Below are positions 1-64,000 of a DNA stretch of 64,000 nucleotides, piece by piece (within the stretch, counting starts at the first letter, position 1; each line of letters starts with the position of its first letter). The notes beneath the pieces were generated by a model. It was not told where the DNA came from and did no database searches. It was given only the letters and a program-made list of their open reading frames with translations. A program made the position numbers and the translations under genes. Source of the DNA: Oopsacas minuta (lineage: Eukaryota; Animalia; Porifera); contig JAKMXF010000133.1 in NCBI GenBank assembly GCA_024704765.1, positions 372,001 to 436,000 of the forward strand, read 5' to 3'.

Positions 1-2511
1 GAGCTGTAAGGTTAAGCTTATTCACTTCATCAGTTATCTCTTCTCTACTCCTCTCATATCCTGTTTGTAGGTCTGCTAATATCCTCTCATGATCGTATTG
101 GCATCTCTTTACTTCCTCCTCAAGCAGTAGACATCTAGAAGCGACAAATCAGAGTACATAATAATTATACGTATTTGGCCATATAAGGAGGTGTATTATA
201 AAGCATGAATACCAACCCATCTAATAGTATTATAGAATATCACTAGCCTGGAGTTGAGCTGCTCGTTAGTTTGCTTGTACTCCTGTTCTGAACCAGCTAA
301 ACTCTGATACTGATTCTTCAATTGTGTGAATTTCTTCATATTAGATCTATGCTGTATAATCTCTTTATGTAGTTCTGATACTTGTAGCTTCATCTGGAGT
401 ATAGCAAGGTGTTATATGTTATAATGTAATAACTAGTAAATGTATACATTACCTCTTGTAGCTGGTCCTCAAGTTGTTCTTTGTTCTTCAAACTTCCTGA
501 CAGCTCAGATTGTAGAATTAGAATCTTATCTTGACTCTGTTCTAGCTGGAGAGAGAATTCAGTTTCCCTACCAGATATAACAGCTTCTAACTCTGTAACT
601 TTAGTTTCTAGAATTATTCTATTCTCTTGTAACTCGCCTATCTTAGCCCATTCACTCTCCTTAACAAATTGTATCTTCTCTGCGGTTATTCTCTCCTGAT
701 CTCTGCTCTTATTCTCATTAGCGATCAGCTGTTCATCCAGATCAGAAATTTGATCAGCTAAACTGCGAATCTAGATACAACTTGCATAGCAACAACATTA
801 GGCACTAGGAATTCAATATACATACCTTAACAGTTAGCTTCCCATGTGTCTCATCCATTTCTCCAACTCTCATTTCATTCTGCATTCTAACCTCAGTAAT
901 TTCCATTTTATGCTTATGAGCCATCTCTTCTAACTGGTTAAGTGCTTCGCTCAGATTTTCCTTGACCTTACCTGATTCTTTTACAGTCTCCTGTAGCTGA
1001 TTACGAGTACGAGTTAGTTCTGTTTGTGTACGTTCCACTTGTAGAGATAGGGTTGCCTTCTCTGCTTCCAGAGAGCTGACATGTATCATCGTGTCTGTCA
1101 GCTGTGATTTTATCTGCTGACCTAGCTCCTCAGTCTGTACCAGTCTATATAGAACAGGTCAAAGCCTAACTTACACACTAAAACAAGCCCAATTTCGGTA
1201 ATGAAGATAAGACAGATATTCAAGATATACATTGAATCCATAAATATCCATAAATTACACTCGGCTTCTTGCTAATGATATAAATTATTATTGGAAATAT
1301 AATACAATGCAGTATTTCCATTGATCCATGGTGTATGTAGATAACGGGACCGAAATACAGTCCAGCAGGACATTTCCATATTATCAACTCGTGTGTAGCG
1401 ACCAGTGCCTTATGGTGCTGTTATTAGCTGGGTTAAATATACTTATTGGTCTGGTAGCGGCAGCCTATAATGAATTAGGGAATTTGATACGTTGTTCTCA
1501 CTCTAGGCGTGTTTATCCTTAAGAGACATTTCTCAAATTATACGCATTACTTCGTATATTTGATTAGATATTAACTTACACTTGGGGAACTAACGGTAAC
1601 TACAAACTAAGTATCCACGCTAAATACACGAATAAAGTAATTACCTTTCATCTCCTTGTTCCCGATATACATCTAGATCAGCCTGTATAGAAGATATCTT
1701 CTGTTTAAGATGAGCATTCTCTCTAGCAACAACTCTCATCTCTTTAGCATCAATCTCTGTCTCAGAGCTAAGTCTAGTTAGCAGCTGATCCCTCTCTTTC
1801 TTAAGCCGGCAAATTTCTATCACATGCTTTCTCTCGGTTTCCTCAACAATAGCATTCCTACGACCAACTTCATGCTCGTATTCACTCTTTAAAAACGTGT
1901 AGTTATATCTGCAAATATGGATTCAATACATATTTAAACATTTTCCCGTTAATAAGTAATGTAAATGCGGATATAGATAAATTATTTCCAGTAAATGTAC
2001 TACTCATGCAAATCTACTCAACTTGCTACATATCGATAGATGTCTGCGTTTGTATTTTAACTAATCTTTTAGCTAATAAATTGCTAGTAATAGCAAGCAG
2101 ATGAATTAACCTGATTTTACTAAGTTCTTGTCTGAGTTGATCTGATTCGCTAGCTATTCGATCTACTTTTTCTTGAGTAATATGCTCTATCCCCTCTGCT
2201 ATATCAGCTTTCAGTATTTCAATACGCTCCGGAGTCAGCTGATTAGCTCTAAGAGCTTGTATCTGTTCCAATAAAGTTCCTCTCTCAGCTTCCCCTCTAC
2301 CCAATGCATCACGTGCTGTCTGCTGTAAGTGTCCTAGACGAGACTTAATGTTATCATTATCAGCTTTCAGTTTACCATGAACTTGTTGTAAACAGAGATA
2401 TTCAGTCCTTAGGGTCTCTAAGTCAGAGAGGTGTGTCTCTGATACAAGTCGCTCCTCTGCTAGAGCAGTCTTCAGCTCAGTAGATACTCTATCTGGTATA
2501 GTCGGGTCCAT
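1..2511 (-). CDS. CEP83: Centrosomal protein CEP83 (CCDC41) homolog, multi-exon; 3' part runs off the left edge
   Basis: Coiled-coil exons resemble human CEP83: STELKTALAEERL~SEFQKMLIDERL, QLTPERIEILKADI~ILTPQKLELLRAQI, SSLEAEK~RSLEAEK, HKHKMEITEVR~HSNKLEITDIK. ORF pieces 2026-2511, 1641-1823, 805-1089 and 196-393 are separated by short GT-AG introns. Confidence 0.8.
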
Positions 2512-2873
2512 ATATCTCTTGCATACATAATAACAATGAAAAGATTAATTTCCAAAATTTAAATAATTTCTTAAGTTTCCTATGTCTAATAACCGTGTAC
2601 AAATATTGAAGTATAATAAGCTTGTAACCTAACCTGCTATCCAATGCGCTTATTGAATCAAATATATATAATAATTCATATGGAATATCATACGGTGAAA
2701 AGTCTGCCCAATTTCTCCATATAAATAGAATTAAAAGAATCAAATAGAGAGTGCAATTGATACAGATCAATGATTGAAAAGGTCATAGGATTGTGTACTG
2801 GACAAATGTGATCACCAAAATAGAAAATAAATCAAAGTTCACGTAAGATTAATAATATAGAAAAATAATTTTG

Positions 2874-4537
2874 CTAATATATAGCCAAGTCTTCAATTGG
2901 TACAGACTTCAAAGCAAAACTGAGATCATCTGTGCTTATATTTAGATTAATCTTTAGCATTAGTGGCGCATTAGAAGCCCCTTTTGTTAATAGCAATCTG
3001 CTACTAACTAGAGAGTTGAGAGAACGGAGAGCTTCTGGATATGAGGGAGGAGGGATCCCTTGGAAGTGAGCGAGGCTTGTAAGGTTCTGTAATACTGATC
3101 TAACGTGTACTTCTTCTAACCCACTCTCCTTTACAACTGATAGGACTGATCTCAGGAATAACTGCTCAGTTATAGAAGCACTTTTGACTGCCAAGATCTA
3201 ATAAATAAGTAAATAAAATACAGTCAACTCCCGATATGTCGAAGCTGAGATTACTTCGATATTAGTGGAGTTCGATCTAACCAATGAAATATACCTTAAG
3301 AGATGAGAACATTTCACATAGAGCTTTATCTACATCAGTAATTCCTATCTTGTTACTCTGTCCATGTGACATTTCAGTAGCTCTCCTACAGATGTCTAGA
3401 GCTCTTCTCGCGTCTCCTGACACAGCTGCTACTTTTCGCGATACTAGCTCTACAGCTTCAGGATCAAATGCAGGGATCTCTCTCAATCTAGCCTGTATTA
3501 TAGTTTGTAGCTGACGGAATGAATAAGGTTGGAAGATAGTACGAGTCAGACCAATCCTACTGGCAACTCGACCTGCGAAAGCGCGTTCTGGTAGATCCAT
3601 AGTGTTAGCAATAGCTAGTACAGTGAGTTTAGTACCAGGCCGAGCAGTCCAGTCAAATAAATTATATAGAAGTGTTTGTTTGCGTACACAGAGCATATCC
3701 ACCTCATCAAGCAGTACTGCGACCTACACAACGTAACGAATTATCATGCGAATGGTTAATGGATAATTTCACCAAAAATGTTGTGATAAAAATCTTTGCA
3801 AGAAAACTTACAGGTTTCTGTTTTGGCTCTGAGAAATATTCATCTAACATTTTCAAGCATTTATCCGCAGAAATCCTTTTCTTCTGTCCGAATACAGTCA
3901 GAGCTAATCGGGTGTATAAGTGTTCGGGTTGTGATAACTGCATACCGTTAATATGTGAGAAAATAAAATGAGGGATTTTCTTTACCCCTCCGATCTCCTT
4001 CTGGAGTCTTGTTATAACTCCAAGAGATGTAGCTGTCTTTCCTGTACCAGGCACTCCACTTATATACATACATCCTCCTGATTTAGTGGTTAGCTTGCCT
4101 TTTAGAAAACTATAAATGTTAGAAAACTCACTCTCCCTTCCTGGTAGACTATCAGGGATAGAAGATACACGTAGAGACTGTCTAGCAGATTCTAATGAGC
4201 TCGTAACTTGTTTAGGCGTAATGATAGATACAGACTCATCAGAAGAGTAGTCATCAATGGTACCAGTTAAGAGGGTGTGTTTATGTATAGGGGATTTACA
4301 GGGAGACAATTTCAATCTTTTCATAGATTTTCTAGCGATACGGGTTCTAGCAGATGGAGCAACTTTCCGAGTAGGTGTAGGTTTTCCACGTGTTGATCTC
4401 CGTGGCTTATTCGGTAGCTTTTCTTCTGAGCTATCTCTGCTGCCAGAGTATGAATCTGATGAAGGATCTGTTTGCGTGACGTCATCTGATGTGGAGGATA
4501 GCTCATCGATTGTAAAACGCTTGCCACGTAACCTCAT
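2874..4537 (-). CDS. ORC1: Origin recognition complex subunit 1 (AAA+ and winged-helix domains), 3 exons
   Basis: Walker A CMYISGVPGTGKT, Walker B VLLDEVD, IANTMDLPER and SGDARRALDICRRA motifs. Likely ATG at 4537; introns near 3724-3810 and 3198-3295. Confidence 0.93.
3221..3277. mobile_element. MITE family A (TA-CAGTCAACTCCC TIR, pogo/Tc1-mariner-like), internally deleted copy in an ORC1 intron
   Basis: Left TIR cagtcaactcccgatatgtcgaag; degenerate right TIR cttcgatattagtggagttcg; TA on the left flank. Confidence 0.75.
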
Positions 4538-4817
4538 TGCTGGGGTTAAAGTCAATTCTGTAATTATTACAGCAGATTTATGGTGTATAATGTAATCAAG
4601 CAAAAATATGACCAAATTCTACAATTCTCAATACGAATCACCAAAAGCATAACATGCGTTGTGTAGATTAATGATTAAATTTCTAACTAATCGCCAGATT
4701 TACCTAAAACGGTGGAATAATTACAAAAATATCATGCCACCAAAAATTAGGGTTAGAGAATGTAAATTTAAGAATTGATAATTAAATTGGAAAGATTACC
4801 TACAAAATTTTACAAAA

Positions 4818-6800
4818 TTAACGCTTCTTGCGCTTCCAATCAACTCGATTTATTTTTGGGAGATATGATTTAGCAGGTCGTCTCAAGCCCTTTCTCTCTC
4901 TCATCTTTTCCGATTTATTACGAATTTGAGGTTCAGGATTTGGTGTCTGCAGGCTGAACCTGATATCTGCCATTTCATTGAATTCTGTTGGTAAAGGCTC
5001 GTCGGGTAAATTCTTTAATCTAGCTTCGAGTGTTTCTTTAGTTATCTTATGCTTCTGAACGAATTCTATATCTCTACCTTCTTTATATTTAGGAAGGTCT
5101 ACACTCTTTTCTATCTCTTCAACTTCATTATCACTCTCAGAAGATTGAATAAGATAATCCTCCAGAGAAGAATCCTCACTAACTTCTCCTTCTCTCTCAC
5201 TATCAACATTCCCATTAGTTGATTCTTCCCTATTTTTAAGCTTCAACTTTTCCAGTTTTCGTTTCATATTCTTCTGAAATGAAGATATTATTGGATGCAG
5301 GAGTTGATATTCTTCACTGTCTGGATTCATCTCAAAGTCTTGTTGTTGAAACATAGCAGCAAATCTATCATCTCCAAGAGGATTAGAAGTATCTACTGAT
5401 TCGTTACGTCTGTTCTTTTTACTCTGTAACAGTTCTAGAGCAAATTGCTTATTAATTCTGGGCAGTTTCTTCTGTTTAATACGAGTAGCTCGATCTTTCT
5501 CCAACCTCTCTTCAATCTTCTTTTTACGATATTCACTATAAGCGAATGGTTCTGTAATTGATTTAGCTCTCTTGTAAAGTCTGATGTTAATAAAGTAACC
5601 GTGCATGTAAGCTCTAAGGAGATTGGTCCCCTTGAGGTGTGAAAGACCTAGAGTATTCAATTCCTGATCTGTCACAAACTTGTAATCATCGTATACAGAG
5701 GGGGTGGTGTCCTCTTCCAACTCCTCAGTGAGGTTGTCTAAGAAATAACACCATTTAGGGGCTTTACCAATACTGGGGATGTAATAAGCTAGCATTTTAG
5801 CATCAAGACATGCCATTAGTACAAGCCCGGAGTTAGGGAGATAGCATAGATTAGTAACGTCATTTGCTGGCTCTATAGAAACGTAAGGAGCTGCATTGTC
5901 TCTATGCCATAGCTTCAAACATTTGCTATCTGCAGATAATACAAGATTCATATCTTTGTGGAAAGCTATGTCTTTAATTGGTAGCTCATAATTATGATCC
6001 TTAATTATCAGTGGTTTTGTAGATCTGATGTCGTAGAGTAGGACCTGTCCCGAACTTGTACCTACCCCAAGGGAAAGAGCACCGTCGTACTCAAGGGCAG
6101 TCACACCTGGTTTGAAACTGGGCCCTGATCCGAATTCATAAAAAGAATCTGTTAGATGCAATGAACCAGCTCTAACCTTTGATCTCGGATCCCAACATTC
6201 CACTACACCATCTTGGTTACCAACAGCTAGCAGAAAATGGTCAGGGTTAAATGTACAAACATTATTAGAAGATGATTGAGTCAATAAAGGAGACATGAAA
6301 CGACCTAACTCTAAATTAAGTCTGTAAACCTCTGGACTAGCTCCTACCACATGCAGTTCACAGGAGGGAGGATGGTAGGCTATATCTCTACCAAACCTAG
6401 GTACCCTCACTCTAAAATAAGTCCCACTCTTAACATGTAACTCTACATATCTATCAGTCTGAAGGAAAGCTAGCTTAGAATAGTCTTCTGACAAAATACA
6501 GAATTTTAGAACTTCAGAATCTAACCCTCTTTCAAACTTAAGAGACAGCTCATTGACGTCATAACATTTTACACATGGCTTATATACTCCTGTAGCAATA
6601 ATGAAATTACCATCAGGAGATACATTAACCTGACTACTGGACACAGGCATATCAAAATCTTGCAGTAATTGTATTCTCCGTTGCATGTCAGGATTCTTCT
6701 TGAGTAGCTGACGACGTTTGCGCTCGTTTAACCATTCAGGTACTGACTTACCACTCGAAAGGTTGTATACCTTGATTGAATTCGCTGTACTAACTTCCAT
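4818..6800 (-). CDS. NOL10: Nucleolar protein 10 (WD40 repeats, NUC153), intronless
   Basis: True start MEVSTANSIKVYNLSSGKSVPEWL (ATG 6800) matches the NOL10 N-terminus; IQLLQDFDMP, GKAPKWCYFLDNLTEELEE, LRAYMHGYFI, DDRFAAMF. Confidence 0.95.
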   Translation of the reverse strand: MEVSTANSIKVYNLSSGKSVPEWLNERKRRQLLKKNPDMQRRIQLLQDFDMPVSSSQVNVSPDGNFIIATGVYKPCVKCYDVNELSLKFERGLDSEVLKFCILSEDYSKLAFLQTDRYVELHVKSGTYFRVRVPRFGRDIAYHPPSCELHVVGASPEVYRLNLELGRFMSPLLTQSSSNNVCTFNPDHFLLAVGNQDGVVECWDPRSKVRAGSLHLTDSFYEFGSGPSFKPGVTALEYDGALSLGVGTSSGQVLLYDIRSTKPLIIKDHNYELPIKDIAFHKDMNLVLSADSKCLKLWHRDNAAPYVSIEPANDVTNLCYLPNSGLVLMACLDAKMLAYYIPSIGKAPKWCYFLDNLTEELEEDTTPSVYDDYKFVTDQELNTLGLSHLKGTNLLRAYMHGYFINIRLYKRAKSITEPFAYSEYRKKKIEERLEKDRATRIKQKKLPRINKQFALELLQSKKNRRNESVDTSNPLGDDRFAAMFQQQDFEMNPDSEEYQLLHPIISSFQKNMKRKLEKLKLKNREESTNGNVDSEREGEVSEDSSLEDYLIQSSESDNEVEEIEKSVDLPKYKEGRDIEFVQKHKITKETLEARLKNLPDEPLPTEFNEMADIRFSLQTPNPEPQIRNKSEKMRERKGLRRPAKSYLPKINRVDWKRKKR

Positions 6801-7400
6801 CAAATTAATTGAGTAAGTTGTATACAGGAATGTGTAGATAAGCTGAAACCAAATAAACAAAGATAATAACAGGACGGCGAAGTATAATCTTTTAGAAGTT
6901 TTCAAAGAATTTAATCAAAAAGGAAATAATAAAAAGTCACAAATGAGATTTCCCATGCCAAATAACAAAATCAGCTCAATAAGTATTCCCTACTAATTTA
7001 CTAAATATGAGAAAAATCGTTCGGAATCATAAACACATAAAAGAGACGTTTCTAATCATCTAACAAGACCCTGACGAACTAAAAGGATATTTAACAGACT
7101 TTAAATTCTAGGAATTAGCATAAAAGGTAATGAGTTAAGTCTACTTGTCAAAACCCTATTAGAGATCTCGGCTATGAAATTGCTGGTCAGCTAATGTATC
7201 ACCAGATGGTAACTTAGTTGATTCAATATTTATGTTTTCCTAACTAATATTTAAGTACTCAAGAATGCATTGAGTTAGCATTATATTATTAATTCTATAA
7301 ATAAGCTATTTATTGTCAAAATGCGAAGTAGATAAATTATAATAATTATCTTCTAAAAACAATAAACACTCCAACAATGTATGCTGATGTTACACTAATG

Positions 7401-7500
7401 CAGTGGTTCCCAACGTTGTTTACCCGTGAACCCCTATACAAATGTTAACACATTCTGTGGGACCCTGCTGTCGTCCGTCCGTACAAACTCCATACAGTAT
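7401..7500 (+). mobile_element. hAT (Charlie/MER-like) terminal fragment
   Basis: Begins CAGTGGTTCCCAAC, a typical hAT/Charlie TIR; no matching second TIR found; right boundary approximate. Confidence 0.45.
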
Positions 7501-7639
7501 TTCCAGTAAATAAGATTTTATAGATTGTAATCCAGGAGATAATATATTTAATAAATCATATAATTAATGAATAGAAATAATACTGTAATATATAGCAAAA
7601 CTTATGTAACAGAAATGAACATCATATGGAGTGTGTTTA

Positions 7640-8833
7640 TTAAATGAAAATGGGTGAAGCTGTGTCCGTTGGTTTATCAACAACCGCGAGTCCTGCATAG
7701 CTCCTCCCCTGCTTCAGCAATTCGTCACATACTTTCCACTGCCTCAAGAAGGAATCATACATTTCAATCGTATCAAGAGAAGTTGTACCATCATCTCCAC
7801 CTACTACATACAAGAATCCATGTACTACAGTAGCTGCAGCATTCCTTCTACACGTATGCATTGGTGTGGTAGTCAACCAGCAGTCCCTGACAGGATCATA
7901 GCACTCTACAGAGGACCTTATATCCGGACCATCATGTCCTCCTATAACATATAACATATCATCGAGTACAGCTACAGATGCGCCACTACGTTTACACTCC
8001 ATAGAGGCTACAAGTGTCCAAGAGTCACTAGCAGAATCGTACCGTTCTACGGTGTTAAGACATTGTCTAGCATGACCGTCATATCCACCTACAGCATACA
8101 GATATCCTCTTAATACAGCTATACCTACACTAGATCGTCTGGTAGTCATAGGCTCTATCAGAGACCATTTGCCTGATTCTATATGAAACCGTTCTACTGT
8201 CTCTAGTCCATTGGTACCATCAAACCCCCCTACAGCATATATGTACCCATTCATGAGGGCAACGCCTAGCGTGGAGCGTCTTGATGACATGGAAGTGAGG
8301 GTCTCCAGTCTGCTAGTAGGAATGTGTAATCGTTCAATTGACTTAATACGAGTAGTCCCATCAAATCCTCCAACAATAAATAAGTAGTCTTTATACATAG
8401 TAACACCACATCGACATCTACGTTGCGCTAGTTCCCCTACCTGATGAGAACCTGACCCATTCAAATCGTATAATTCTACATTTCTAATAGCCTTGGGTGC
8501 CTGCCCTCCTACAACAAGCAGGACCTTAGGGGGACCTGTCCTCTTCCGAGGTTGACACCTTGGGCTCTCAAATTCCTTCCTCCTTTGTGTAGGTAGTAAA
8601 TGATACTTCATTGCTTCTATGAGCAGATCTTTACAGGTGGGATTAACTTGCATTAGCTCCTCAATATCCACACGGTCCAGGAGATAGTCCTTACTTAGAA
8701 GCAGGAGACGGACATGCTCCAAGAGGGAAGGGAAGAACTCCACTCGATTCTCTCTACACGTAATATTCAATTAATCCACATTCTCCCCTATTACTTATTA
8801 CGTAATATAATTCAAATTAGTTTAATAAAGCCA

Positions 8834-8890
<57 letters not shown>

Positions 8891-11800
8891 TGTATAATTT
8901 TTGCTTCAAATCTGCGCAAAAGAGATCGCGATGACAGTGTAACTTTAACAAACAGGCCTATGGAAACGAGAAACTTCTGGAACCTGAGTGAAAATATCAG
9001 AGCGAATTTAGTCCCATACAAACGAGCCTCCACAAACAGGGAATTAAGCAGAAACGAGGAAACAGAGTATAATTTTTCGGCGTCCCTGCTGCACCCCGTT
9101 TGTGTAGGTTTCACTACTAGCAAAAGTTATTTCTGAAATGTTGTGTTTTAGTAAAACAAATAATCATAATCTGTACAAGTACATTTTACATGCATTCAAT
9201 AGCCATTATTACAGGTTTAGGTTATATCTCAAGCAAAAACAAACTTAAAATAATGTAGAATATGTATAGGTTATATAGATGTAAATCAAAACAATAATAA
9301 TAATTTTCACTATTGTAAAAAATCGATATTTTCCAGATTTCAATTCCCTGTCAGTAGTAATTCCACTCGATGAGGGCATGACAGATGACAAGATAAATCA
9401 TAGCTATGAAGGTGGTGAATAACATCATGGGGAAACCTACTCTAAAGAATTGGAAAAATGTGATTTTGTATCCATTCTGTTCTGCAATCCCGACACATAC
9501 TACATTAGCAGAGGCACCAATTAGAGTACCGTTACCTCCGAGACAGGCACCAAATGCAAGCGCCCAGATAAGCGGTTTAATTGGCAGCGATTCTCCGTCA
9601 TTGCTTGTCTCTGCCATCTTCAAGATGACACCTGTCATAGCTGTCGTGAATGGAATATTATCAATGAAAGAACTAGCCAATGCTGATACCCATAATATGA
9701 GTATTACAGCTACAGCCAGACGGTTAGAGCTATCAACCATCTCAATCAAATCCTTAGTCTTAATACCAATGAACTCAATCAATCCCATCTCTTCTAATGC
9801 TTTCATTAATACAAACAGAGCAGCGAAGAATAGCAGAGTTCCCCACTCTACCTTCTCCAGTAAATGCTCAAAGTCATGAATATCAGCCCAGACAATTAAT
9901 AAGATAGCTCCTAGTAAGCTAGCCCATCCCAAGTCTAAATGTACGCTTGCAGAGGCACTCATGAAGAACATTGAGAGGACAAAGAAGAGGACAATACAAC
10001 ATTTGAAAAGTAAAACCTTATTCGTAATCCGATATTTGTCTTCTAACTCCCTCAAGTTGTCCTTCCACTTATTAGCTGTGCTAGCACCTAGTGCCTCCTC
10101 CTTTATTCGAGCCTGCACTTCCTTAGCTTTCTGCAGGAGAGCATCTTTCACTTGCTTTTCCTCAAGCGTAACGTCACCAATCCGTTTAGCCTGTCTCAGC
10201 CAGATAGCTTTTTCCCTCTTCAATTCAGCAACATGTGGACTATCATTATTCTTAAATACCTTACGGCAATACAATAATCTAAGAAAGAAGAATGCAGCTA
10301 CCATACAGAAGAATATACCGATAGCCATGTGTACTGTAAAGTTAACGAAGTCTATCCCTTCTCGCTTAATTGCCTTGTTAGATACGATAATAACGTTAGG
10401 GGGATCTCCTATAGCAGTCGCAGTACCTCCAATATTAGAGAACATTACTTCAGCCAGGAGAATGGGACGGGGATCAATATTTAAGACCTGACAGAGACGA
10501 ATAGTGACAGGTGTCAATAAGAGAATTGTTGTCACGTTATCTAGAAAAGCGGAAACAACACCAGCAAACATGCAGAGAATAAATATCAGAGGCCAAACCT
10601 TCCCACGAGACAAGCGATACGCTTTAATAGCAAAGTAGTCGAAGAAACCAGTATCAGCAATGATACCAACAATTATCATCATACCAAATAATAAGCAGAC
10701 AGTCTCATAATCAATCCAAGAGATAATCTCTTCCAATTCGGGTCTCTTATCTAGAATAGCTAGAATAGCAATAGCTAAAGTACTGCCTAGCATAGCTGCA
10801 ACAGTTCTATGTACAAACTCGAATATGATCATTGAGTATACGAATAGTAATACAAGAGCAGCGTACAGAATCTCCAAGTTGGGAGAGAACACAACAGATA
10901 ACTTAGCACCGAATGCTACAGTATATTTGCTAGTGGAATAGAAAGCTACTTCAGCAGTGTCATTCACCTGTTGTTGGAATTTCTGTACATGTCTATTAGT
11001 GGAATCTTCTACAGTAAATGAACCATTGTGTGACGTATCTAGTCTTACACAGAATGTAGTAACATTATAACCATCACGCCCGTGCTGCAGTACATTCATG
11101 TATAAAGCGTTTGGTTGGTTGTAGATTTGAGCGCCAGTTCTGGTGCGGGTGTAATTGCATTCATCAGATAAAAACGGACCATTTAACTCAGCTACAAAGT
11201 AGTTACCGTGACTATTAATATCATGAATCTGCGTGACGTAATCTTCCTTTCCTTGTACTGCTATGATATAAGATTCACTCTCTAACTCTGGGAAATAAAC
11301 AAGCAGAATAGCACAACAGAAAATCAGTAGAAACAGGAATGTAGCTAGCGTAAATCGGAATATTTTATGATAATCCTCTTTCGAATTAGGCATACGAATA
11401 ATAGGAATCTTAAACAAACGTTTCTTACTATGCGGCTTTGCTTCAGGCAAGAGAAATTCCTCTTCACCCGAAAAACTCGTCTCCATATGTTTGTTGTCCA
11501 TAGAGATGGTAGTATCCCCAATTGCAGGTCTTTGGAAACTTAAATAAACTTCTTTCTTCCTTTTAAATTGTGAGTCATTCATGATAATTGTAGTCAATTT
11601 TAGTGAGATCGTATATTCTACATATATATACACACAAACACCAGCAGTCTATGAGAAACCTTATCAACAGCAATAAACCCTATCCGAATTAACGAATACC
11701 CTTTAAGCGAGCAGAAACGAAGTCGATAATAAGATCTACAGCATATGTAATTAAATGCATACAGGGTATTAGCAAATATCCAATTACACTAAACCTAAGA

Positions 11801-13953
11801 GCCTGTACATATAATATGATCCAATGCATAGACATCTAGACATCGTAACGAGATAACTTAGAACACAAACAAAGCTGCATTGTTCATTTTATCAGAAGAT
11901 TACCATGAGTAGCGACTAGATAGGCTTGGTGTAAAGAATTGTCAATAGATAGAGTATATGGCTGCTGCTAGCTGAGAAATAAGCAGAAACAAACAAACAG
12001 AATACATAATGTTTGTTTTTCAGGGTATGCACAAAAGAATAGTATTATATTAGTTAGTTCAAAGTGAATCTGCGAAAAAACTCACACTTCTACGCAATTA
12101 GTATACCTGAATAGAAACGCGGAAATTCACTTAAATTGCTGCATTCATAAGTCATATTTCTTAGATTAAAAGCTATAGAAAGACCTCTCTCTACATAGTA
12201 TTTATTGTAATGATATAATACAATGGATACATGAGTTTAATAGCAAAGGATTAGGATGACATACGTTATCATTTTCTCTGCTTTGCAAAGAATATTACTT
12301 GAGTAAATACAGTGTAACCGTCACTAACGCACACCCCCTGTGGAAACGGGGAACCTCTGGAATTGGAGGGAAAAACAATAAATAGAATGGATTCCTAGTC
12401 CCATACAAATGAACCGCCAAAAACGGGGAAACGGGTACCATTTTCGGCATTCCTGGCAACCCGTTTGTGGAGACTAGACTGCACATGCTCGGATATGAAG
12501 GAAGAAATAACAGTCCATGATGTAGCTGTCCATGTAACATTGTAAAATGATGGCATACAGATAAATATTCGAACTATATGCTATATCTGGTAACTATCAA
12601 GAGCCACACAAACAAAAACAATAAATAAATACAACTAACCTGTCTCGTCTAACCCATGAACAAACAGCCTCAAACACATCCTCCTCAGAAGATACACCTA
12701 GTTCATTACTCCCAATGAGTGATATAACTTGAGAATGAGTTAGATTCAGAAATTCATCTGATTTAACTACCATTGAGAAATTCTGCCAAGCATAACTACA
12801 CGCTTCTTGATATAGCTCACTACAGTCATGATGCTCAGCGAAATGAACAATACCCAGACAATTACAAGGATGTAAATGTTTAGCTAAATATTGACAGCAG
12901 GCGTCTTGTACTTCAGGTAATTGTAGCAGACCTGATGCCATTATAAGCAGAAGCACGTTTTGTTCGTTAATTTCAAGATTTCCACTGTAAGAGAACTGTA
13001 TTAGTGATTCTACTGCTGCTGAGTCCAGTTGCTAAATAAAAGATTAAATGAATTAAGTAATAGGTGTTTAGTAGAACCATGGATACCCTCATTCCGTTAT
13101 TGACAGTAATACAATTCAAGCTAATTTCTAGTGGAAACAATAGTAAGTAAGTAACACAGGTAGTCAAATATCTGATGAGTATTTCAAAACAATTTTCCAA
13201 ATATGCACTTCTAAATAAATCAGAGCATCTTCTAATTAGCTACTACCATCTAATCACACATTAAGTAAATTTTCAGGATACATGAGTAAGAGTTATCACA
13301 TACTTGTAGTTGTACAATGCTTTGTCTACTCTCAGAAAGATTACCAGTAAACATAGCTCTAAAGTAAGGGCTAGTAGCAGCTAGTACACACTTATGAGCA
13401 GGTAGATCCTGCTGGTCTACTCTCAGGACTACGTCACAGAGAAGAGAATCTTTACGCATTTCATCTAGTCTACTGAATGCCTAAAAAAGAACGTACAGTC
13501 AACTCCCGTTAGAAAGAAGGGACTGCGATATATAATTCCACCTAACTGATGATATTTATGCTACTTTTGAGACCAAATTTTGTACAATTTTAGACTTCAA
13601 AATAAGTGGGTGTTTATTACAAGGGGAGTTTGCTGTAATACATATACATGATACATTTTCGAAGTAAACATCCATGCCATTCATGGTTATGAGGAAAACC
13701 CGATAACCAAGAAATAAATAAATAAATAAATAGGTACCTGAGAGCAAATAACACTAGACTGATAGAAACAACTGGAACTAACAGGGGTGGGAGGATACAC
13801 GTGTTGCTGAGTAAAGAACTGACATGGAGAAGTAGCTAGAGATAAGGGAGCCAGGGTAGTAGAGGTTGTCACTGTATTAGCTCCTGAACTCATAAATGAA
13901 ATACGACGCTCACACTGAGGCCGGTCATCTTGATCTACATCCATCTCGGCCAT
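7640..13953 (-). CDS. KLHL2: Kelch-like BTB-BACK-Kelch protein, KLHL2/KLHL3 (Drosophila kelch) type; 4 exons (13953-13738, ~13480-13310, ~13032-12640, 8753-7640)
   Basis: BTB: LCDVVLRVDQQDLPAHKCVLAATSPYFRAMF. BACK: LHPCNCLGI. Kelch region VVGGQAPKAIR...RRSTLG...GYDGHARQCL...GHDGPDIR...GRSYAG closely resembles KLHL2/3. Splice phases are consistent (AG|A at 12640/8753). Confidence 0.92.
8834..8890. repeat. (AAT)19 microsatellite
   Basis: Perfect trinucleotide run inside the large KLHL intron. Confidence 0.97.
8935..9116. mobile_element. MITE family B copy 1 (CAGTGAAACCTCCACAAACGG-like TIR)
   Basis: Shares tggaaacg..aac.tctggaa and gtcccatacaaa with copies at 12310 and 44978; terminal inverted repeat cagtgtaactttaacaaacagg / cccgtttgtgtaggtttcact. 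Confidence 0.75.
9351..11633 (-). CDS. OCA2: P protein (OCA2, ArsB/NhaD-type transporter), intronless, nested in a KLHL intron; start may be the downstream ATG at 11582
   Basis: HRTVAAMLG, WIDYETVCLLFGMMIIV, SAFLDNVTT, SNIGGTATAIGDPPNVII, ASSFIDNIPFT, GACLGGNGTLIGASANVV; about 12 TM segments. Confidence 0.95.
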   Translation of the reverse strand: MYIYVEYTISLKLTTIIMNDSQFKRKKEVYLSFQRPAIGDTTISMDNKHMETSFSGEEEFLLPEAKPHSKKRLFKIPIIRMPNSKEDYHKIFRFTLATFLFLLIFCCAILLVYFPELESESYIIAVQGKEDYVTQIHDINSHGNYFVAELNGPFLSDECNYTRTRTGAQIYNQPNALYMNVLQHGRDGYNVTTFCVRLDTSHNGSFTVEDSTNRHVQKFQQQVNDTAEVAFYSTSKYTVAFGAKLSVVFSPNLEILYAALVLLFVYSMIIFEFVHRTVAAMLGSTLAIAILAILDKRPELEEIISWIDYETVCLLFGMMIIVGIIADTGFFDYFAIKAYRLSRGKVWPLIFILCMFAGVVSAFLDNVTTILLLTPVTIRLCQVLNIDPRPILLAEVMFSNIGGTATAIGDPPNVIIVSNKAIKREGIDFVNFTVHMAIGIFFCMVAAFFFLRLLYCRKVFKNNDSPHVAELKREKAIWLRQAKRIGDVTLEEKQVKDALLQKAKEVQARIKEEALGASTANKWKDNLRELEDKYRITNKVLLFKCCIVLFFVLSMFFMSASASVHLDLGWASLLGAILLIVWADIHDFEHLLEKVEWGTLLFFAALFVLMKALEEMGLIEFIGIKTKDLIEMVDSSNRLAVAVILILWVSALASSFIDNIPFTTAMTGVILKMAETSNDGESLPIKPLIWALAFGACLGGNGTLIGASANVVCVGIAEQNGYKITFFQFFRVGFPMMLFTTFIAMIYLVICHALIEWNYY
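12310..12481. mobile_element. MITE family B copy 2
   Basis: Same core motifs as 8935-9116, same orientation; ends ccgtttgtggagactagactg. Confidence 0.75.
13496..13535. mobile_element. MITE family A, truncated copy in a KLHL intron
   Basis: ta-cagtcaactcccgttag...aagggactgcgata matches the left end of the 27226 copy. Confidence 0.7.
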
Positions 13954-14837
13954 ACTGAATTATAAGTATTGCTTGATTGAATTATAAACACTAAATGGAG
14001 CTAAGCACTAATATCTGTTAGCGATATCACGGAGATTGATCGGGAGCTATGTGGGTTAGCCCACGAGGAAATTTATCAAACAATTATCAGGAAAAATGGT
14101 AAGATCCTTCTCCTACTTACTCAGTCGTGGGCTATACATCATAATATTTCAGGAAATCGTTATCTTAATATACAAGCTGTCAACCAGTTCTAAAATAACA
14201 TAACGGGGGATATAGTGTCATATGTAAATTATATGAATATATTAAAAGTTTAATAGTTATCAACGAGTACCAGCTAAACAGAAAGTACACTGGTTACTGG
14301 ATGATGAGCTAACCATGATTCAGGGGGAATACAACAACAGAAATGCATGACTGAGATGATTAAACCTTTGAAAAATAACATCCTATATCCAAGTCTAAAT
14401 ATGGTTTTGACAATACCTACAGTCGAGTCTGGCACTAAGTGCTTATGACCAGATCGCCAAAACTATGGTCAGAAATATCAAATCAACCGCTTCAATTATT
14501 AGAAGATATATTGCAAGATTTGTTGTCTAATTTCATTGACTTAATTAGAGGTAAAAACAGTTTGCATAATTATAGTAATTACTTCTGATCTGAAATCAAC
14601 GGAAAATATTATTTGAAATATTTTAGTATGAAAATGAGAAGAAACGAGAACATAAACATATATGTACGATAAATGAATTTTGGCAAAAATAACACATGTA
14701 TATGCATGTGAAAGAAACGTTGGGATATCACAATAGTACAATCTATTAAGAACTGTGCGCTGCAGCTAACTAATTGTCTAGCTAAAACCAGCTGTAAAAA
14801 TGGATAGAATAATAATTAATTCAAATATACAGAAAAG

Positions 14838-16106
14838 CTAAAAACACTGTAGAATATTATCAACCTTCTGATCACACACAATAATCCGGTTATTCTTATC
14901 TAATGCAATACCCATTGGTTTCTTAAGCTGACCTCTAAGCAAACCTTTCTGACTTATTTTTCCTAGAAGGAGACCTTCACGTGAAAATACTTTAATTTGA
15001 TGAGATGTTCTGTCTGTCAGAAGGAAATTATTTTTCTCATCTATACAGAAGAAATAACTCTCATAAATAAGATCGTCTCGTATTATAGCTTTGATAAAAG
15101 CACCTGTCATTGAAAAACATTGAAGAGGGTAACTGCAATTCGCGAAAAGAATATACAACACATTATCTACGATCTTAACATCAAACTGGTATGCATGATA
15201 CAAACCGTACTTGTCTTCTATCAGGTGCTCAGAGGTTAATTTGATCTTTTCCAGGGTAACTAATTCAGTGTCGAACACGTAGATATAATAATCTTCCAAC
15301 TCACAAACATACAAACGACCCTTGTAAAAATCAAGCCCTCTAATATCATGGTTAACTTTCTGCGAGCTCAATACATTGCTTTTAGTTGTCTCTAGCTTAA
15401 GAATCCAGTTGTCACATGTGACATAACAATGTGTACCGTGTGTTACGAGAGATCTGGGATGATTCGCAGTGACGTTAATACTTTTCATGTAATCACCGTC
15501 TTGGGTGAAAACCTGTACGCGATTATTGTTACAATCAGCAACGTATATTAACTCGGTATCAGGGTCTATTGTGATGCCAAATGGTGACTTTAGCTTATCT
15601 TGTTCAATTCCCTCTTTCCCAGACGACCAAACAGTTGTACGACGATAACTATACGGATGTTTCAGCTGTAAAATTTCGCAGAAATTTGCAACACATTCCT
15701 GCGCTTGATTTATATTCCATTTCAATTCAATCTCAGGCAACTCAACCTGTTCACCCAATAGTTCATCGATTTGTAATTGTATTTTATCTATAGTTTCTTT
15801 TAGAATTTCAACTAACTGATTATTCTCGAATATTTTCTCTGCATCGTGCTTAGCTTTTCTATAACGTTCTAGATTCTCTTTTTGTGCAGTTACATTTACA
15901 GAAGTAGTTTGAACGATTTCATCTATGCTAGCTAATAATAACTCTTCACGTCTATTCAGGTCTTCATGAAGTGTACGGAAATGGTCAGTGATCTCAATTT
16001 TACGTAACTCACCATCTGCCTGTAACATATCCAATTTGGTTTGTACATCTCCCAAATCTAATTCGCTCTCAGGTAGATTCGAAATCTTTTCTATATTGCA
16101 TGCCAT
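14838..16106 (-). CDS. Coiled-coil plus NHL-repeat (beta-propeller) protein, TRIM-NHL-like without RING/B-box; intronless
   Basis: LKSPFGITIDPDTELIYVADCNNNRVQVF and LKKPMGIALDKNNRIIVCDQ NHL repeats; N-terminal heptad coiled coil. Confidence 0.85.
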   Translation of the reverse strand: MACNIEKISNLPESELDLGDVQTKLDMLQADGELRKIEITDHFRTLHEDLNRREELLLASIDEIVQTTSVNVTAQKENLERYRKAKHDAEKIFENNQLVEILKETIDKIQLQIDELLGEQVELPEIELKWNINQAQECVANFCEILQLKHPYSYRRTTVWSSGKEGIEQDKLKSPFGITIDPDTELIYVADCNNNRVQVFTQDGDYMKSINVTANHPRSLVTHGTHCYVTCDNWILKLETTKSNVLSSQKVNHDIRGLDFYKGRLYVCELEDYYIYVFDTELVTLEKIKLTSEHLIEDKYGLYHAYQFDVKIVDNVLYILFANCSYPLQCFSMTGAFIKAIIRDDLIYESYFFCIDEKNNFLLTDRTSHQIKVFSREGLLLGKISQKGLLRGQLKKPMGIALDKNNRIIVCDQKVDNILQCF

Positions 16107-16717
16107 TACTGCTGATCCTTGCAGCTGACCCTAATAATTATTAAATTCAGTACACTCAAAATGAATTATCATCGGTTTGTTACCTTATTTGGAATTCGTA
16201 TCAACTGAATAATAATCATGGAAAAGCATAGAGGGTCACGACTTAACTTAGAATTATTTCTTATCAACTAGAGTCCACTGTGATTACATTTTTGTGGAGC
16301 AAAAATGCGAGATATTTATGAATTGAAAATTGACATACTTAAGAGCAACGCCTACCTAATTTACATATTACACATGTAGTACTCATAAATATTTAAATAA
16401 GTATATAGTAATGGCACAGACAATCTTCAAAATATCCTGAAATATGAGAATTCGTGACCGGTCTCAGAATATTTTTGCTGAATGACAAGAAACACACAGC
16501 ACCTTTTTAGGTAATATGAGATTTATGTAAAGTTCTTTTGACCCGATATTTAATTTCCCTGAATCATTCCACTTGAGTCGATATAGACAATAGTTACCTA
16601 AACTCCATATGTACCTACTACTCCAGTTCAAAAGGGAGTTAGAATTTAAAAGCCCCATAATCTTAAATTTATTGTATATTGAATAAGTGCTATTTTCGAG
16701 GTTAGAAAATTGAAGTG

Positions 16718-17518
16718 ATGGAACGACAAGGACACAACTCTTCTACGCAATTACTCCAATTGGGGACAGAAATTTTCAGCATACAAGATGGGCAGAACTA
16801 TATTGCAGCTAACTGGACTGGAATAGCGGGACTACTAATTTTCTACGTTATGGTCATAATGATTATACCCAAATACTTTCGTGGCAAGAGGGGGCTGAAT
16901 TTACGAAATTTCTCCATTTTTTATAATGCCCTTATGTGCCTCTTCAGTTTGTATGGAGCAAGTGCATTGAACTACCAGGCAAAGCATATTTTATCAAATC
17001 ATAACTTCTATCGTACGGTGTGTTCATGCGACTACTTCTTCAATTACCCTTCTGTATTAGCTACATTTCTATTTTCTTGGTCAAAACCTGTCGAGTTAAT
17101 TGACACTTTTATTCTCGTGTTTAGAGCCAAGACCCCAATATTCCTACATTGGTACCATCATGTTTCTGTCGTAATAGTAAGCATGAATAATTACGTGAAT
17201 CCACAACCGACAGGGCTATGGTGCGGCGTGATGAACTATTCTATTCATTTCCTAATGTATGGCTACTATGCCATTATGTTAACTCCAGGTAAAAAGTTAG
17301 TCTCTTCATTTTCAATCGCAATCACAACATTACAAATTCTACAAATGCTTTTAGCATTCATAATGCATTGCTACATCTTATACCAAATAATGACTGGTGG
17401 GTCATGTGACGCGACCATTGGATCAATCGTTATGACTGGGGGAGTGTATTTAACGTACGCATTCTTGTTCGGTAAATACTTCGTAGACAGATACAAGACG
17501 AAATCAAAGAAAGAATAA
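16718..17518 (+). CDS. Very-long-chain fatty acid elongase (ELO family, ELOVL6/3-like), intronless
   Basis: SKPVELIDT, FLHWYHH histidine box, MNYSIHFLMYGYY, TLQILQM, C-terminal KKE ER-retention signal. Confidence 0.93.
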   Translation: MERQGHNSSTQLLQLGTEIFSIQDGQNYIAANWTGIAGLLIFYVMVIMIIPKYFRGKRGLNLRNFSIFYNALMCLFSLYGASALNYQAKHILSNHNFYRTVCSCDYFFNYPSVLATFLFSWSKPVELIDTFILVFRAKTPIFLHWYHHVSVVIVSMNNYVNPQPTGLWCGVMNYSIHFLMYGYYAIMLTPGKKLVSSFSIAITTLQILQMLLAFIMHCYILYQIMTGGSCDATIGSIVMTGGVYLTYAFLFGKYFVDRYKTKSKKE

Positions 17519-17614
17519 CAGATGGATACAAAATCTTAGTTTCAAAATTAGACCAAGCCTCACCCTCCCGAATAGTTTTCAAAAGTCATTGTATATTAAT
17601 ATATTAGGAACCGT

Positions 17615-18928
17615 TTAGATTAGCCTATCATTAATTCGTAATAGTTGTATATACCAACTGTGTTCTTTACCGTATATTATTTCTATTGGGCGTTTCGCGA
17701 TTTCTAGCACTTGTTTAGCTTCCTTGCGTAGATTGAGTTGGGCCATCAACTCCGCTTGCCTTACAAATACTGTACTCAGGTCGTGTGAATAAATAGTTTC
17801 ATATTTTTGTGAAATTTCTATAAGTTGTTGGATATGTGAGAGAGCTTTTTCAATTTCGTTCAGTTCAATGTAAGCTTCGAATGTTAGTCTTAATACTAAC
17901 ACTTCAAATATGTCTGATTGTACGTCTTTGAATTCTAGGTCAATTATTGTAGAAGATAAATTCAAAAGATATCGGGAATTTCCATTCACATATTCTTCGT
18001 ATATTTTATCAAGTCTTGTCCATCGAGTTCTATCTTCTTCTATCAATTCCTCTTCAACACATCTCTGACACACGCAAGAGAAATGAGACTTCTCTTTCAG
18101 CTGAGATCTTCGTTCCCAAACAGGCTTTATAATATCGATATAATTGATAGTTAACTCTTCACCGCATATAATATCACGGCTTGCGACTAGTAGCACCTCT
18201 AACCCTCTGAAACAGTTTAAACAGTTAGGACGACAGGAATGGTTTAGAAGGGTCTGTTCTGGGAAGAGACCGGAGGAGACGGTCTCACAGTGATCTCCTT
18301 GAATAGCATTGGCATTTACCGCTAGCTTACAATGAACATCGAATACAGTATTATCTGTAATAATATATCCTCTGTCCCGTAAAAATGGCTTATAGGTTCT
18401 AGTGACGATTTCATACGTAGTATGTTTAGCATCATTCAGTTTTAGTTCGAGGAATTTATCTCTGTGTGATTCTAGCATTTCCAATTCAGGACACAGCTCT
18501 CTGTCTTGAATTCCTTGTTTGAGTTTCTCTATTTCATTCATTTCAAGGGTTCGTAGCACGAGTAGTGAATTTATCGGGAGAACTTTGGTGAAAATATCTA
18601 AACATGATTTAATATAATCACACTCTTTCTTATGCGACGGCCAAGCACTAACTTGACAGTCCTTACTGCAGTAACGTACATAGTTACACCGTGAGCACTT
18701 CTTCACTTCTTTCTTAAGACCGCATTTATTACAAAACTCTTGAATATGTTTCCCTGCTACAGCGGAACTAAATGGAACAGATCGGATTAGAATTGTGCCA
18801 GCTTCGAAATCTCTATCAGCTATCAGTCCTCTCCCCTTCTCATTAATAGCTACACTAATACCGTGCTGTTTTAAACGTTCTAAGATCCGTTTAGGGACAC
18901 ACAAATCGTCTGTATTTTCCTTTGCCAT
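17615..18928 (-). CDS. SET and MYND domain lysine methyltransferase (SMYD2/3-like), intronless
   Basis: GRGLIA, MYND finger CNKC...CSRC...YCSKDCQ..AWPSHKKEC, LNHSCRPNC, ELTINYID, post-SET CVCQRC, C-terminal TPR-like helices. Confidence 0.92.
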   Translation of the reverse strand: MAKENTDDLCVPKRILERLKQHGISVAINEKGRGLIADRDFEAGTILIRSVPFSSAVAGKHIQEFCNKCGLKKEVKKCSRCNYVRYCSKDCQVSAWPSHKKECDYIKSCLDIFTKVLPINSLLVLRTLEMNEIEKLKQGIQDRELCPELEMLESHRDKFLELKLNDAKHTTYEIVTRTYKPFLRDRGYIITDNTVFDVHCKLAVNANAIQGDHCETVSSGLFPEQTLLNHSCRPNCLNCFRGLEVLLVASRDIICGEELTINYIDIIKPVWERRSQLKEKSHFSCVCQRCVEEELIEEDRTRWTRLDKIYEEYVNGNSRYLLNLSSTIIDLEFKDVQSDIFEVLVLRLTFEAYIELNEIEKALSHIQQLIEISQKYETIYSHDLSTVFVRQAELMAQLNLRKEAKQVLEIAKRPIEIIYGKEHSWYIQLLRINDRLI

Positions 18929-19004
18929 TCCTATTGAAACCTCATAACGAACATGTTGTAGTTAGCTATAATGAATTAAATGACTAATCATGTAATAGCG
19001 TTAT

Positions 19005-19131
19005 GTAACTCTACAAGGGGAAGGGGTGGTATGCGGTGTGACAGCCCCATTCTTTTTGTGGTGAAAAAGCGTGACAAAAGAAGGGAAGAGGAGGGGGTTA
19101 AAATTTAGGGAATATGTTTAGCAATGGCCCC
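19005..19131. mobile_element. MITE family D copy 1 (GGGGC...GCCCC ends, Harbinger/Tourist-like), eroded
   Basis: Shares ctacaagg..agggg.tggtatgc...gtgacagccccattctttt and gagggggt.aaaattt with 19817-19965. Confidence 0.65.
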
Positions 19132-19816
19132 AATCCGTAACTAAAAGTAAATCTACTGTAAATAAGAAAAAAATTGGTTTTATTAACAATAAAAGTGGCA
19201 ATAGATTCCTGAAAAGTGAAATATTTACAATAAAATCTTGATAAGATCTTTATCTACATATGGATGTAGTTACATATGTCTGTAAAAATTGTTTACGAAT
19301 TATCTGTTGTTGATGTAAGAGATTAGAAACTTGTGAATCTGAAGCTTTTGTTGTTACTCTCACTAGACAGAACATCAATAATAGTGTGCAAATGATTAAT
19401 GTGGAATTGAACATTTTTCGTAAATATTTATGTGATTAAATTCGAGGTGATTATCTAATTTACTTGAGTTATACGACTAGTATTTATAGTAGTAGATATA
19501 GTAGAATGCCCTGATTACATCTTATCTGAACTGATCCACTTTAGTGTGAATAATCTAATCGTTATGAACAATATTGAAAGGGTTGGTAAGATAATTATAG
19601 ATTTGTTACAGCTAAACAGGAAATTTACTAGCAAAGTAGCAGAAATGAAATTAATAAATCTCTAATGACGATGAATTCTGTTTTGACGAATATAAAATAC
19701 TGAAAAATCTTCCTAAAATAAATACATACAAAGAACTCGGTTAGAAGTTCGTACTTTTCTCCAAAACGGATATCGCGGATTTCTATTATTAATTATATAG
19801 GAAGAATATTCGGAAA

Positions 19817-19965
19817 GGGGGCTGGCCAGACGTACTTCTACAAGGAGAGGGGGGTGGTATGCCAAATGTGACAGCCCCATTCTTTTGTATAACAAAATGG
19901 TGCAAAATAGTTACCAGGGAGTGGAGGGGGTCAAAATTTGCGATACGTAACGTTTGAACAGCCCC
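19817..19965. mobile_element. MITE family D copy 2
   Basis: TIR ggggctg...cagcccc followed by TAA; internal similarity to 19005-19131. Confidence 0.7.
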
Positions 19966-20825
19966 TAAGACGTAATTCGGTTACTACGTAGTACTAATTT
20001 TTGTTTCATGAGGGGACAGAGGGAGTCTTATTCGAGTTCAACTAGCTACTGTATTTAATAGTTAATGCATGTCATAACATCTGAGCAAGACAATGTGCGG
20101 GATATTATTTTGAAAGCTAATTAGGTTTTCGGCTGCTGACATATAGAAGTATAAATGCTTACGTAAACGTGACTTGTTAACAACTAAGCAAACTAGTCGA
20201 ACTTTGGCAAAAAAGAGAATACTAAATTGGTCAATGTGATTACTTTGTTTGTGGCTATCTATATGAGATGCACTAGTCTAACTTCAGAACAGAGTTACCT
20301 AACGAAAAAATTACTTGTCTAGAATTGAAGGGGCTCTCAATACAATCACGATTAGATTAAAGGGAAACTTTCGTATATATCTAATCATTTCCAAAAATAA
20401 ACCATAGAGGAAATAGGGTGTTTACTATTATATTATTAGTAAAATCATTCAATGATGAATTCATATATTGTAAGGCTTAATTACGAATTTCGAAGTAAAT
20501 CTATATTTGTATGAGACCGAATACATGCACAACATAGAAAAATTGTTGTGTGATCGGTCGTGGAGTTCAAACATGATGTTGTACACGAATAGCGACTAAT
20601 ATAATATTCTGTTGACGATAATAATATACCTTATCCAATTAGGATTACAACCCCTGATAATATTGAATAACTTCATTTATACAAAACACATAAGACTGCT
20701 ATGAGTCTTCAACACAATTAATGTTATTCATACATTAATGAACTATCTATAGTAGACTTTAAAATGCAAAGCAGACGAATTGATGGTGCTTTAAAGGAAA
20801 TGATGTTGTTGTTGTTTGTTTGTAA

Positions 20826-23800
20826 TTAATGTTTGCTTTTCTTCAAATCTTGCACTTTTGCAACTTTCTGGTTACAAAAGAAGCAATTTTCGCTATTCAA
20901 CAGATGCCTGGTGATGCACTCCTTACAGGTTGAATGTCCACACGGAGTGAATACAACAGAAATCGCATTAGCACAACAAATTGGACAAGAATCCTCATTA
21001 AATTGAGCTATAGCTTCAGTCGAATTACTTAGAGTTGAGTTCTGTTGTTTGAGTGTGGAAACAAAGCTGTTTAGCTCTAACAGCTCATCTTCACTGGTTA
21101 CTCCTATCTTCACTAAATATGGCCTAGTCTGTAGCTGCATATTTTCATGAGCAGCTTGCAATAACAATTCAACGCTTTTCATAGAAAACCCTGGAGCTGT
21201 TAGCAAGCACTTTATAGCATACGTATTTCTATCTTTACTCCCTCGTGTACATAGAGCTAGTATTACTCCTACTACTGCATATAATACTGCCATCTTCTCA
21301 ATACTCTCTACTCCAGGTAGTCTCAGACGTATTGCGTTATCAAACAGTGTTTGGTGAGCTGTAATACGGTTCCATACTTGTATCAATACTTCCATAAGTC
21401 TTTTGAGAGATATCTCCGCTATGCTTGACTTCTGATCTAAGAATAAAGCTGGACATTTACAAGACAGCATTTCTAATACTCTCAATAGACCTATAGTAAG
21501 ATGGTAGTAGGCAGTACATATGCGTAACTCTCTAGGGTTTAATGTTTGTTCATTTAAGAGAACAGCCTTATGTTGTAGCTCCTGTATAGTCTCTATAACC
21601 TCTGAGAATACAGAGTTCAACTGATTCAATATTCCGTTAATGAACTCTACTCGTGGGGTGTTCTCTTGGAGACAGATCTGAGCCAGCTGGTCCTGGAATA
21701 ATTGGGAAGGGCAAGAGGGTTGAAATTTAGGTAACATGAATTCGTACTCAGGGAGTACAGATATTGCATCATCAATAAGTGCTCCTGTTTGTTTGCCTTT
21801 GTAAACAAAACCATCACCTTTCCAGAACCTGACTAAAATACCAATTGGGTGGATACAGTTACGTTTATTGAAACTAGACATTAGAGTGAGTAACAGAGTT
21901 TTCCTACGATCAGCTGATTGAGTTTCCAACGCCTTCATTGTGTCTGAGAAACATAAAAACATCAACAGAGCTTCAAACAATTTCTCCTGTATATCAGGGT
22001 TTACAATTCTATCATCTCCACACAGCTGACAGAGAAGAGAAGCCATTTTACTCAAACATTCCGTGAACTCTGTTTGACCTTCTACACCAGCATCTGGTGA
22101 TATGAAGTACATGCGTAGAGCTCTGTATAGATGAACCATGGATATAATGTATACTTCAGGTAGAAAGGCCAGCTGTTGTCCTTGTGCTTCCTCATATTCT
22201 ATCGTATTCAGAATTATCCTAAACAGCCAGACTAGAGCTTCAAAGTTTTGTTTCGTAAAGGTGTGACCTTTGAGCCAGGTTACCATTTGTGCTGTCTCAA
22301 AACATTTCTTCTCAAACACCTGAAAATTAAAATAAATTAGACAAATAGACGCCTTACGGTTTCTCATATATTCTTGTATATTTTATGTCGGTTATAAGAA
22401 CATGTATTGCTACTCCCAAGGGGGTTCTTATAACCGGCATCTACTGTATTTTAAATTAGTACAATCTATTCACCTGTCTAGATAACTCAAGTTCTGATAT
22501 AACATCTGTGTGTAGAGTGTCTATAGAATTCAGTTTGCTTTGTGTATCAATAAGAGATTTAGAGAACTGATTTAGAGTAGAGAAATAGCTTCTAGACATA
22601 CTTAATGTGTGGTGAACAGCTGAGTGGTATAAGAACACAATACTGTCTAGTATGTTAGTCAAATCAGCTGGTAGAATGACTAGCTTTGGGCGGGTAGTTG
22701 TGATCTTTGATCCGACATCTACTTCCATAATTCCTGAATCTTGACTAAGTTTTATTTTCTTAACGCGGGCAGAAGAACGGAGCGGATATGAGGGTTCCTT
22801 TCTATTATTCGTCTGTTCTGTGTCTTGCTTTAATGTACGTTGTAAGAAAGTAAATATTCCACCACATCTGTAAGTAAATAAATTTATCAATACACATAAC
22901 AACTACAGATACTTATATATCCAAGTTTAAAATTGTACAAATATGGCCCCAAACCGTCGAAGTAGTTGTAGCGGTCCCTTGAGCTTCGATACACGGGAGT
23001 TTATTGTATAATGATTGATTAGTAGAATTCTAAATACATATACCTTGCCTGTTCTACAAAAGCATAATTCCCATCTCTGAAAGTAATATTCCCGTCTATT
23101 ATGATCTTCATCGAGTGTTTATTATCACCATGATAAGCACCAAAATCTCTTGTAAGCAGTTTAATAAGAGTTAATGAAGTGAGGAAGAATACAGTTGAGT
23201 ACACTGTAGAGTGAAAGCCTTCAGTTAAGCTCTTAGAGCGAATTAACTTCTGTTCTACCAATTGCTTAAGAGAAAGAGAGAAATGATATTTGTTAGAATT
23301 ATTGCCATTAACCGTTAGATCATCATCTACTGTGTGTATGAAATTATTCGAGTTAGCGATACAATCTCCAAATAGAATTCTATCCATAATATCAGATTGT
23401 AAGCTCTGTAGCTCTCTTAACATAGTGTGGAGATCTTTAGATGTTTGTTTATGAGAATCACTCATGTCAAACGGTGCTCTATCCCACCATACATTAGGGA
23501 GAGCTTTGTTAAGATCATCCTACATAGAAAGTAATACAAATAAGGTAGGATATCTAAATAAAACAAGATATCCCACAGAGTATCTATAGCCAAATACCTG
23601 AGAAGGATACCTGACATGTAATATGTAAGTTATTCTCTCTAGAAAGTTAGGAGACTTAATCAACAGATTTAGAGTCTTCTCGTGACTCAGTAGCTTCTTA
23701 GCAAACTGCATCCAGCTCATCTTCTCACGTGATGACGTCAAAGGACAACAGCTGAGACCTACAATAGACAGTAACCAGAAAGTTTCACTTAGAATCTGTT

Positions 23801-25250
23801 CTGATTCAGACTCTTGTAGGACCGCTAGCATGGTATCCAAGAGGGTATGAAGGGGAGACCTGTCCCCCGGAGAGGACTTAGACCCTGATCCCGTCACCCC
23901 CTCACACAGACCGAGACAGATCGGCAGGAACTCTTCCAGCAGTACATATTGCCATGAAGATCTTTTCATTAATATTGGCAGCAGATGTTCAAATATCTGA
24001 TGTGCTATTATAAGAGTCAGTACATCTATCTAGTATATTATTATATTAACAATAATCATGTGCTGTAAGGATATGTAAGCTACCTTTTGAGGGGGAATAG
24101 AGTGTAGGAATTGTTTAACTCCGTGTCTAGCGTGACACGTGACAAGCACGAGTTTCTTCAAACACTGTAACAGATATCTGCTCTTCTGGAGCTCTCCTAT
24201 AGGCGGTGACATCATAGGAGAGTATCCCTTGATGGGATAGCGAAGAGGGAATTGACCGAAATTAACGATACACTCTTCATCCTTCCCAATAGTGAGTGAG
24301 GGAAAATATGCGTAACCTGGGCCTCTGTAGATATCGCGAAAAGCATCACCTAAGCTCCTCCCGTTTCTGTAGAAAGTAATAACACCATCGTCCATGTCTA
24401 TAGCACATCCAATGACGTCACCGAAGCACCACTCTTCACCATACTTCTCTATACTAGCATTCCATTTTAGTACTTTATGTCCATCGTATGCATATGAGTC
24501 AAGACACCATCCTACCCCCGTGTCTCCGTCGAATTGACAGTCAGCATTAGACCATCCTATCTGCAGGTTAGCTCCATTACTGCATATAGTAATCTAGAAG
24601 TAGTTTAATAAAATAGGTACCGTCGACTCCCATTATAGCGAAGGAACCGCGATAATTAGTTCGATATAACGGAAGTTGAGTGATGTAATCAATATAGTAC
24701 TTACCTCATACATCCATCTACCTCTGAACACACACGAGTTAGCAAGCACTGTGTCAGGACTAGATACTCTTAGCTGACATTCATGTGTCAGGTCATGTTT
24801 CCCTGAATACGGACTAACACATAAACACACCCTCTCTGCTCCTATACGTCCCTCAGGGAGTACACGATCCGGATCTTGACCCAACCCTCTCCTGGTTTGT
24901 GGTTGTTGTGTGGAGCTGCTAGTAGCCGGGGCAGAAGGGAATGTAACGTCGTTTGACGTGACGTGTTCTCCACTACCTGTTGGGCTAGAGTTGTTGGTAG
25001 GAATGAACATAGGGAACATACCATTAGGGAGAGGAAGTGACTGCAAACAGTTGCTAATGTAGTCTGGAAGATTCTCTAAATTGAGTTGTTTCCTCTTCCC
25101 AAGTTTATTCCTGAATGCCTCGTAATCCCTCGTAACACGACGTGTTGTCGGGTAGTTAGGATTTACATCAGCTTCTATGTCTTGATTGAAAATGTGGAAG
25201 AGAAGATTACCAATCTGTATTTCTTCCTCAGAGCTCACGGTCTTAGACAT
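20826..25250 (-). CDS. RNF123: E3 ubiquitin ligase RNF123/KPC1 (SPRY plus C-terminal RING), multi-exon
   Basis: SPRY: ANSCVFRGRWMYEV, GDVIGCAID.DDG.ITFYRNG, YFPSLTI, VNFGQFPLRYPIKGY. FLPEVYI. C3HC4 RING [38 protein letters not shown]. Confidence 0.92.
22387..22438. repeat. Mini hairpin element (15-bp inverted arms, CCCCTTGGGA core) in an RNF123 intron
   Basis: gtcggttataagaac ... gttcttataaccggc (1 mismatch); core gctactcccaagggg is the reverse complement of the core at 40749. Confidence 0.7.
22930..23008. mobile_element. MITE family A, right half, in an RNF123 intron
   Basis: ttgtacaaatatggccccaaacc...gcggtcccttgagcttcgatacacgggagt matches the 55033 copy. Confidence 0.7.
24620..24682. mobile_element. 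MITE family A, 63-bp internally deleted copy in RNF123 intron 1
   Basis: TIRs ccgtcgactcccattatagcgaa / ttcgatataacggaagttgagtg; shared core gaaccgcgataatta. Confidence 0.75.
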
Positions 25251-25546
25251 TGAGCTGGTTAGACAACAAAACTTCAAATAGTTGATCATGCAAGGAGAGT
25301 GAGTGAATCACATAATATACATACTGTAACGTATTTCCTTATACAATATACATTGTGATAACTTTAGCATGTTAAAAATGCTAACAAATTTACTGATTTG
25401 ATAACACAGGTTCATCGGTAATTATACCGGATTTTAGTGTAAAATTATTAAACATTGTATTTACATAAAACATAAAACCATTACTCAATTCACAAAGAAG
25501 GGAAACATCACTCAAAATATACAAATATGAATCGTTAAATTTATCT

Positions 25547-27169
25547 TCAGTTCTCGAATTTCATGGTTTGTAGTTTCGAGTTGCACTCCATTAGTGCAAG
25601 AGCATTGCTTCCGATACTCCGCTGTTCTAGGTCAGTACAGTTCCCAGAAATTGGATTAGATTCCCCTTGTATAGTAACACTAACTTCACAATAATACGTC
25701 ATAACATCACATGGATAAGGAAGACACACATAATTATCATTAGTCTTCAATGTGGATAAGTATACAGTGATGTCGTCTGTATTTCTACGTGTAATTAGTG
25801 AGAATATCTTAGAGGAGGTACTATCTGAAACATTGATAGGGAAATAGCATAAATTGAATGTAGGAGAATTTGTAACAGACAAGACAGCTGTATTATCATC
25901 ATCGATATTTTCTAATTTGTCTGCTTTATCGGAACTGTTAAACACAAGATCAGTTGTTGATATTTTCCCCAATTCTAGCATGGGACTAGTCGGTATTAAG
26001 TGTGAATACATAGACGTAGTAGAATATATCTTAATGCTGGGACTGCTGATCACTGGGATAGATAGAATAGTACGAGTATCTGTAGTCACTCGAGAAACAA
26101 ACCATGAGTTGTTGGTTAATAACAAAACAGCACCTCTGTCTAATAAGAGAGAGGATCTCCCTAGGTTTAACTCGAGATTGTGAACGGCAAGACGTGTATC
26201 ATTAGATAATGACCAGAGAATTGGATAGGTAAGATTCAATCCAGAACTGCTCTTATTCCATACACCATCTTTATAATAGAATAAAGTATATTTACTATTA
26301 CAGTTAGTAATATTAAAGTCAACAGAGCCATTTGATGAATATGTATATGCTACCATGCTAGGAATGAAGAAGGAACCATTGTGTATAAACGTATTAGGGA
26401 GTGTAAGCAAGTCGTTGATTGAATTATCGAACTGAGTTGTGTGTATAGACTGGATCATAGGCGAAATATCACAGCCTGACATCATAGGAGAATCACTATA
26501 CAGATTCTTGACATTGATAATATACACAATTTCTGATGGAGAATAGAAATTAACGGAAAGAGTAGAAGCATGAAAATACTCTGTTGAGATAGTAGAAATT
26601 GGATATTCCCCCTCTGGAATATCGTTAAGTCTTATTAAACCATTCATAGTAGTATTCTCAGGCAGATAATTACCAAATTGTATAGACACACCGGCTAATC
26701 CGGTCCTTGTGGAATTATTCAGATCTGAGGAGTTATACACCTGTAGAATAACTGAATGAAGTGATCTCTCGCATATAGCACACACACAGCTTGTGTTATA
26801 ATACAAATCAACAGCACCACAGTCAATAGGTAAAACTTGTGGAATAGATCTACAACAACACCTAGATCCTGTCAAACACTCCGTATCTTTACAGCCTGAA
26901 TCATAGCAATAAGGTATATGTAATGAGTTACTATCATTACAGGTAGGTGGCGGAATAAATGAACCATTAATTGATGAGTTAGCTAGACAATAATTAGATG
27001 AAATTTCTATAGGAGATGTGTAGGCAAATATTGTATTATCACAATCTTGATAAAATGGAAGTAGAAAGAAGATACCCACTATTAACACCTGAACAAGAAT
27101 GGAGAATAATACGACTAGGAATGCTGTAATGCAATAAAGACTGCTCTTACAAGTACTATTCTCTCCCAT
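25547..27169 (-). CDS. Type II membrane, Cys-rich glycoprotein resembling CILP (cartilage intermediate layer protein), intronless
   Basis: N-terminal TM helix; YCYDSGC..TEC...CCC...IDCG...SCVCAIC resembles the CILP YYDVGRC...CC...IQCSG...ECSCQRC block; carboxypeptidase-regulatory-like segment (GLAGVSI...TTMNGLIRL..IPEG); C-terminal LCYFPINV...VCLPYPC; many N-x-S/T sequons. ATG 27169 (the ORF-track TTG lies inside a MITE). Confidence 0.55.
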   Translation of the reverse strand: MGENSTCKSSLYCITAFLVVLFSILVQVLIVGIFFLLPFYQDCDNTIFAYTSPIEISSNYCLANSSINGSFIPPPTCNDSNSLHIPYCYDSGCKDTECLTGSRCCCRSIPQVLPIDCGAVDLYYNTSCVCAICERSLHSVILQVYNSSDLNNSTRTGLAGVSIQFGNYLPENTTMNGLIRLNDIPEGEYPISTISTEYFHASTLSVNFYSPSEIVYIINVKNLYSDSPMMSGCDISPMIQSIHTTQFDNSINDLLTLPNTFIHNGSFFIPSMVAYTYSSNGSVDFNITNCNSKYTLFYYKDGVWNKSSSGLNLTYPILWSLSNDTRLAVHNLELNLGRSSLLLDRGAVLLLTNNSWFVSRVTTDTRTILSIPVISSPSIKIYSTTSMYSHLIPTSPMLELGKISTTDLVFNSSDKADKLENIDDDNTAVLSVTNSPTFNLCYFPINVSDSTSSKIFSLITRRNTDDITVYLSTLKTNDNYVCLPYPCDVMTYYCEVSVTIQGESNPISGNCTDLEQRSIGSNALALMECNSKLQTMKFEN

Positions 27170-27225
27170 TGTGATACTAAAGCTAGTTGCATAAATAAAT
27201 AGTGATATCAAAATTACAATCAACA

Positions 27226-27393
27226 CAGTCAACTCCTATCATATCGAAGCTCAAGGGACCGCGATAATTACTTAGATATAATCGATGAAATAAATGTCAC
27301 TTTGACGGTTTAGGACCGCATTTGTATAATTTCAGACTTCTATATAAGCAGGTATTTCCATATATCCGTGTTCGATATAACAGGAGTTGACTG
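27226..27393. mobile_element. MITE family A, most intact copy (168 bp)
   Basis: 23-bp TIRs cagtcaactcctatcatatcgaa / ttcgatataacaggagttgactg, TA on the right flank. Confidence 0.85.
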
Positions 27394-27449
27394 TAAGCTA
27401 TTTTACCCATAATTATTAAGTAACATGTGTATATATACTCGGCAATTAG

Positions 27450-28214
27450 TTATAAATCAGACCTAACTTGGAATCCAGGTCCTTTAGGAGGTTCTGTTAG
27501 AGTAGTTAGTCCAGAGACAGGCTCTGCAGCAAATCTCCCATTTCTAGGACCAGCTTTAGGTGCCTCACCTTTAGCTAACGTATCAATAATCTCTTCCATA
27601 TCTGCTACAGTCAAATCTTCATAATAATTATCTCCTATCTGTACCATGGGAGCATTAACACAAGCTGCGAGACATTCTACCTCCGCTAAGCTGAACATAC
27701 CGTCTTTTGTAGTTTCTCCCATTTTAATATTGAGTTTCTTTTTAATACACTCAACTATAGAATCGCTATCTCTGAGCATACAAGGGGTTGTAGTACATAC
27801 TTGTATATGATATTTCCCAACTGGTTTACGGAAAAACATAGTGTAGAATGTCGCTACTTCATACACACGCATTTTAGCTAAACCCAGTAGATCAGCTGAT
27901 TTGTGCATGGCGGATAGAGGTAGCCAGCCATGTTGTCTCTGAGCTATGTCCAGGATTGGAATTATTGCAGCTGATTTATGACCATCGGGATAATTCTTAA
28001 GTATAGTGTCAATTCGCCTTAAGTTCTGTGGAGTAAACTCAAATGGTGTATCAGGATTATTTTCATTTGTATCTCTATGCACTACAAGTCCTCCATGGCT
28101 CCTTAATGCACTAGATGTATTGATTAATTGTGCTGTATTGTGTGGAGGAAATACTCTATAGGAACTGCGAAGCAACTTGAGTGTATATGTGAGAGATGAC
28201 AATCTGTATGTCAT
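27450..28214 (-). CDS. NDUFV2: Mitochondrial complex I 24-kDa subunit (2Fe-2S), intronless
   Basis: Presequence-like N-terminus; [63 protein letters not shown]. Confidence 0.97.
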
Positions 28215-28616
28215 TCTAAATAATGGCTACGTGAAGTACGTACAAATAGTAAATCCTATATCACCAGAATTATAGTTATCCTTTTGTCAATTCGTACACA
28301 CAAATTATTAACTAGAGTTATATTATTGACTCAAAATCCTATGATTACGGCTGTAATATTAGATAGCATCATTAGTATGTATGTTTTGTTAGGCTGTACG
28401 TTGGTGAAATGCGTGAATACGAGTCTAGTAGATCTGGCGTGCATATTACCATACATATTCTGATGTAATGCTTGTATTTTATAGAAATAATCGATTCGTT
28501 ATGATGATTGTTTAGTTCAGAAGCAAATATACAATACACAGGTTATACAAGAATTCAAAGCTTATAAGAATGGGGAATTAATTAATAGACTTTGTCGGGG
28601 TAGTTAATTACATTAG

Positions 28617-29332
28617 TTAGGTGCTAGCTAGATCTGTGAGAAGTTTCATTACTGCAGTTCCCATTGTAGGATCTTGATTGCCTTCTATTGAGAAGGATAT
28701 CTTGTGTAAATACGGCTGTAGTGTAGAATAACTTGAGTCAAATATGGAAGATAAATCGTCTTTCCTCGGATTCTTAGGAAGGTATTGGAATCTACTGATA
28801 ATCTGTCCTACCTCCATAACCCTATCTTTCAGAATCTCACATAGAGATTCTCTGTGTAGTCTACGATCTGCTTCTGAGGGAAAGTATAAAATCTGAATTT
28901 TGATAGTCCATAATTCCCAGGGGATCTAATCAGTGATTGTATATAATAAATTGTACAACAGGGGTATCTAGTTAATACGAACACGATTAATATAAATTTC
29001 AGGATAAGAGGAACAGAAAATCATTCAATTGGAATTACTCCGCATGAATCGGACAAATTCGACCAGCCCTATGTGTCATTACTGTATTCCAAATTTTCTA
29101 AAAAAGGAAACTATAATGACGTAATAGGTATATTAGAGAGTCAATATATTAGCATTATTATTATTATAGTTTAGGACTTAATAAATGGAAGTGGTTAGTA
29201 GAGCTATTAATTATACATTCCTGATAAGCGACACTAGGCCTTGGAGGCAATACAATTACAGACAATAGAGTATGTGGATTGAAGAGATAATTGATCATAC
29301 ATACACAACCCACACACATCACCACTAAGACA

Positions 29333-29367
<35 letters not shown>

Positions 29368-31134
29368 TTAAATATCATTTTGTACTTTCCTCTCTCTTTA
29401 TTATGTTTAATGCATGAAGGATATTCTAATCCATTCTCCCCGTACAGTAAGGCAATGCGTTATGTCCCAGTGTTAAGGTGTCCTATGTGTATATTTGGAG
29501 TGACAGTGTTATTACCGTTTAGATTAATTACTATTACAATCGCATTGGCAGTTTGTTATGTGTTCGCTAAAATTGGCTTAATAAATACTAAGCATGTAAA
29601 AAAACCTCCTACAGGGTGGCGTAATGCAATCGCAGTACGGGGAATCAGTTTTGTAGTTTGGATAACGATGTTCTTCTGCGGATTCTACAGAATCAAGATT
29701 AAAGGTGTACGACCAGCAGGTTCATATGTGACTCCTGTCTATGTAGCAGCACCCAGGAGCAATTTCCTCAATGCTCTCCTTCCTTTTCTACTGAGAGCAT
29801 CTCCAGTGTATAATCAAAATGTAAGAAGAATACCGATAATAGGTTCTATCTCAAAGGCTATGAGAGCTGTCCTGTACAAAGGCAAACATTATACACCAGA
29901 AATGGTAGAAGATATGAACAGACGCAAGAGAGAAACTGGATGGCTACCTATTTTAATATTCCCAGAAGAAGTTTACACCAACGGAGCTACTCTAATACAC
30001 TTCCCTACAGAACTATTCCAAATAATGACACCAGTACAACCAGTAGCAATATCTTATTCCAGCAGTGCCAAGAGCAGAACAGTAAATCAATCCATTAGCA
30101 TTTGCTTGCTTCTACGAATACTATGTAGATTCAAACATAGTATAACAATAAAGTATTTAGATGTTGTATATCCAGATACCGGGAATGAGAATGCTATAGA
30201 GTTTACTAGGAGAGTAAGAGACAAGCTAGCTGATTCATTAGGCGTATACACGTCAGAACATTCTAAAGAGGATATACAGCTTATGACATCAGCACGGAGA
30301 TTAGGACTACCTCCTCTGACAGGGGTGGTAGAGTTCATGGCTCTAAAGAAGGAATTTGATAGCTTAACGTTAGAAATTGCAGAGAAAGAGTTAGTAAGAT
30401 TCTGCCAGATAGACAGAAGAAGTAGAGGGTGTATTTCGCTAGTAGATTTTGCGCATTTCCTCAAAGAGACGACTAGTCAAGCAAACAGTTTGTTTAAGAA
30501 CTACAAATTAGATGATAACGGGTGTCTTTCATTCAGGAACTTCTTAGAGGGGAACCTAGGACAGAGTAGCGGTCCGTTACTGTCTCCTATAGAGGAGGGT
30601 GGGGAGAAAGGGGGAAGGAAACGTCCTACTAACATGCTAATACAGAGACACTCAAAGTCTGAAATCTACAATTAGTATAATTATTTGTTCTACGTTGTTA
30701 CTTGCACACTGCTCTGCATACATTCGTAATTTGCACATAACACATACATGCTTATTATAAATTGAATAGAAGTTTGAACTTACTTGCTCTGAAGGGAATA
30801 GCCATAGAGCTCTTTTCTTCTCAAAGAATTCTAAACTTAAGACTAAAGATTTCAATCCTTTAGTTCTATGCATTTCTTGTAATAAATTAGCGACTTCCTT
30901 CCTGACATGTCTGTCAAGCTCTGAGCTGTCGTTCTGTACATAAACATAGTCAATATTTTGACACTCCGTGTCTCTATAACCAACTGTACCAATAGTGAAT
31001 GTTCCTTCTGGTTGTAGGAACGAGAATTTCCCCTGAGTACGATGGAATAGGATTGTGTGTAACAGACATAGACACACATCCTCAACCTCTCCCGTATCAA
31101 CACCAATATCAATAGTATACGTTTGTGTATTCAT
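28617..31134 (-). CDS. ATG101: Autophagy-related protein 101 (HORMA), 2 exons: 31134-30784 and 28925-28617
   Basis: LLHTILFHRTQGKF, GTFTIGTVG, SLEFFEKK; exon 2 IPWELWTIK...QYLPK...LQPYLHKISF; phase-0 GTAAGT/TTAG junction gives an in-frame join. Confidence 0.93.
29336..29364. repeat. (TA)n microsatellite, about 14 units
   Basis: Perfect dinucleotide run just upstream of the LPCAT-like gene. Confidence 0.95.
29410..30675 (+). CDS. LPCAT1/2-like acyltransferase-fold protein with EF-hand and a degenerate active site; intronless, antisense-nested in the ATG101 intron
   Basis: LPCAT-type N-terminus (NPF...LLPFRL..TM...KPPTGWR), ILIFPE, PVQPVAI.Y, EF-hand-like QIDRRSRGCISLVDF; HxxxxD motif reads RSNFLN. 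Confidence 0.85.
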   Translation: MHEGYSNPFSPYSKAMRYVPVLRCPMCIFGVTVLLPFRLITITIALAVCYVFAKIGLINTKHVKKPPTGWRNAIAVRGISFVVWITMFFCGFYRIKIKGVRPAGSYVTPVYVAAPRSNFLNALLPFLLRASPVYNQNVRRIPIIGSISKAMRAVLYKGKHYTPEMVEDMNRRKRETGWLPILIFPEEVYTNGATLIHFPTELFQIMTPVQPVAISYSSSAKSRTVNQSISICLLLRILCRFKHSITIKYLDVVYPDTGNENAIEFTRRVRDKLADSLGVYTSEHSKEDIQLMTSARRLGLPPLTGVVEFMALKKEFDSLTLEIAEKELVRFCQIDRRSRGCISLVDFAHFLKETTSQANSLFKNYKLDDNGCLSFRNFLEGNLGQSSGPLLSPIEEGGEKGGRKRPTNMLIQRHSKSEIYN

Positions 31135-31163
31135 TCTAAGCAATAGGAGAATAATACTTATTA

Positions 31164-31206
31164 CAGTCAACTCCTGTTATATCAAACGGGACCACGATAA
31201 TTACTA
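31164..31206. mobile_element. MITE family A, left-end fragment, 30 bp upstream of the ATG101 start
   Basis: ta-cagtcaactcctgttatatcaaacgggaccacgataatta. Confidence 0.75.
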
Positions 31207-31363
31207 AATAAATACTATGACGTCATATAATTGAATATAGAAATAAGTCAAATAACAAAGAAATTCTAAGCACTATTATGCTACTATATAGATATCGCAT
31301 TCATACACATATTTTCGATAAATCCTATCACACAAATAACTACAGCTAGACAGTCATAATGTA

Positions 31364-34300
31364 CTACACAGCTGCTCCTCTCTTCTCAGCAACAGTTCTA
31401 ATAAACTCTACATGACTAGCATACAACTGTAGCTGTTTGTTAATCTCTATCCACGTTACAGCACCAGCATCATCTCCAGCTTGTAGCTTCACGCGGTTAA
31501 ACGCTTCTCCTGTGTCGTCATGGAAGTTAACAGCTACTGTCTCCATCCAAGCGTTATCAGTGTTACGAGGGTCATCTACGTATCCAGCGTATATATGTAA
31601 TCCCTGGTCCTTAAATAGATTACCTGCAAGCTGATGTAAAAAGAATCATACAAAAGTAAATAGGAACTAACTTATTTGTTGCTCAATTTTCTTTTTCTCA
31701 TCGACAGATGCTTCCAGAGAATTCATAGCTTCTTCTCCAAATTCCTTCTTGAGTGTAGCAGATACAGTATCACCTGCCTCGACCATACCCCCGGGTATAG
31801 CCCATTCACCGCTGTCCTTCCTCTTTATCCCTACAAACTCTAGCACCCCTTTCTCTTCCCTGACCATTTTTTCACCAGTAGGAGACCTCTTCCATCTGGT
31901 GACAATAGGATCAGCTGCATGGTTAGGTCCCCACCTTCCGAGAAGACCACGTCCTGTCAGACCAGTTCTACCCACTGGGTTCCTTGGTAGACAATCTACT
32001 ACGTTATAAGGACCGTTATGACTGTGTCTATCAATCTAAATACAAAAGTATAAAAGCAGATTTAAGTAGAAATAATTCAAATTATAAAACAAATAGCAAT
32101 GTTAATTCAATTAATATCAATCTTAAGAAGATTAGCAAACACTTCCTTCCCTACAGGAATATTCCCAATCTCTCTAAGCAGTCTCTTCCCCTCTCTCTGT
32201 CTCTCCAGCAGTCTCTTATGTCTGCTAGGATCAGCTGCATGGAGCTTAGCTGTCACGTTTTTCCTATACGGAGGTATATTCTGTCTCGCAAATACTCTCC
32301 CATCGTAAGCTGCTTGTATAGCTATTTGGAATTGTTGTCTAGGCAGACTACGTGCTAGCTCCTTACACATAGCTTTACCTCTCTGCTCTGCTCTATTTCT
32401 ATGTTCTAGTGCTGATATAGCATCTACTCGTTTCTTGTTAAGCAATATATCCAGCTTAACAATATCGCTTTCTTGATAGCCAGCATCTTCATAGTCAAAA
32501 GTACCATATCCTCTAGTTAGTGCCTTTACACGCCCGAAAAAATCAGTGATAACTTCCGAAAGTGGGAGGAAGAACTTTAGCATAGCTCTCTCCTCAGAGA
32601 GGAAAGAGAGGTGTTGCTGTTTACCTCTTCTTTGTAAACACAAATCGATTAACATCCCCATGCATTCACTAGGAAATATGAGAGTAGCTAACACAGTAGG
32701 TTCTGATACAGATATTATAGTGTTAGATTCTGGGAATTCAGATGGCCTCGTCACAACAATCTCCACTCTCTTATTTCCTGATTTTATAATAGCTCTGTAA
32801 GGAACAGATGGTGACGTAACGATAACTGAAGTGTTAAATTCCTCCTCCAATCTCTGCAGGAACACTTCTAAGTGCAGTCTACCTAGGAATCCAATTCTCC
32901 AACCTCTCCCCATTGCATCGCTCTGCTCATGCTCTACTGTAACGCTAGGATCATTTAGAGTTAACTTATCTAATGCAGTCTCCAATTCAATCAGCTGATC
33001 AATTGATTCAGGATACAATCCACAGAACACCATTGGTTGCATAGGCTTGAATCCAGGGAGAGGTTGCATGGAAGATTTCTTAGAAGTGTGACACAAGGTA
33101 TCGCCCATTTTAGCCTCTTTTACTTGTTTCATTGGTACAATCAGATAACCAACTTGACCTGCGAATAACCGCGAGGCTGGTATCTTATTGGGTCTTAACA
33201 CGCCCACTCTCTGTACTTCATACTGACAGCCTGTCTGTAAGAATGATACAGCATCTCCCTGAGCTACTGAACCGTCAAGAACCGCGATTTGACAGATGAC
33301 ACCTGAAAACTTCTCAAACCAAGAGTCAATTAAAATGGCTTTAAGCGGTGCATTCCTATAAGCCATTGGAGGTGGTACTAGCTCTAGAATAGCAGGTAAC
33401 AGCTTATCAACACCTGTACCAATCTTAGCTGAGCATGGAAACACATGATCAGGTATAACACCTAACATATTTGTTACCTCTTCTAGACAGCTGTCTACAT
33501 CAGCTGATTTCATATCAATCTTATTTAACACTGGGATAACTGTTATTCCAGATTCCTGTGATAGCAGGAAATTAGCTACTGTTTGAGCCTGTACACCTTG
33601 CTGTGCATCTATTACCAGGAGAGCTCCTTGACAAGCAGCTAGTGACCTACTCACTTCATAAGAGAAGTCTACATGACCTGGAGTATCAATCAGGTTCAAT
33701 AGATACTCTTTGCCACCAAAGGAATGCAGCATTGAAGCAGTTTGAGCCTTGACAGTTATGCCTCGATCTCTCTCCACCTTTAGTCGGTCTAGAACTTGCT
33801 TGTTATTAGTACCACTGGGAATAGTATGCGTTATCTCTAGCAGACGGTCAGCAAGCGTACTCTTACCGTGATCAACATGTGCTATTATACAGAAGTTACG
33901 AATACGATCTGGTGTGAATCTTTCCAAGTTAAGTTCAATCGTTTCTGTCTTGGAAAAGTAACGAGTATATTCATTTCGTAAGAATTTGAAGTTATACGTC
34001 ATAATTTCTCTGCAGTGACCAATCCGTAACATTTGTAGACTAATATTAAGTTAATATATTATACAAGTAATTACAGTATTGATAGCATTGTGATAAGTTA
34101 TAAATAGGAAGTATTAGCCAAATTTATTAGTTTAATTACAACAAACCTTTCCATCTATCTGATTGAACGTATTTATCTTGGCTGTGTTGTCAGGTGCCAT
34201 AAGATCAGGATCAGCCCAGACAGGTCCCTTCAGTACAGGAGGTGCTGTATACTGAATAGGTTTATAATCGCTCCATTCTACTTTCCAACTCACTTTATCA

Positions 34301-34416
34301 TCAGGGACTGAGGTTCTAGTTGGATCATCAGCAGCACGACCTGGATACACTAGACACCGTGCCTTGATATGAGTAGAGGGGAGATGTACGTGAGAAAGAG
34401 GATCGGCTACTGCCAT
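31364..34416 (-). CDS. NUDT9: ADP-ribose pyrophosphatase NUDT9, 3 exons: 34416 (or 34557)-34147, 32035-31672, 31623-31364
   Basis: [77 protein letters not shown]; splice phases consistent. Confidence 0.95.
32107..34032 (-). CDS. GUF1: Mitochondrial translation factor GUF1 (EF4/LepA), intronless, same-strand nested in NUDT9 intron 1
   Basis: [60 protein letters not shown]; N-terminal presequence-like extension. Confidence 0.96.
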   Translation of the reverse strand: MLRIGHCREIMTYNFKFLRNEYTRYFSKTETIELNLERFTPDRIRNFCIIAHVDHGKSTLADRLLEITHTIPSGTNNKQVLDRLKVERDRGITVKAQTASMLHSFGGKEYLLNLIDTPGHVDFSYEVSRSLAACQGALLVIDAQQGVQAQTVANFLLSQESGITVIPVLNKIDMKSADVDSCLEEVTNMLGVIPDHVFPCSAKIGTGVDKLLPAILELVPPPMAYRNAPLKAILIDSWFEKFSGVICQIAVLDGSVAQGDAVSFLQTGCQYEVQRVGVLRPNKIPASRLFAGQVGYLIVPMKQVKEAKMGDTLCHTSKKSSMQPLPGFKPMQPMVFCGLYPESIDQLIELETALDKLTLNDPSVTVEHEQSDAMGRGWRIGFLGRLHLEVFLQRLEEEFNTSVIVTSPSVPYRAIIKSGNKRVEIVVTRPSEFPESNTIISVSEPTVLATLIFPSECMGMLIDLCLQRRGKQQHLSFLSEERAMLKFFLPLSEVITDFFGRVKALTRGYGTFDYEDAGYQESDIVKLDILLNKKRVDAISALEHRNRAEQRGKAMCKELARSLPRQQFQIAIQAAYDGRVFARQNIPPYRKNVTAKLHAADPSRHKRLLERQREGKRLLREIGNIPVGKEVFANLLKIDIN

Positions 34417-34683
34417 CAGTGATAGGAAATAGGAGAGAGTAAAACTGGGACACGCTAGATTGGGAGAGACGATAAGGAGAAATGGGGATATTAATCTTAT
34501 CAGGTTGTATCGTGGTTTTAAGCTAATACGCATATAATAACCAGCTATAAACATCAAATAGAATTAATACAGAAGATATATCAGGATAATTTGCGGTATC
34601 TCAATATCTATAAAATAATCAAACAGAATTTTCTACTTCAATCTCAAAAGCTAATTGCCCTATATGGCAAATTCAGACAGATA

Positions 34684-35892
34684 CTACGTAGTAGTCGTAG
34701 CGGGTAGAAGAATATACTTGTTAAAAAGCGCGTATGTAGAGTAGTTGAAATGAACGCCAAATGGACATCTTCCTAGGAAATCATAGCAGAATTTATTGAA
34801 TTGTATTAGAGGTCTGTGTAACCCCGTGTGCATGAAGTATATCAGGTTACAGGGTATCATGGGTGTACAATCCATAAGAAAATCATTTGCATCCATTTCC
34901 TCACCGACATTTGTCACCTTACGATCTGTAGTATAATGTCCTGTAACGAGTTGTGTTATGCGAGCAGCTAGAAGAGAAGGCTGTGTAACGAAACATCTCT
35001 GTTGTCTGAGGCTAGTCATTTGCCGTAGATAATGACCGTATGGAGAGTTTGATATGAGTTCTTGAGTCTCATAAGTCCTCAAGATGAAAGTGTCAAGTTT
35101 TTTGCTAGCTTTGTTCAGGAGAAGGTTCTCTACTGATCTGAGGTATAAGAAATAATCATTTACACTAGATATAGGATTGTGAGCATCTTGTGTAGATTTG
35201 AGAGCAGGCTTGCGGCTTATTGTGTTTTCACAGAGTACGAAAGCACTGCTGACTAGTATAATCCGTCCTATCGTGGATTCGTCTCTGACTGAGTGAGTTA
35301 TGGTATTGACCGGGGCGTCCCATGAGATTCGCTTCTCTAGGTCGCTATTAATCCAATCCTTCATGTGTGATGGAGTAGCAAAGTAGACGAGGGTATCTTC
35401 CCAGCCTGTCTCCCCCTCTGGGAATAGTTTCTGGAGGTGTGTAGCCTCTGTTAGATCAGCTGATACGTAACGTGTTACATTTTGGTGGTACTCATCGGGG
35501 GGAGGGATGCTACGACCAACAACAACGATTTCACATTTGAAACTCTCCAAACTTAACTTCTCAATAATAGAAGTAACACAAGCTTTAGACCAAGAACTCC
35601 CTTGTTCTAGTCCTAGCAGGAATAATCTCCGCTTAGATTCTCCCTCAGTAAACTTAACAGAACCAACAGTAATCACCTTATAAGCGGTCAGCAGTGATAA
35701 TCCTAGTTTTCTCCGTCTATGTTTCAAGTGCAGACGTAGTGAATAGAAAAATACACTGATTAGCAAGACAGCCCATAAGATAGATAGGAATTTACTGTAA
35801 GGCTCCTCTATTTTGCTCTTATCAGCGAGGTAGGTCATACCAGGGTCACAATCTGGCTTAGGTTCATGCACATCATACACTCGAGATGACAT
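34684..35892 (-). CDS. Membrane-anchored extended-SDR (3beta-HSD/NSDHL-like) fold protein with degenerate catalytic motifs, intronless
   Basis: TM helix, then Rossmann-like elements (VVVGR, VSADLT, RIILVSS, TFILR); YxxxK reads YFLYL...E and the glycine-rich motif reads GLEQGSSW. Confidence 0.55.
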   Translation of the reverse strand: MSSRVYDVHEPKPDCDPGMTYLADKSKIEEPYSKFLSILWAVLLISVFFYSLRLHLKHRRRKLGLSLLTAYKVITVGSVKFTEGESKRRLFLLGLEQGSSWSKACVTSIIEKLSLESFKCEIVVVGRSIPPPDEYHQNVTRYVSADLTEATHLQKLFPEGETGWEDTLVYFATPSHMKDWINSDLEKRISWDAPVNTITHSVRDESTIGRIILVSSAFVLCENTISRKPALKSTQDAHNPISSVNDYFLYLRSVENLLLNKASKKLDTFILRTYETQELISNSPYGHYLRQMTSLRQQRCFVTQPSLLAARITQLVTGHYTTDRKVTNVGEEMDANDFLMDCTPMIPCNLIYFMHTGLHRPLIQFNKFCYDFLGRCPFGVHFNYSTYALFNKYILLPATTTT

Positions 35893-36144
35893 TTCTGTTT
35901 GTTTCAAACTCGTAATAATAATAATAATATAAATTTCTTCTAGAACAAATATATATATTTGAGTTTACGTAAATAATCTGCTTACAAAATCTTTGTAAAA
36001 AGTAATTATCTTTTCTCCTAATTTCTTATATAATAGACATTTTGGAAATGTGATTAGGTAGAGGTGTTTATGAACGCTACAAAAGAGATAGACATATAGC
36101 GGATCATTTTCAAGAATAAATTAGTTCGCCTTTCTGGGTTAATC

Positions 36145-36445
36145 CTGCCCCTATAACTTATTAAGAATGCGTCACACGAGGGAGCACCCCTAACTTACAA
36201 TCTGCTGGCTAAGTTTCTGTCACCAAATATTAATCACTGATGAAAATATTTGGAATTTGTAAGGTCAGGAAGCAATCAATGCCCTAAGCTAAAAAACTAA
36301 ATTTCACTCACATTTCTAAGCAAGGTTTTTCAGGACAACATACCCACGCTCTTTGTTACATAGAAGTAAGTTGCCCCTGAAGATACCTTACTTCGGGAAT
36401 AAGTTACTTTGTGACTGTACTTATGAGCTAGATTTATAGGGGCAG
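36145..36445. mobile_element. About 300-bp element with a perfect 12-bp TIR (MITE family C)
   Basis: ctgcccctataa ... ttataggggcag; non-coding interior; only copy in the window. Confidence 0.6.
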
Positions 36446-36798
36446 TATTTACAATTGAATGATCTTCCTCCGAAATATTATCCAATTAGATAATGTTCCT
36501 CAAACATTATATGTGTATGTAAATTCGGGGACAGTTTATTTATCAATATAAATCGTAGTTAACGATATACGTAAATATATATATCACACACTCTTAGACA
36601 TTATTCATTCCATCTCGGATGCCTCGCAGAAGCTCCCAATAGGTGGAATTGTCCCTTTTAGGATAGGCTAGACTGAATTAAGTGTGCTTCTTCTAAATAG
36701 GAATATAGAATCTTCCTTCCCGCAATTTCTTATACCTCAAATTTCTCAAATTTGTTTATTTCTAATTTATTTATTATTTTATTCACTCTTAGTGTGTC

Positions 36799-39700
36799 AT
36801 GGCTTCTGTTAGTGATACACACACATCTCGTCCTTATTCCGAATATTGTACGAGTTATAACGAATCACTGAAAAATATAAAAGACAACATTCTACAAGAA
36901 GGGAGATTGAGTGGTAGAGAGCTACAGCGTTGTCTCCTCCTCAATGGAGTGCCAATGCAAGACTGTCCTACTCCTGATCAGCTGTTACAGAGACTGGGAT
37001 TATCTGGCTTAGCTCAAGCTGATACACCGACAGGAACACTCGAGAGAAAAAACAAAAAACGTTTCTCTACAAAGATTAAAGTTTATAAACCAAAAATATT
37101 CAAATCTAAAGGAGATAAGGTGAATTATTTCTGTAATTATATTGTATTCATATTTTTATAAATATTATTATGCCAGGTAGACACACAAGATACAACAGAA
37201 TTCTTGATAGTACAACTTCTACATTGCTGTTTACAGCTGATATCTCTAGAAGCTACTAACCAGACACCTGTACACGAACCTCTCTCTCCTCACAGCACTT
37301 CACATAGCTTCTCTCCAGGCGAGGAGATGGAAGACTCTCTCAAGAGACTGAATCAGGCTCAAACTGACCTGTTAGGATGGACAGAGGAGAGGGATAAAGC
37401 AAAGGGTAGGGCTGTATACGACAATATTCAAGAAGTCGAACTCTTAAGGAAAGAACTAGCAGAGGTTAAACGCTCTAAAGAGGAGATTGAATTCCGTTAC
37501 AGCGAAATGAGAGATAGGTTTGTTTATAACTAGCATTTGAAGCTTAAACCTGTACAATTGGTTATCATAACAATCTGTATTAACATATAATGAGGGTTTC
37601 ACTTTATAACTCATAAAAATTAATTCTATCAATCACGTGTATAACTACCCTCCTCTATCCTACAGCTATAGACCTGTAGAGACTAAAGAACAGATAGCAC
37701 AACCTCCTCAAACAGACACACTCTCACATTCCTACAGAAGTTCTCAAGAAATTGAAATCCTCAACAAAGACATTCAAATACTGAGACAGGAGAATGAAAA
37801 CATGCAGCATAACATACAGAACGCAGAAGCATATACGTCACATATCGAGGCTAAATATGATGAGCTATGTATCAAGCTAGGTAACTATCAAATGCAATTG
37901 AGTAAGACACTAAATGCTAATCACGATATGTCAGTACAGATAGCTAAGAGCAGTTCTCTCGCAAATCTTACACAGTCTAATCATCCTAACCTCCATCTAT
38001 CTGATCGGTCTTCACAGGGACACACACACCATTCACAAGTTGGTGGTAACAGTAATTCTAGGTACAATACGACGCCAGCTCAGAGGAAACAAGATGACGT
38101 CATGGCACCTGAACTACCCAGCAAAAGAGGTAGTAATCAGTCTCTACATAAAATAGCTGTATCACAGGCTAAACCTGGCAATATGATGGAGAGAAGCAGT
38201 AGTGATAGAGTATTTGATTTCGTACATGATTCACAACAACAAAGATTGATGCAACATCAGAAGGAGAGACACCATGAAGATGGGAGAGGGGGTTATTCAG
38301 AGGAGAAGACAGGAGAGAGAGCTTCTCGTTCTCAGAGATCTGATATTCCTAAATCTGAGAGTTCAGAAGGAAATCTTGTCTCTATACATGGTATGTATAA
38401 GTATGAAAGCAGAGGTGGGTCCAGTCACATGGTGCTAGGCTCCGAAATAGACCCCTCTATATTCCCTCTCTCGATGCCACCTGACCTCAAGAAACAGCTG
38501 ATACATGCTCTAAACCAATGCGGTTCTGTTCAAGACCTAATCCAGACAATTTTCACATTTGGCTACGCCCCGAGTAGTGAATCACACGATATCCTACGGG
38601 GAGACAACCAGTACCTCTCTTCTCAAGTTGAGCGTCTTAAAGCTGAATGCCAGTACCTATCCCACTCTCTACGAGAGAGCAAAGACCTTGCTGATGACCT
38701 CTATTTAACTGTTAAGAAGTACGAGTGTAATAATGAGCTATTGACAAGAGCTATACGTTATGCTGATCAGACAATTGAGGTTAATTGCGCGTTACTGTGT
38801 CTCTATGACAATGAGCATTCTATTATTTCTATTAACCAGCGTTTAGCTGGCCACGAGCCTCTGGACTATGGATTATTCATATCTTCTCAAGCTATTGCAG
38901 ACCTACTAGTAGGATCTGAGCAGTCTTTAGACTTAACATTGAAACAGCTATACGATACCAGACACCAGATAGAACAGAATATACGACAAGTTATATCTAC
39001 ATACGATAGTCATTCAGATATACAGAGATATCTACCTATACCAATCTCACATAGTTCATCTCATGGAAGAATTGGTCACAGAATGAAACGTAGATCAGCT
39101 GGTTCCTCGAGCCCTGGCAACTCTAGTAGAGATCATACTAGCAAGGAGTCCTCTCTAACTTCAGGTCACGGCTCAATGCTATCACTAAGCAGTCAGTACA
39201 ATGAAAGTCAAGACAATGAACTAACTCCAGACGATATAAAGCGTATGCGTAAGTATATAGAAGTATTTAATGGATTGAAAGGTAAAGTGTGTAATCAGCT
39301 GGTCACGATATCATCCGCTTTATTCGTTCAGAGGAATAAGTTCGAAATGAGAGTTAAATCTCCTGAGGTTAGACAAGACACGAAGAAATGTGAACACTGG
39401 TCTGACCTAGAGACAGCTATACACCTACAGGAATTATCAGCTGTCAAGGAGGAGAAAGCCAAACTACAATCCCAAGCATATCTGTTAGAACAGGAAATGC
39501 GTATAATAGAGCATAAACTGTGTGCTGCTAAAGATCACGAAGTACATTCTAAACAGCTAATTGACCAGCTGGACCATGAGTTAACTGAACAAGCTAGAAA
39601 GCGAAAGAAACTTCATAAAGAACTTAAATATTATAAAGAACAGAAACAGGATATGTTTATGCCAGGTGGCCCTGTACATGCTGATCCTGGTATGCATGAG

Positions 39701-40012
39701 AGAATGCTAGAACTAAAGGAGGCAGTAGAGAGGGAGAAATGGATGAGACAGAAATACCATGAGTTGACCAACACATTTGATATGTATATTACCAGGACAC
39801 AGGATAGAAATGATCAGCTGTTATCGTTCGTTAGAGATCTAAAGAAAGCTAATGTTGCTTTAGTTTCTGCTTACGAAAAAGCTAAACGAAAGAACCAGCA
39901 TTTTCATAAGAAACTTTTAACATACGCTACACAGAGAGAAATTGATTCCAGCGAACCGAATACTACTGAGGCGAAACTCCAAGCTTCCAGCAACAAATTT
40001 ACACAATTATAA
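36799..40012 (+). CDS. MCC: Colorectal mutant cancer protein (MCC/USHBP1 family), multi-exon coiled-coil protein
   Basis: VERLKAECQYLSHSLRESKDLADDLYLTVKKYECN...AIRYADQTIE and DLETAIHLQELSAVKEEKAKLQSQAYLLEQE resemble the MCC domains; exons 36799-~37120, ~37178-37515, ~37670-40012. Confidence 0.8.
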
Positions 40013-40388
40013 CTAAGATAGCTTCATATAACACCCAGATACCGATTAAGTTATTTAACAAGTGTGAATTATAGTTTTTATCTAAATACGGTTGAACTCT
40101 TCCTAATTAATAATTAGCTAATAATTCGATTGTATATACGCGTACGAGAAATATATATTTTATGACTGATAATTGTTGAAATGCTATTGATAAACTTTTG
40201 TTATTCTTATCCATTTGTTTGTTTGTTTGTTTGTTTAAAATGATAATTAAATACACATACACACGTGCATTTTCTCCAATTTTAACCGAATACTGCAGAA
40301 AAATTTTAGAGGTCAATAAGCGGAAAAAATTAACTTTATACATTGCTATTTTATATATTTTTCGATCATAATAGTAATTAGAATAATT

Positions 40389-41161
40389 ATGCAAGCAGAT
40401 CCAGAGCAATTGGAGATGCTAGGTAAGAGTCCAGTTCCTCTTCTACCATACTATCTAGCCAAATCTTGTTCTAAGGAATTTGACAGTTATGACAGCTGTC
40501 TAAAGAGGTATGGCAATCCTTTGAAGTGTCAAGATAATGGTAAGAAGGCCTCCAGCTGTTTCTCAGGCTTCTGGCGTAACATGGGAACAGACTGTGCGGG
40601 TACTATAGGCAGAGATGCAACAGATGATAAGGGACAGTTTAAAAGGGAATTTCTGAATACTTTTGATAATTGTTTGAATACAGTCAGTCAAAAGGATAAT
40701 GGTAAATTGCTATCTCACATGTATTACCGTAGTTATCGCTTTTAAGGACCCCTTGGGAGTAGCGAAATATATTCCTATAAGCGATACCGGTTATATTTGA
40801 TTTGTATTTAGGTTCAGAATCCTATACAGAACTGGTAACTCCCCTTGAGAACCTCCCTACTGATCCTAATGACTTACACATGTCATGCTCTTCTATGGGA
40901 TTTATGTTCTCCAGAAGAAGCTGTATTAATAAATTTGAAAGCTACAAGAAGTGTAGAAAGAGTTCTGACGCCATTGGTTGCTCAGATCAGGGCAGAGATT
41001 TGGCTCTTTGTACTTTGAATTATACAAGTGGTGTAGTTAACAGATGTATTGATAATGTTAGTAGTTTTTACACTGCTCAAGGAGGAATTGATAAATCTGC
41101 TTCACCCCCCAATAATCTGGACATACTCTCTCAATTCTACAAATGTTTATCTTCTAATTAG
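40389..41161 (+). CDS. Two tandem NDUFA8-like CX9C domains, 2 exons (40389-40701, 40812-41161)
   Basis: Repeat 1 Cys spacing C9C9C9C11C is identical to NDUFA8; repeat 2 is C9C8C9C11C; G|GT splice joins the two in frame. Confidence 0.7.
40725..40793. repeat. Mini hairpin element in the intron of the NDUFA8-like gene
   Basis: tatcgcttttaagga ... tcctataagcgata arms; core ccccttgggagtagc shared with 22387-22438. Confidence 0.65.
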
Positions 41162-41881
41162 CTATGCGACCTTATAGTTCCTCTACAGATGAGGAAAACG
41201 ATCACTAAATAATTTATTGATATATCAAGTTAGGCATTATATCAAATACAATTTACAATAACTATACTATTAAATTCCACAGTTGAGTGTCTGACGAATA
41301 CCAAGTAAGAAGTGTCATGTTTGTTATCAGGTTAGGTGTCTTTAAATTTATATTTATTCGACTGGATTATCATACGAATTCTGTAATTTGAGATTCACTG
41401 AAAAGTATGCATTTGCAATATTTACTGGACAATTTGTAGTTAGATGAATTTCTATTAATCATGATGTCATAATCATAAATAAACTTTTATTAAAATACAG
41501 CCAGTGTCATATATAGTGAACCCGCTATTATCAACCAAGTCGGTGGTGCCAATAAAATAGGACAGGATGGAGTTAACAGCAAACCATTCCTCACTTATAT
41601 TCCCATGTTAATTAATCAATTTCTGTTTTATTACGCTGTTAATATAGTAAGTATTTCATCAAGATACATACTAGAATCAGAGTAACAATCCCTCCCCGAA
41701 CTTACACATTGTATCGCTGTATGCATAGCTAAATTCTCCATACCTGATACTATTTGAAATTTGCTGTGACCATGATTCAATTGAATACCTGTACAGTGTA
41801 CACATGCTCTTTACACATGACATACATTCACGATAACTATAAATACCTTTTAAATATAAATACTATACGTATTAGAATATA

Positions 41882-44731
41882 ATGGCTACATCGGCTTCAC
41901 TAACTCCAATACTATGTGAAGATGAAGTTGACTTAGACTCTCCTGGTTTTGAGTTGAATAGTATTCGATCTGTTTCTCTCTCCAGTAACACTACAATATC
42001 AGGTCTCCTCAGGAAAGCATCCAATTATAAGGTACACCATCAGGAACAAGCATATCGACAGCATCAATTGATGAAAACATCCTTCTATAAGCCCACACAC
42101 TGTCAGTCTTGTGGAGACATGATATGGGGGATTCACAAGCAGGGATTCAACTGTATGGTATGTAATTTCCGTTGTCACGAGCGTTGCAGAGAGTCAGTGG
42201 TTGTTCCCTGTCTCACCATGAAGCTAGCTGAGCTACGTAAGCCTAATAGTCACTGGTTCAAGTTAATTACACCAAACAAGCGAGTATACTGTAATGTATG
42301 TCGTCATAAGATTACAAGTTCTTGTTTACGCTGTGAAGTGTGTAAATACTATTCACATAGTCAATGCATGCATGAAGCTGTCCTTGACTGTCTTGATTCT
42401 TCTACTCATAACGAATACTCAGGATCTATGCTAGATACAAATCTTAATTCACACCATTGGGTAGAGGGTAATCTCCCTGCTAGTGCTAGATGTACCATAT
42501 GTGATAAATCGTGTGGACATCCAGATTGTCTAATGGATGTGAGATGTGTTAGATGTGGTATACTTGTACACACCTACTGTCTGCCTATAGTTAAAGCAGC
42601 CTGCAATATAGGCCTGCTCAAGAGCATGTTCCTCTCTCCTACAATAGTAACTGTAATGCTTAGAGGAGATGACGCTGTTACACCGATACAAGGGACTAAA
42701 ACAGAGAACAGGTTCTGTCCTAGTCATGAAGTTCCCCCGCTAATAGTGCCAGATGAAGGCTTAGACTCATTACATCTTGATGAGGGTGATACATTAGAGG
42801 CTTCGAGTATTTTTGAAGAAATTGCCTTACCAAATAGACTCATAAAAGTATGGGATTATACACGAGATGATAATCTTAGCGGTAAACAAAGTAAGACGAT
42901 TAAGATATACGAGAATCAGACCGCATCTGACGTAGTGAATATGGTACTTAAGAAGTTCAGATTATTTGGGTACCCTGCAAACTTCTATTTAGTTATCCCT
43001 GCTAGTCCAGAGGATCAGGTCCCAGAGGACGAAGTACTATCTCCTGAAGTACCGATATTCAGTATACCATCTCGCAGAGAGCACATAATAGTACATCTCA
43101 AATTTAAGAAAGACGAGGGGGAGACCTACGCACTCAAGATGTATACAAAGATTAAGTTGGCAGATGCCGAAACTGCAACTATATATATTAAACCAGGGAT
43201 GACAGTACAGACTGTTATAAAAGAGGCTGTCAAAGATTTCCATGTATTGACAGGTACCCTAGCTTTATGTGAGTGTTATATTGACAAGTATTTATGTCAG
43301 GGATCTATATTCCATTTGGAGAGATTGGAGAATGATGAGGATATCTGGGAAGTAACTGCGGAAGATAGGAGAAGTTGTTTTAACAGAGCCCGCTTCACTC
43401 GGTATTTCCTGAAAAAACATTTGAATGAAGAGTTCAATGTAGTTATTACTAATTTACCAGTTTCTAAGACAGAAGAAGAATACAAAGCTATGTTAATCTC
43501 CGAACAGCTACAGGATAAAGTTCAATTGGAAGCAATGATGGATATTCATGGTGTGGTAGTACTCAAATGTGACGGAGATAGGACAGTGGATGATTTATGT
43601 GTTGAGCTGTCTATAGCTAACCAAAAGCCTTGTACTTTAGTACTGCCTACTCTACAGACTACTTCTCTTAAGAATGATATCAAACCGTTGTTAGTGTTTG
43701 TGAATAGTCGCAGTGGAGGGGGGCAGGGTAAGGAGCTTATATCCGGTTTGAGGAGACATTTGAATCCTCATCAGATATTCGATCTCACTCACGGAGGTCC
43801 GTATCCCGGAATATTCACTTTCAGGAATTTCGAACAATTCCGAGTTCTAATTTGCGGGGGAGATGGTACCTATGGGTGGGTGCTTCAGGCGCTAGACGAG
43901 ACACAGACGTGGAGGAAGTGCGCCAAACCAGAATGCGCCCTCCTTCCTCTTGGTACTGGAAACGACCTGGCTAGGGCCTTCGGTTGGGGGGCAGGCTACT
44001 CTGGAGAGAAAGCAGTAGAAGTGTTGTGTAAAATGAACTCGTGTTATCCCATACAATTCGATAGATGGACAATGGTATTTGACAGCAGAAAGAATTCTAT
44101 AGGAGGTACTCTCATGGAGCAGAACAAACTAATTGTAATGAACAATTATTTCGGTATTGGAATTGATGCAGAGGTATCTCTAGCTTTTCACGAGGCTAGA
44201 GAGAAACATCCTGAAAAGTTTAGCAGTAGAATCTACAACAAATTCCAATACGCCAAATTGGGTGCTGAGTTAATGATTGAGAATCAGGCTTACAATTTAC
44301 GTAGAGACCTTGAGATCCAGGTCGATGGTGAGACGATAGATTTCCCCCCAAATATTGTAGGGATTGTCGTACTGAATATAAACAGCTGGGCTGCAGGGGG
44401 CGACGCTTGGGGATGTGCTACAGATCCAAAATTCCAAAACCAAGACATGGGAGACGGGAAATTAGAAGTTGCTGGGGTAACAGGCTCAATTCACATGGTA
44501 CAGATTCAAAAGGGACTGGGTCATGCGATCAGATTAGCACAGGGGGCTCATATTAAGCTCAGTACTAAAGTAGCATTTCCTGTACAAGTGGATGGCGAGC
44601 CTTGGAGACAACCAGCAGGACATATCGCCATATTCCCTCAGATGGAGAAATCTACTCTATTAATGCATGTACCGGAGAGGAGAACTCCTAAGATACAGAA
44701 GAGTGTTAGTGCTGATGTGTATATGGTATAG
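41882..44731 (+). CDS. DGKQ: Diacylglycerol kinase theta (three C1 domains, RA-like region, catalytic and accessory domains), intronless
   Basis: Three C1 fingers (HQLMK..C..C, HWFK..C..C, HHWVEGNLP..C..C); PLLVFVNSRSGG, CGGDGT, PLGTGNDL, MNNYFGIGIDA, QVDGEPW. Confidence 0.95.
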   Translation: MATSASLTPILCEDEVDLDSPGFELNSIRSVSLSSNTTISGLLRKASNYKVHHQEQAYRQHQLMKTSFYKPTHCQSCGDMIWGIHKQGFNCMVCNFRCHERCRESVVVPCLTMKLAELRKPNSHWFKLITPNKRVYCNVCRHKITSSCLRCEVCKYYSHSQCMHEAVLDCLDSSTHNEYSGSMLDTNLNSHHWVEGNLPASARCTICDKSCGHPDCLMDVRCVRCGILVHTYCLPIVKAACNIGLLKSMFLSPTIVTVMLRGDDAVTPIQGTKTENRFCPSHEVPPLIVPDEGLDSLHLDEGDTLEASSIFEEIALPNRLIKVWDYTRDDNLSGKQSKTIKIYENQTASDVVNMVLKKFRLFGYPANFYLVIPASPEDQVPEDEVLSPEVPIFSIPSRREHIIVHLKFKKDEGETYALKMYTKIKLADAETATIYIKPGMTVQTVIKEAVKDFHVLTGTLALCECYIDKYLCQGSIFHLERLENDEDIWEVTAEDRRSCFNRARFTRYFLKKHLNEEFNVVITNLPVSKTEEEYKAMLISEQLQDKVQLEAMMDIHGVVVLKCDGDRTVDDLCVELSIANQKPCTLVLPTLQTTSLKNDIKPLLVFVNSRSGGGQGKELISGLRRHLNPHQIFDLTHGGPYPGIFTFRNFEQFRVLICGGDGTYGWVLQALDETQTWRKCAKPECALLPLGTGNDLARAFGWGAGYSGEKAVEVLCKMNSCYPIQFDRWTMVFDSRKNSIGGTLMEQNKLIVMNNYFGIGIDAEVSLAFHEAREKHPEKFSSRIYNKFQYAKLGAELMIENQAYNLRRDLEIQVDGETIDFPPNIVGIVVLNINSWAAGGDAWGCATDPKFQNQDMGDGKLEVAGVTGSIHMVQIQKGLGHAIRLAQGAHIKLSTKVAFPVQVDGEPWRQPAGHIAIFPQMEKSTLLMHVPERRTPKIQKSVSADVYMV

Positions 44732-44977
44732 GAATTATTAAACAGTTATATTTATACATTAGCCATGACACAGGTTTATAATTATTTTATTTCTAGCTAG
44801 GAAAGATTATTTTCTAGTATTTGTAACTGCATACCAATTGTCCTACTGTGTTATTGTTTCTTCGATCAGTCACTAACATGTTACAGAGATTATTTATCGC
44901 ATCATATTCATATTTTTGTATATTTGCTACGTACATGTCCTTGTGTAATTATTCTGATGTCATATTTAAATCGGGTA

Positions 44978-45130
44978 TAGTCACCTCCACAAACTGTGCC
45001 TGTGGAAACGGGGAACCTCTGGAACCGAGTGAAAATACGTCCCATACAAATGACCTCAACAAACTGGAAATTTGGCAGTAAGGGGAAACAGAGTAGCCTT
45101 TTTCAGTGTTTCTGTGTGTAAGTCTCACAA
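44978..45130. mobile_element. MITE family B copy 3
   Basis: tagtcacctccacaaac...tggaaacggggaacctctggaa...gtcccatacaaatga. Confidence 0.7.
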
Positions 45131-45143
45131 TTTATACCTTAGA

Positions 45144-45200
45144 ACTCGGATAAGACTTTGCCCCCTCGGGAAACCAAAAATAGTACGTCTTAAGCCGAGT
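45144..45200. repeat. Mini hairpin element
   Basis: actcggataagac ... gtcttaagccgagt arms around a gccccctcgggaaacc core. Confidence 0.6.
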
Positions 45201-45268
45201 ACGTGCTAACCGTCTTCCACTGTGTATTATCATGATTATGCAATCAGCTGATTTTCTTAGAATAACAC

Positions 45269-45619
45269 ATGTCATCTGTCAGAGATGTAAACAGAGCAGA
45301 CCTAGAGATGGAAGAAGTACCGGTTACCACAGCACCGTTACAAGCTGCTGCATTTCATTATAAAGCTTATTGTAAAGATATAAATGATACTTTTATCAAT
45401 TGTCGGTATTGGAAGAAAGATCCTAGAAAATGTCTGACTGAAGGGCATGAAGTTTCTAATTGTGCTATTAGATTCTTTAGCTTTGTGAAGACGAATTGTA
45501 ACGATCAATTCATTCCATTCTACAACTGTTTAGACAATGGTAACATGGAATACAAGAATTGTTTGAAGGAACGAAAATTATTTGATAATTGTATGAACGC
45601 AGCTACTAAACCTGAGTAA
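45269..45619 (+). CDS. NDUFA8: Complex I subunit NDUFA8 (quadruple CX9C), 116 aa
   Basis: LQAAAFHY..YC...N..F..CR..KKDPRKCL.EG..V..CA..FF..VK..C resembles human NDUFA8; 8 Cys. Confidence 0.92.
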   Translation: MSSVRDVNRADLEMEEVPVTTAPLQAAAFHYKAYCKDINDTFINCRYWKKDPRKCLTEGHEVSNCAIRFFSFVKTNCNDQFIPFYNCLDNGNMEYKNCLKERKLFDNCMNAATKPE

Positions 45620-45739
45620 TAATATATCTGATTATATCGCATTACTAATACTTATCACTTTATTATCTGTCATATTGTTTTTAGTATCCTTACCGGGCTA
45701 ATTCTGATATCATAATCAGTTACTTAGGGTAATACTAGA

Positions 45740-48700
45740 ATGGCTTGCTGTTTACGGAGATCACCTAGACACATACAGCTTATACGTGCTCTCTACCCAC
45801 AAGATCCTTTAGCTGATATTCCTCCTAACAATCTTGAGCAGTTCCTATTCTTCGCCACTACCAATCAAACTCATTTGGAGGATGCATCAGATTATCTAGC
45901 TTACAGGTTGAGACGTAAGCTGCATAAGGGTAGAGAAAGGAAGGTGGAGATAACTCTAAAGATAACCATCAGTCTGGTAGATAAAGTAGACCCCCCTCAA
46001 CTAGGAACTCTACTTGACTCACTCATGCAGATGATACAGGTATTATTTTGATAGAAATAGACACGTACAATTTTTAAATAAATCTGCTTAGGTATTATTG
46101 GAATCACCAGAAGTTAGATATCAGCTGGACGCTACTCGGTTATTCCTACACTATGCAGTCAGAGAGGAGCCTACTCCGTCTCACCACCGGAACTACCAGT
46201 TCCTGGTGGAGAGATTTGGTAGTTTGGCTGTGAGTGGAGAGGAGACACGAGTCGTGTCTGGACTCCAAGCTTTGAGAGGGATTATAAGGAAAACTTCTCA
46301 ATCAGATTTACAACCTTTGTTATGGCAGCAGTTATTTTTATCTCATCTCTTGAATGCGTTTCTGTTAAATTTATCACAGTCTCACTCTGTGGTAGGAACA
46401 GGACTAGGGAATAGCGGACAGGGGAAGGTCAAAGAAAGGAGACTTAGTTTGCATCGGTAAGTTCAGAATTCAATTAAAGAATCGTATATTTGCTATTATC
46501 CATGGTTTAAATTGTGAAGCAAAAGAGACAAAAAGTGTTTCCGCCCGGGCTCGAACCGGGGACCTTGAGTGTGTTAGACTCACGTGATAACCACTACACT
46601 ACAGAAACCTAATTTTAATTTTTCTCCAAAGTCTCTTTTGAAAGCACTTGAAATTATCATTCCTATAGACGCTCCTTGAATTTGAGTTTATTAATCACAG
46701 AGCCTACTGAGGACGGATCTTCTACTCTTTCCTTCTCTCTTGCTCAGACAGGACTCCAGGAACTGCTGGATTCAGCTCAGCAACAGTCTCTGGAGCTCTG
46801 TACAGAGTGTTTTACTGAGTACATAGATGGATGTGGTCCTGCTTGTGAGACAGACATGGAGTCTGTAGGTGCTGACCTTGATCCTATCTTCTCTTTCTTT
46901 ATAACTTCTGTGAAAGACCCTCTCCGCTACCTCGTATTGAAGGCTTATCTCAGGACTCTATCTTCTGCTAAAACTGTCCCAATTCAGCTCATTCAGGTAT
47001 GAAGTATCGTAATATTTACATTTAATAGATATCTCATTTGATGGTAGTGTCCTTCCTTTTTCAATTACGACTTTTAACAATATATAGCAAAGTCCCGTTA
47101 CAACGATTGATTCTTGATTCCCCATTCTGCGCGAATTTATTTCCTCCCCCTTACAACAAAATTCCGTTTATAAGGAATGAAATCGGAGTCCCGAGTACTT
47201 CGTTAGCACGAGAGTTTACTGTATTATTCACATCAACTTTTTGAAATATTCTAGCTATAAATGGCCATAATTTAGCTTGTATATGACTAGATATATGCTA
47301 GCTACAAACACTACCAACATATAAATATAGCAATTACCAACACCATATATATACCCAAATTTGTATATTATGTGATTTCTATAAGTATAGCAGGTAAGTA
47401 GCATTGCAGGATGGCATATAGCACACTGACTTCACGACAATATAGAACAAAACCACAGGAAATTCTATCATTTCTCCCTTCAGAGATGAAGAAGCCAAGA
47501 ATTAAAATGCTTCCTTCTAGAAGCACTTTTGATTCTCTATATATCCCAGTTATGACGTCACCAACTTTGCTCCCTCTTAATTCCGAGGCACACAGACATA
47601 TACAGCCTGTATCAGACTCTACAAATATGTTCAAACCTCTCTGCTTCAGTCCAGATACTCCTGCTTTAGAAATAGATCTACCTCAGAGAATTAAATTCTG
47701 TTGTATGCCAGCCTTCTCTATCAAGAGTCAATCATCTCCCAACAGATTAGAGAGAGATATGCATATTCAGCAGCTACAACCTGATCAGCCTAAACCTTAT
47801 GTACTGCATTCCAAATGCAGCTCTCTGTCTCTAGACAACATTAAGACACCCGGTTCTTCTAAATTTGATATGGAGCTTGAATTAGATTACATAAATGAGA
47901 GATCAATACTCCGTCTAGACTCTATTTCCCTTACTCTCCCTCCTTTACCTCCTCTATCTTCACATCCATGTACTCTACATCAATCCTCACTACTCACAGG
48001 TCACACTAATACAGTTAGAGGGTTCCTACTGAGAGGTCCTATTAATCTATCCCTGCTAGAAACCGCATTAAGCTCTACAGCTGATCAGCACACACTACTA
48101 TATGCTACCTTCTCTCTGAGGGACACACCCTCATTCCAACTTTCAGATGAACGGGGTCCACTCAGGGTGGAGCATGCTACTATTAGTGCCTGTAATCCTG
48201 ATGAATTACTTGAGTTAGGATTGTCTACCGACTTTTCACACCTTCTCTTCTCACAAAATGAAGCAACCCAGCCTCTTATAAAGGTGTGTCTGTACTCATT
48301 TGGTAGCAATGAGCATGTTGTGGTGATATCCTCTCCAGCTGTTGTATCTGATTTCTATTCAATCACTCTATTCACTAGACAATTCTGTTCTATTTATTGT
48401 CAGCTGATTAAGTCCGCCAAATCTTCGGTTAGGAAACCTCCTGCGAAATTTCACACTAATTCACCTCTACTTTCTAAAAAGAAAAACAAAGAATTGAGTG
48501 TTTTACCTACGAAACATTGTCCGATGAGAAGTGTATCTATCAGTACAAACAATACAAGATTCTCCCAAACAGCTGTTCATGAATCAATGCTCCTTAAATT
48601 CACACCTCTCCCTGACTGTATACAAGCATGGTATCGACAGCTGTTAATGTTTTCCTCCTCAGACAGACTCGTCTCTCAAGCTAGAGTCCCTCACTACTTC

Positions 48701-51376
48701 TCTAAAGAGGGAAAAAGCGCAGTAACAAAACCGCGATTACGCAGTGCAATGCAGAAGAGTGCTTCTGATAGAAAACCAGCTGACTTCCTGTCATTAGAGA
48801 TAGACAATGAAATGACATCATCATTCTTAGAACTGATGCAAGTACGAAGTTCACACGGTGTTCCTGGGAGAGATCAGCTGTTTGTCCTGTCCCTCACAGC
48901 GTACAGCTTGTTACTAGCTGTATATTTCCGCGGATTGAGTGAACACACATTAACTGCAGGTGTTGTTGAGAAAGAGGTAACTTCTTTTGCTAAGAAATCT
49001 CAGAGAGTTCCTCTACAAAGCTCACTTCTATTCAATCACGAAAAGATGCAACTCAAATCTGCCAAAAAGCGTCAGTCACTTGCTCGTTCAGAAGCTTGTA
49101 TATTCACGATAGGCCTGTCTAACTCGTGTCGGTATCTATGTAATCCCCTCCGTAATTTATTTGCTCCACTCACCTACTTGTCTTATTTCCGTGTCGACCT
49201 TAATGACTGTTATACATTCTATGATTTCTTGTTATCCATCGCAAAATCTCTCGCCTTCTCTCTCACATACAATCACATACCAATATATCACGTCAAAGAT
49301 GCTCTGGAAATGAAACACCCAGAGGTCCAGTTCTCATTTCTTGGTCATAACGAAATGGAACAGATTTATTCTCCAGAGGATCATTTCTGTTTGGGGGCAA
49401 GTCTAGGGGTACAGGATCATGGGGTCACAAAGTTAGGTCCTCATTGCTACATGTCTCCTCTAAATGGGAGGGGCGAAGAGAGGTGTGGATTGGAGATGAT
49501 CGCGTGGGAGGGCTCAGACTCTAGGAACCTGGGTGGGGGATTCAAGTTTGATCCAGCACGTATCAGTAAATCAGTAGTACAAGAACTGAGGACTAAACTA
49601 TCAGAGACGATTGAGTATGTCGTGGCTGACTTGGATATAACTATCCTAGAGCTTGTCAGACTACTCACGTAACTTATCGTATTCTATATCGAATTATGAC
49701 ATATTTATTTACTCGTATATTTGTATATAGATTTCAATACTATGTAATTATACGTCAAAACATATTCTAACTTCTAAATACAGATATATATTTTAGAATG
49801 TCCGTTATATTTATAGATTAAACTCCTGCATACAGCCTTACATGTTTCTGATGCAGCATCACTGGTTCCTTGTGTTTGGGAAATTCAAGATTCGGTTACC
49901 TCTCTCCTCAAACACTCTGTGTCTCGTGTCTCTACCTTAAAACAGAAGAGAAAAGTTGCGTTACGTGATGATGACAATGAATTTCTCTTGCAGGCAGTTC
50001 TTGTGGGTCTGTTGGAGAAATTGTGTGCTTGTGTAGCTGATTACCAGAAGAAAGAGACAGTAGTATATATTGTACAGAAACTACCTGAAAACTCAGCTAA
50101 TGAGGAATTCCAGCTTGCACTCGTGGAGTGTTTGTTGAAAATGTCAGCTGTTTGCAGGAAAATATCGAGGTTTGTATTATGACATATTGATTGCAATTAT
50201 TTAAAATTAGTTCCTAAATCAAAAGAATATTCTAGAACAACTTTAAGATATGATGTAATACATCTGTAAAAATATTTTAAAATAGTTTCTTTTTTCCTGG
50301 AATTTTCTAGAATAAAACCAATATTATATAAACTAAATAATTCTTCATAGAGCTAACAGTCTATCCAGCAACCTATTAGAAACACTAGTCAACCAATTCT
50401 CTTACCACTCAGCGGAAGTACAGATAGGACTACAGAAGATATTTCAAATATTCCTAGACCCGCTTCAGAACGCTGCAGACATAAGTCTAGATACAAACTG
50501 GAATACTCTCACTGAATTAGGTTTGAAAGCGAATAAGGCTTCCAAACAGGAAATTCAAATCTATAGACGACTCAAGGAGCATTTATACTGGAATTTGTAT
50601 GAGCTATGTAAATCATGTTCGAAACCCCGAATTGTGTACCCAGAGGTACACAGGACCCTGGCTATTCTGGGACTCAGTTTGGGGTTTGAGGTTGTACAGG
50701 AAGGGGTGTATCATTTTCTGATATCAATACAGGTTCTAGCGGAAGAAGACAAATCACTTAGTATGTTGATTATACACAATTTGCATTTTTTAATAAACAT
50801 TTGAAATATTTCTTTATAGATTCAGAAACACAGATTAATCTTCATAGCTTAGTTATTCTAACATTTCACTTCTTCTCTCGTTTGTCAGCTGATCCAGGAT
50901 TCATGGAGCACATCAAGGAGTTAATTTCTTTACGGTGGGGAAGCACACCATATTTGCTCCCAGAGAGAAATTTTGGAGTTGAGACTACCCCTAAACACCC
51001 TCCTATCCAATGTCCCTTATCACTTGAACTCCTGCTTAATCCTGTTAAAATAGGCATTAGTGCAGAGCGGATCACTAAACCGCGGAGAGTAAAGAGAAAC
51101 CTTACTCAGAATGAGAGTACTGACCTAGCTATAGAACCTTATCCCGCACATAGAGAACTGCTAGATTCTAAAACAGAAGATCCAATAAACTTCACAGACA
51201 TAAAGGAAGCATTGGATCCTTCACAAGGCGAGTATAGCTCTACATTTTCAGAGAGCGCATCAGGCAGAAAGCAGGCGTATCAGGTTAAGAATTCAACTTA
51301 TGAAGAACTCCTACTAGACAGTGAATCTACAGAGACAGGAGATTATAGAGCTTTTGTTAATGACGTATTAACTTGA
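45740..51376 (+). CDS. EFR3: EFR3 homolog (PI4KA complex scaffold), multi-exon: 45740-46039, 46092-46456, 46669-46996, 49817-~50160, ~50350-50760, ~50820-51376
   Basis: MACC..RH..LIRALYP.DP, YLAYRL, EEPTPSHHRNYQFLVERF, GLQALRGIIRKT, VADYQKKE resemble EFR3A/B; phases consistent for the first four exons. Confidence 0.88.
46536..46608 (-). tRNA. tRNA-Val (anticodon AAC)
   Basis: GTTTCTGTAGTGTAGTGGTTATCACG-TGAGT-CTAACAC-ACTCA-AGGTC-CCCGG-TTCGAGC-CCGGG-CGGAAACA folds as a cloverleaf; followed by a T6 Pol III terminator. Confidence 0.97.
47083..47223. mobile_element. pogo-like MITE (TACAGTAAAC.C.CG..AACG TIR) in the large EFR3 intron
   Basis: tatagcaaagtcccgttacaacga / ttcgttagcacgagagtttactgta degenerate inverted ends. 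Confidence 0.6.
47411..49672 (+). CDS. Stand-alone NRPS condensation-domain-like protein (catalytic His absent), intronless, same-strand nested in an EFR3 intron; 5' start uncertain
   Basis: FLLRGPINLSLLETAL..TADQHTLLYATF, LIKVCLY....EHVVVI, PAVVSDFYS (HHxxxDGWS position), LFVLSLTAYSLLL, IGLSN..R...NLFAP...YFRVDL..TF.DFL, HIPIYHV..AL, GGFKFDP..IS..VVQEL..L..VVAD follow the C-domain consensus in order. Confidence 0.8.
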   Translation: MAYSTLTSRQYRTKPQEILSFLPSEMKKPRIKMLPSRSTFDSLYIPVMTSPTLLPLNSEAHRHIQPVSDSTNMFKPLCFSPDTPALEIDLPQRIKFCCMPAFSIKSQSSPNRLERDMHIQQLQPDQPKPYVLHSKCSSLSLDNIKTPGSSKFDMELELDYINERSILRLDSISLTLPPLPPLSSHPCTLHQSSLLTGHTNTVRGFLLRGPINLSLLETALSSTADQHTLLYATFSLRDTPSFQLSDERGPLRVEHATISACNPDELLELGLSTDFSHLLFSQNEATQPLIKVCLYSFGSNEHVVVISSPAVVSDFYSITLFTRQFCSIYCQLIKSAKSSVRKPPAKFHTNSPLLSKKKNKELSVLPTKHCPMRSVSISTNNTRFSQTAVHESMLLKFTPLPDCIQAWYRQLLMFSSSDRLVSQARVPHYFSKEGKSAVTKPRLRSAMQKSASDRKPADFLSLEIDNEMTSSFLELMQVRSSHGVPGRDQLFVLSLTAYSLLLAVYFRGLSEHTLTAGVVEKEVTSFAKKSQRVPLQSSLLFNHEKMQLKSAKKRQSLARSEACIFTIGLSNSCRYLCNPLRNLFAPLTYLSYFRVDLNDCYTFYDFLLSIAKSLAFSLTYNHIPIYHVKDALEMKHPEVQFSFLGHNEMEQIYSPEDHFCLGASLGVQDHGVTKLGPHCYMSPLNGRGEERCGLEMIAWEGSDSRNLGGGFKFDPARISKSVVQELRTKLSETIEYVVADLDITILELVRLLT

Positions 51377-51637
51377 GATTGATAGATGTCAGTGAATGCT
51401 ATAGTATGGTTTGTTTGTTCACATATTGCTTGCATGGTGTAAATATATCAATCCCGACATGATTGCTCTAAAATACCTGTCTATACATTTATTAAATACT
51501 ATACCTAATTCTCACTCAATGCTCCAGAAGCGTAGCAAGCTCATGAAACCGGGGGCCTGATCATTGTCATCTAATATACGTAATTTTATATATTAACACT
51601 CTTGCTTCTTTATTAATTCAGCTTTTAATTATTGCAA

Positions 51638-52450
51638 ATGAGATCCTTAACGATTTTCTCTTTCCTTCTACTTATCGCTATCAACTCAGCTCAATTTGTA
51701 CGGTTTTCCTTACCAGAAAGCTCGATTACATATTTTATTTGTCAACTTCATGCTCCTTCTGGGCTGAATTTTTCCGCAACAGTTCCTTCTCTCAGTCTTA
51801 ATAGTAATGACAATTATTTTTATTTTGACGAAGTGGATGATCATCTCGATCCTTTGAGATATCATGGTTATCATATTCCTGATTTCTCTCTTGAAATGTT
51901 ATCAGGTTTTATTCAAGTTATGAATTTCCAAGATGAAGATTTTGAAAATATTTCCTGTTTCCAATATCTTAATGATGACACTCTGATGCAACATCACTTA
52001 TCAATGAATTATTTATTGCAACCCGGCGAACTTACTACCACAACCCCTGTTGTTCATCCTTCAGATAACCTACCCACAACACAATTACCGATATCCTACA
52101 TGCCACCAACTTCTATGACTAATAATATTCCAGAATCACAAATTTGGAAATATCTCGCTATTTCCTTAGCTGTCATTTTGATACTCTTTCTTTGCTGTTG
52201 TGTGGTACGAGGTTGTATAGCACTACTGTTAATTTTCTCTTATTTTATCAGTATTTTGAGACATAATTCATGTAGTTATGACGCTCGTAATGATGGCAGT
52301 ATTGCTCCATCACTGATTGAAAGCAAAATACTCGTTGATACTGCTGAACATGTGCATGTCGAACTTGGAGATATAAATCCACTTACAAATTCTCATGATC
52401 CTGATTTTCATCCTGACGATAGGCAGGAAGATGAATCCAATCAAACATAG
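51638..52450 (+). CDS. Single-pass receptor: signal peptide, Ig-like domain, T/P stalk, TM; intronless
   Basis: Signal peptide MRSLTIFSFLLLIAINSA; two Cys about 72 aa apart; TM LAISLAVILILFLCCC. Confidence 0.7.
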   Translation: MRSLTIFSFLLLIAINSAQFVRFSLPESSITYFICQLHAPSGLNFSATVPSLSLNSNDNYFYFDEVDDHLDPLRYHGYHIPDFSLEMLSGFIQVMNFQDEDFENISCFQYLNDDTLMQHHLSMNYLLQPGELTTTTPVVHPSDNLPTTQLPISYMPPTSMTNNIPESQIWKYLAISLAVILILFLCCCVVRGCIALLLIFSYFISILRHNSCSYDARNDGSIAPSLIESKILVDTAEHVHVELGDINPLTNSHDPDFHPDDRQEDESNQT

Positions 52451-52695
52451 ACCTCTACGGTTTGACTGTTTTATTTATTTTTCTGCTTTCCAGATAGGTT
52501 GTTAACTTTTTGTTTTGAGTTCATATGTTTTTATATTTTTTGAGTTAGTTACTATCTCTATATTCAATACATTATTGGTAACAGCATTATATCGGCTACG
52601 GCTATCTCATATCATTATTAATTTAATATATTTAGCATCTTGTCTAGAATATACATCAATTACCTCGACACAGAATTTTATTTTTAAGATCAATA

Positions 52696-53388
52696 ATGCT
52701 CGCTACATATTTCTTGATAATTCTGTCTATCTCCATAATTTCTGGAAAATTCCTTTCATACCCGAATAATCCATCTATTGGCGATACGGTTGTCTTAAAA
52801 TGTATGCTTAATGCTCCGGAAGGGATGATGTTCGCATCTATAGCTCCCAAATTGAAGATAAACAATTCAGGTTATCCAATCTCATTTGACAAGATAACTG
52901 AGAATCTTGACAATGATAGGTACTATGGGCTGCATCTACCAGATGAAGATCGTAGCCGTCTCAGAGGAGATATTACTATTTTCTTTATAAAAGAAACTGA
53001 TTTATACACAAATTTTACTTGTCTTGCACAATTAAACAATGACTCATTCATTGAATTAATGCTCAACATATCACAATCTGACTCAGAGCAATCTATTCCT
53101 AACTCTCCACCTACTAATACAACGTCAAATTGTACTACAGAAGAAGATGCAATTTTGAAAATTATTACTGGCTTACTTTCATTCGTGTTTTCGATAAAAT
53201 TTTCTATTTTTGGGGTGATTATATTTTGTGTAATCTGTTATCTCGCCAAAAGATATTACCCCAAAAGAACTGTTGTTCCAGAGGTAATACAAGATACAAA
53301 ATTGAAGCCTGGAAAAGAGACAGAGGATGTAGTTCTTACGAAATTCAAACCAGTTGATGGCAATGCCACACACGAAGAGGTGCAATAG
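52696..53388 (+). CDS. Single-pass Ig-like receptor, tandem paralog of 51638-52450
   Basis: Shared C.L.AP.G..F, LD..RY.G.H.PD, L.G.I and C...LN[DN] motifs; TM region then cytoplasmic tail. Confidence 0.7.
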   Translation: MLATYFLIILSISIISGKFLSYPNNPSIGDTVVLKCMLNAPEGMMFASIAPKLKINNSGYPISFDKITENLDNDRYYGLHLPDEDRSRLRGDITIFFIKETDLYTNFTCLAQLNNDSFIELMLNISQSDSEQSIPNSPPTNTTSNCTTEEDAILKIITGLLSFVFSIKFSIFGVIIFCVICYLAKRYYPKRTVVPEVIQDTKLKPGKETEDVVLTKFKPVDGNATHEEVQ

Positions 53389-53790
53389 TTTAAGTTCAAA
53401 CAACTCAGTCACTTTTTAGGTATTAAATGTTTCATTTGTTAATTTTGTTATTTCACTTCACTTCATTTCCGCATTATTGCTTAATTATTAGTTGAGAATT
53501 TGCATGCAGAATTATTAATATTTTCATACACAATAATCTAGTATGCTGTAATTTAATTGTAATTAATTCGTTGAGGTAAATAGCACACAAGCATCAAGCA
53601 GACAATAAGCCACGTGTCTATTCAATTACATTTATTTCTACATACAATAATTACATAGAAATGTTACTCAATGGTAGCTTTATTACACACTCAATGCACA
53701 TGATTCACCCTAAGGTCAAATTCAACTCTTATATAATGAACAAAATTGTAATGTATATATAATTTATACAAATATTATTACATATAAGTG

Positions 53791-54861
53791 ATGGCTGACT
53801 TATCTGATCCCTCTGAGATCCGTGTCTACACGGATGGATGCTATGACCTTGTACACTATGGACACGCTAACTCCCTTAGACAGGCAAAACAGCTGGGAAC
53901 ATACCTCGTGTCGGGTGCACACTCTGAGGAACAGATTAAATTTCACAAGGGTCCTCCCCTCTCCAAAGAGGTAGAGAGGTTCGATCAGCTGCGAGCCATC
54001 CGCTGGGTTAACGAGGTAATGGAGAGAGCTCCATACCAAATAACTCCTGAGGTTTTAGACAAGATAAACTGTAAATTTACAGTCCATGGCAATGACATAT
54101 CTCCTCTCGCAGGGGGAGCAGACTGTTACTCTATCGTTAAAGATGCAAAACGCTACAGAGAAGTACAGCGGACCGAAGGGGTATCTACCACAGAATTGGT
54201 TGAGCGTCTGCTACAAGAGAGTAAGGCTCATCACCTCGCTTCTTTCAATGGAGAGGATATTGACGTCAACAATTGGAAATGGGTACCAGAGTTGTGTACG
54301 GACGCTAATGCAATAGATCCTTGTGTAGAAGTATTCTACTATCGGTCTGCTGGTTTAAAGAAGGTTATCAGTGGTATTGGTCCTAAGCCTGGTCAAAAGA
54401 TTTGCTATACGTACGGATCATTTGATTTATTCCATCACGGTCATGTACAATTTCTGAAGAAAGCACATCAACTGGGAGATTATGTAATTGTAGGTATACT
54501 CAATGACCAGACGGTTAATTCGTATAAAGGGGGGAGCTATCCTATTTTGAATATATTAGAGCGTCTCCGCAGTCTGGTATCTTGTCGTTATGTGGATGCT
54601 GCAGTAATTGATGTACCATACAAACTGAATGGAGATATTCTAGACTTTTTCAAACCAGACGTTGTGGTGCATGGAGTAAACCTCTCGGAAGATTTCTTAG
54701 AAAAAGACCCGTACCAGTTAGCAAAAGACCGCGGTATTCTCAAAATCTTATCATCAGGCTCAACACTTACTTCCACTGATCTGATGGCAAGAATTGTAGA
54801 AAATCGTGTTGCTTATGTAGAGCGGAATAAAAGGAAACTGAAGAAGGGAGATGCTAAATAG
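53791..54861 (+). CDS. PCYT2: Ethanolamine-phosphate cytidylyltransferase (two cytidylyltransferase domains), intronless
   Basis: DGCYDLVHYGH, HKGPP, RTEGVSTT; second domain GSFDLFHHGH, YKGGSYPILN..ER. Confidence 0.95.
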   Translation: MADLSDPSEIRVYTDGCYDLVHYGHANSLRQAKQLGTYLVSGAHSEEQIKFHKGPPLSKEVERFDQLRAIRWVNEVMERAPYQITPEVLDKINCKFTVHGNDISPLAGGADCYSIVKDAKRYREVQRTEGVSTTELVERLLQESKAHHLASFNGEDIDVNNWKWVPELCTDANAIDPCVEVFYYRSAGLKKVISGIGPKPGQKICYTYGSFDLFHHGHVQFLKKAHQLGDYVIVGILNDQTVNSYKGGSYPILNILERLRSLVSCRYVDAAVIDVPYKLNGDILDFFKPDVVVHGVNLSEDFLEKDPYQLAKDRGILKILSSGSTLTSTDLMARIVENRVAYVERNKRKLKKGDAK

Positions 54862-55032
54862 GTAACTACTATGTAGTTAGGTTGGCTCTATTATTATTAT
54901 TATTTACATTATTCGCTCCCTCACCAGTAGCCTTCATATTCTATTATTTTGATTAGTAGTTAGTGATATTTATTTATATTTATTTGTTAAAATATCTTGA
55001 AAGAATATATTTCATTGTGTATTAGAACATTA

Positions 55033-55170
55033 CATTCAACTCCTGTCATATCTGAAACGGATATATCGAATCTTGAATTGTACAAATATGGTCCCAAACC
55101 CTAAAAGTAACATATATATCATCAGTAATTATCGCGGTCCCTTGAGCTTTCGATATAACGGGAGTAATTA
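55033..55170. mobile_element. MITE family A copy
   Basis: cattcaactcctgtcatatc ... cgcggtcccttgagctttcgatataacgggag. Confidence 0.75.
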
Positions 55171-55668
55171 AGAAATTCAAACTATAAATAATTGATGGAC
55201 CACCTTAAACTCTTTCATCTCAACAGCAAACAAAATAATAATGACATTGCCAGTGGGTGTATAAATTAAATCAAATAACCATTCCTGCCCACTCGCTTGT
55301 TTTTATAACACTATACGCTAATATAGCCAGCTCATGCTATGCAATCATTTGATGATTACTGACCAATATACCACAATAGAATTGCCATGTAATTAATCTG
55401 TTGCATACAAGGAAATTAAAACTGAAGCAATCCACACACTAGTTTACGTGTGTATCATCATATTGAAATTTATATATATATTAAAGCAATTGGTAACCGC
55501 TACATGTTCTATACCCTACGTGTTATCTAGGTGAGATTACAAGTATAATATGAACTACTGACCACTTTTATGAAGTATAAATAGATCGATTCCCCAAACT
55601 CATTACCTATTGTTATATTACTATACTTGAATTACACTACCGCACTAATACAACCTAGTTATTAAGAT

Positions 55669-58600
55669 ATGGAGAATGAAGATATTAAGCAGTTGGAAAT
55701 AAAGGTAGGGAATTCTTATATTTTGTAGTTTTATCGTCACAATATTCTTTCTGCTATATGGCTAATTATTGTAAATTTTCCCACAATTGACACTAAGTTC
55801 ACACCTTTTCAGTCAATTCAAAATTCCCCATCTCGCCAAGTAATTCTATTAAGCGTATTTCTGTTGACTATGGCATATGTGTGTATTGAGAGCTGTACTC
55901 CTTTAGCTATCAAATGCAGTATCATACGAAGAGCGTAGTGCTATTCGCACTAGATTACGAGTATTGAGAAAGGAGATGAATTCTGCAAGAAGTGTAATCT
56001 CCTCTCTCCCTATACAATCTAGAACAGATATTGAATCTGTAAGTTTAAGCATATGTCTGTTTGTATTCGAGGCTATTCATATAATATCACTACTAATTGA
56101 ATATCATATCAGATGTACTAGCTATGTAGTGTACCTTAAAATGGAAAATACAAATAGGTATCACACTTAAACCAGTAAAGATTTCTCGATATCAGTAACT
56201 TAATATACAAGTATACTTTATGGATTGTTAATTGTTAGTAAACTCAAACGGAAGCTTCATTTAGTTATTACTGTTTCTGATTGAATAATATTCGATTTCT
56301 ACCACACATCAGCTAGATTGAATTATTTCTAGTTAGTTACAATATGGCTTAATGTATTAATCACGTTTTAGTTTTTGGCTTAACAAACCAATCCTATGCA
56401 AATCCATACTGGAAGATGTTTCGAATTTTTCTATTTTCTAATACAACTCCCGTTACATAGAACAAGGGTATATCCAAATCCCCGCTTAGGTATATGAAAG
56501 TCTGGAATTGTAATAATATAATCCCAATTCTTCAAAGCAATATATATTTTATCGGTTATAAAAGTGATTTTCGCGGTCCCTTGAGCTTCGATATAACGAG
56601 AGTTAACTTTGGGTTATTTAAAACAATAAATTTAGGAGAAAGTAATAATCTTTATTTTAATCATTCAAATGTTATAAAGTTTCTTGATTAGCATTTTACA
56701 AATTTACTCAAAAATATTCTCTCAATAGAGTTTAACACGAAGTCATCGATTTATCTTTTTACGTTTGTAGCATACATATGTTAGTTCGTATCAGTTCAAC
56801 TACTATTAGTGTCAGGTATTACGTAGACTGTTGCCAGGATGATGGAAGTTTAACTTGAATCCAAAAGTCTACAAATGGCAATATTATTGTGCATTATTCC
56901 GATCCGTATTTCTTGGCTATCACTGCTGCTTTAAAACGTTACTTAGACATCAGTGAGTTCATAGACTTGATTATGTATCTGGGACACTTATTCATTTGCT
57001 AATTGGCTACATCAGTTTTTGCCTGGAGCTGTTTGACCACATCCTCCACTGGTTATATTGCTGTTAGCCCAGGTATAGTCAGTCAGTGATCAGTCCACCT
57101 GATACGAATTATTGAATTATTCCTCATTGAACTAGCCTGTAGCTGTTAGAGATTGGATCTCAGTTTCCATTAATATATCACATTAGTATATTCTGCGAAC
57201 TACCATTTCTTATCTCTTCTCAATAAATTGAAATTTCCCTGTTCTGAAGTACTTTATCCAAATTTGGACATACATGAGAGTTGCATTTTATCTCTCTTGT
57301 TTCACCATTATATCTACTATTCATAGAATATTCAGTTAATCTCTGAACTAATGTCATGCTTCCATTCATAAACCTGTATTCTGCTATAATTATTAGTAAT
57401 AAATTCATTCTAGTTCAGGGCTATGTCGTTTAGAACTCTGTAGTTTCTTGCAAAGTAACTAAAGTTCACATGTAATTGTTTATGCATTCTACACCAATGT
57501 CTGTAACATGACATAAGTTGACCATTCTATCAGCTGGCTTCTTGAATGAATTTTTGCATAAAAACGAGTAGTAAACTTACTGAACTCTGCTATACCTTTG
57601 TCTGATTCAATAATCTCAGATATGTAGCAATTCGCTAATCCCAGAATTCATCTGTTGCCAGTATCCTACAAGGCTCTCTAAACTTGCATAGTTTTCTATC
57701 TATGAGCTGTTTGTTATAAATACGCGATTATTCACTTTAACTTTAACTAAACTCCTAAATATACATAAATGAAGAGGACTAGAAGCGTTTTAGTGCGAGT
57801 TGTAAGTTCTTTATGAATAATTAATAATTTAGTAGTAAATAATGCAATTATTGACGCTATCTAAATACCAAATTTGAATTGTTTTAAGTTTTATTATTTA
57901 TCAATTATTCTATAGACACAACGTCCAAAATCTGCTATATTAACTAACGGTCATGGCAGTAACGCTCATGCACCAGTAGAGAATGGACACAGCCGTAAAT
58001 CACTAGCAGAGAAAACTCCACCTAGTAGTCATGTCAGATCCTCTAAATTTACTAATTTTTCTAAAGATTTCAATCCATTGGATAATTCATCAGCTGTCAA
58101 ATCGATTGGAGATATCAATGTAAGTTTAATATCATTATCAGCACTATTACAATACAATTCTTCGAGCTGCAGTTTATCAATTATGTATTCCTACAGAAGA
58201 GACATTCTTATCAACCTACATCTACTGGACATGATAAAATCACCACTTCACAAACTCCACCTTTTAAGAGAAAAGAGACCAAGGATACATGGTAAGCTAT
58301 TACACTAATACTTATATTATAGTTATTATTACTTGTTTACATATGTAGTGAGACTAGAGGGAGATCTAGAACAATAGATACTGTTATGAGCAGTGATATT
58401 GGTCCTGAGGCTATCAGTAAGTCCAACATTTATACAATACCTACAATACTATACACGTAGTAGTTTATATATTATAATTCTCATTTTAGCAATACAGACT
58501 CTAACCAAACAACAAATACAATTCTGTCTCACAGAGTATGTGAATAGAGAACTTAAGCCTAACAGGAAGATAGTACCTACTGGGGAGAGTCTATATCTTG

Positions 58601-60478
58601 TGTGTGCTGACCCTAGAATATTGTGGTGAGTTCGATTCATTGTGCGTAATATCCTTTGTACAGCAAAATTTTTGGAATTACATATTTCAGTTTGTAACGT
58701 TAATTTACACATCTCTTCTACAGCCGTCTTGTAAATGTTTCAAAGAAAAATACAATTGACATGCGTTGCCTGACAGAGATTAGTGGTTAGTAATACTTGT
58801 CAACTTATCGTGACTTTAACTCTCACTCCATTTATTTACCTTACAATAATTTATAGACACAGCTAGTGATACCCAGATTAAGATAGCTGTAGAAGAGAAT
58901 ATGACATTAGCTGTAGAATCAGCTAGATCTATAGGCTGTCATATTACAGAAGATGATGTTCTTAAAATAATACATCATGATCAAGATATTATACATAAGA
59001 TATTACTCAGAATTCTACGGGTATGTAACGATATTATTTCTAGAATTTAAGGGACCCCAAATAATCTATCTCGTATCTGCCAAATTCTTCGTTTGATGAG
59101 ATTCATTTGTATATGACTAGGAATTCGCTCTATTTATTTTTCACTCAGTTTCCAAAAGCTCCGTTTGTGGAGCTTTCACTGGATATTATTGATGCTGCAT
59201 ATTTAGGCTAGAGTTATAGACTTCGGAGGAATGGGAGATATGCCTTCTAGCTACTTCGGTGAACCTTCCTTCATCTTTGAACAGCTCAATCTTAATATAC
59301 CCACAGACTCCAATGAAACAGTTCCTCCTCCCACGGATGCTACACAATTTGTCTCAGGCAAGCTATCTTCAAACAATGACAAGAAGTCACCAGAAGCTAA
59401 GAAGTAAGTTTGAGTAGAAATATGTCCCTTCATGATCATGCTAATACATATTATACAAATTAGCCTAGCTTTGAAATAGAATATGCAATGTCTAGACACT
59501 AATAAAAGAGGTAATTAGGATTGGTTGCTTAACAATTATTCGATTGAATTATTAATTGCTACATATTTATGCTATGTACTGAACAGGTCAGAAGAATCAA
59601 GAAATACCGATATAGGTGGAATTAAAATCCGTAGAGTATGTTCCGATGTTCTTCCTGATGTGATTGAACGTCCACAGATATCCAAAGCCCAACAGAGCTC
59701 TGACTTCAGAGGTCTAACTGCTTCATTCGAGAAGAACCGTGTAGAACAAATCTCCAGACAGATGAGTGGAGATTCTCCCAAGAAACTTGACTCTGTACAA
59801 ATTGAGACTAAGAACACACCTACTAGTTTAAGGAGACATCATAAAGATGTAATATTCACTAGATCCTCAGAATTACTATCCAGAGAATCAGCTTCATTGG
59901 TTGAAGAACACAATATCTCTAGGACACAAACTCCCCCGTTAGCTAATAGCGATGCTAGCAGTGAGATTACTAAGCCTCCCTCTCGATTTCCAAAGAAACA
60001 TACCTCTCCTCAAGTACAAGCATCTACTGCTTACAGATCACCTCGCACAGCCAAGAAGACCGAATCAAAAGAAGATAAACCCGATTCTGTTTTCGTAACA
60101 AATCCTGAAAATAAATCTACACAACAGAATGAATCAGCTGTTACTGAATTAAGTAAAGCTGACACAATCACATCACCTGAACCTGTCATACAAAATCCAA
60201 CCCCTACACCCTCTCTACCACAAAACCATGTCCCTCAGGAATCTCCCCCTCCCCCCTCAAAACTCACAATGGATTTATCGAAACAAGTAGCTGATTCTCC
60301 AGCGGATTCACCTTTGAACTCAACAGATAGCACTCCCGTAGCATCTATTGATAACGCGAAAGATTCAGATGAATATCTTCTAACACTACAGGATAATGAC
60401 CCTAGTCTAACATATGAACAGCGGAAACGTATTCGGCAATTAAAACGGATGCTTAAACAGAATTTACCCAAAAAATAA
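55669..60478 (+). CDS. Smoothelin-motif / calponin-homology (plastin CH1-like) protein, 10 exons reconstructed by hand (55669-55704, 55907-56038, 57916-58119, 58197-58291, 58349-58416, 58490-58625, 58724-58785, 58857-59020, 59207-59403, 59587-60478)
   Basis: All junctions are GT-AG with matching phases. N-terminal LEIKLSNAVSYEERSAIRTRLRVLRKE and C-terminal LTYEQRKRIRQLKRML resemble the smoothelin ERxxIR motif; the CH part DPRILCRLVN..NTID..EENMTLAVESARSIGCHI resembles plastin CH1. Confidence 0.75.
56441..56610. mobile_element. MITE family A copy in the large intron of the smoothelin-like gene
   Basis: caactcccgttacatag ... cgcggtcccttgagcttcgatataacgagagtt. Confidence 0.75.
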
Positions 60479-60619
60479 ATTTAATCCCATTATTCCTTCC
60501 ACCCGCAAGAGCCAGTTATATAGATATGATTGTTAGAGTTGAGTATTATTTGTTTGATGTAACTTTTATTTAATTTCCCTCTCTGTTTGCAGTTGACAAG
60601 TTTTAAGAGTTTATATATT

Positions 60620-61270
60620 TTGTGTTCACTTCTTTCTTTCTTGATCTGCAATTCTTATCCCATCTTGTTTCTGGCAAATTCATTATGTTAAAGTGTCTAC
60701 AATCTTGAATATAATGTTATTTTGGTCTGAGATAGGCGAGTGATAGTTGATAAGAATCAAACACTTAATAACTGGTGTGTAGACTCCTATCTTATCAGAT
60801 ATACTGGCTAGTGTTGGCTTACATTTGAGACGGAGAAAGATAGACAGCCACAATAACGTTATGGCCTCCAGAAATGTAATCTGAAATATTCTTTAATAGA
60901 TGGAGCATGAAAAGTTCTTTCTAATGTAATTACTAACGAATCTTCCTTGTGTAGTCACTAGCAGGTTTATTCAGATTGCATATAATGTCGTTCTATGAAT
61001 TGCGACTACATAAACAGCAAAATATATCATTCTGTATTCAATACCAGTGGTCAGCATTTCTACTAGCATCCGATCTCTTCTGTGAAATGCTTTTTGTGTA
61101 ATCTTGCGACGTTCTGCCATCTAGAATTTATTTTCCAAACTTGAATTCATTCAGTTTCGTTGCCACTGAGATTCGTTGCCACTGAGATATATCCTGAAAT
61201 TTTCACTTTCTGTAGACTTCTATTTTCTCATCAATTCTGCAGACTTCTTGGTGGTGAATTTCTAAATGCA
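60620..61270 (-). pseudogene. Decayed coding-like sequence, possibly an NHL-repeat family pseudogene
   Basis: Stop-riddled fragments HHQEVCRIDEKI, LHKEDSLVITLERTFHAP, DGIRIADQ; a 16-bp tandem duplication (ttcgttgccactgaga x2) causes a frameshift. Confidence 0.3.
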
Positions 61271-61361
61271 CACGAGGATATTTCCTTTACATTTAATATC
61301 TGTGTTAGTTCTAATTGTTTGAATAAGTTCCCACATTAACAAGCAGGGGAATAGGAATGAC

Positions 61362-64000
61362 ATGGCCACTTCAACTACATCAAGTATAAATAGCGGTGAG
61401 TCCACAGTTGAAAGCATTTTGCAATTGAATTATACGATTTTTGAATCACTTGACCCAAGAAACAGTACAGAAATTTCACATTTCTCAAAGACAGAAGCAT
61501 TCCCCCAATTGACAACCATTACTCCGATTAAAGTTACAGAAAATTTATTGACTAACAAAGTTCGGAATTCCTTTTCTCCCTCTGAAGCGAGTACTGATAC
61601 AATTACATACAAGTCTATAGCAAAAGGTGAATCAATGAAAAGTGAATCTTCTCATTCAAGTTCCTCTCTCAATTCTACGAAGCATTCTCTGGAAGGAATG
61701 CCTAGCCTACACCCGATACAAGTTAAAATACTCAAAGAATTGAAGAAGAATCTAGAAACTACTCGAGATAAGGTAATCACGGTCTTTACAACCTTTTGTA
61801 AATTTGTATTACATGTATTTATTATTGCGTATCTTTACAGGTAAAGAAATTGGAATTAGACAACAGACAGATACCCACCCTCAAGAAGAGGTTAGATCAG
61901 TTAGAAACAGAATTATGTTTACAGAACATTAGCAATCCAGAAGATAGTTCTCTTAATTTCACAAATCTTCTTTCCAGCTCAATTCCCGTCTCTCGTCTCT
62001 CCTCTTCTCCTCTCTCAGAGTTAGAGCTTACGCCAACTCTCTTACTAGCTGAAATATACAGAGTGTTAAATTGTGACGGAACCGTGAGTTAACTTAGTCT
62101 ACTTTGCACTTGCTAATTAGCTTAGTGCCTAAAATATATGACTGACTAGTTATATCTTAATCATTTACTTGCAATAATGCATTTTACTAGCCTAATGGAA
62201 ATTGATAATATCCTATCACTATTAATATTAATTGCTAATCTCTTCAATTAACTTTTCCTTCTTCCTTATGCAACCAATTTCCTGCACTAATCTAAGCAAT
62301 TAGGAATCTGACTAATGGTTTCGATTAATCAAATTTGACGATTGAAAATTTGAAGCCACTGCTTCCTAAACTAAATTCCTAAACATCTAAAAAATTGTTT
62401 GTTTCCTTTAGCAACCACATTGGCTAATGGCATGTTGCATACTCTTTGAAATAGAGGCTCCGTCTTTGCACCGAATGGATTTTAAATGGAGTATCTAACT
62501 TCCATATTTGCCACAATTCTACTTCCATTAATTATTCAATATACTTTTGCTGATGTCAATTGCTCGGTTAATAATTCTGTCTTATATTTTGAGATTATCT
62601 AATCGCCTCCACATATATTATAATGATTACTATTAATATGGTTAACATCATTGAGGGATTGTATTAACATTGGTGGGAGTTTAATTTCAATTATATCAAA
62701 TTGACCTTCCCTCGTATCATGAAGTTATACATCCCCTCCCTCTTTTATTGCTCAGTACAATCTTGTGAGCTGTGAACTCTCTCAGTTTAATTGTTATTCG
62801 ATGATGAATTTCTCCATAGAATAGTTTATCTTTTACCCGTCAATATTATGATAGCATAACGATTAATATTGTCCATATTCTATTCCTCTTATCGTCGCAA
62901 GGTCTCGTACTCTCCAGTTGTTCGATTATCCAATATAAGATACGAATATTGTGTGTTAGTGTGATATATATATACACACTATGACCTCTATAATCTATAT
63001 TGCCTTATAAATAGAATGCGTAGTAATTCTATTATCTTTATAAGAATCGTCATACAGATAAGAACATTTATTATTCAAATATTCTAGGGATTACCAAACG
63101 GTTCTGGAGCCAGTAAGACTTCTGAATTTTTGCCTCCTCTCCGTAAGATCCTTCTCAAGAGGATAAATGAATTGAAAAGGAATGAATTGCAAGGAGCAAC
63201 AGCTCAGCAAAAAATCCTAGACACTCTGTCCAGACAAGTAAGTGTATAGCTAGATGTTATACATAGTGTTAATTGAACTATTTGCAATCAGCTGATTCTA
63301 ATTATACTACTCTATACTTAATCTAATATCAGAAACTGCTAATATTTTCAGTGTCCTAATATGCAACTAAGAATTGATTTAACCAGCTGTGTGATTATTA
63401 TCTAATAACCTATTATCGCTATTATAGAATTATAATGAATCTATTTATTTATCTCATCTGTAAGCTTTTTACGTGTATTACACATTGTATTAGGTAGTTT
63501 GTATGAACACGAAAGGCGAAGAACTGAACAGAAAGTTATTAGATTTCAGGGCTAGCATAAAGATGGTCTCAACTGCTCGTGAACAGATCACAGAGAGAGG
63601 AATAGCTTATTTCCAGGACCAATGGGATTGTCTCATCCTTGATAAATCTCCTCCACAAGAGCGAGTGAAGAAATTAGAAAGTCTATGTGCTCAGTTACAA
63701 CATAAAGTAGATCACTATAAGAACTCTATTATGTTCTATAAGACTGAGAATGATACTCTAATCACTCAGCTACAACCATTCAAAACAGCTTCAAAAGCTA
63801 CTACTTCTATTCTGGAGGAGGTTAGTAGATTATACCAAGAAATTATGTTCGAATTGATTGCAATGCATACCATCTACACAGTTTGAAATTTATTCCGTTT
63901 TGTTTAGGTAAAGTCTTTACGTACTCTTGTTAAGAACACTCAAAAAGAAATCTCCACACGAACAGCAGAGAATACTAAAATATCTGAGGAGCTAGATGCT
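61362..64000 (+). CDS. Uncharacterised multi-exon coiled-coil protein; runs off the right edge
   Basis: S/T-rich N-terminus, then heptad-rich exons (~61362-61770, ~61841-62083, ~63087-63236, ~63495-63820, 63909-64000) with GT-AG boundaries. Confidence 0.65.
62600..62830 (-). pseudogene. BTB/POZ-domain pseudogene fragment in an intron of the coiled-coil gene
   Basis: ITIKLREFTAHKIVLS, then after a frameshift HDTREGQFDIIEIK; resembles the BTB consensus (F.AHK.VL...ES...IEI); flanked by stop codons. Confidence 0.5.

Follow-up and report, generated by a model that had tools for sequence, protein, structure and literature searches.

A condensation-domain-like protein without its catalytic histidines, encoded by the genome of a glass sponge, raises the question of how such a sequence came to reside in an animal and what it may still be doing there. 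At the catalytic core of non-ribosomal peptide synthesis stand condensation (C) domains, which are regarded as bacterial and fungal, and the peptides of sponges are mostly attributed to symbionts. The reading frame in question lies in Oopsacas minuta (contig JAKMXF010000133.1), in a window (i.e. the whole stretch of DNA analysed) of 64,000 nucleotides. A sequence-only reading of this window had described a complete C-domain-like sequence standing alone, with the catalytic His lost, and had proposed an old horizontal acquisition or relic, domesticated as a non-catalytic or re-purposed acyl-binding protein. The features on which the present analysis rests are collected in Table 1.

Table 1. Features of the pseudo-condensation-domain gene and its EFR3 host (positions are those of the window; residues are those of the encoded protein)
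Feature	Position	Strand	Evidence or remarks
Host gene, EFR3-like	45728..51376 (stop at 51376)	+	EFR3_ARM Pfam match, RNA joints
EFR3 exons	about 45728-46039, 46092-46456, 46669-46996, 49817-...	+	
EFR3 intron 3, holding the whole nested gene	46997..49816	+	GT..AG joint 46994>49815 (cut +2), X4 RNA contigs
Trans-splice acceptor (AG 47389-47390) and 20-nt 5' UTR	47389..47410	+	start of X4 RNA contig
Pseudo-condensation-domain coding sequence, intronless	47411..49672	+	ORF of 753 aa plus stop, exact boundaries confirmed
N-terminal extension, residues 1-185	47411..47965	+	S/P/T-rich, probably disordered; contains short motifs that do not vary among glass sponges
N lobe of the C domain, residues 186-334	47966..48412	+	Pfam PF00668 (residues 198-339), PDB matches
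Former catalytic motif HHxxxDG, now P-A-V-V-S-D-F, residues 309-315	48335..48355	+	residue-by-residue HMMER alignments
Basic insertion, residues 335-385	48413..48565	+	pI 11.2, 22 % K+R; canonical C domains lack the insertion
C4 region, lobe crossover and C lobe, residues 386-753	48566..49669	+	hhalign over both lobes, AF2 model

A lone condensation-domain homologue

The HMM search by which the sequence-only reading had proposed to check its assignment gave a divided answer. In its direct form it fell short, the Pfam Condensation match (27.0 bits, E 2.3e-6) lying below the gathering threshold of 30.6 and covering the N lobe only; with a profile built from the family, and with profile-profile alignment, the assignment held. 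The family profile retrieved 5340 proteins at E<=1e-3 (843 at E<=1e-10), nearly all of them NRPSs and all matched on profile positions about 205-345; single bacterial C domains scored up to 44.6 bits against it, and in the PDB it matched NRPS C and X domains exclusively. Alignment by hhalign to 19 canonical C domains took in both lobes (97.6 % probability, E 2.8e-12, 405 columns; query 213-762 against template 28-440 of 473), the sequence identity to canonical NRPS C domains being 15-20 %. Furthermore, all 30 of the 30 matches in an ESM-feature search were Condensation (score 0.98).

The AF2 model (pLDDT 76.6, pTM 0.80) adopts the two-lobed, pseudo-dimeric, CAT-like fold of ~450 residues. It matched C domains over model residues 1-568, both in Foldseek (E 1e-21 to 4.6e-21, target-normalised TM 0.66-0.72) and in VIA (Z 28-30, 400-416 residues aligned, with the X-domains 4tx2 and 6m7l in the top rows), although the underlying alignment included 50 canonical C domains together with the Sycon and Corticium-like pieces, so that this fold match is not independent of the sequence homology; a model from the 7 orthologues alone was unusable (pLDDT 29). 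Support for the second lobe comes solely from the profile-profile alignment and the AF2 model. On these profile and model grounds, the protein is best described as a complete, two-lobed homologue of NRPS C domains, stand-alone and animal-encoded.

Pfam and NCBIfam searches of the 753 residues revealed nothing besides Condensation/NRPS, and thus no adenylation (A), carrier (PCP) or TE domain in cis; neither a signal peptide nor a transmembrane segment was found. The N-terminal extension, noted in the earlier reading along with the basic insertion, is indeed rich in S, P and T (32 % S+P+T); it matches no Pfam family and has no detectable similarity to the N terminus of the Sycon relative described below, and it contains invariant blocks in the glass-sponge alignment. 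Motifs C1 (PCTLHQSSLL) and C2 (QHTLLYATF) are recognisable in the N lobe and C3 is degenerate; the C lobe retains remnants of C5 (LFAPLTYLSYFRVDL), C6 (YNHIPIY) and C7 (PEVQFSFL). The insertion at residues 335-385 coincides with a gap in the hhalign alignment and falls below a pLDDT of 50 in the AF2 model, and further basic stretches occur at residues 414-460 and 514-563, the latter as an insertion in the C lobe, which also bears a family-specific insertion with invariant C679-Y680-x-x-P683 and C692.

Loss of the catalytic motif

HMMER alignments with the C domains of Txo2, Txo1 and DhbF bore out the loss of the catalytic His: the first His corresponds to P309, the second to A310 and the motif Gly to F315, the Asp being kept as D314. 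The first His is present in every one of 50 canonical C domains (100 %); P309, on the other hand, is invariant in glass sponges, in Sycon and in a Corticium-like lineage, and a relative from one further lineage (L007) also carries Pro. The second-His position varies between lineages, being A in the window protein, S in Sycon (P-S-F-V-S-D-Y) and R in the Corticium-like lineage (P-R-I-V-C-D-F) and in L007 (P-R-I-V-A-D-Y). In addition to both catalytic His and the motif Gly, the C2 Arg is replaced and the C6 Asp has become H622, whereas Q191, G209, F234, P288, H302, D314, S317, Y329, W407, R574 and P624 are core residues that have been kept. C domains do not all depend strictly on the catalytic His (VibH reportedly tolerates its mutation), and loss of the HH pair alone is no proof of total inactivity.

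Constraint and distribution among sponges

In comparison with a glass-sponge relative (L001), the gene has a dN/dS of ~0.11 and a dN of 0.135, against 0.139 for the neighbouring DGK gene; constraint extends to the N-terminal extension (pN 0.14, pS 0.68), and the insertion at residues 335-385 is the fastest-evolving part (pN 0.29). Comparison with a close relative yielded 37 listed differences, 22 synonymous and 15 non-synonymous. The six orthologues (58-80 % identity) align from Met1 to the last residue, and the 753-codon frame is intact, with identical start and stop, in 7 glass-sponge assemblies. These comparisons indicate that the gene is under purifying selection, which, together with its expression (see below), agrees with the domestication proposed in the sequence-only reading.

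Relatives were recovered well beyond the glass sponges. Sycon ciliatum (Calcarea) possesses one (XP_065187147.1, annotated as "uncharacterized protein"; 23 % identity over 517 aa, E 8e-27), the gene of which has several exons and lies on a chromosome of 39 Mb, and others come from a Corticium-like homoscleromorph (L005 and L006) and from L007; the Sycon and Corticium-like genes sit outside EFR3, adjoining RabGAP-TBC or ZIP/Pirin genes. The family can be recognised by a two-part signature, namely xPxxVxD[FY][YW]S and a C-lobe insertion reading G..CY.xP and C..LE...WE......GGF[KR][FY].P, both parts of which are present in the window protein and do not vary among the glass-sponge, Sycon and Corticium-like sequences (L007 has the Pro motif). 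Since Pro at the first-His position is common to Calcarea, the Corticium-like homoscleromorph and L007, catalysis was probably lost before the sponge classes separated; the sequences thus point to an ancient loss of the catalytic His in a family kept in Hexactinellida, Calcarea and Homoscleromorpha. Moreover, as the dead version is under selection in three sponge classes, we consider this pseudo-C protein to typify an old sponge protein family.

The distribution is compatible with a family that arose in the sponge ancestor or earlier, either by transfer or out of an animal NRPS, and horizontal transfer into the sponge lineage is a possibility. The best-scoring C domains belong to Binatia, Gammaproteobacteria, Chloroflexota and Actinomycetota, i.e. 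unrelated bacterial phyla without a donor signal. The ranking of the exhaustive family-profile search is biased towards giant multi-C NRPSs. A word-based search with the Sycon C lobe recovered only itself, and two C-lobe patterns, run against JGI metagenome contigs, gave 194 pattern matches and no relatives.

The sequence-only reading would have yielded to clear orthologues forming an already known family. Orthologues are indeed found across sponges, each of them either nameless or labelled 'uncharacterized'. In the literature we found no paper describing a sponge pseudo-C family and none pairing 'condensation domain' with 'pseudoenzyme', and condensation or nonribosomal genes are unmentioned in both of two glass-sponge genome papers; the family is previously undescribed. 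Its significance lies in being a host-encoded C-domain family of three sponge classes in which the loss of the catalytic His pair predates the class split, with selection ever since, and this places it among the oldest documented conversions of an NRPS domain into a pseudoenzyme in animals.

Putative function

By analogy with the X-domain, we consider it probable that the protein is a pseudoenzyme, its C-domain shell being used for binding or as a scaffold rather than for catalysis. The shell would offer a docking platform to a protein partner, or to a pantetheine, acyl or carrier-protein ligand, on the model of the X-domain of glycopeptide NRPSs that recruits P450 enzymes, and the disordered N-terminal arm and basic loops may carry regulatory or targeting motifs.

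It is less probable that the protein has remained an enzyme. In this reading, it would be an acyl- or ester-transferase with a non-canonical active site, its substrates being CoA or carrier-protein thioesters and an NRPS-PKS its possible partner in trans. Candidate residues are available in the retained D314, the family-specific H622 (at the C6 Asp position) and the invariant C679 and C692, and of these H622, C679 and C692, all invariant, may have taken on a new function; the strong constraint on the whole domain, former active-site surroundings included, would be in keeping with such a role, and members of the C superfamily with altered motifs do work (e.g. Cy domains with DxxxxD). Against this speak the replacement of both His, the Gly and the C2 Arg, the lack of a carrier or adenylation domain in cis, and a second-His position that is A, S or R by lineage, which is unexpected for a catalytic residue.

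More doubtful still, and likewise argued from analogy, is the idea that the free-standing dead C domain is an animal equivalent of the X-domain, docking in trans onto carrier-protein-dependent machinery which it gates or chaperones; a sponge NRPS-PKS assembly line, or a fatty-acid or mitochondrial ACP, could be the machinery concerned. If true, host-encoded natural-product or lipid metabolism in sponges would include such a trans-docking C domain as an ancestral element.

The destroyed catalytic motif, the large low-complexity insertions and the sub-threshold Pfam score might also suggest that the gene is what remains of an old horizontal transfer, functionless and in decay. We hold this to be very improbable, given the frame preserved in all 7 assemblies, the low dN/dS and a dN equal to that of a housekeeping neighbour, the transcription and trans-splicing of the ORF, and the orthologues retained in three sponge classes; the 'relic' of the sequence-only reading is accordingly abandoned. 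As a putative binding or scaffold pseudoenzyme, the protein provides a testable handle on the uses of a bare C-domain shell, and on whether sponges themselves run carrier-protein-based chemistry.

An independent gene within an EFR3 intron

The host gene is identified as EFR3-like by a Pfam EFR3_ARM match on exon 1 (31.9 bits, cut-off 27.6, exons searched singly and unjoined), and its splicing is documented by X4 RNA contigs with joints at 46037>46090, 46455>46668, 46994>49815 and 50760>50820, so that exon 3 is spliced to exon 4 past the entire ORF. The ORF itself is covered by X4 RNA contigs without an internal joint and is hence transcribed. Ahead of the start of the nested-gene contig stand the foreign letters AAAAAACTTAC, and an identical leader end, TCTTCATAAAAAAACTTAC, also precedes the 5' end of EFR3 (at 45726); within the 64-kb window no sequence encoding the leader is present. 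The nested gene is thus an independent, expressed and intronless gene on the sense strand of EFR3 intron 3, and it provides an RNA-supported case of a same-strand gene in an intron in which host and guest are both given a spliced leader. The nesting between exons 3 and 4 is common to three further glass-sponge assemblies (L001, L002 and L003), and the GC of the ORF (0.39-0.41) resembles that of neighbouring genes. No Rfam families were found in intron 3 or the ORF, and the repeats of intron 3 amount to one weak inverted pair, with otherwise nothing notable.

The shared strand and the acceptor-like sites directly before the ATG could be taken to mean that the ORF belongs to EFR3 as one of its exons (perhaps an alternative last one), the product being a fusion of EFR3 with the C domain. 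This is again very unlikely, as the sole joint observed for exon 3 bypasses the ORF, the candidate acceptors (exon from 47391 or 47410) would be out of frame after the phase-0 exon 3, the transcript begins with a spliced leader, and the Sycon and Corticium-like genes are located elsewhere. Mis-assembly of bacterial or symbiont DNA into the sponge contig, which the exclusively bacterial NRPS C domains among the detectable non-sponge relatives might bring to mind, has a negligible chance of being correct, and the sequence-only reading rightly discounted contamination: the ORF lies in the intron of a spliced animal gene, its RNA bears a spliced leader, synteny is identical in four assemblies, GC is like that of the neighbours, and the Sycon orthologue is a multi-exon chromosomal gene.

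Comparison with known systems

With NRPS C domains (PF00668; Txo2 6p1j, SrfA-C 2vsq/8f7f, TycC 2jgp) the sponge protein shares homology over both lobes, the predicted fold, remnants of C1-C7 and core residues. It differs from them in standing alone, in reading PAVVSDF, in the replaced C2 Arg and C6 Asp, and in adding three basic insertions, a Cys-containing insertion and a disordered N-terminal arm of 185 aa; the sponge family is, furthermore, animal-encoded and sponge-wide.

The X-domain of glycopeptide-antibiotic NRPSs (4tx2, 4tx3, 6m7l) offers the precedent of a C-type fold without catalysis that acts as a docking platform. It ranked second among the Foldseek matches of the model (VIA Z 28.8), and 4tx2 was also matched by the family profile (E 0.069). 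In its degenerate motif, HRxxxDD, Arg takes the place of the second His, as it does in the Corticium-like and L007 relatives (PRxxxD). However, the X-domain forms part of the last NRPS module and retains its first His, whereas the sponge protein is free-standing and has Pro in that place; the C-type fold and degenerate motif are thus present and the terminal-module location is not, and we do not count the protein as a member of the X-domain family.

The free-standing C enzymes VibH (1l5a), SgcC5 (4znm) and CmnI (9uay) resemble it as single C domains on separate polypeptides and are among its sequence or structure matches. In these enzymes, which are active and cooperate with bacterial carrier proteins, HHxxxDG is intact; it is absent from the sponge family.

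Animals, finally, do encode NRPS or NRPS-like genes, namely the NRPSs of nematode, rotifer, mollusc and amphioxus, Ebony and ACSF4-U26 (PMC10531068); the 2023 survey of animal NRPSs names seven phyla and leaves sponges unmentioned (PMC10531068). These genes share with the sponge family an animal genome and a debate over transfer versus ancient descent, but they are multi-domain enzymes with adenylation domains, whereas the sponge family appears to consist of a lone, inactive C domain.

A condensation-domain gene nested in a sponge gene

The pseudo-C gene (a stand-alone NRPS condensation-domain ORF) belongs to the sponge itself and lies within EFR3. The same-strand ORFs flanking it were found to be exons of an EFR3-like gene (exons searched one by one; exon 1 at 31.9 bits on EFR3_ARM, cut-off 27.6), and the Logan contigs of the RNA-like run X4 behave as RNA, with GT..AG joints at 46037>46090, 46455>46668, 46994>49815 and 50760>50820. 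Since the third joint skips the whole ORF and links EFR3 exon 3 (end 46996) to exon 4 (start 49817), the ORF sits in EFR3 intron 3. Three other glass-sponge assemblies (L001-L003) have the gene at the same place between exons 3 and 4, and likewise the gene order DGK, NDUFA8-like, EFR3, ..., PCYT2. In the window, DGK, the NDUFA8-like gene and the PCYT2-like gene each consist of a single exon. Two further adjacent ORFs, assigned to no family, resemble a pair of paralogues that cross the membrane once, with signal-like N termini and similar ectodomains (common patterns ‘N.S...P.L..N’ and ‘RY.G.H.PD’). Intron 3 also holds a short high-copy repeat, present once in the window, at which many contigs break on either side (depth 2-3x in DNA runs, about 50x in organism B's run; no Rfam match).

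Features in the window (contig JAKMXF010000133.1) and in other sponge assemblies
Feature	Contig	Position	Strand	Detail
DGK	window	41882-44731		949 aa; C1 + RA + kinase domains
NDUFA8-like CX9C protein	window	45269-45619		
EFR3 intron 3	window	46997-49816	+	X4 RNA joint
High-copy repeat in EFR3 intron 3	window	47188-47227		
Pseudo-C gene	window	47411-49672	+	753 codons open
HHxxxDG counterpart	window	48335-48355		P309-A-V-V-S-D-F315
Pseudo-C stop to EFR3 exon 4 acceptor	window	49673-49816		144 nt
ORF, membrane protein-like	window	51632-52450		272 aa
ORF, membrane protein-like	window	52696-53388		230 aa
PCYT2-like cytidylyltransferase	window	53788-54861		357 aa
Sycon pseudo-C gene	L004 (OZ025896.1)	8001-17167		
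(GTCT/GTCTGTCT)n-type simple repeat	L006	8688-9130		long

The X4 contigs, which as assembled contigs report presence and joints and not expression levels, cover the pseudo-C ORF continuously with zero internal joints. In one of them the foreign letters AAAAAACTTAC stand before position 47389, where the contig begins in the window, and in a second TCTTCATAAAAAAACTTAC stands before 45726, at the EFR3 5' end; the RNA contigs of EFR3 and of the nested gene thus have in common the leader end …TCTTCATAAAAAAACTTAC followed by an acceptor AG. As the genome reads AG at both junctions, it is likely that either ...CTTACAG forms the end of the leader or the leader joins directly after AG; its sequence is not encoded within the window, and a trans-spliced leader is reported from the glass sponge Aphrocallistes vastus (PMC10282587). 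An EFR3-pseudo-C fusion protein is excluded on two counts, namely the joint that skips the ORF and the reading frame, since phase-0 EFR3 exon 3 cis-spliced to either acceptor 5' of the ATG is out of frame. Should the nested gene lack its own promoter, a single pre-mRNA could undergo trans-splicing at 47390 or cis-splicing of intron 3, but not both. Intron 3 extends 394 nt upstream of the pseudo-C acceptor and 144 nt downstream of its stop, so that the 3' UTR and poly(A) signal of the nested gene must fit into the latter; no poly(A) end of its transcript is visible among the contigs listed.

A complete C domain without catalytic histidines

PF00668 (Condensation) is the sole Pfam family in the pseudo-C protein, matched below threshold (residues 198-339 on profile positions 26-168; E 2.3e-6, 27.0 bits, curated cut-off 30.6), and NCBIfam gave a weak NRPS match over the same residues; neither collection revealed adenylation, carrier or thioesterase domains. 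When aligned by HMMER with the Txo2, Txo1 and DhbF C domains, PAVVSDF falls on HHxxxDG, in exact agreement with the sequence-only reading. Serine, proline and threonine make up 32 % of residues 1-185; a strongly basic stretch (pI 11.2) spans residues 335-385, and two further basic stretches span 414-460 and 514-563. Apart from the core beta-strand of motif C3, none of the 19-residue windows reaches the hydrophobicity of a membrane span.

Single-sequence searches detected the N lobe alone. A profile of seven orthologues matched only NRPS C-type domains in the PDB (Txo1 at 1.4e-4, DhbF, Txo2, TycB, the teicoplanin X-domain 4tx2, VibH), and its exhaustive search of 1.84 billion representatives gave 5340 matches at E<=1e-3 (843 at E<=1e-10), nearly all multi-modular NRPSs and all on profile positions about 205-345; single C domains reached up to 44.6 bits against the family profile. 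Profile-profile comparison with 19 canonical C domains (97.6 % probability, E 2.8e-12, 405 columns) spanned both lobes (query 213-762 on template 28-440 of 473), aligning motifs C5 (IGFFVNTLvLRxDL), C6 (HQDxPF) and C7 (PLFQVMF) with LFAPLTYLSYFRVDL, YNHIPI and PEVQFSFL, respectively. Together with the Pfam/NCBIfam scan, this bears out the earlier proposal of a complete C domain lacking A, PCP and TE. Moreover, a protein-language-model search returned Condensation clusters in 30/30 cases (score 0.98). AlphaFold failed on the seven orthologues alone (pLDDT 29), and reached pLDDT 76.6 and pTM 0.80 on a 60-row alignment of orthologues, Sycon, Corticium-like pieces and 50 canonical C domains. C domains matched the full length of this model in Foldseek (E down to 4.6e-21) and over 400-416 residues in VIA-align (Z 28-30), and all its ESM Atlas rows were Condensation. 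Because the input itself contained C domains, the match is not independent of sequence homology; the predicted fold is compatible with a C domain and is not counted as separate proof.

Relatives and constraint

The HHxxxDG region reads SSPAVVSDFYS in glass sponges (window, P0001-P0006), SSPSFVSDYWS in Sycon ciliatum (Calcarea; P0008 / L004), TFPRIVCDF(Y/W)S in a Corticium-like homoscleromorph (L005, L006) and TFPRIVADYWS in a metagenome scaffold (L007): in all four lineages the first His is Pro, and the second His position holds A, S or R. The Sycon protein (XP_065187147.1, ‘uncharacterized protein LOC135817807’; 1121 aa) was the only non-NRPS match with a C-lobe alignment in the exhaustive search (23 % identity to the window protein over 517 aa, E 8e-27), where further relatives matching in the C lobe were absent at E<1e-17 and any weaker ones would be hidden beneath NRPS matches. 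Its 9-kb multi-exon gene lies on a 39-Mb chromosome and adjoins a RabGAP-TBC gene; it contains introns, and its location, as in every relative beyond glass sponges, is outside EFR3. The Sycon protein carries an acidic, low-complexity N terminus of roughly 300 aa and a roughly 200-aa insertion between C2 and C3. The Corticium-like fragment cluster (P0094/P0159), on L005 and the 1.3-Mb contig L006, owes its label to the Pirin gene next to it, which shares clusters of >=90 % identity with proteins of Corticium candelabrum; the C lobe of the fragment cluster is 46 % identical to Sycon. In the downstream intron/exon region of this Corticium-like gene, the simple repeat on L006 breaks the ORF of the last conserved exon.

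Glass sponges, Sycon and the Corticium-like lineage keep the canonical structural residues Q191, G209, F234, P288, H302, D314, S317, Y329, W407, R574 and P624, and share family-specific invariants: H622 (replacing the C6 Asp), C679-Y-x-x-P683 (in an insertion without canonical counterpart), C692 and W699-E700. Judged from these sequences, the family spans sponges of three classes and was already ‘dead’ in their ancestor.

Within glass sponges, the start Met and the last residue coincide in an end-to-end alignment of six orthologues (58-80 % identity). Against L001, dN was 0.135 and dS 1.22 (dN/dS 0.11), with a dN of 0.139 for the neighbouring DGK gene. All segments are constrained, including the N-terminal arm (pN 0.14, pS 0.68), the loosest being the basic insertion 336-400 (pN 0.29). 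Against the run of a close relative (X5, about 4 % divergent), 22/37 of the differences listed were synonymous, a rough figure from a partial list.

Origin and function

The three-class distribution dates the family to the last common ancestor of these sponges or earlier. The nearest non-sponge C domains are bacterial, from unrelated phyla and at 15-20 % identity, and no donor lineage is nameable among them; the family may have entered the sponge stem by horizontal transfer or may descend from an NRPS of ancestral animals. Two glass-sponge genome papers make no mention of condensation or nonribosomal genes, the survey ‘Nonribosomal Peptide Synthetases in Animals’ covers seven phyla with sponges unmentioned (PMC10531068), and our literature search returned no paper in which ‘condensation domain’ and ‘pseudoenzyme’ occur together.

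The protein, probably cytosolic, is an expressed, ancient and constrained stand-alone C-domain shell with disordered arms. Its catalytic residues are gone, and we consider residual or new catalytic activity unlikely; we infer instead that it is probably a pseudoenzyme that serves for binding or docking. Such a role has its best precedent in glycopeptide NRPSs, whose X-domain is of the C type and binds P450 enzymes (per the titles of PDB entries 4tx3 and 6m7l, both among the top structural matches of the pseudo-C model).
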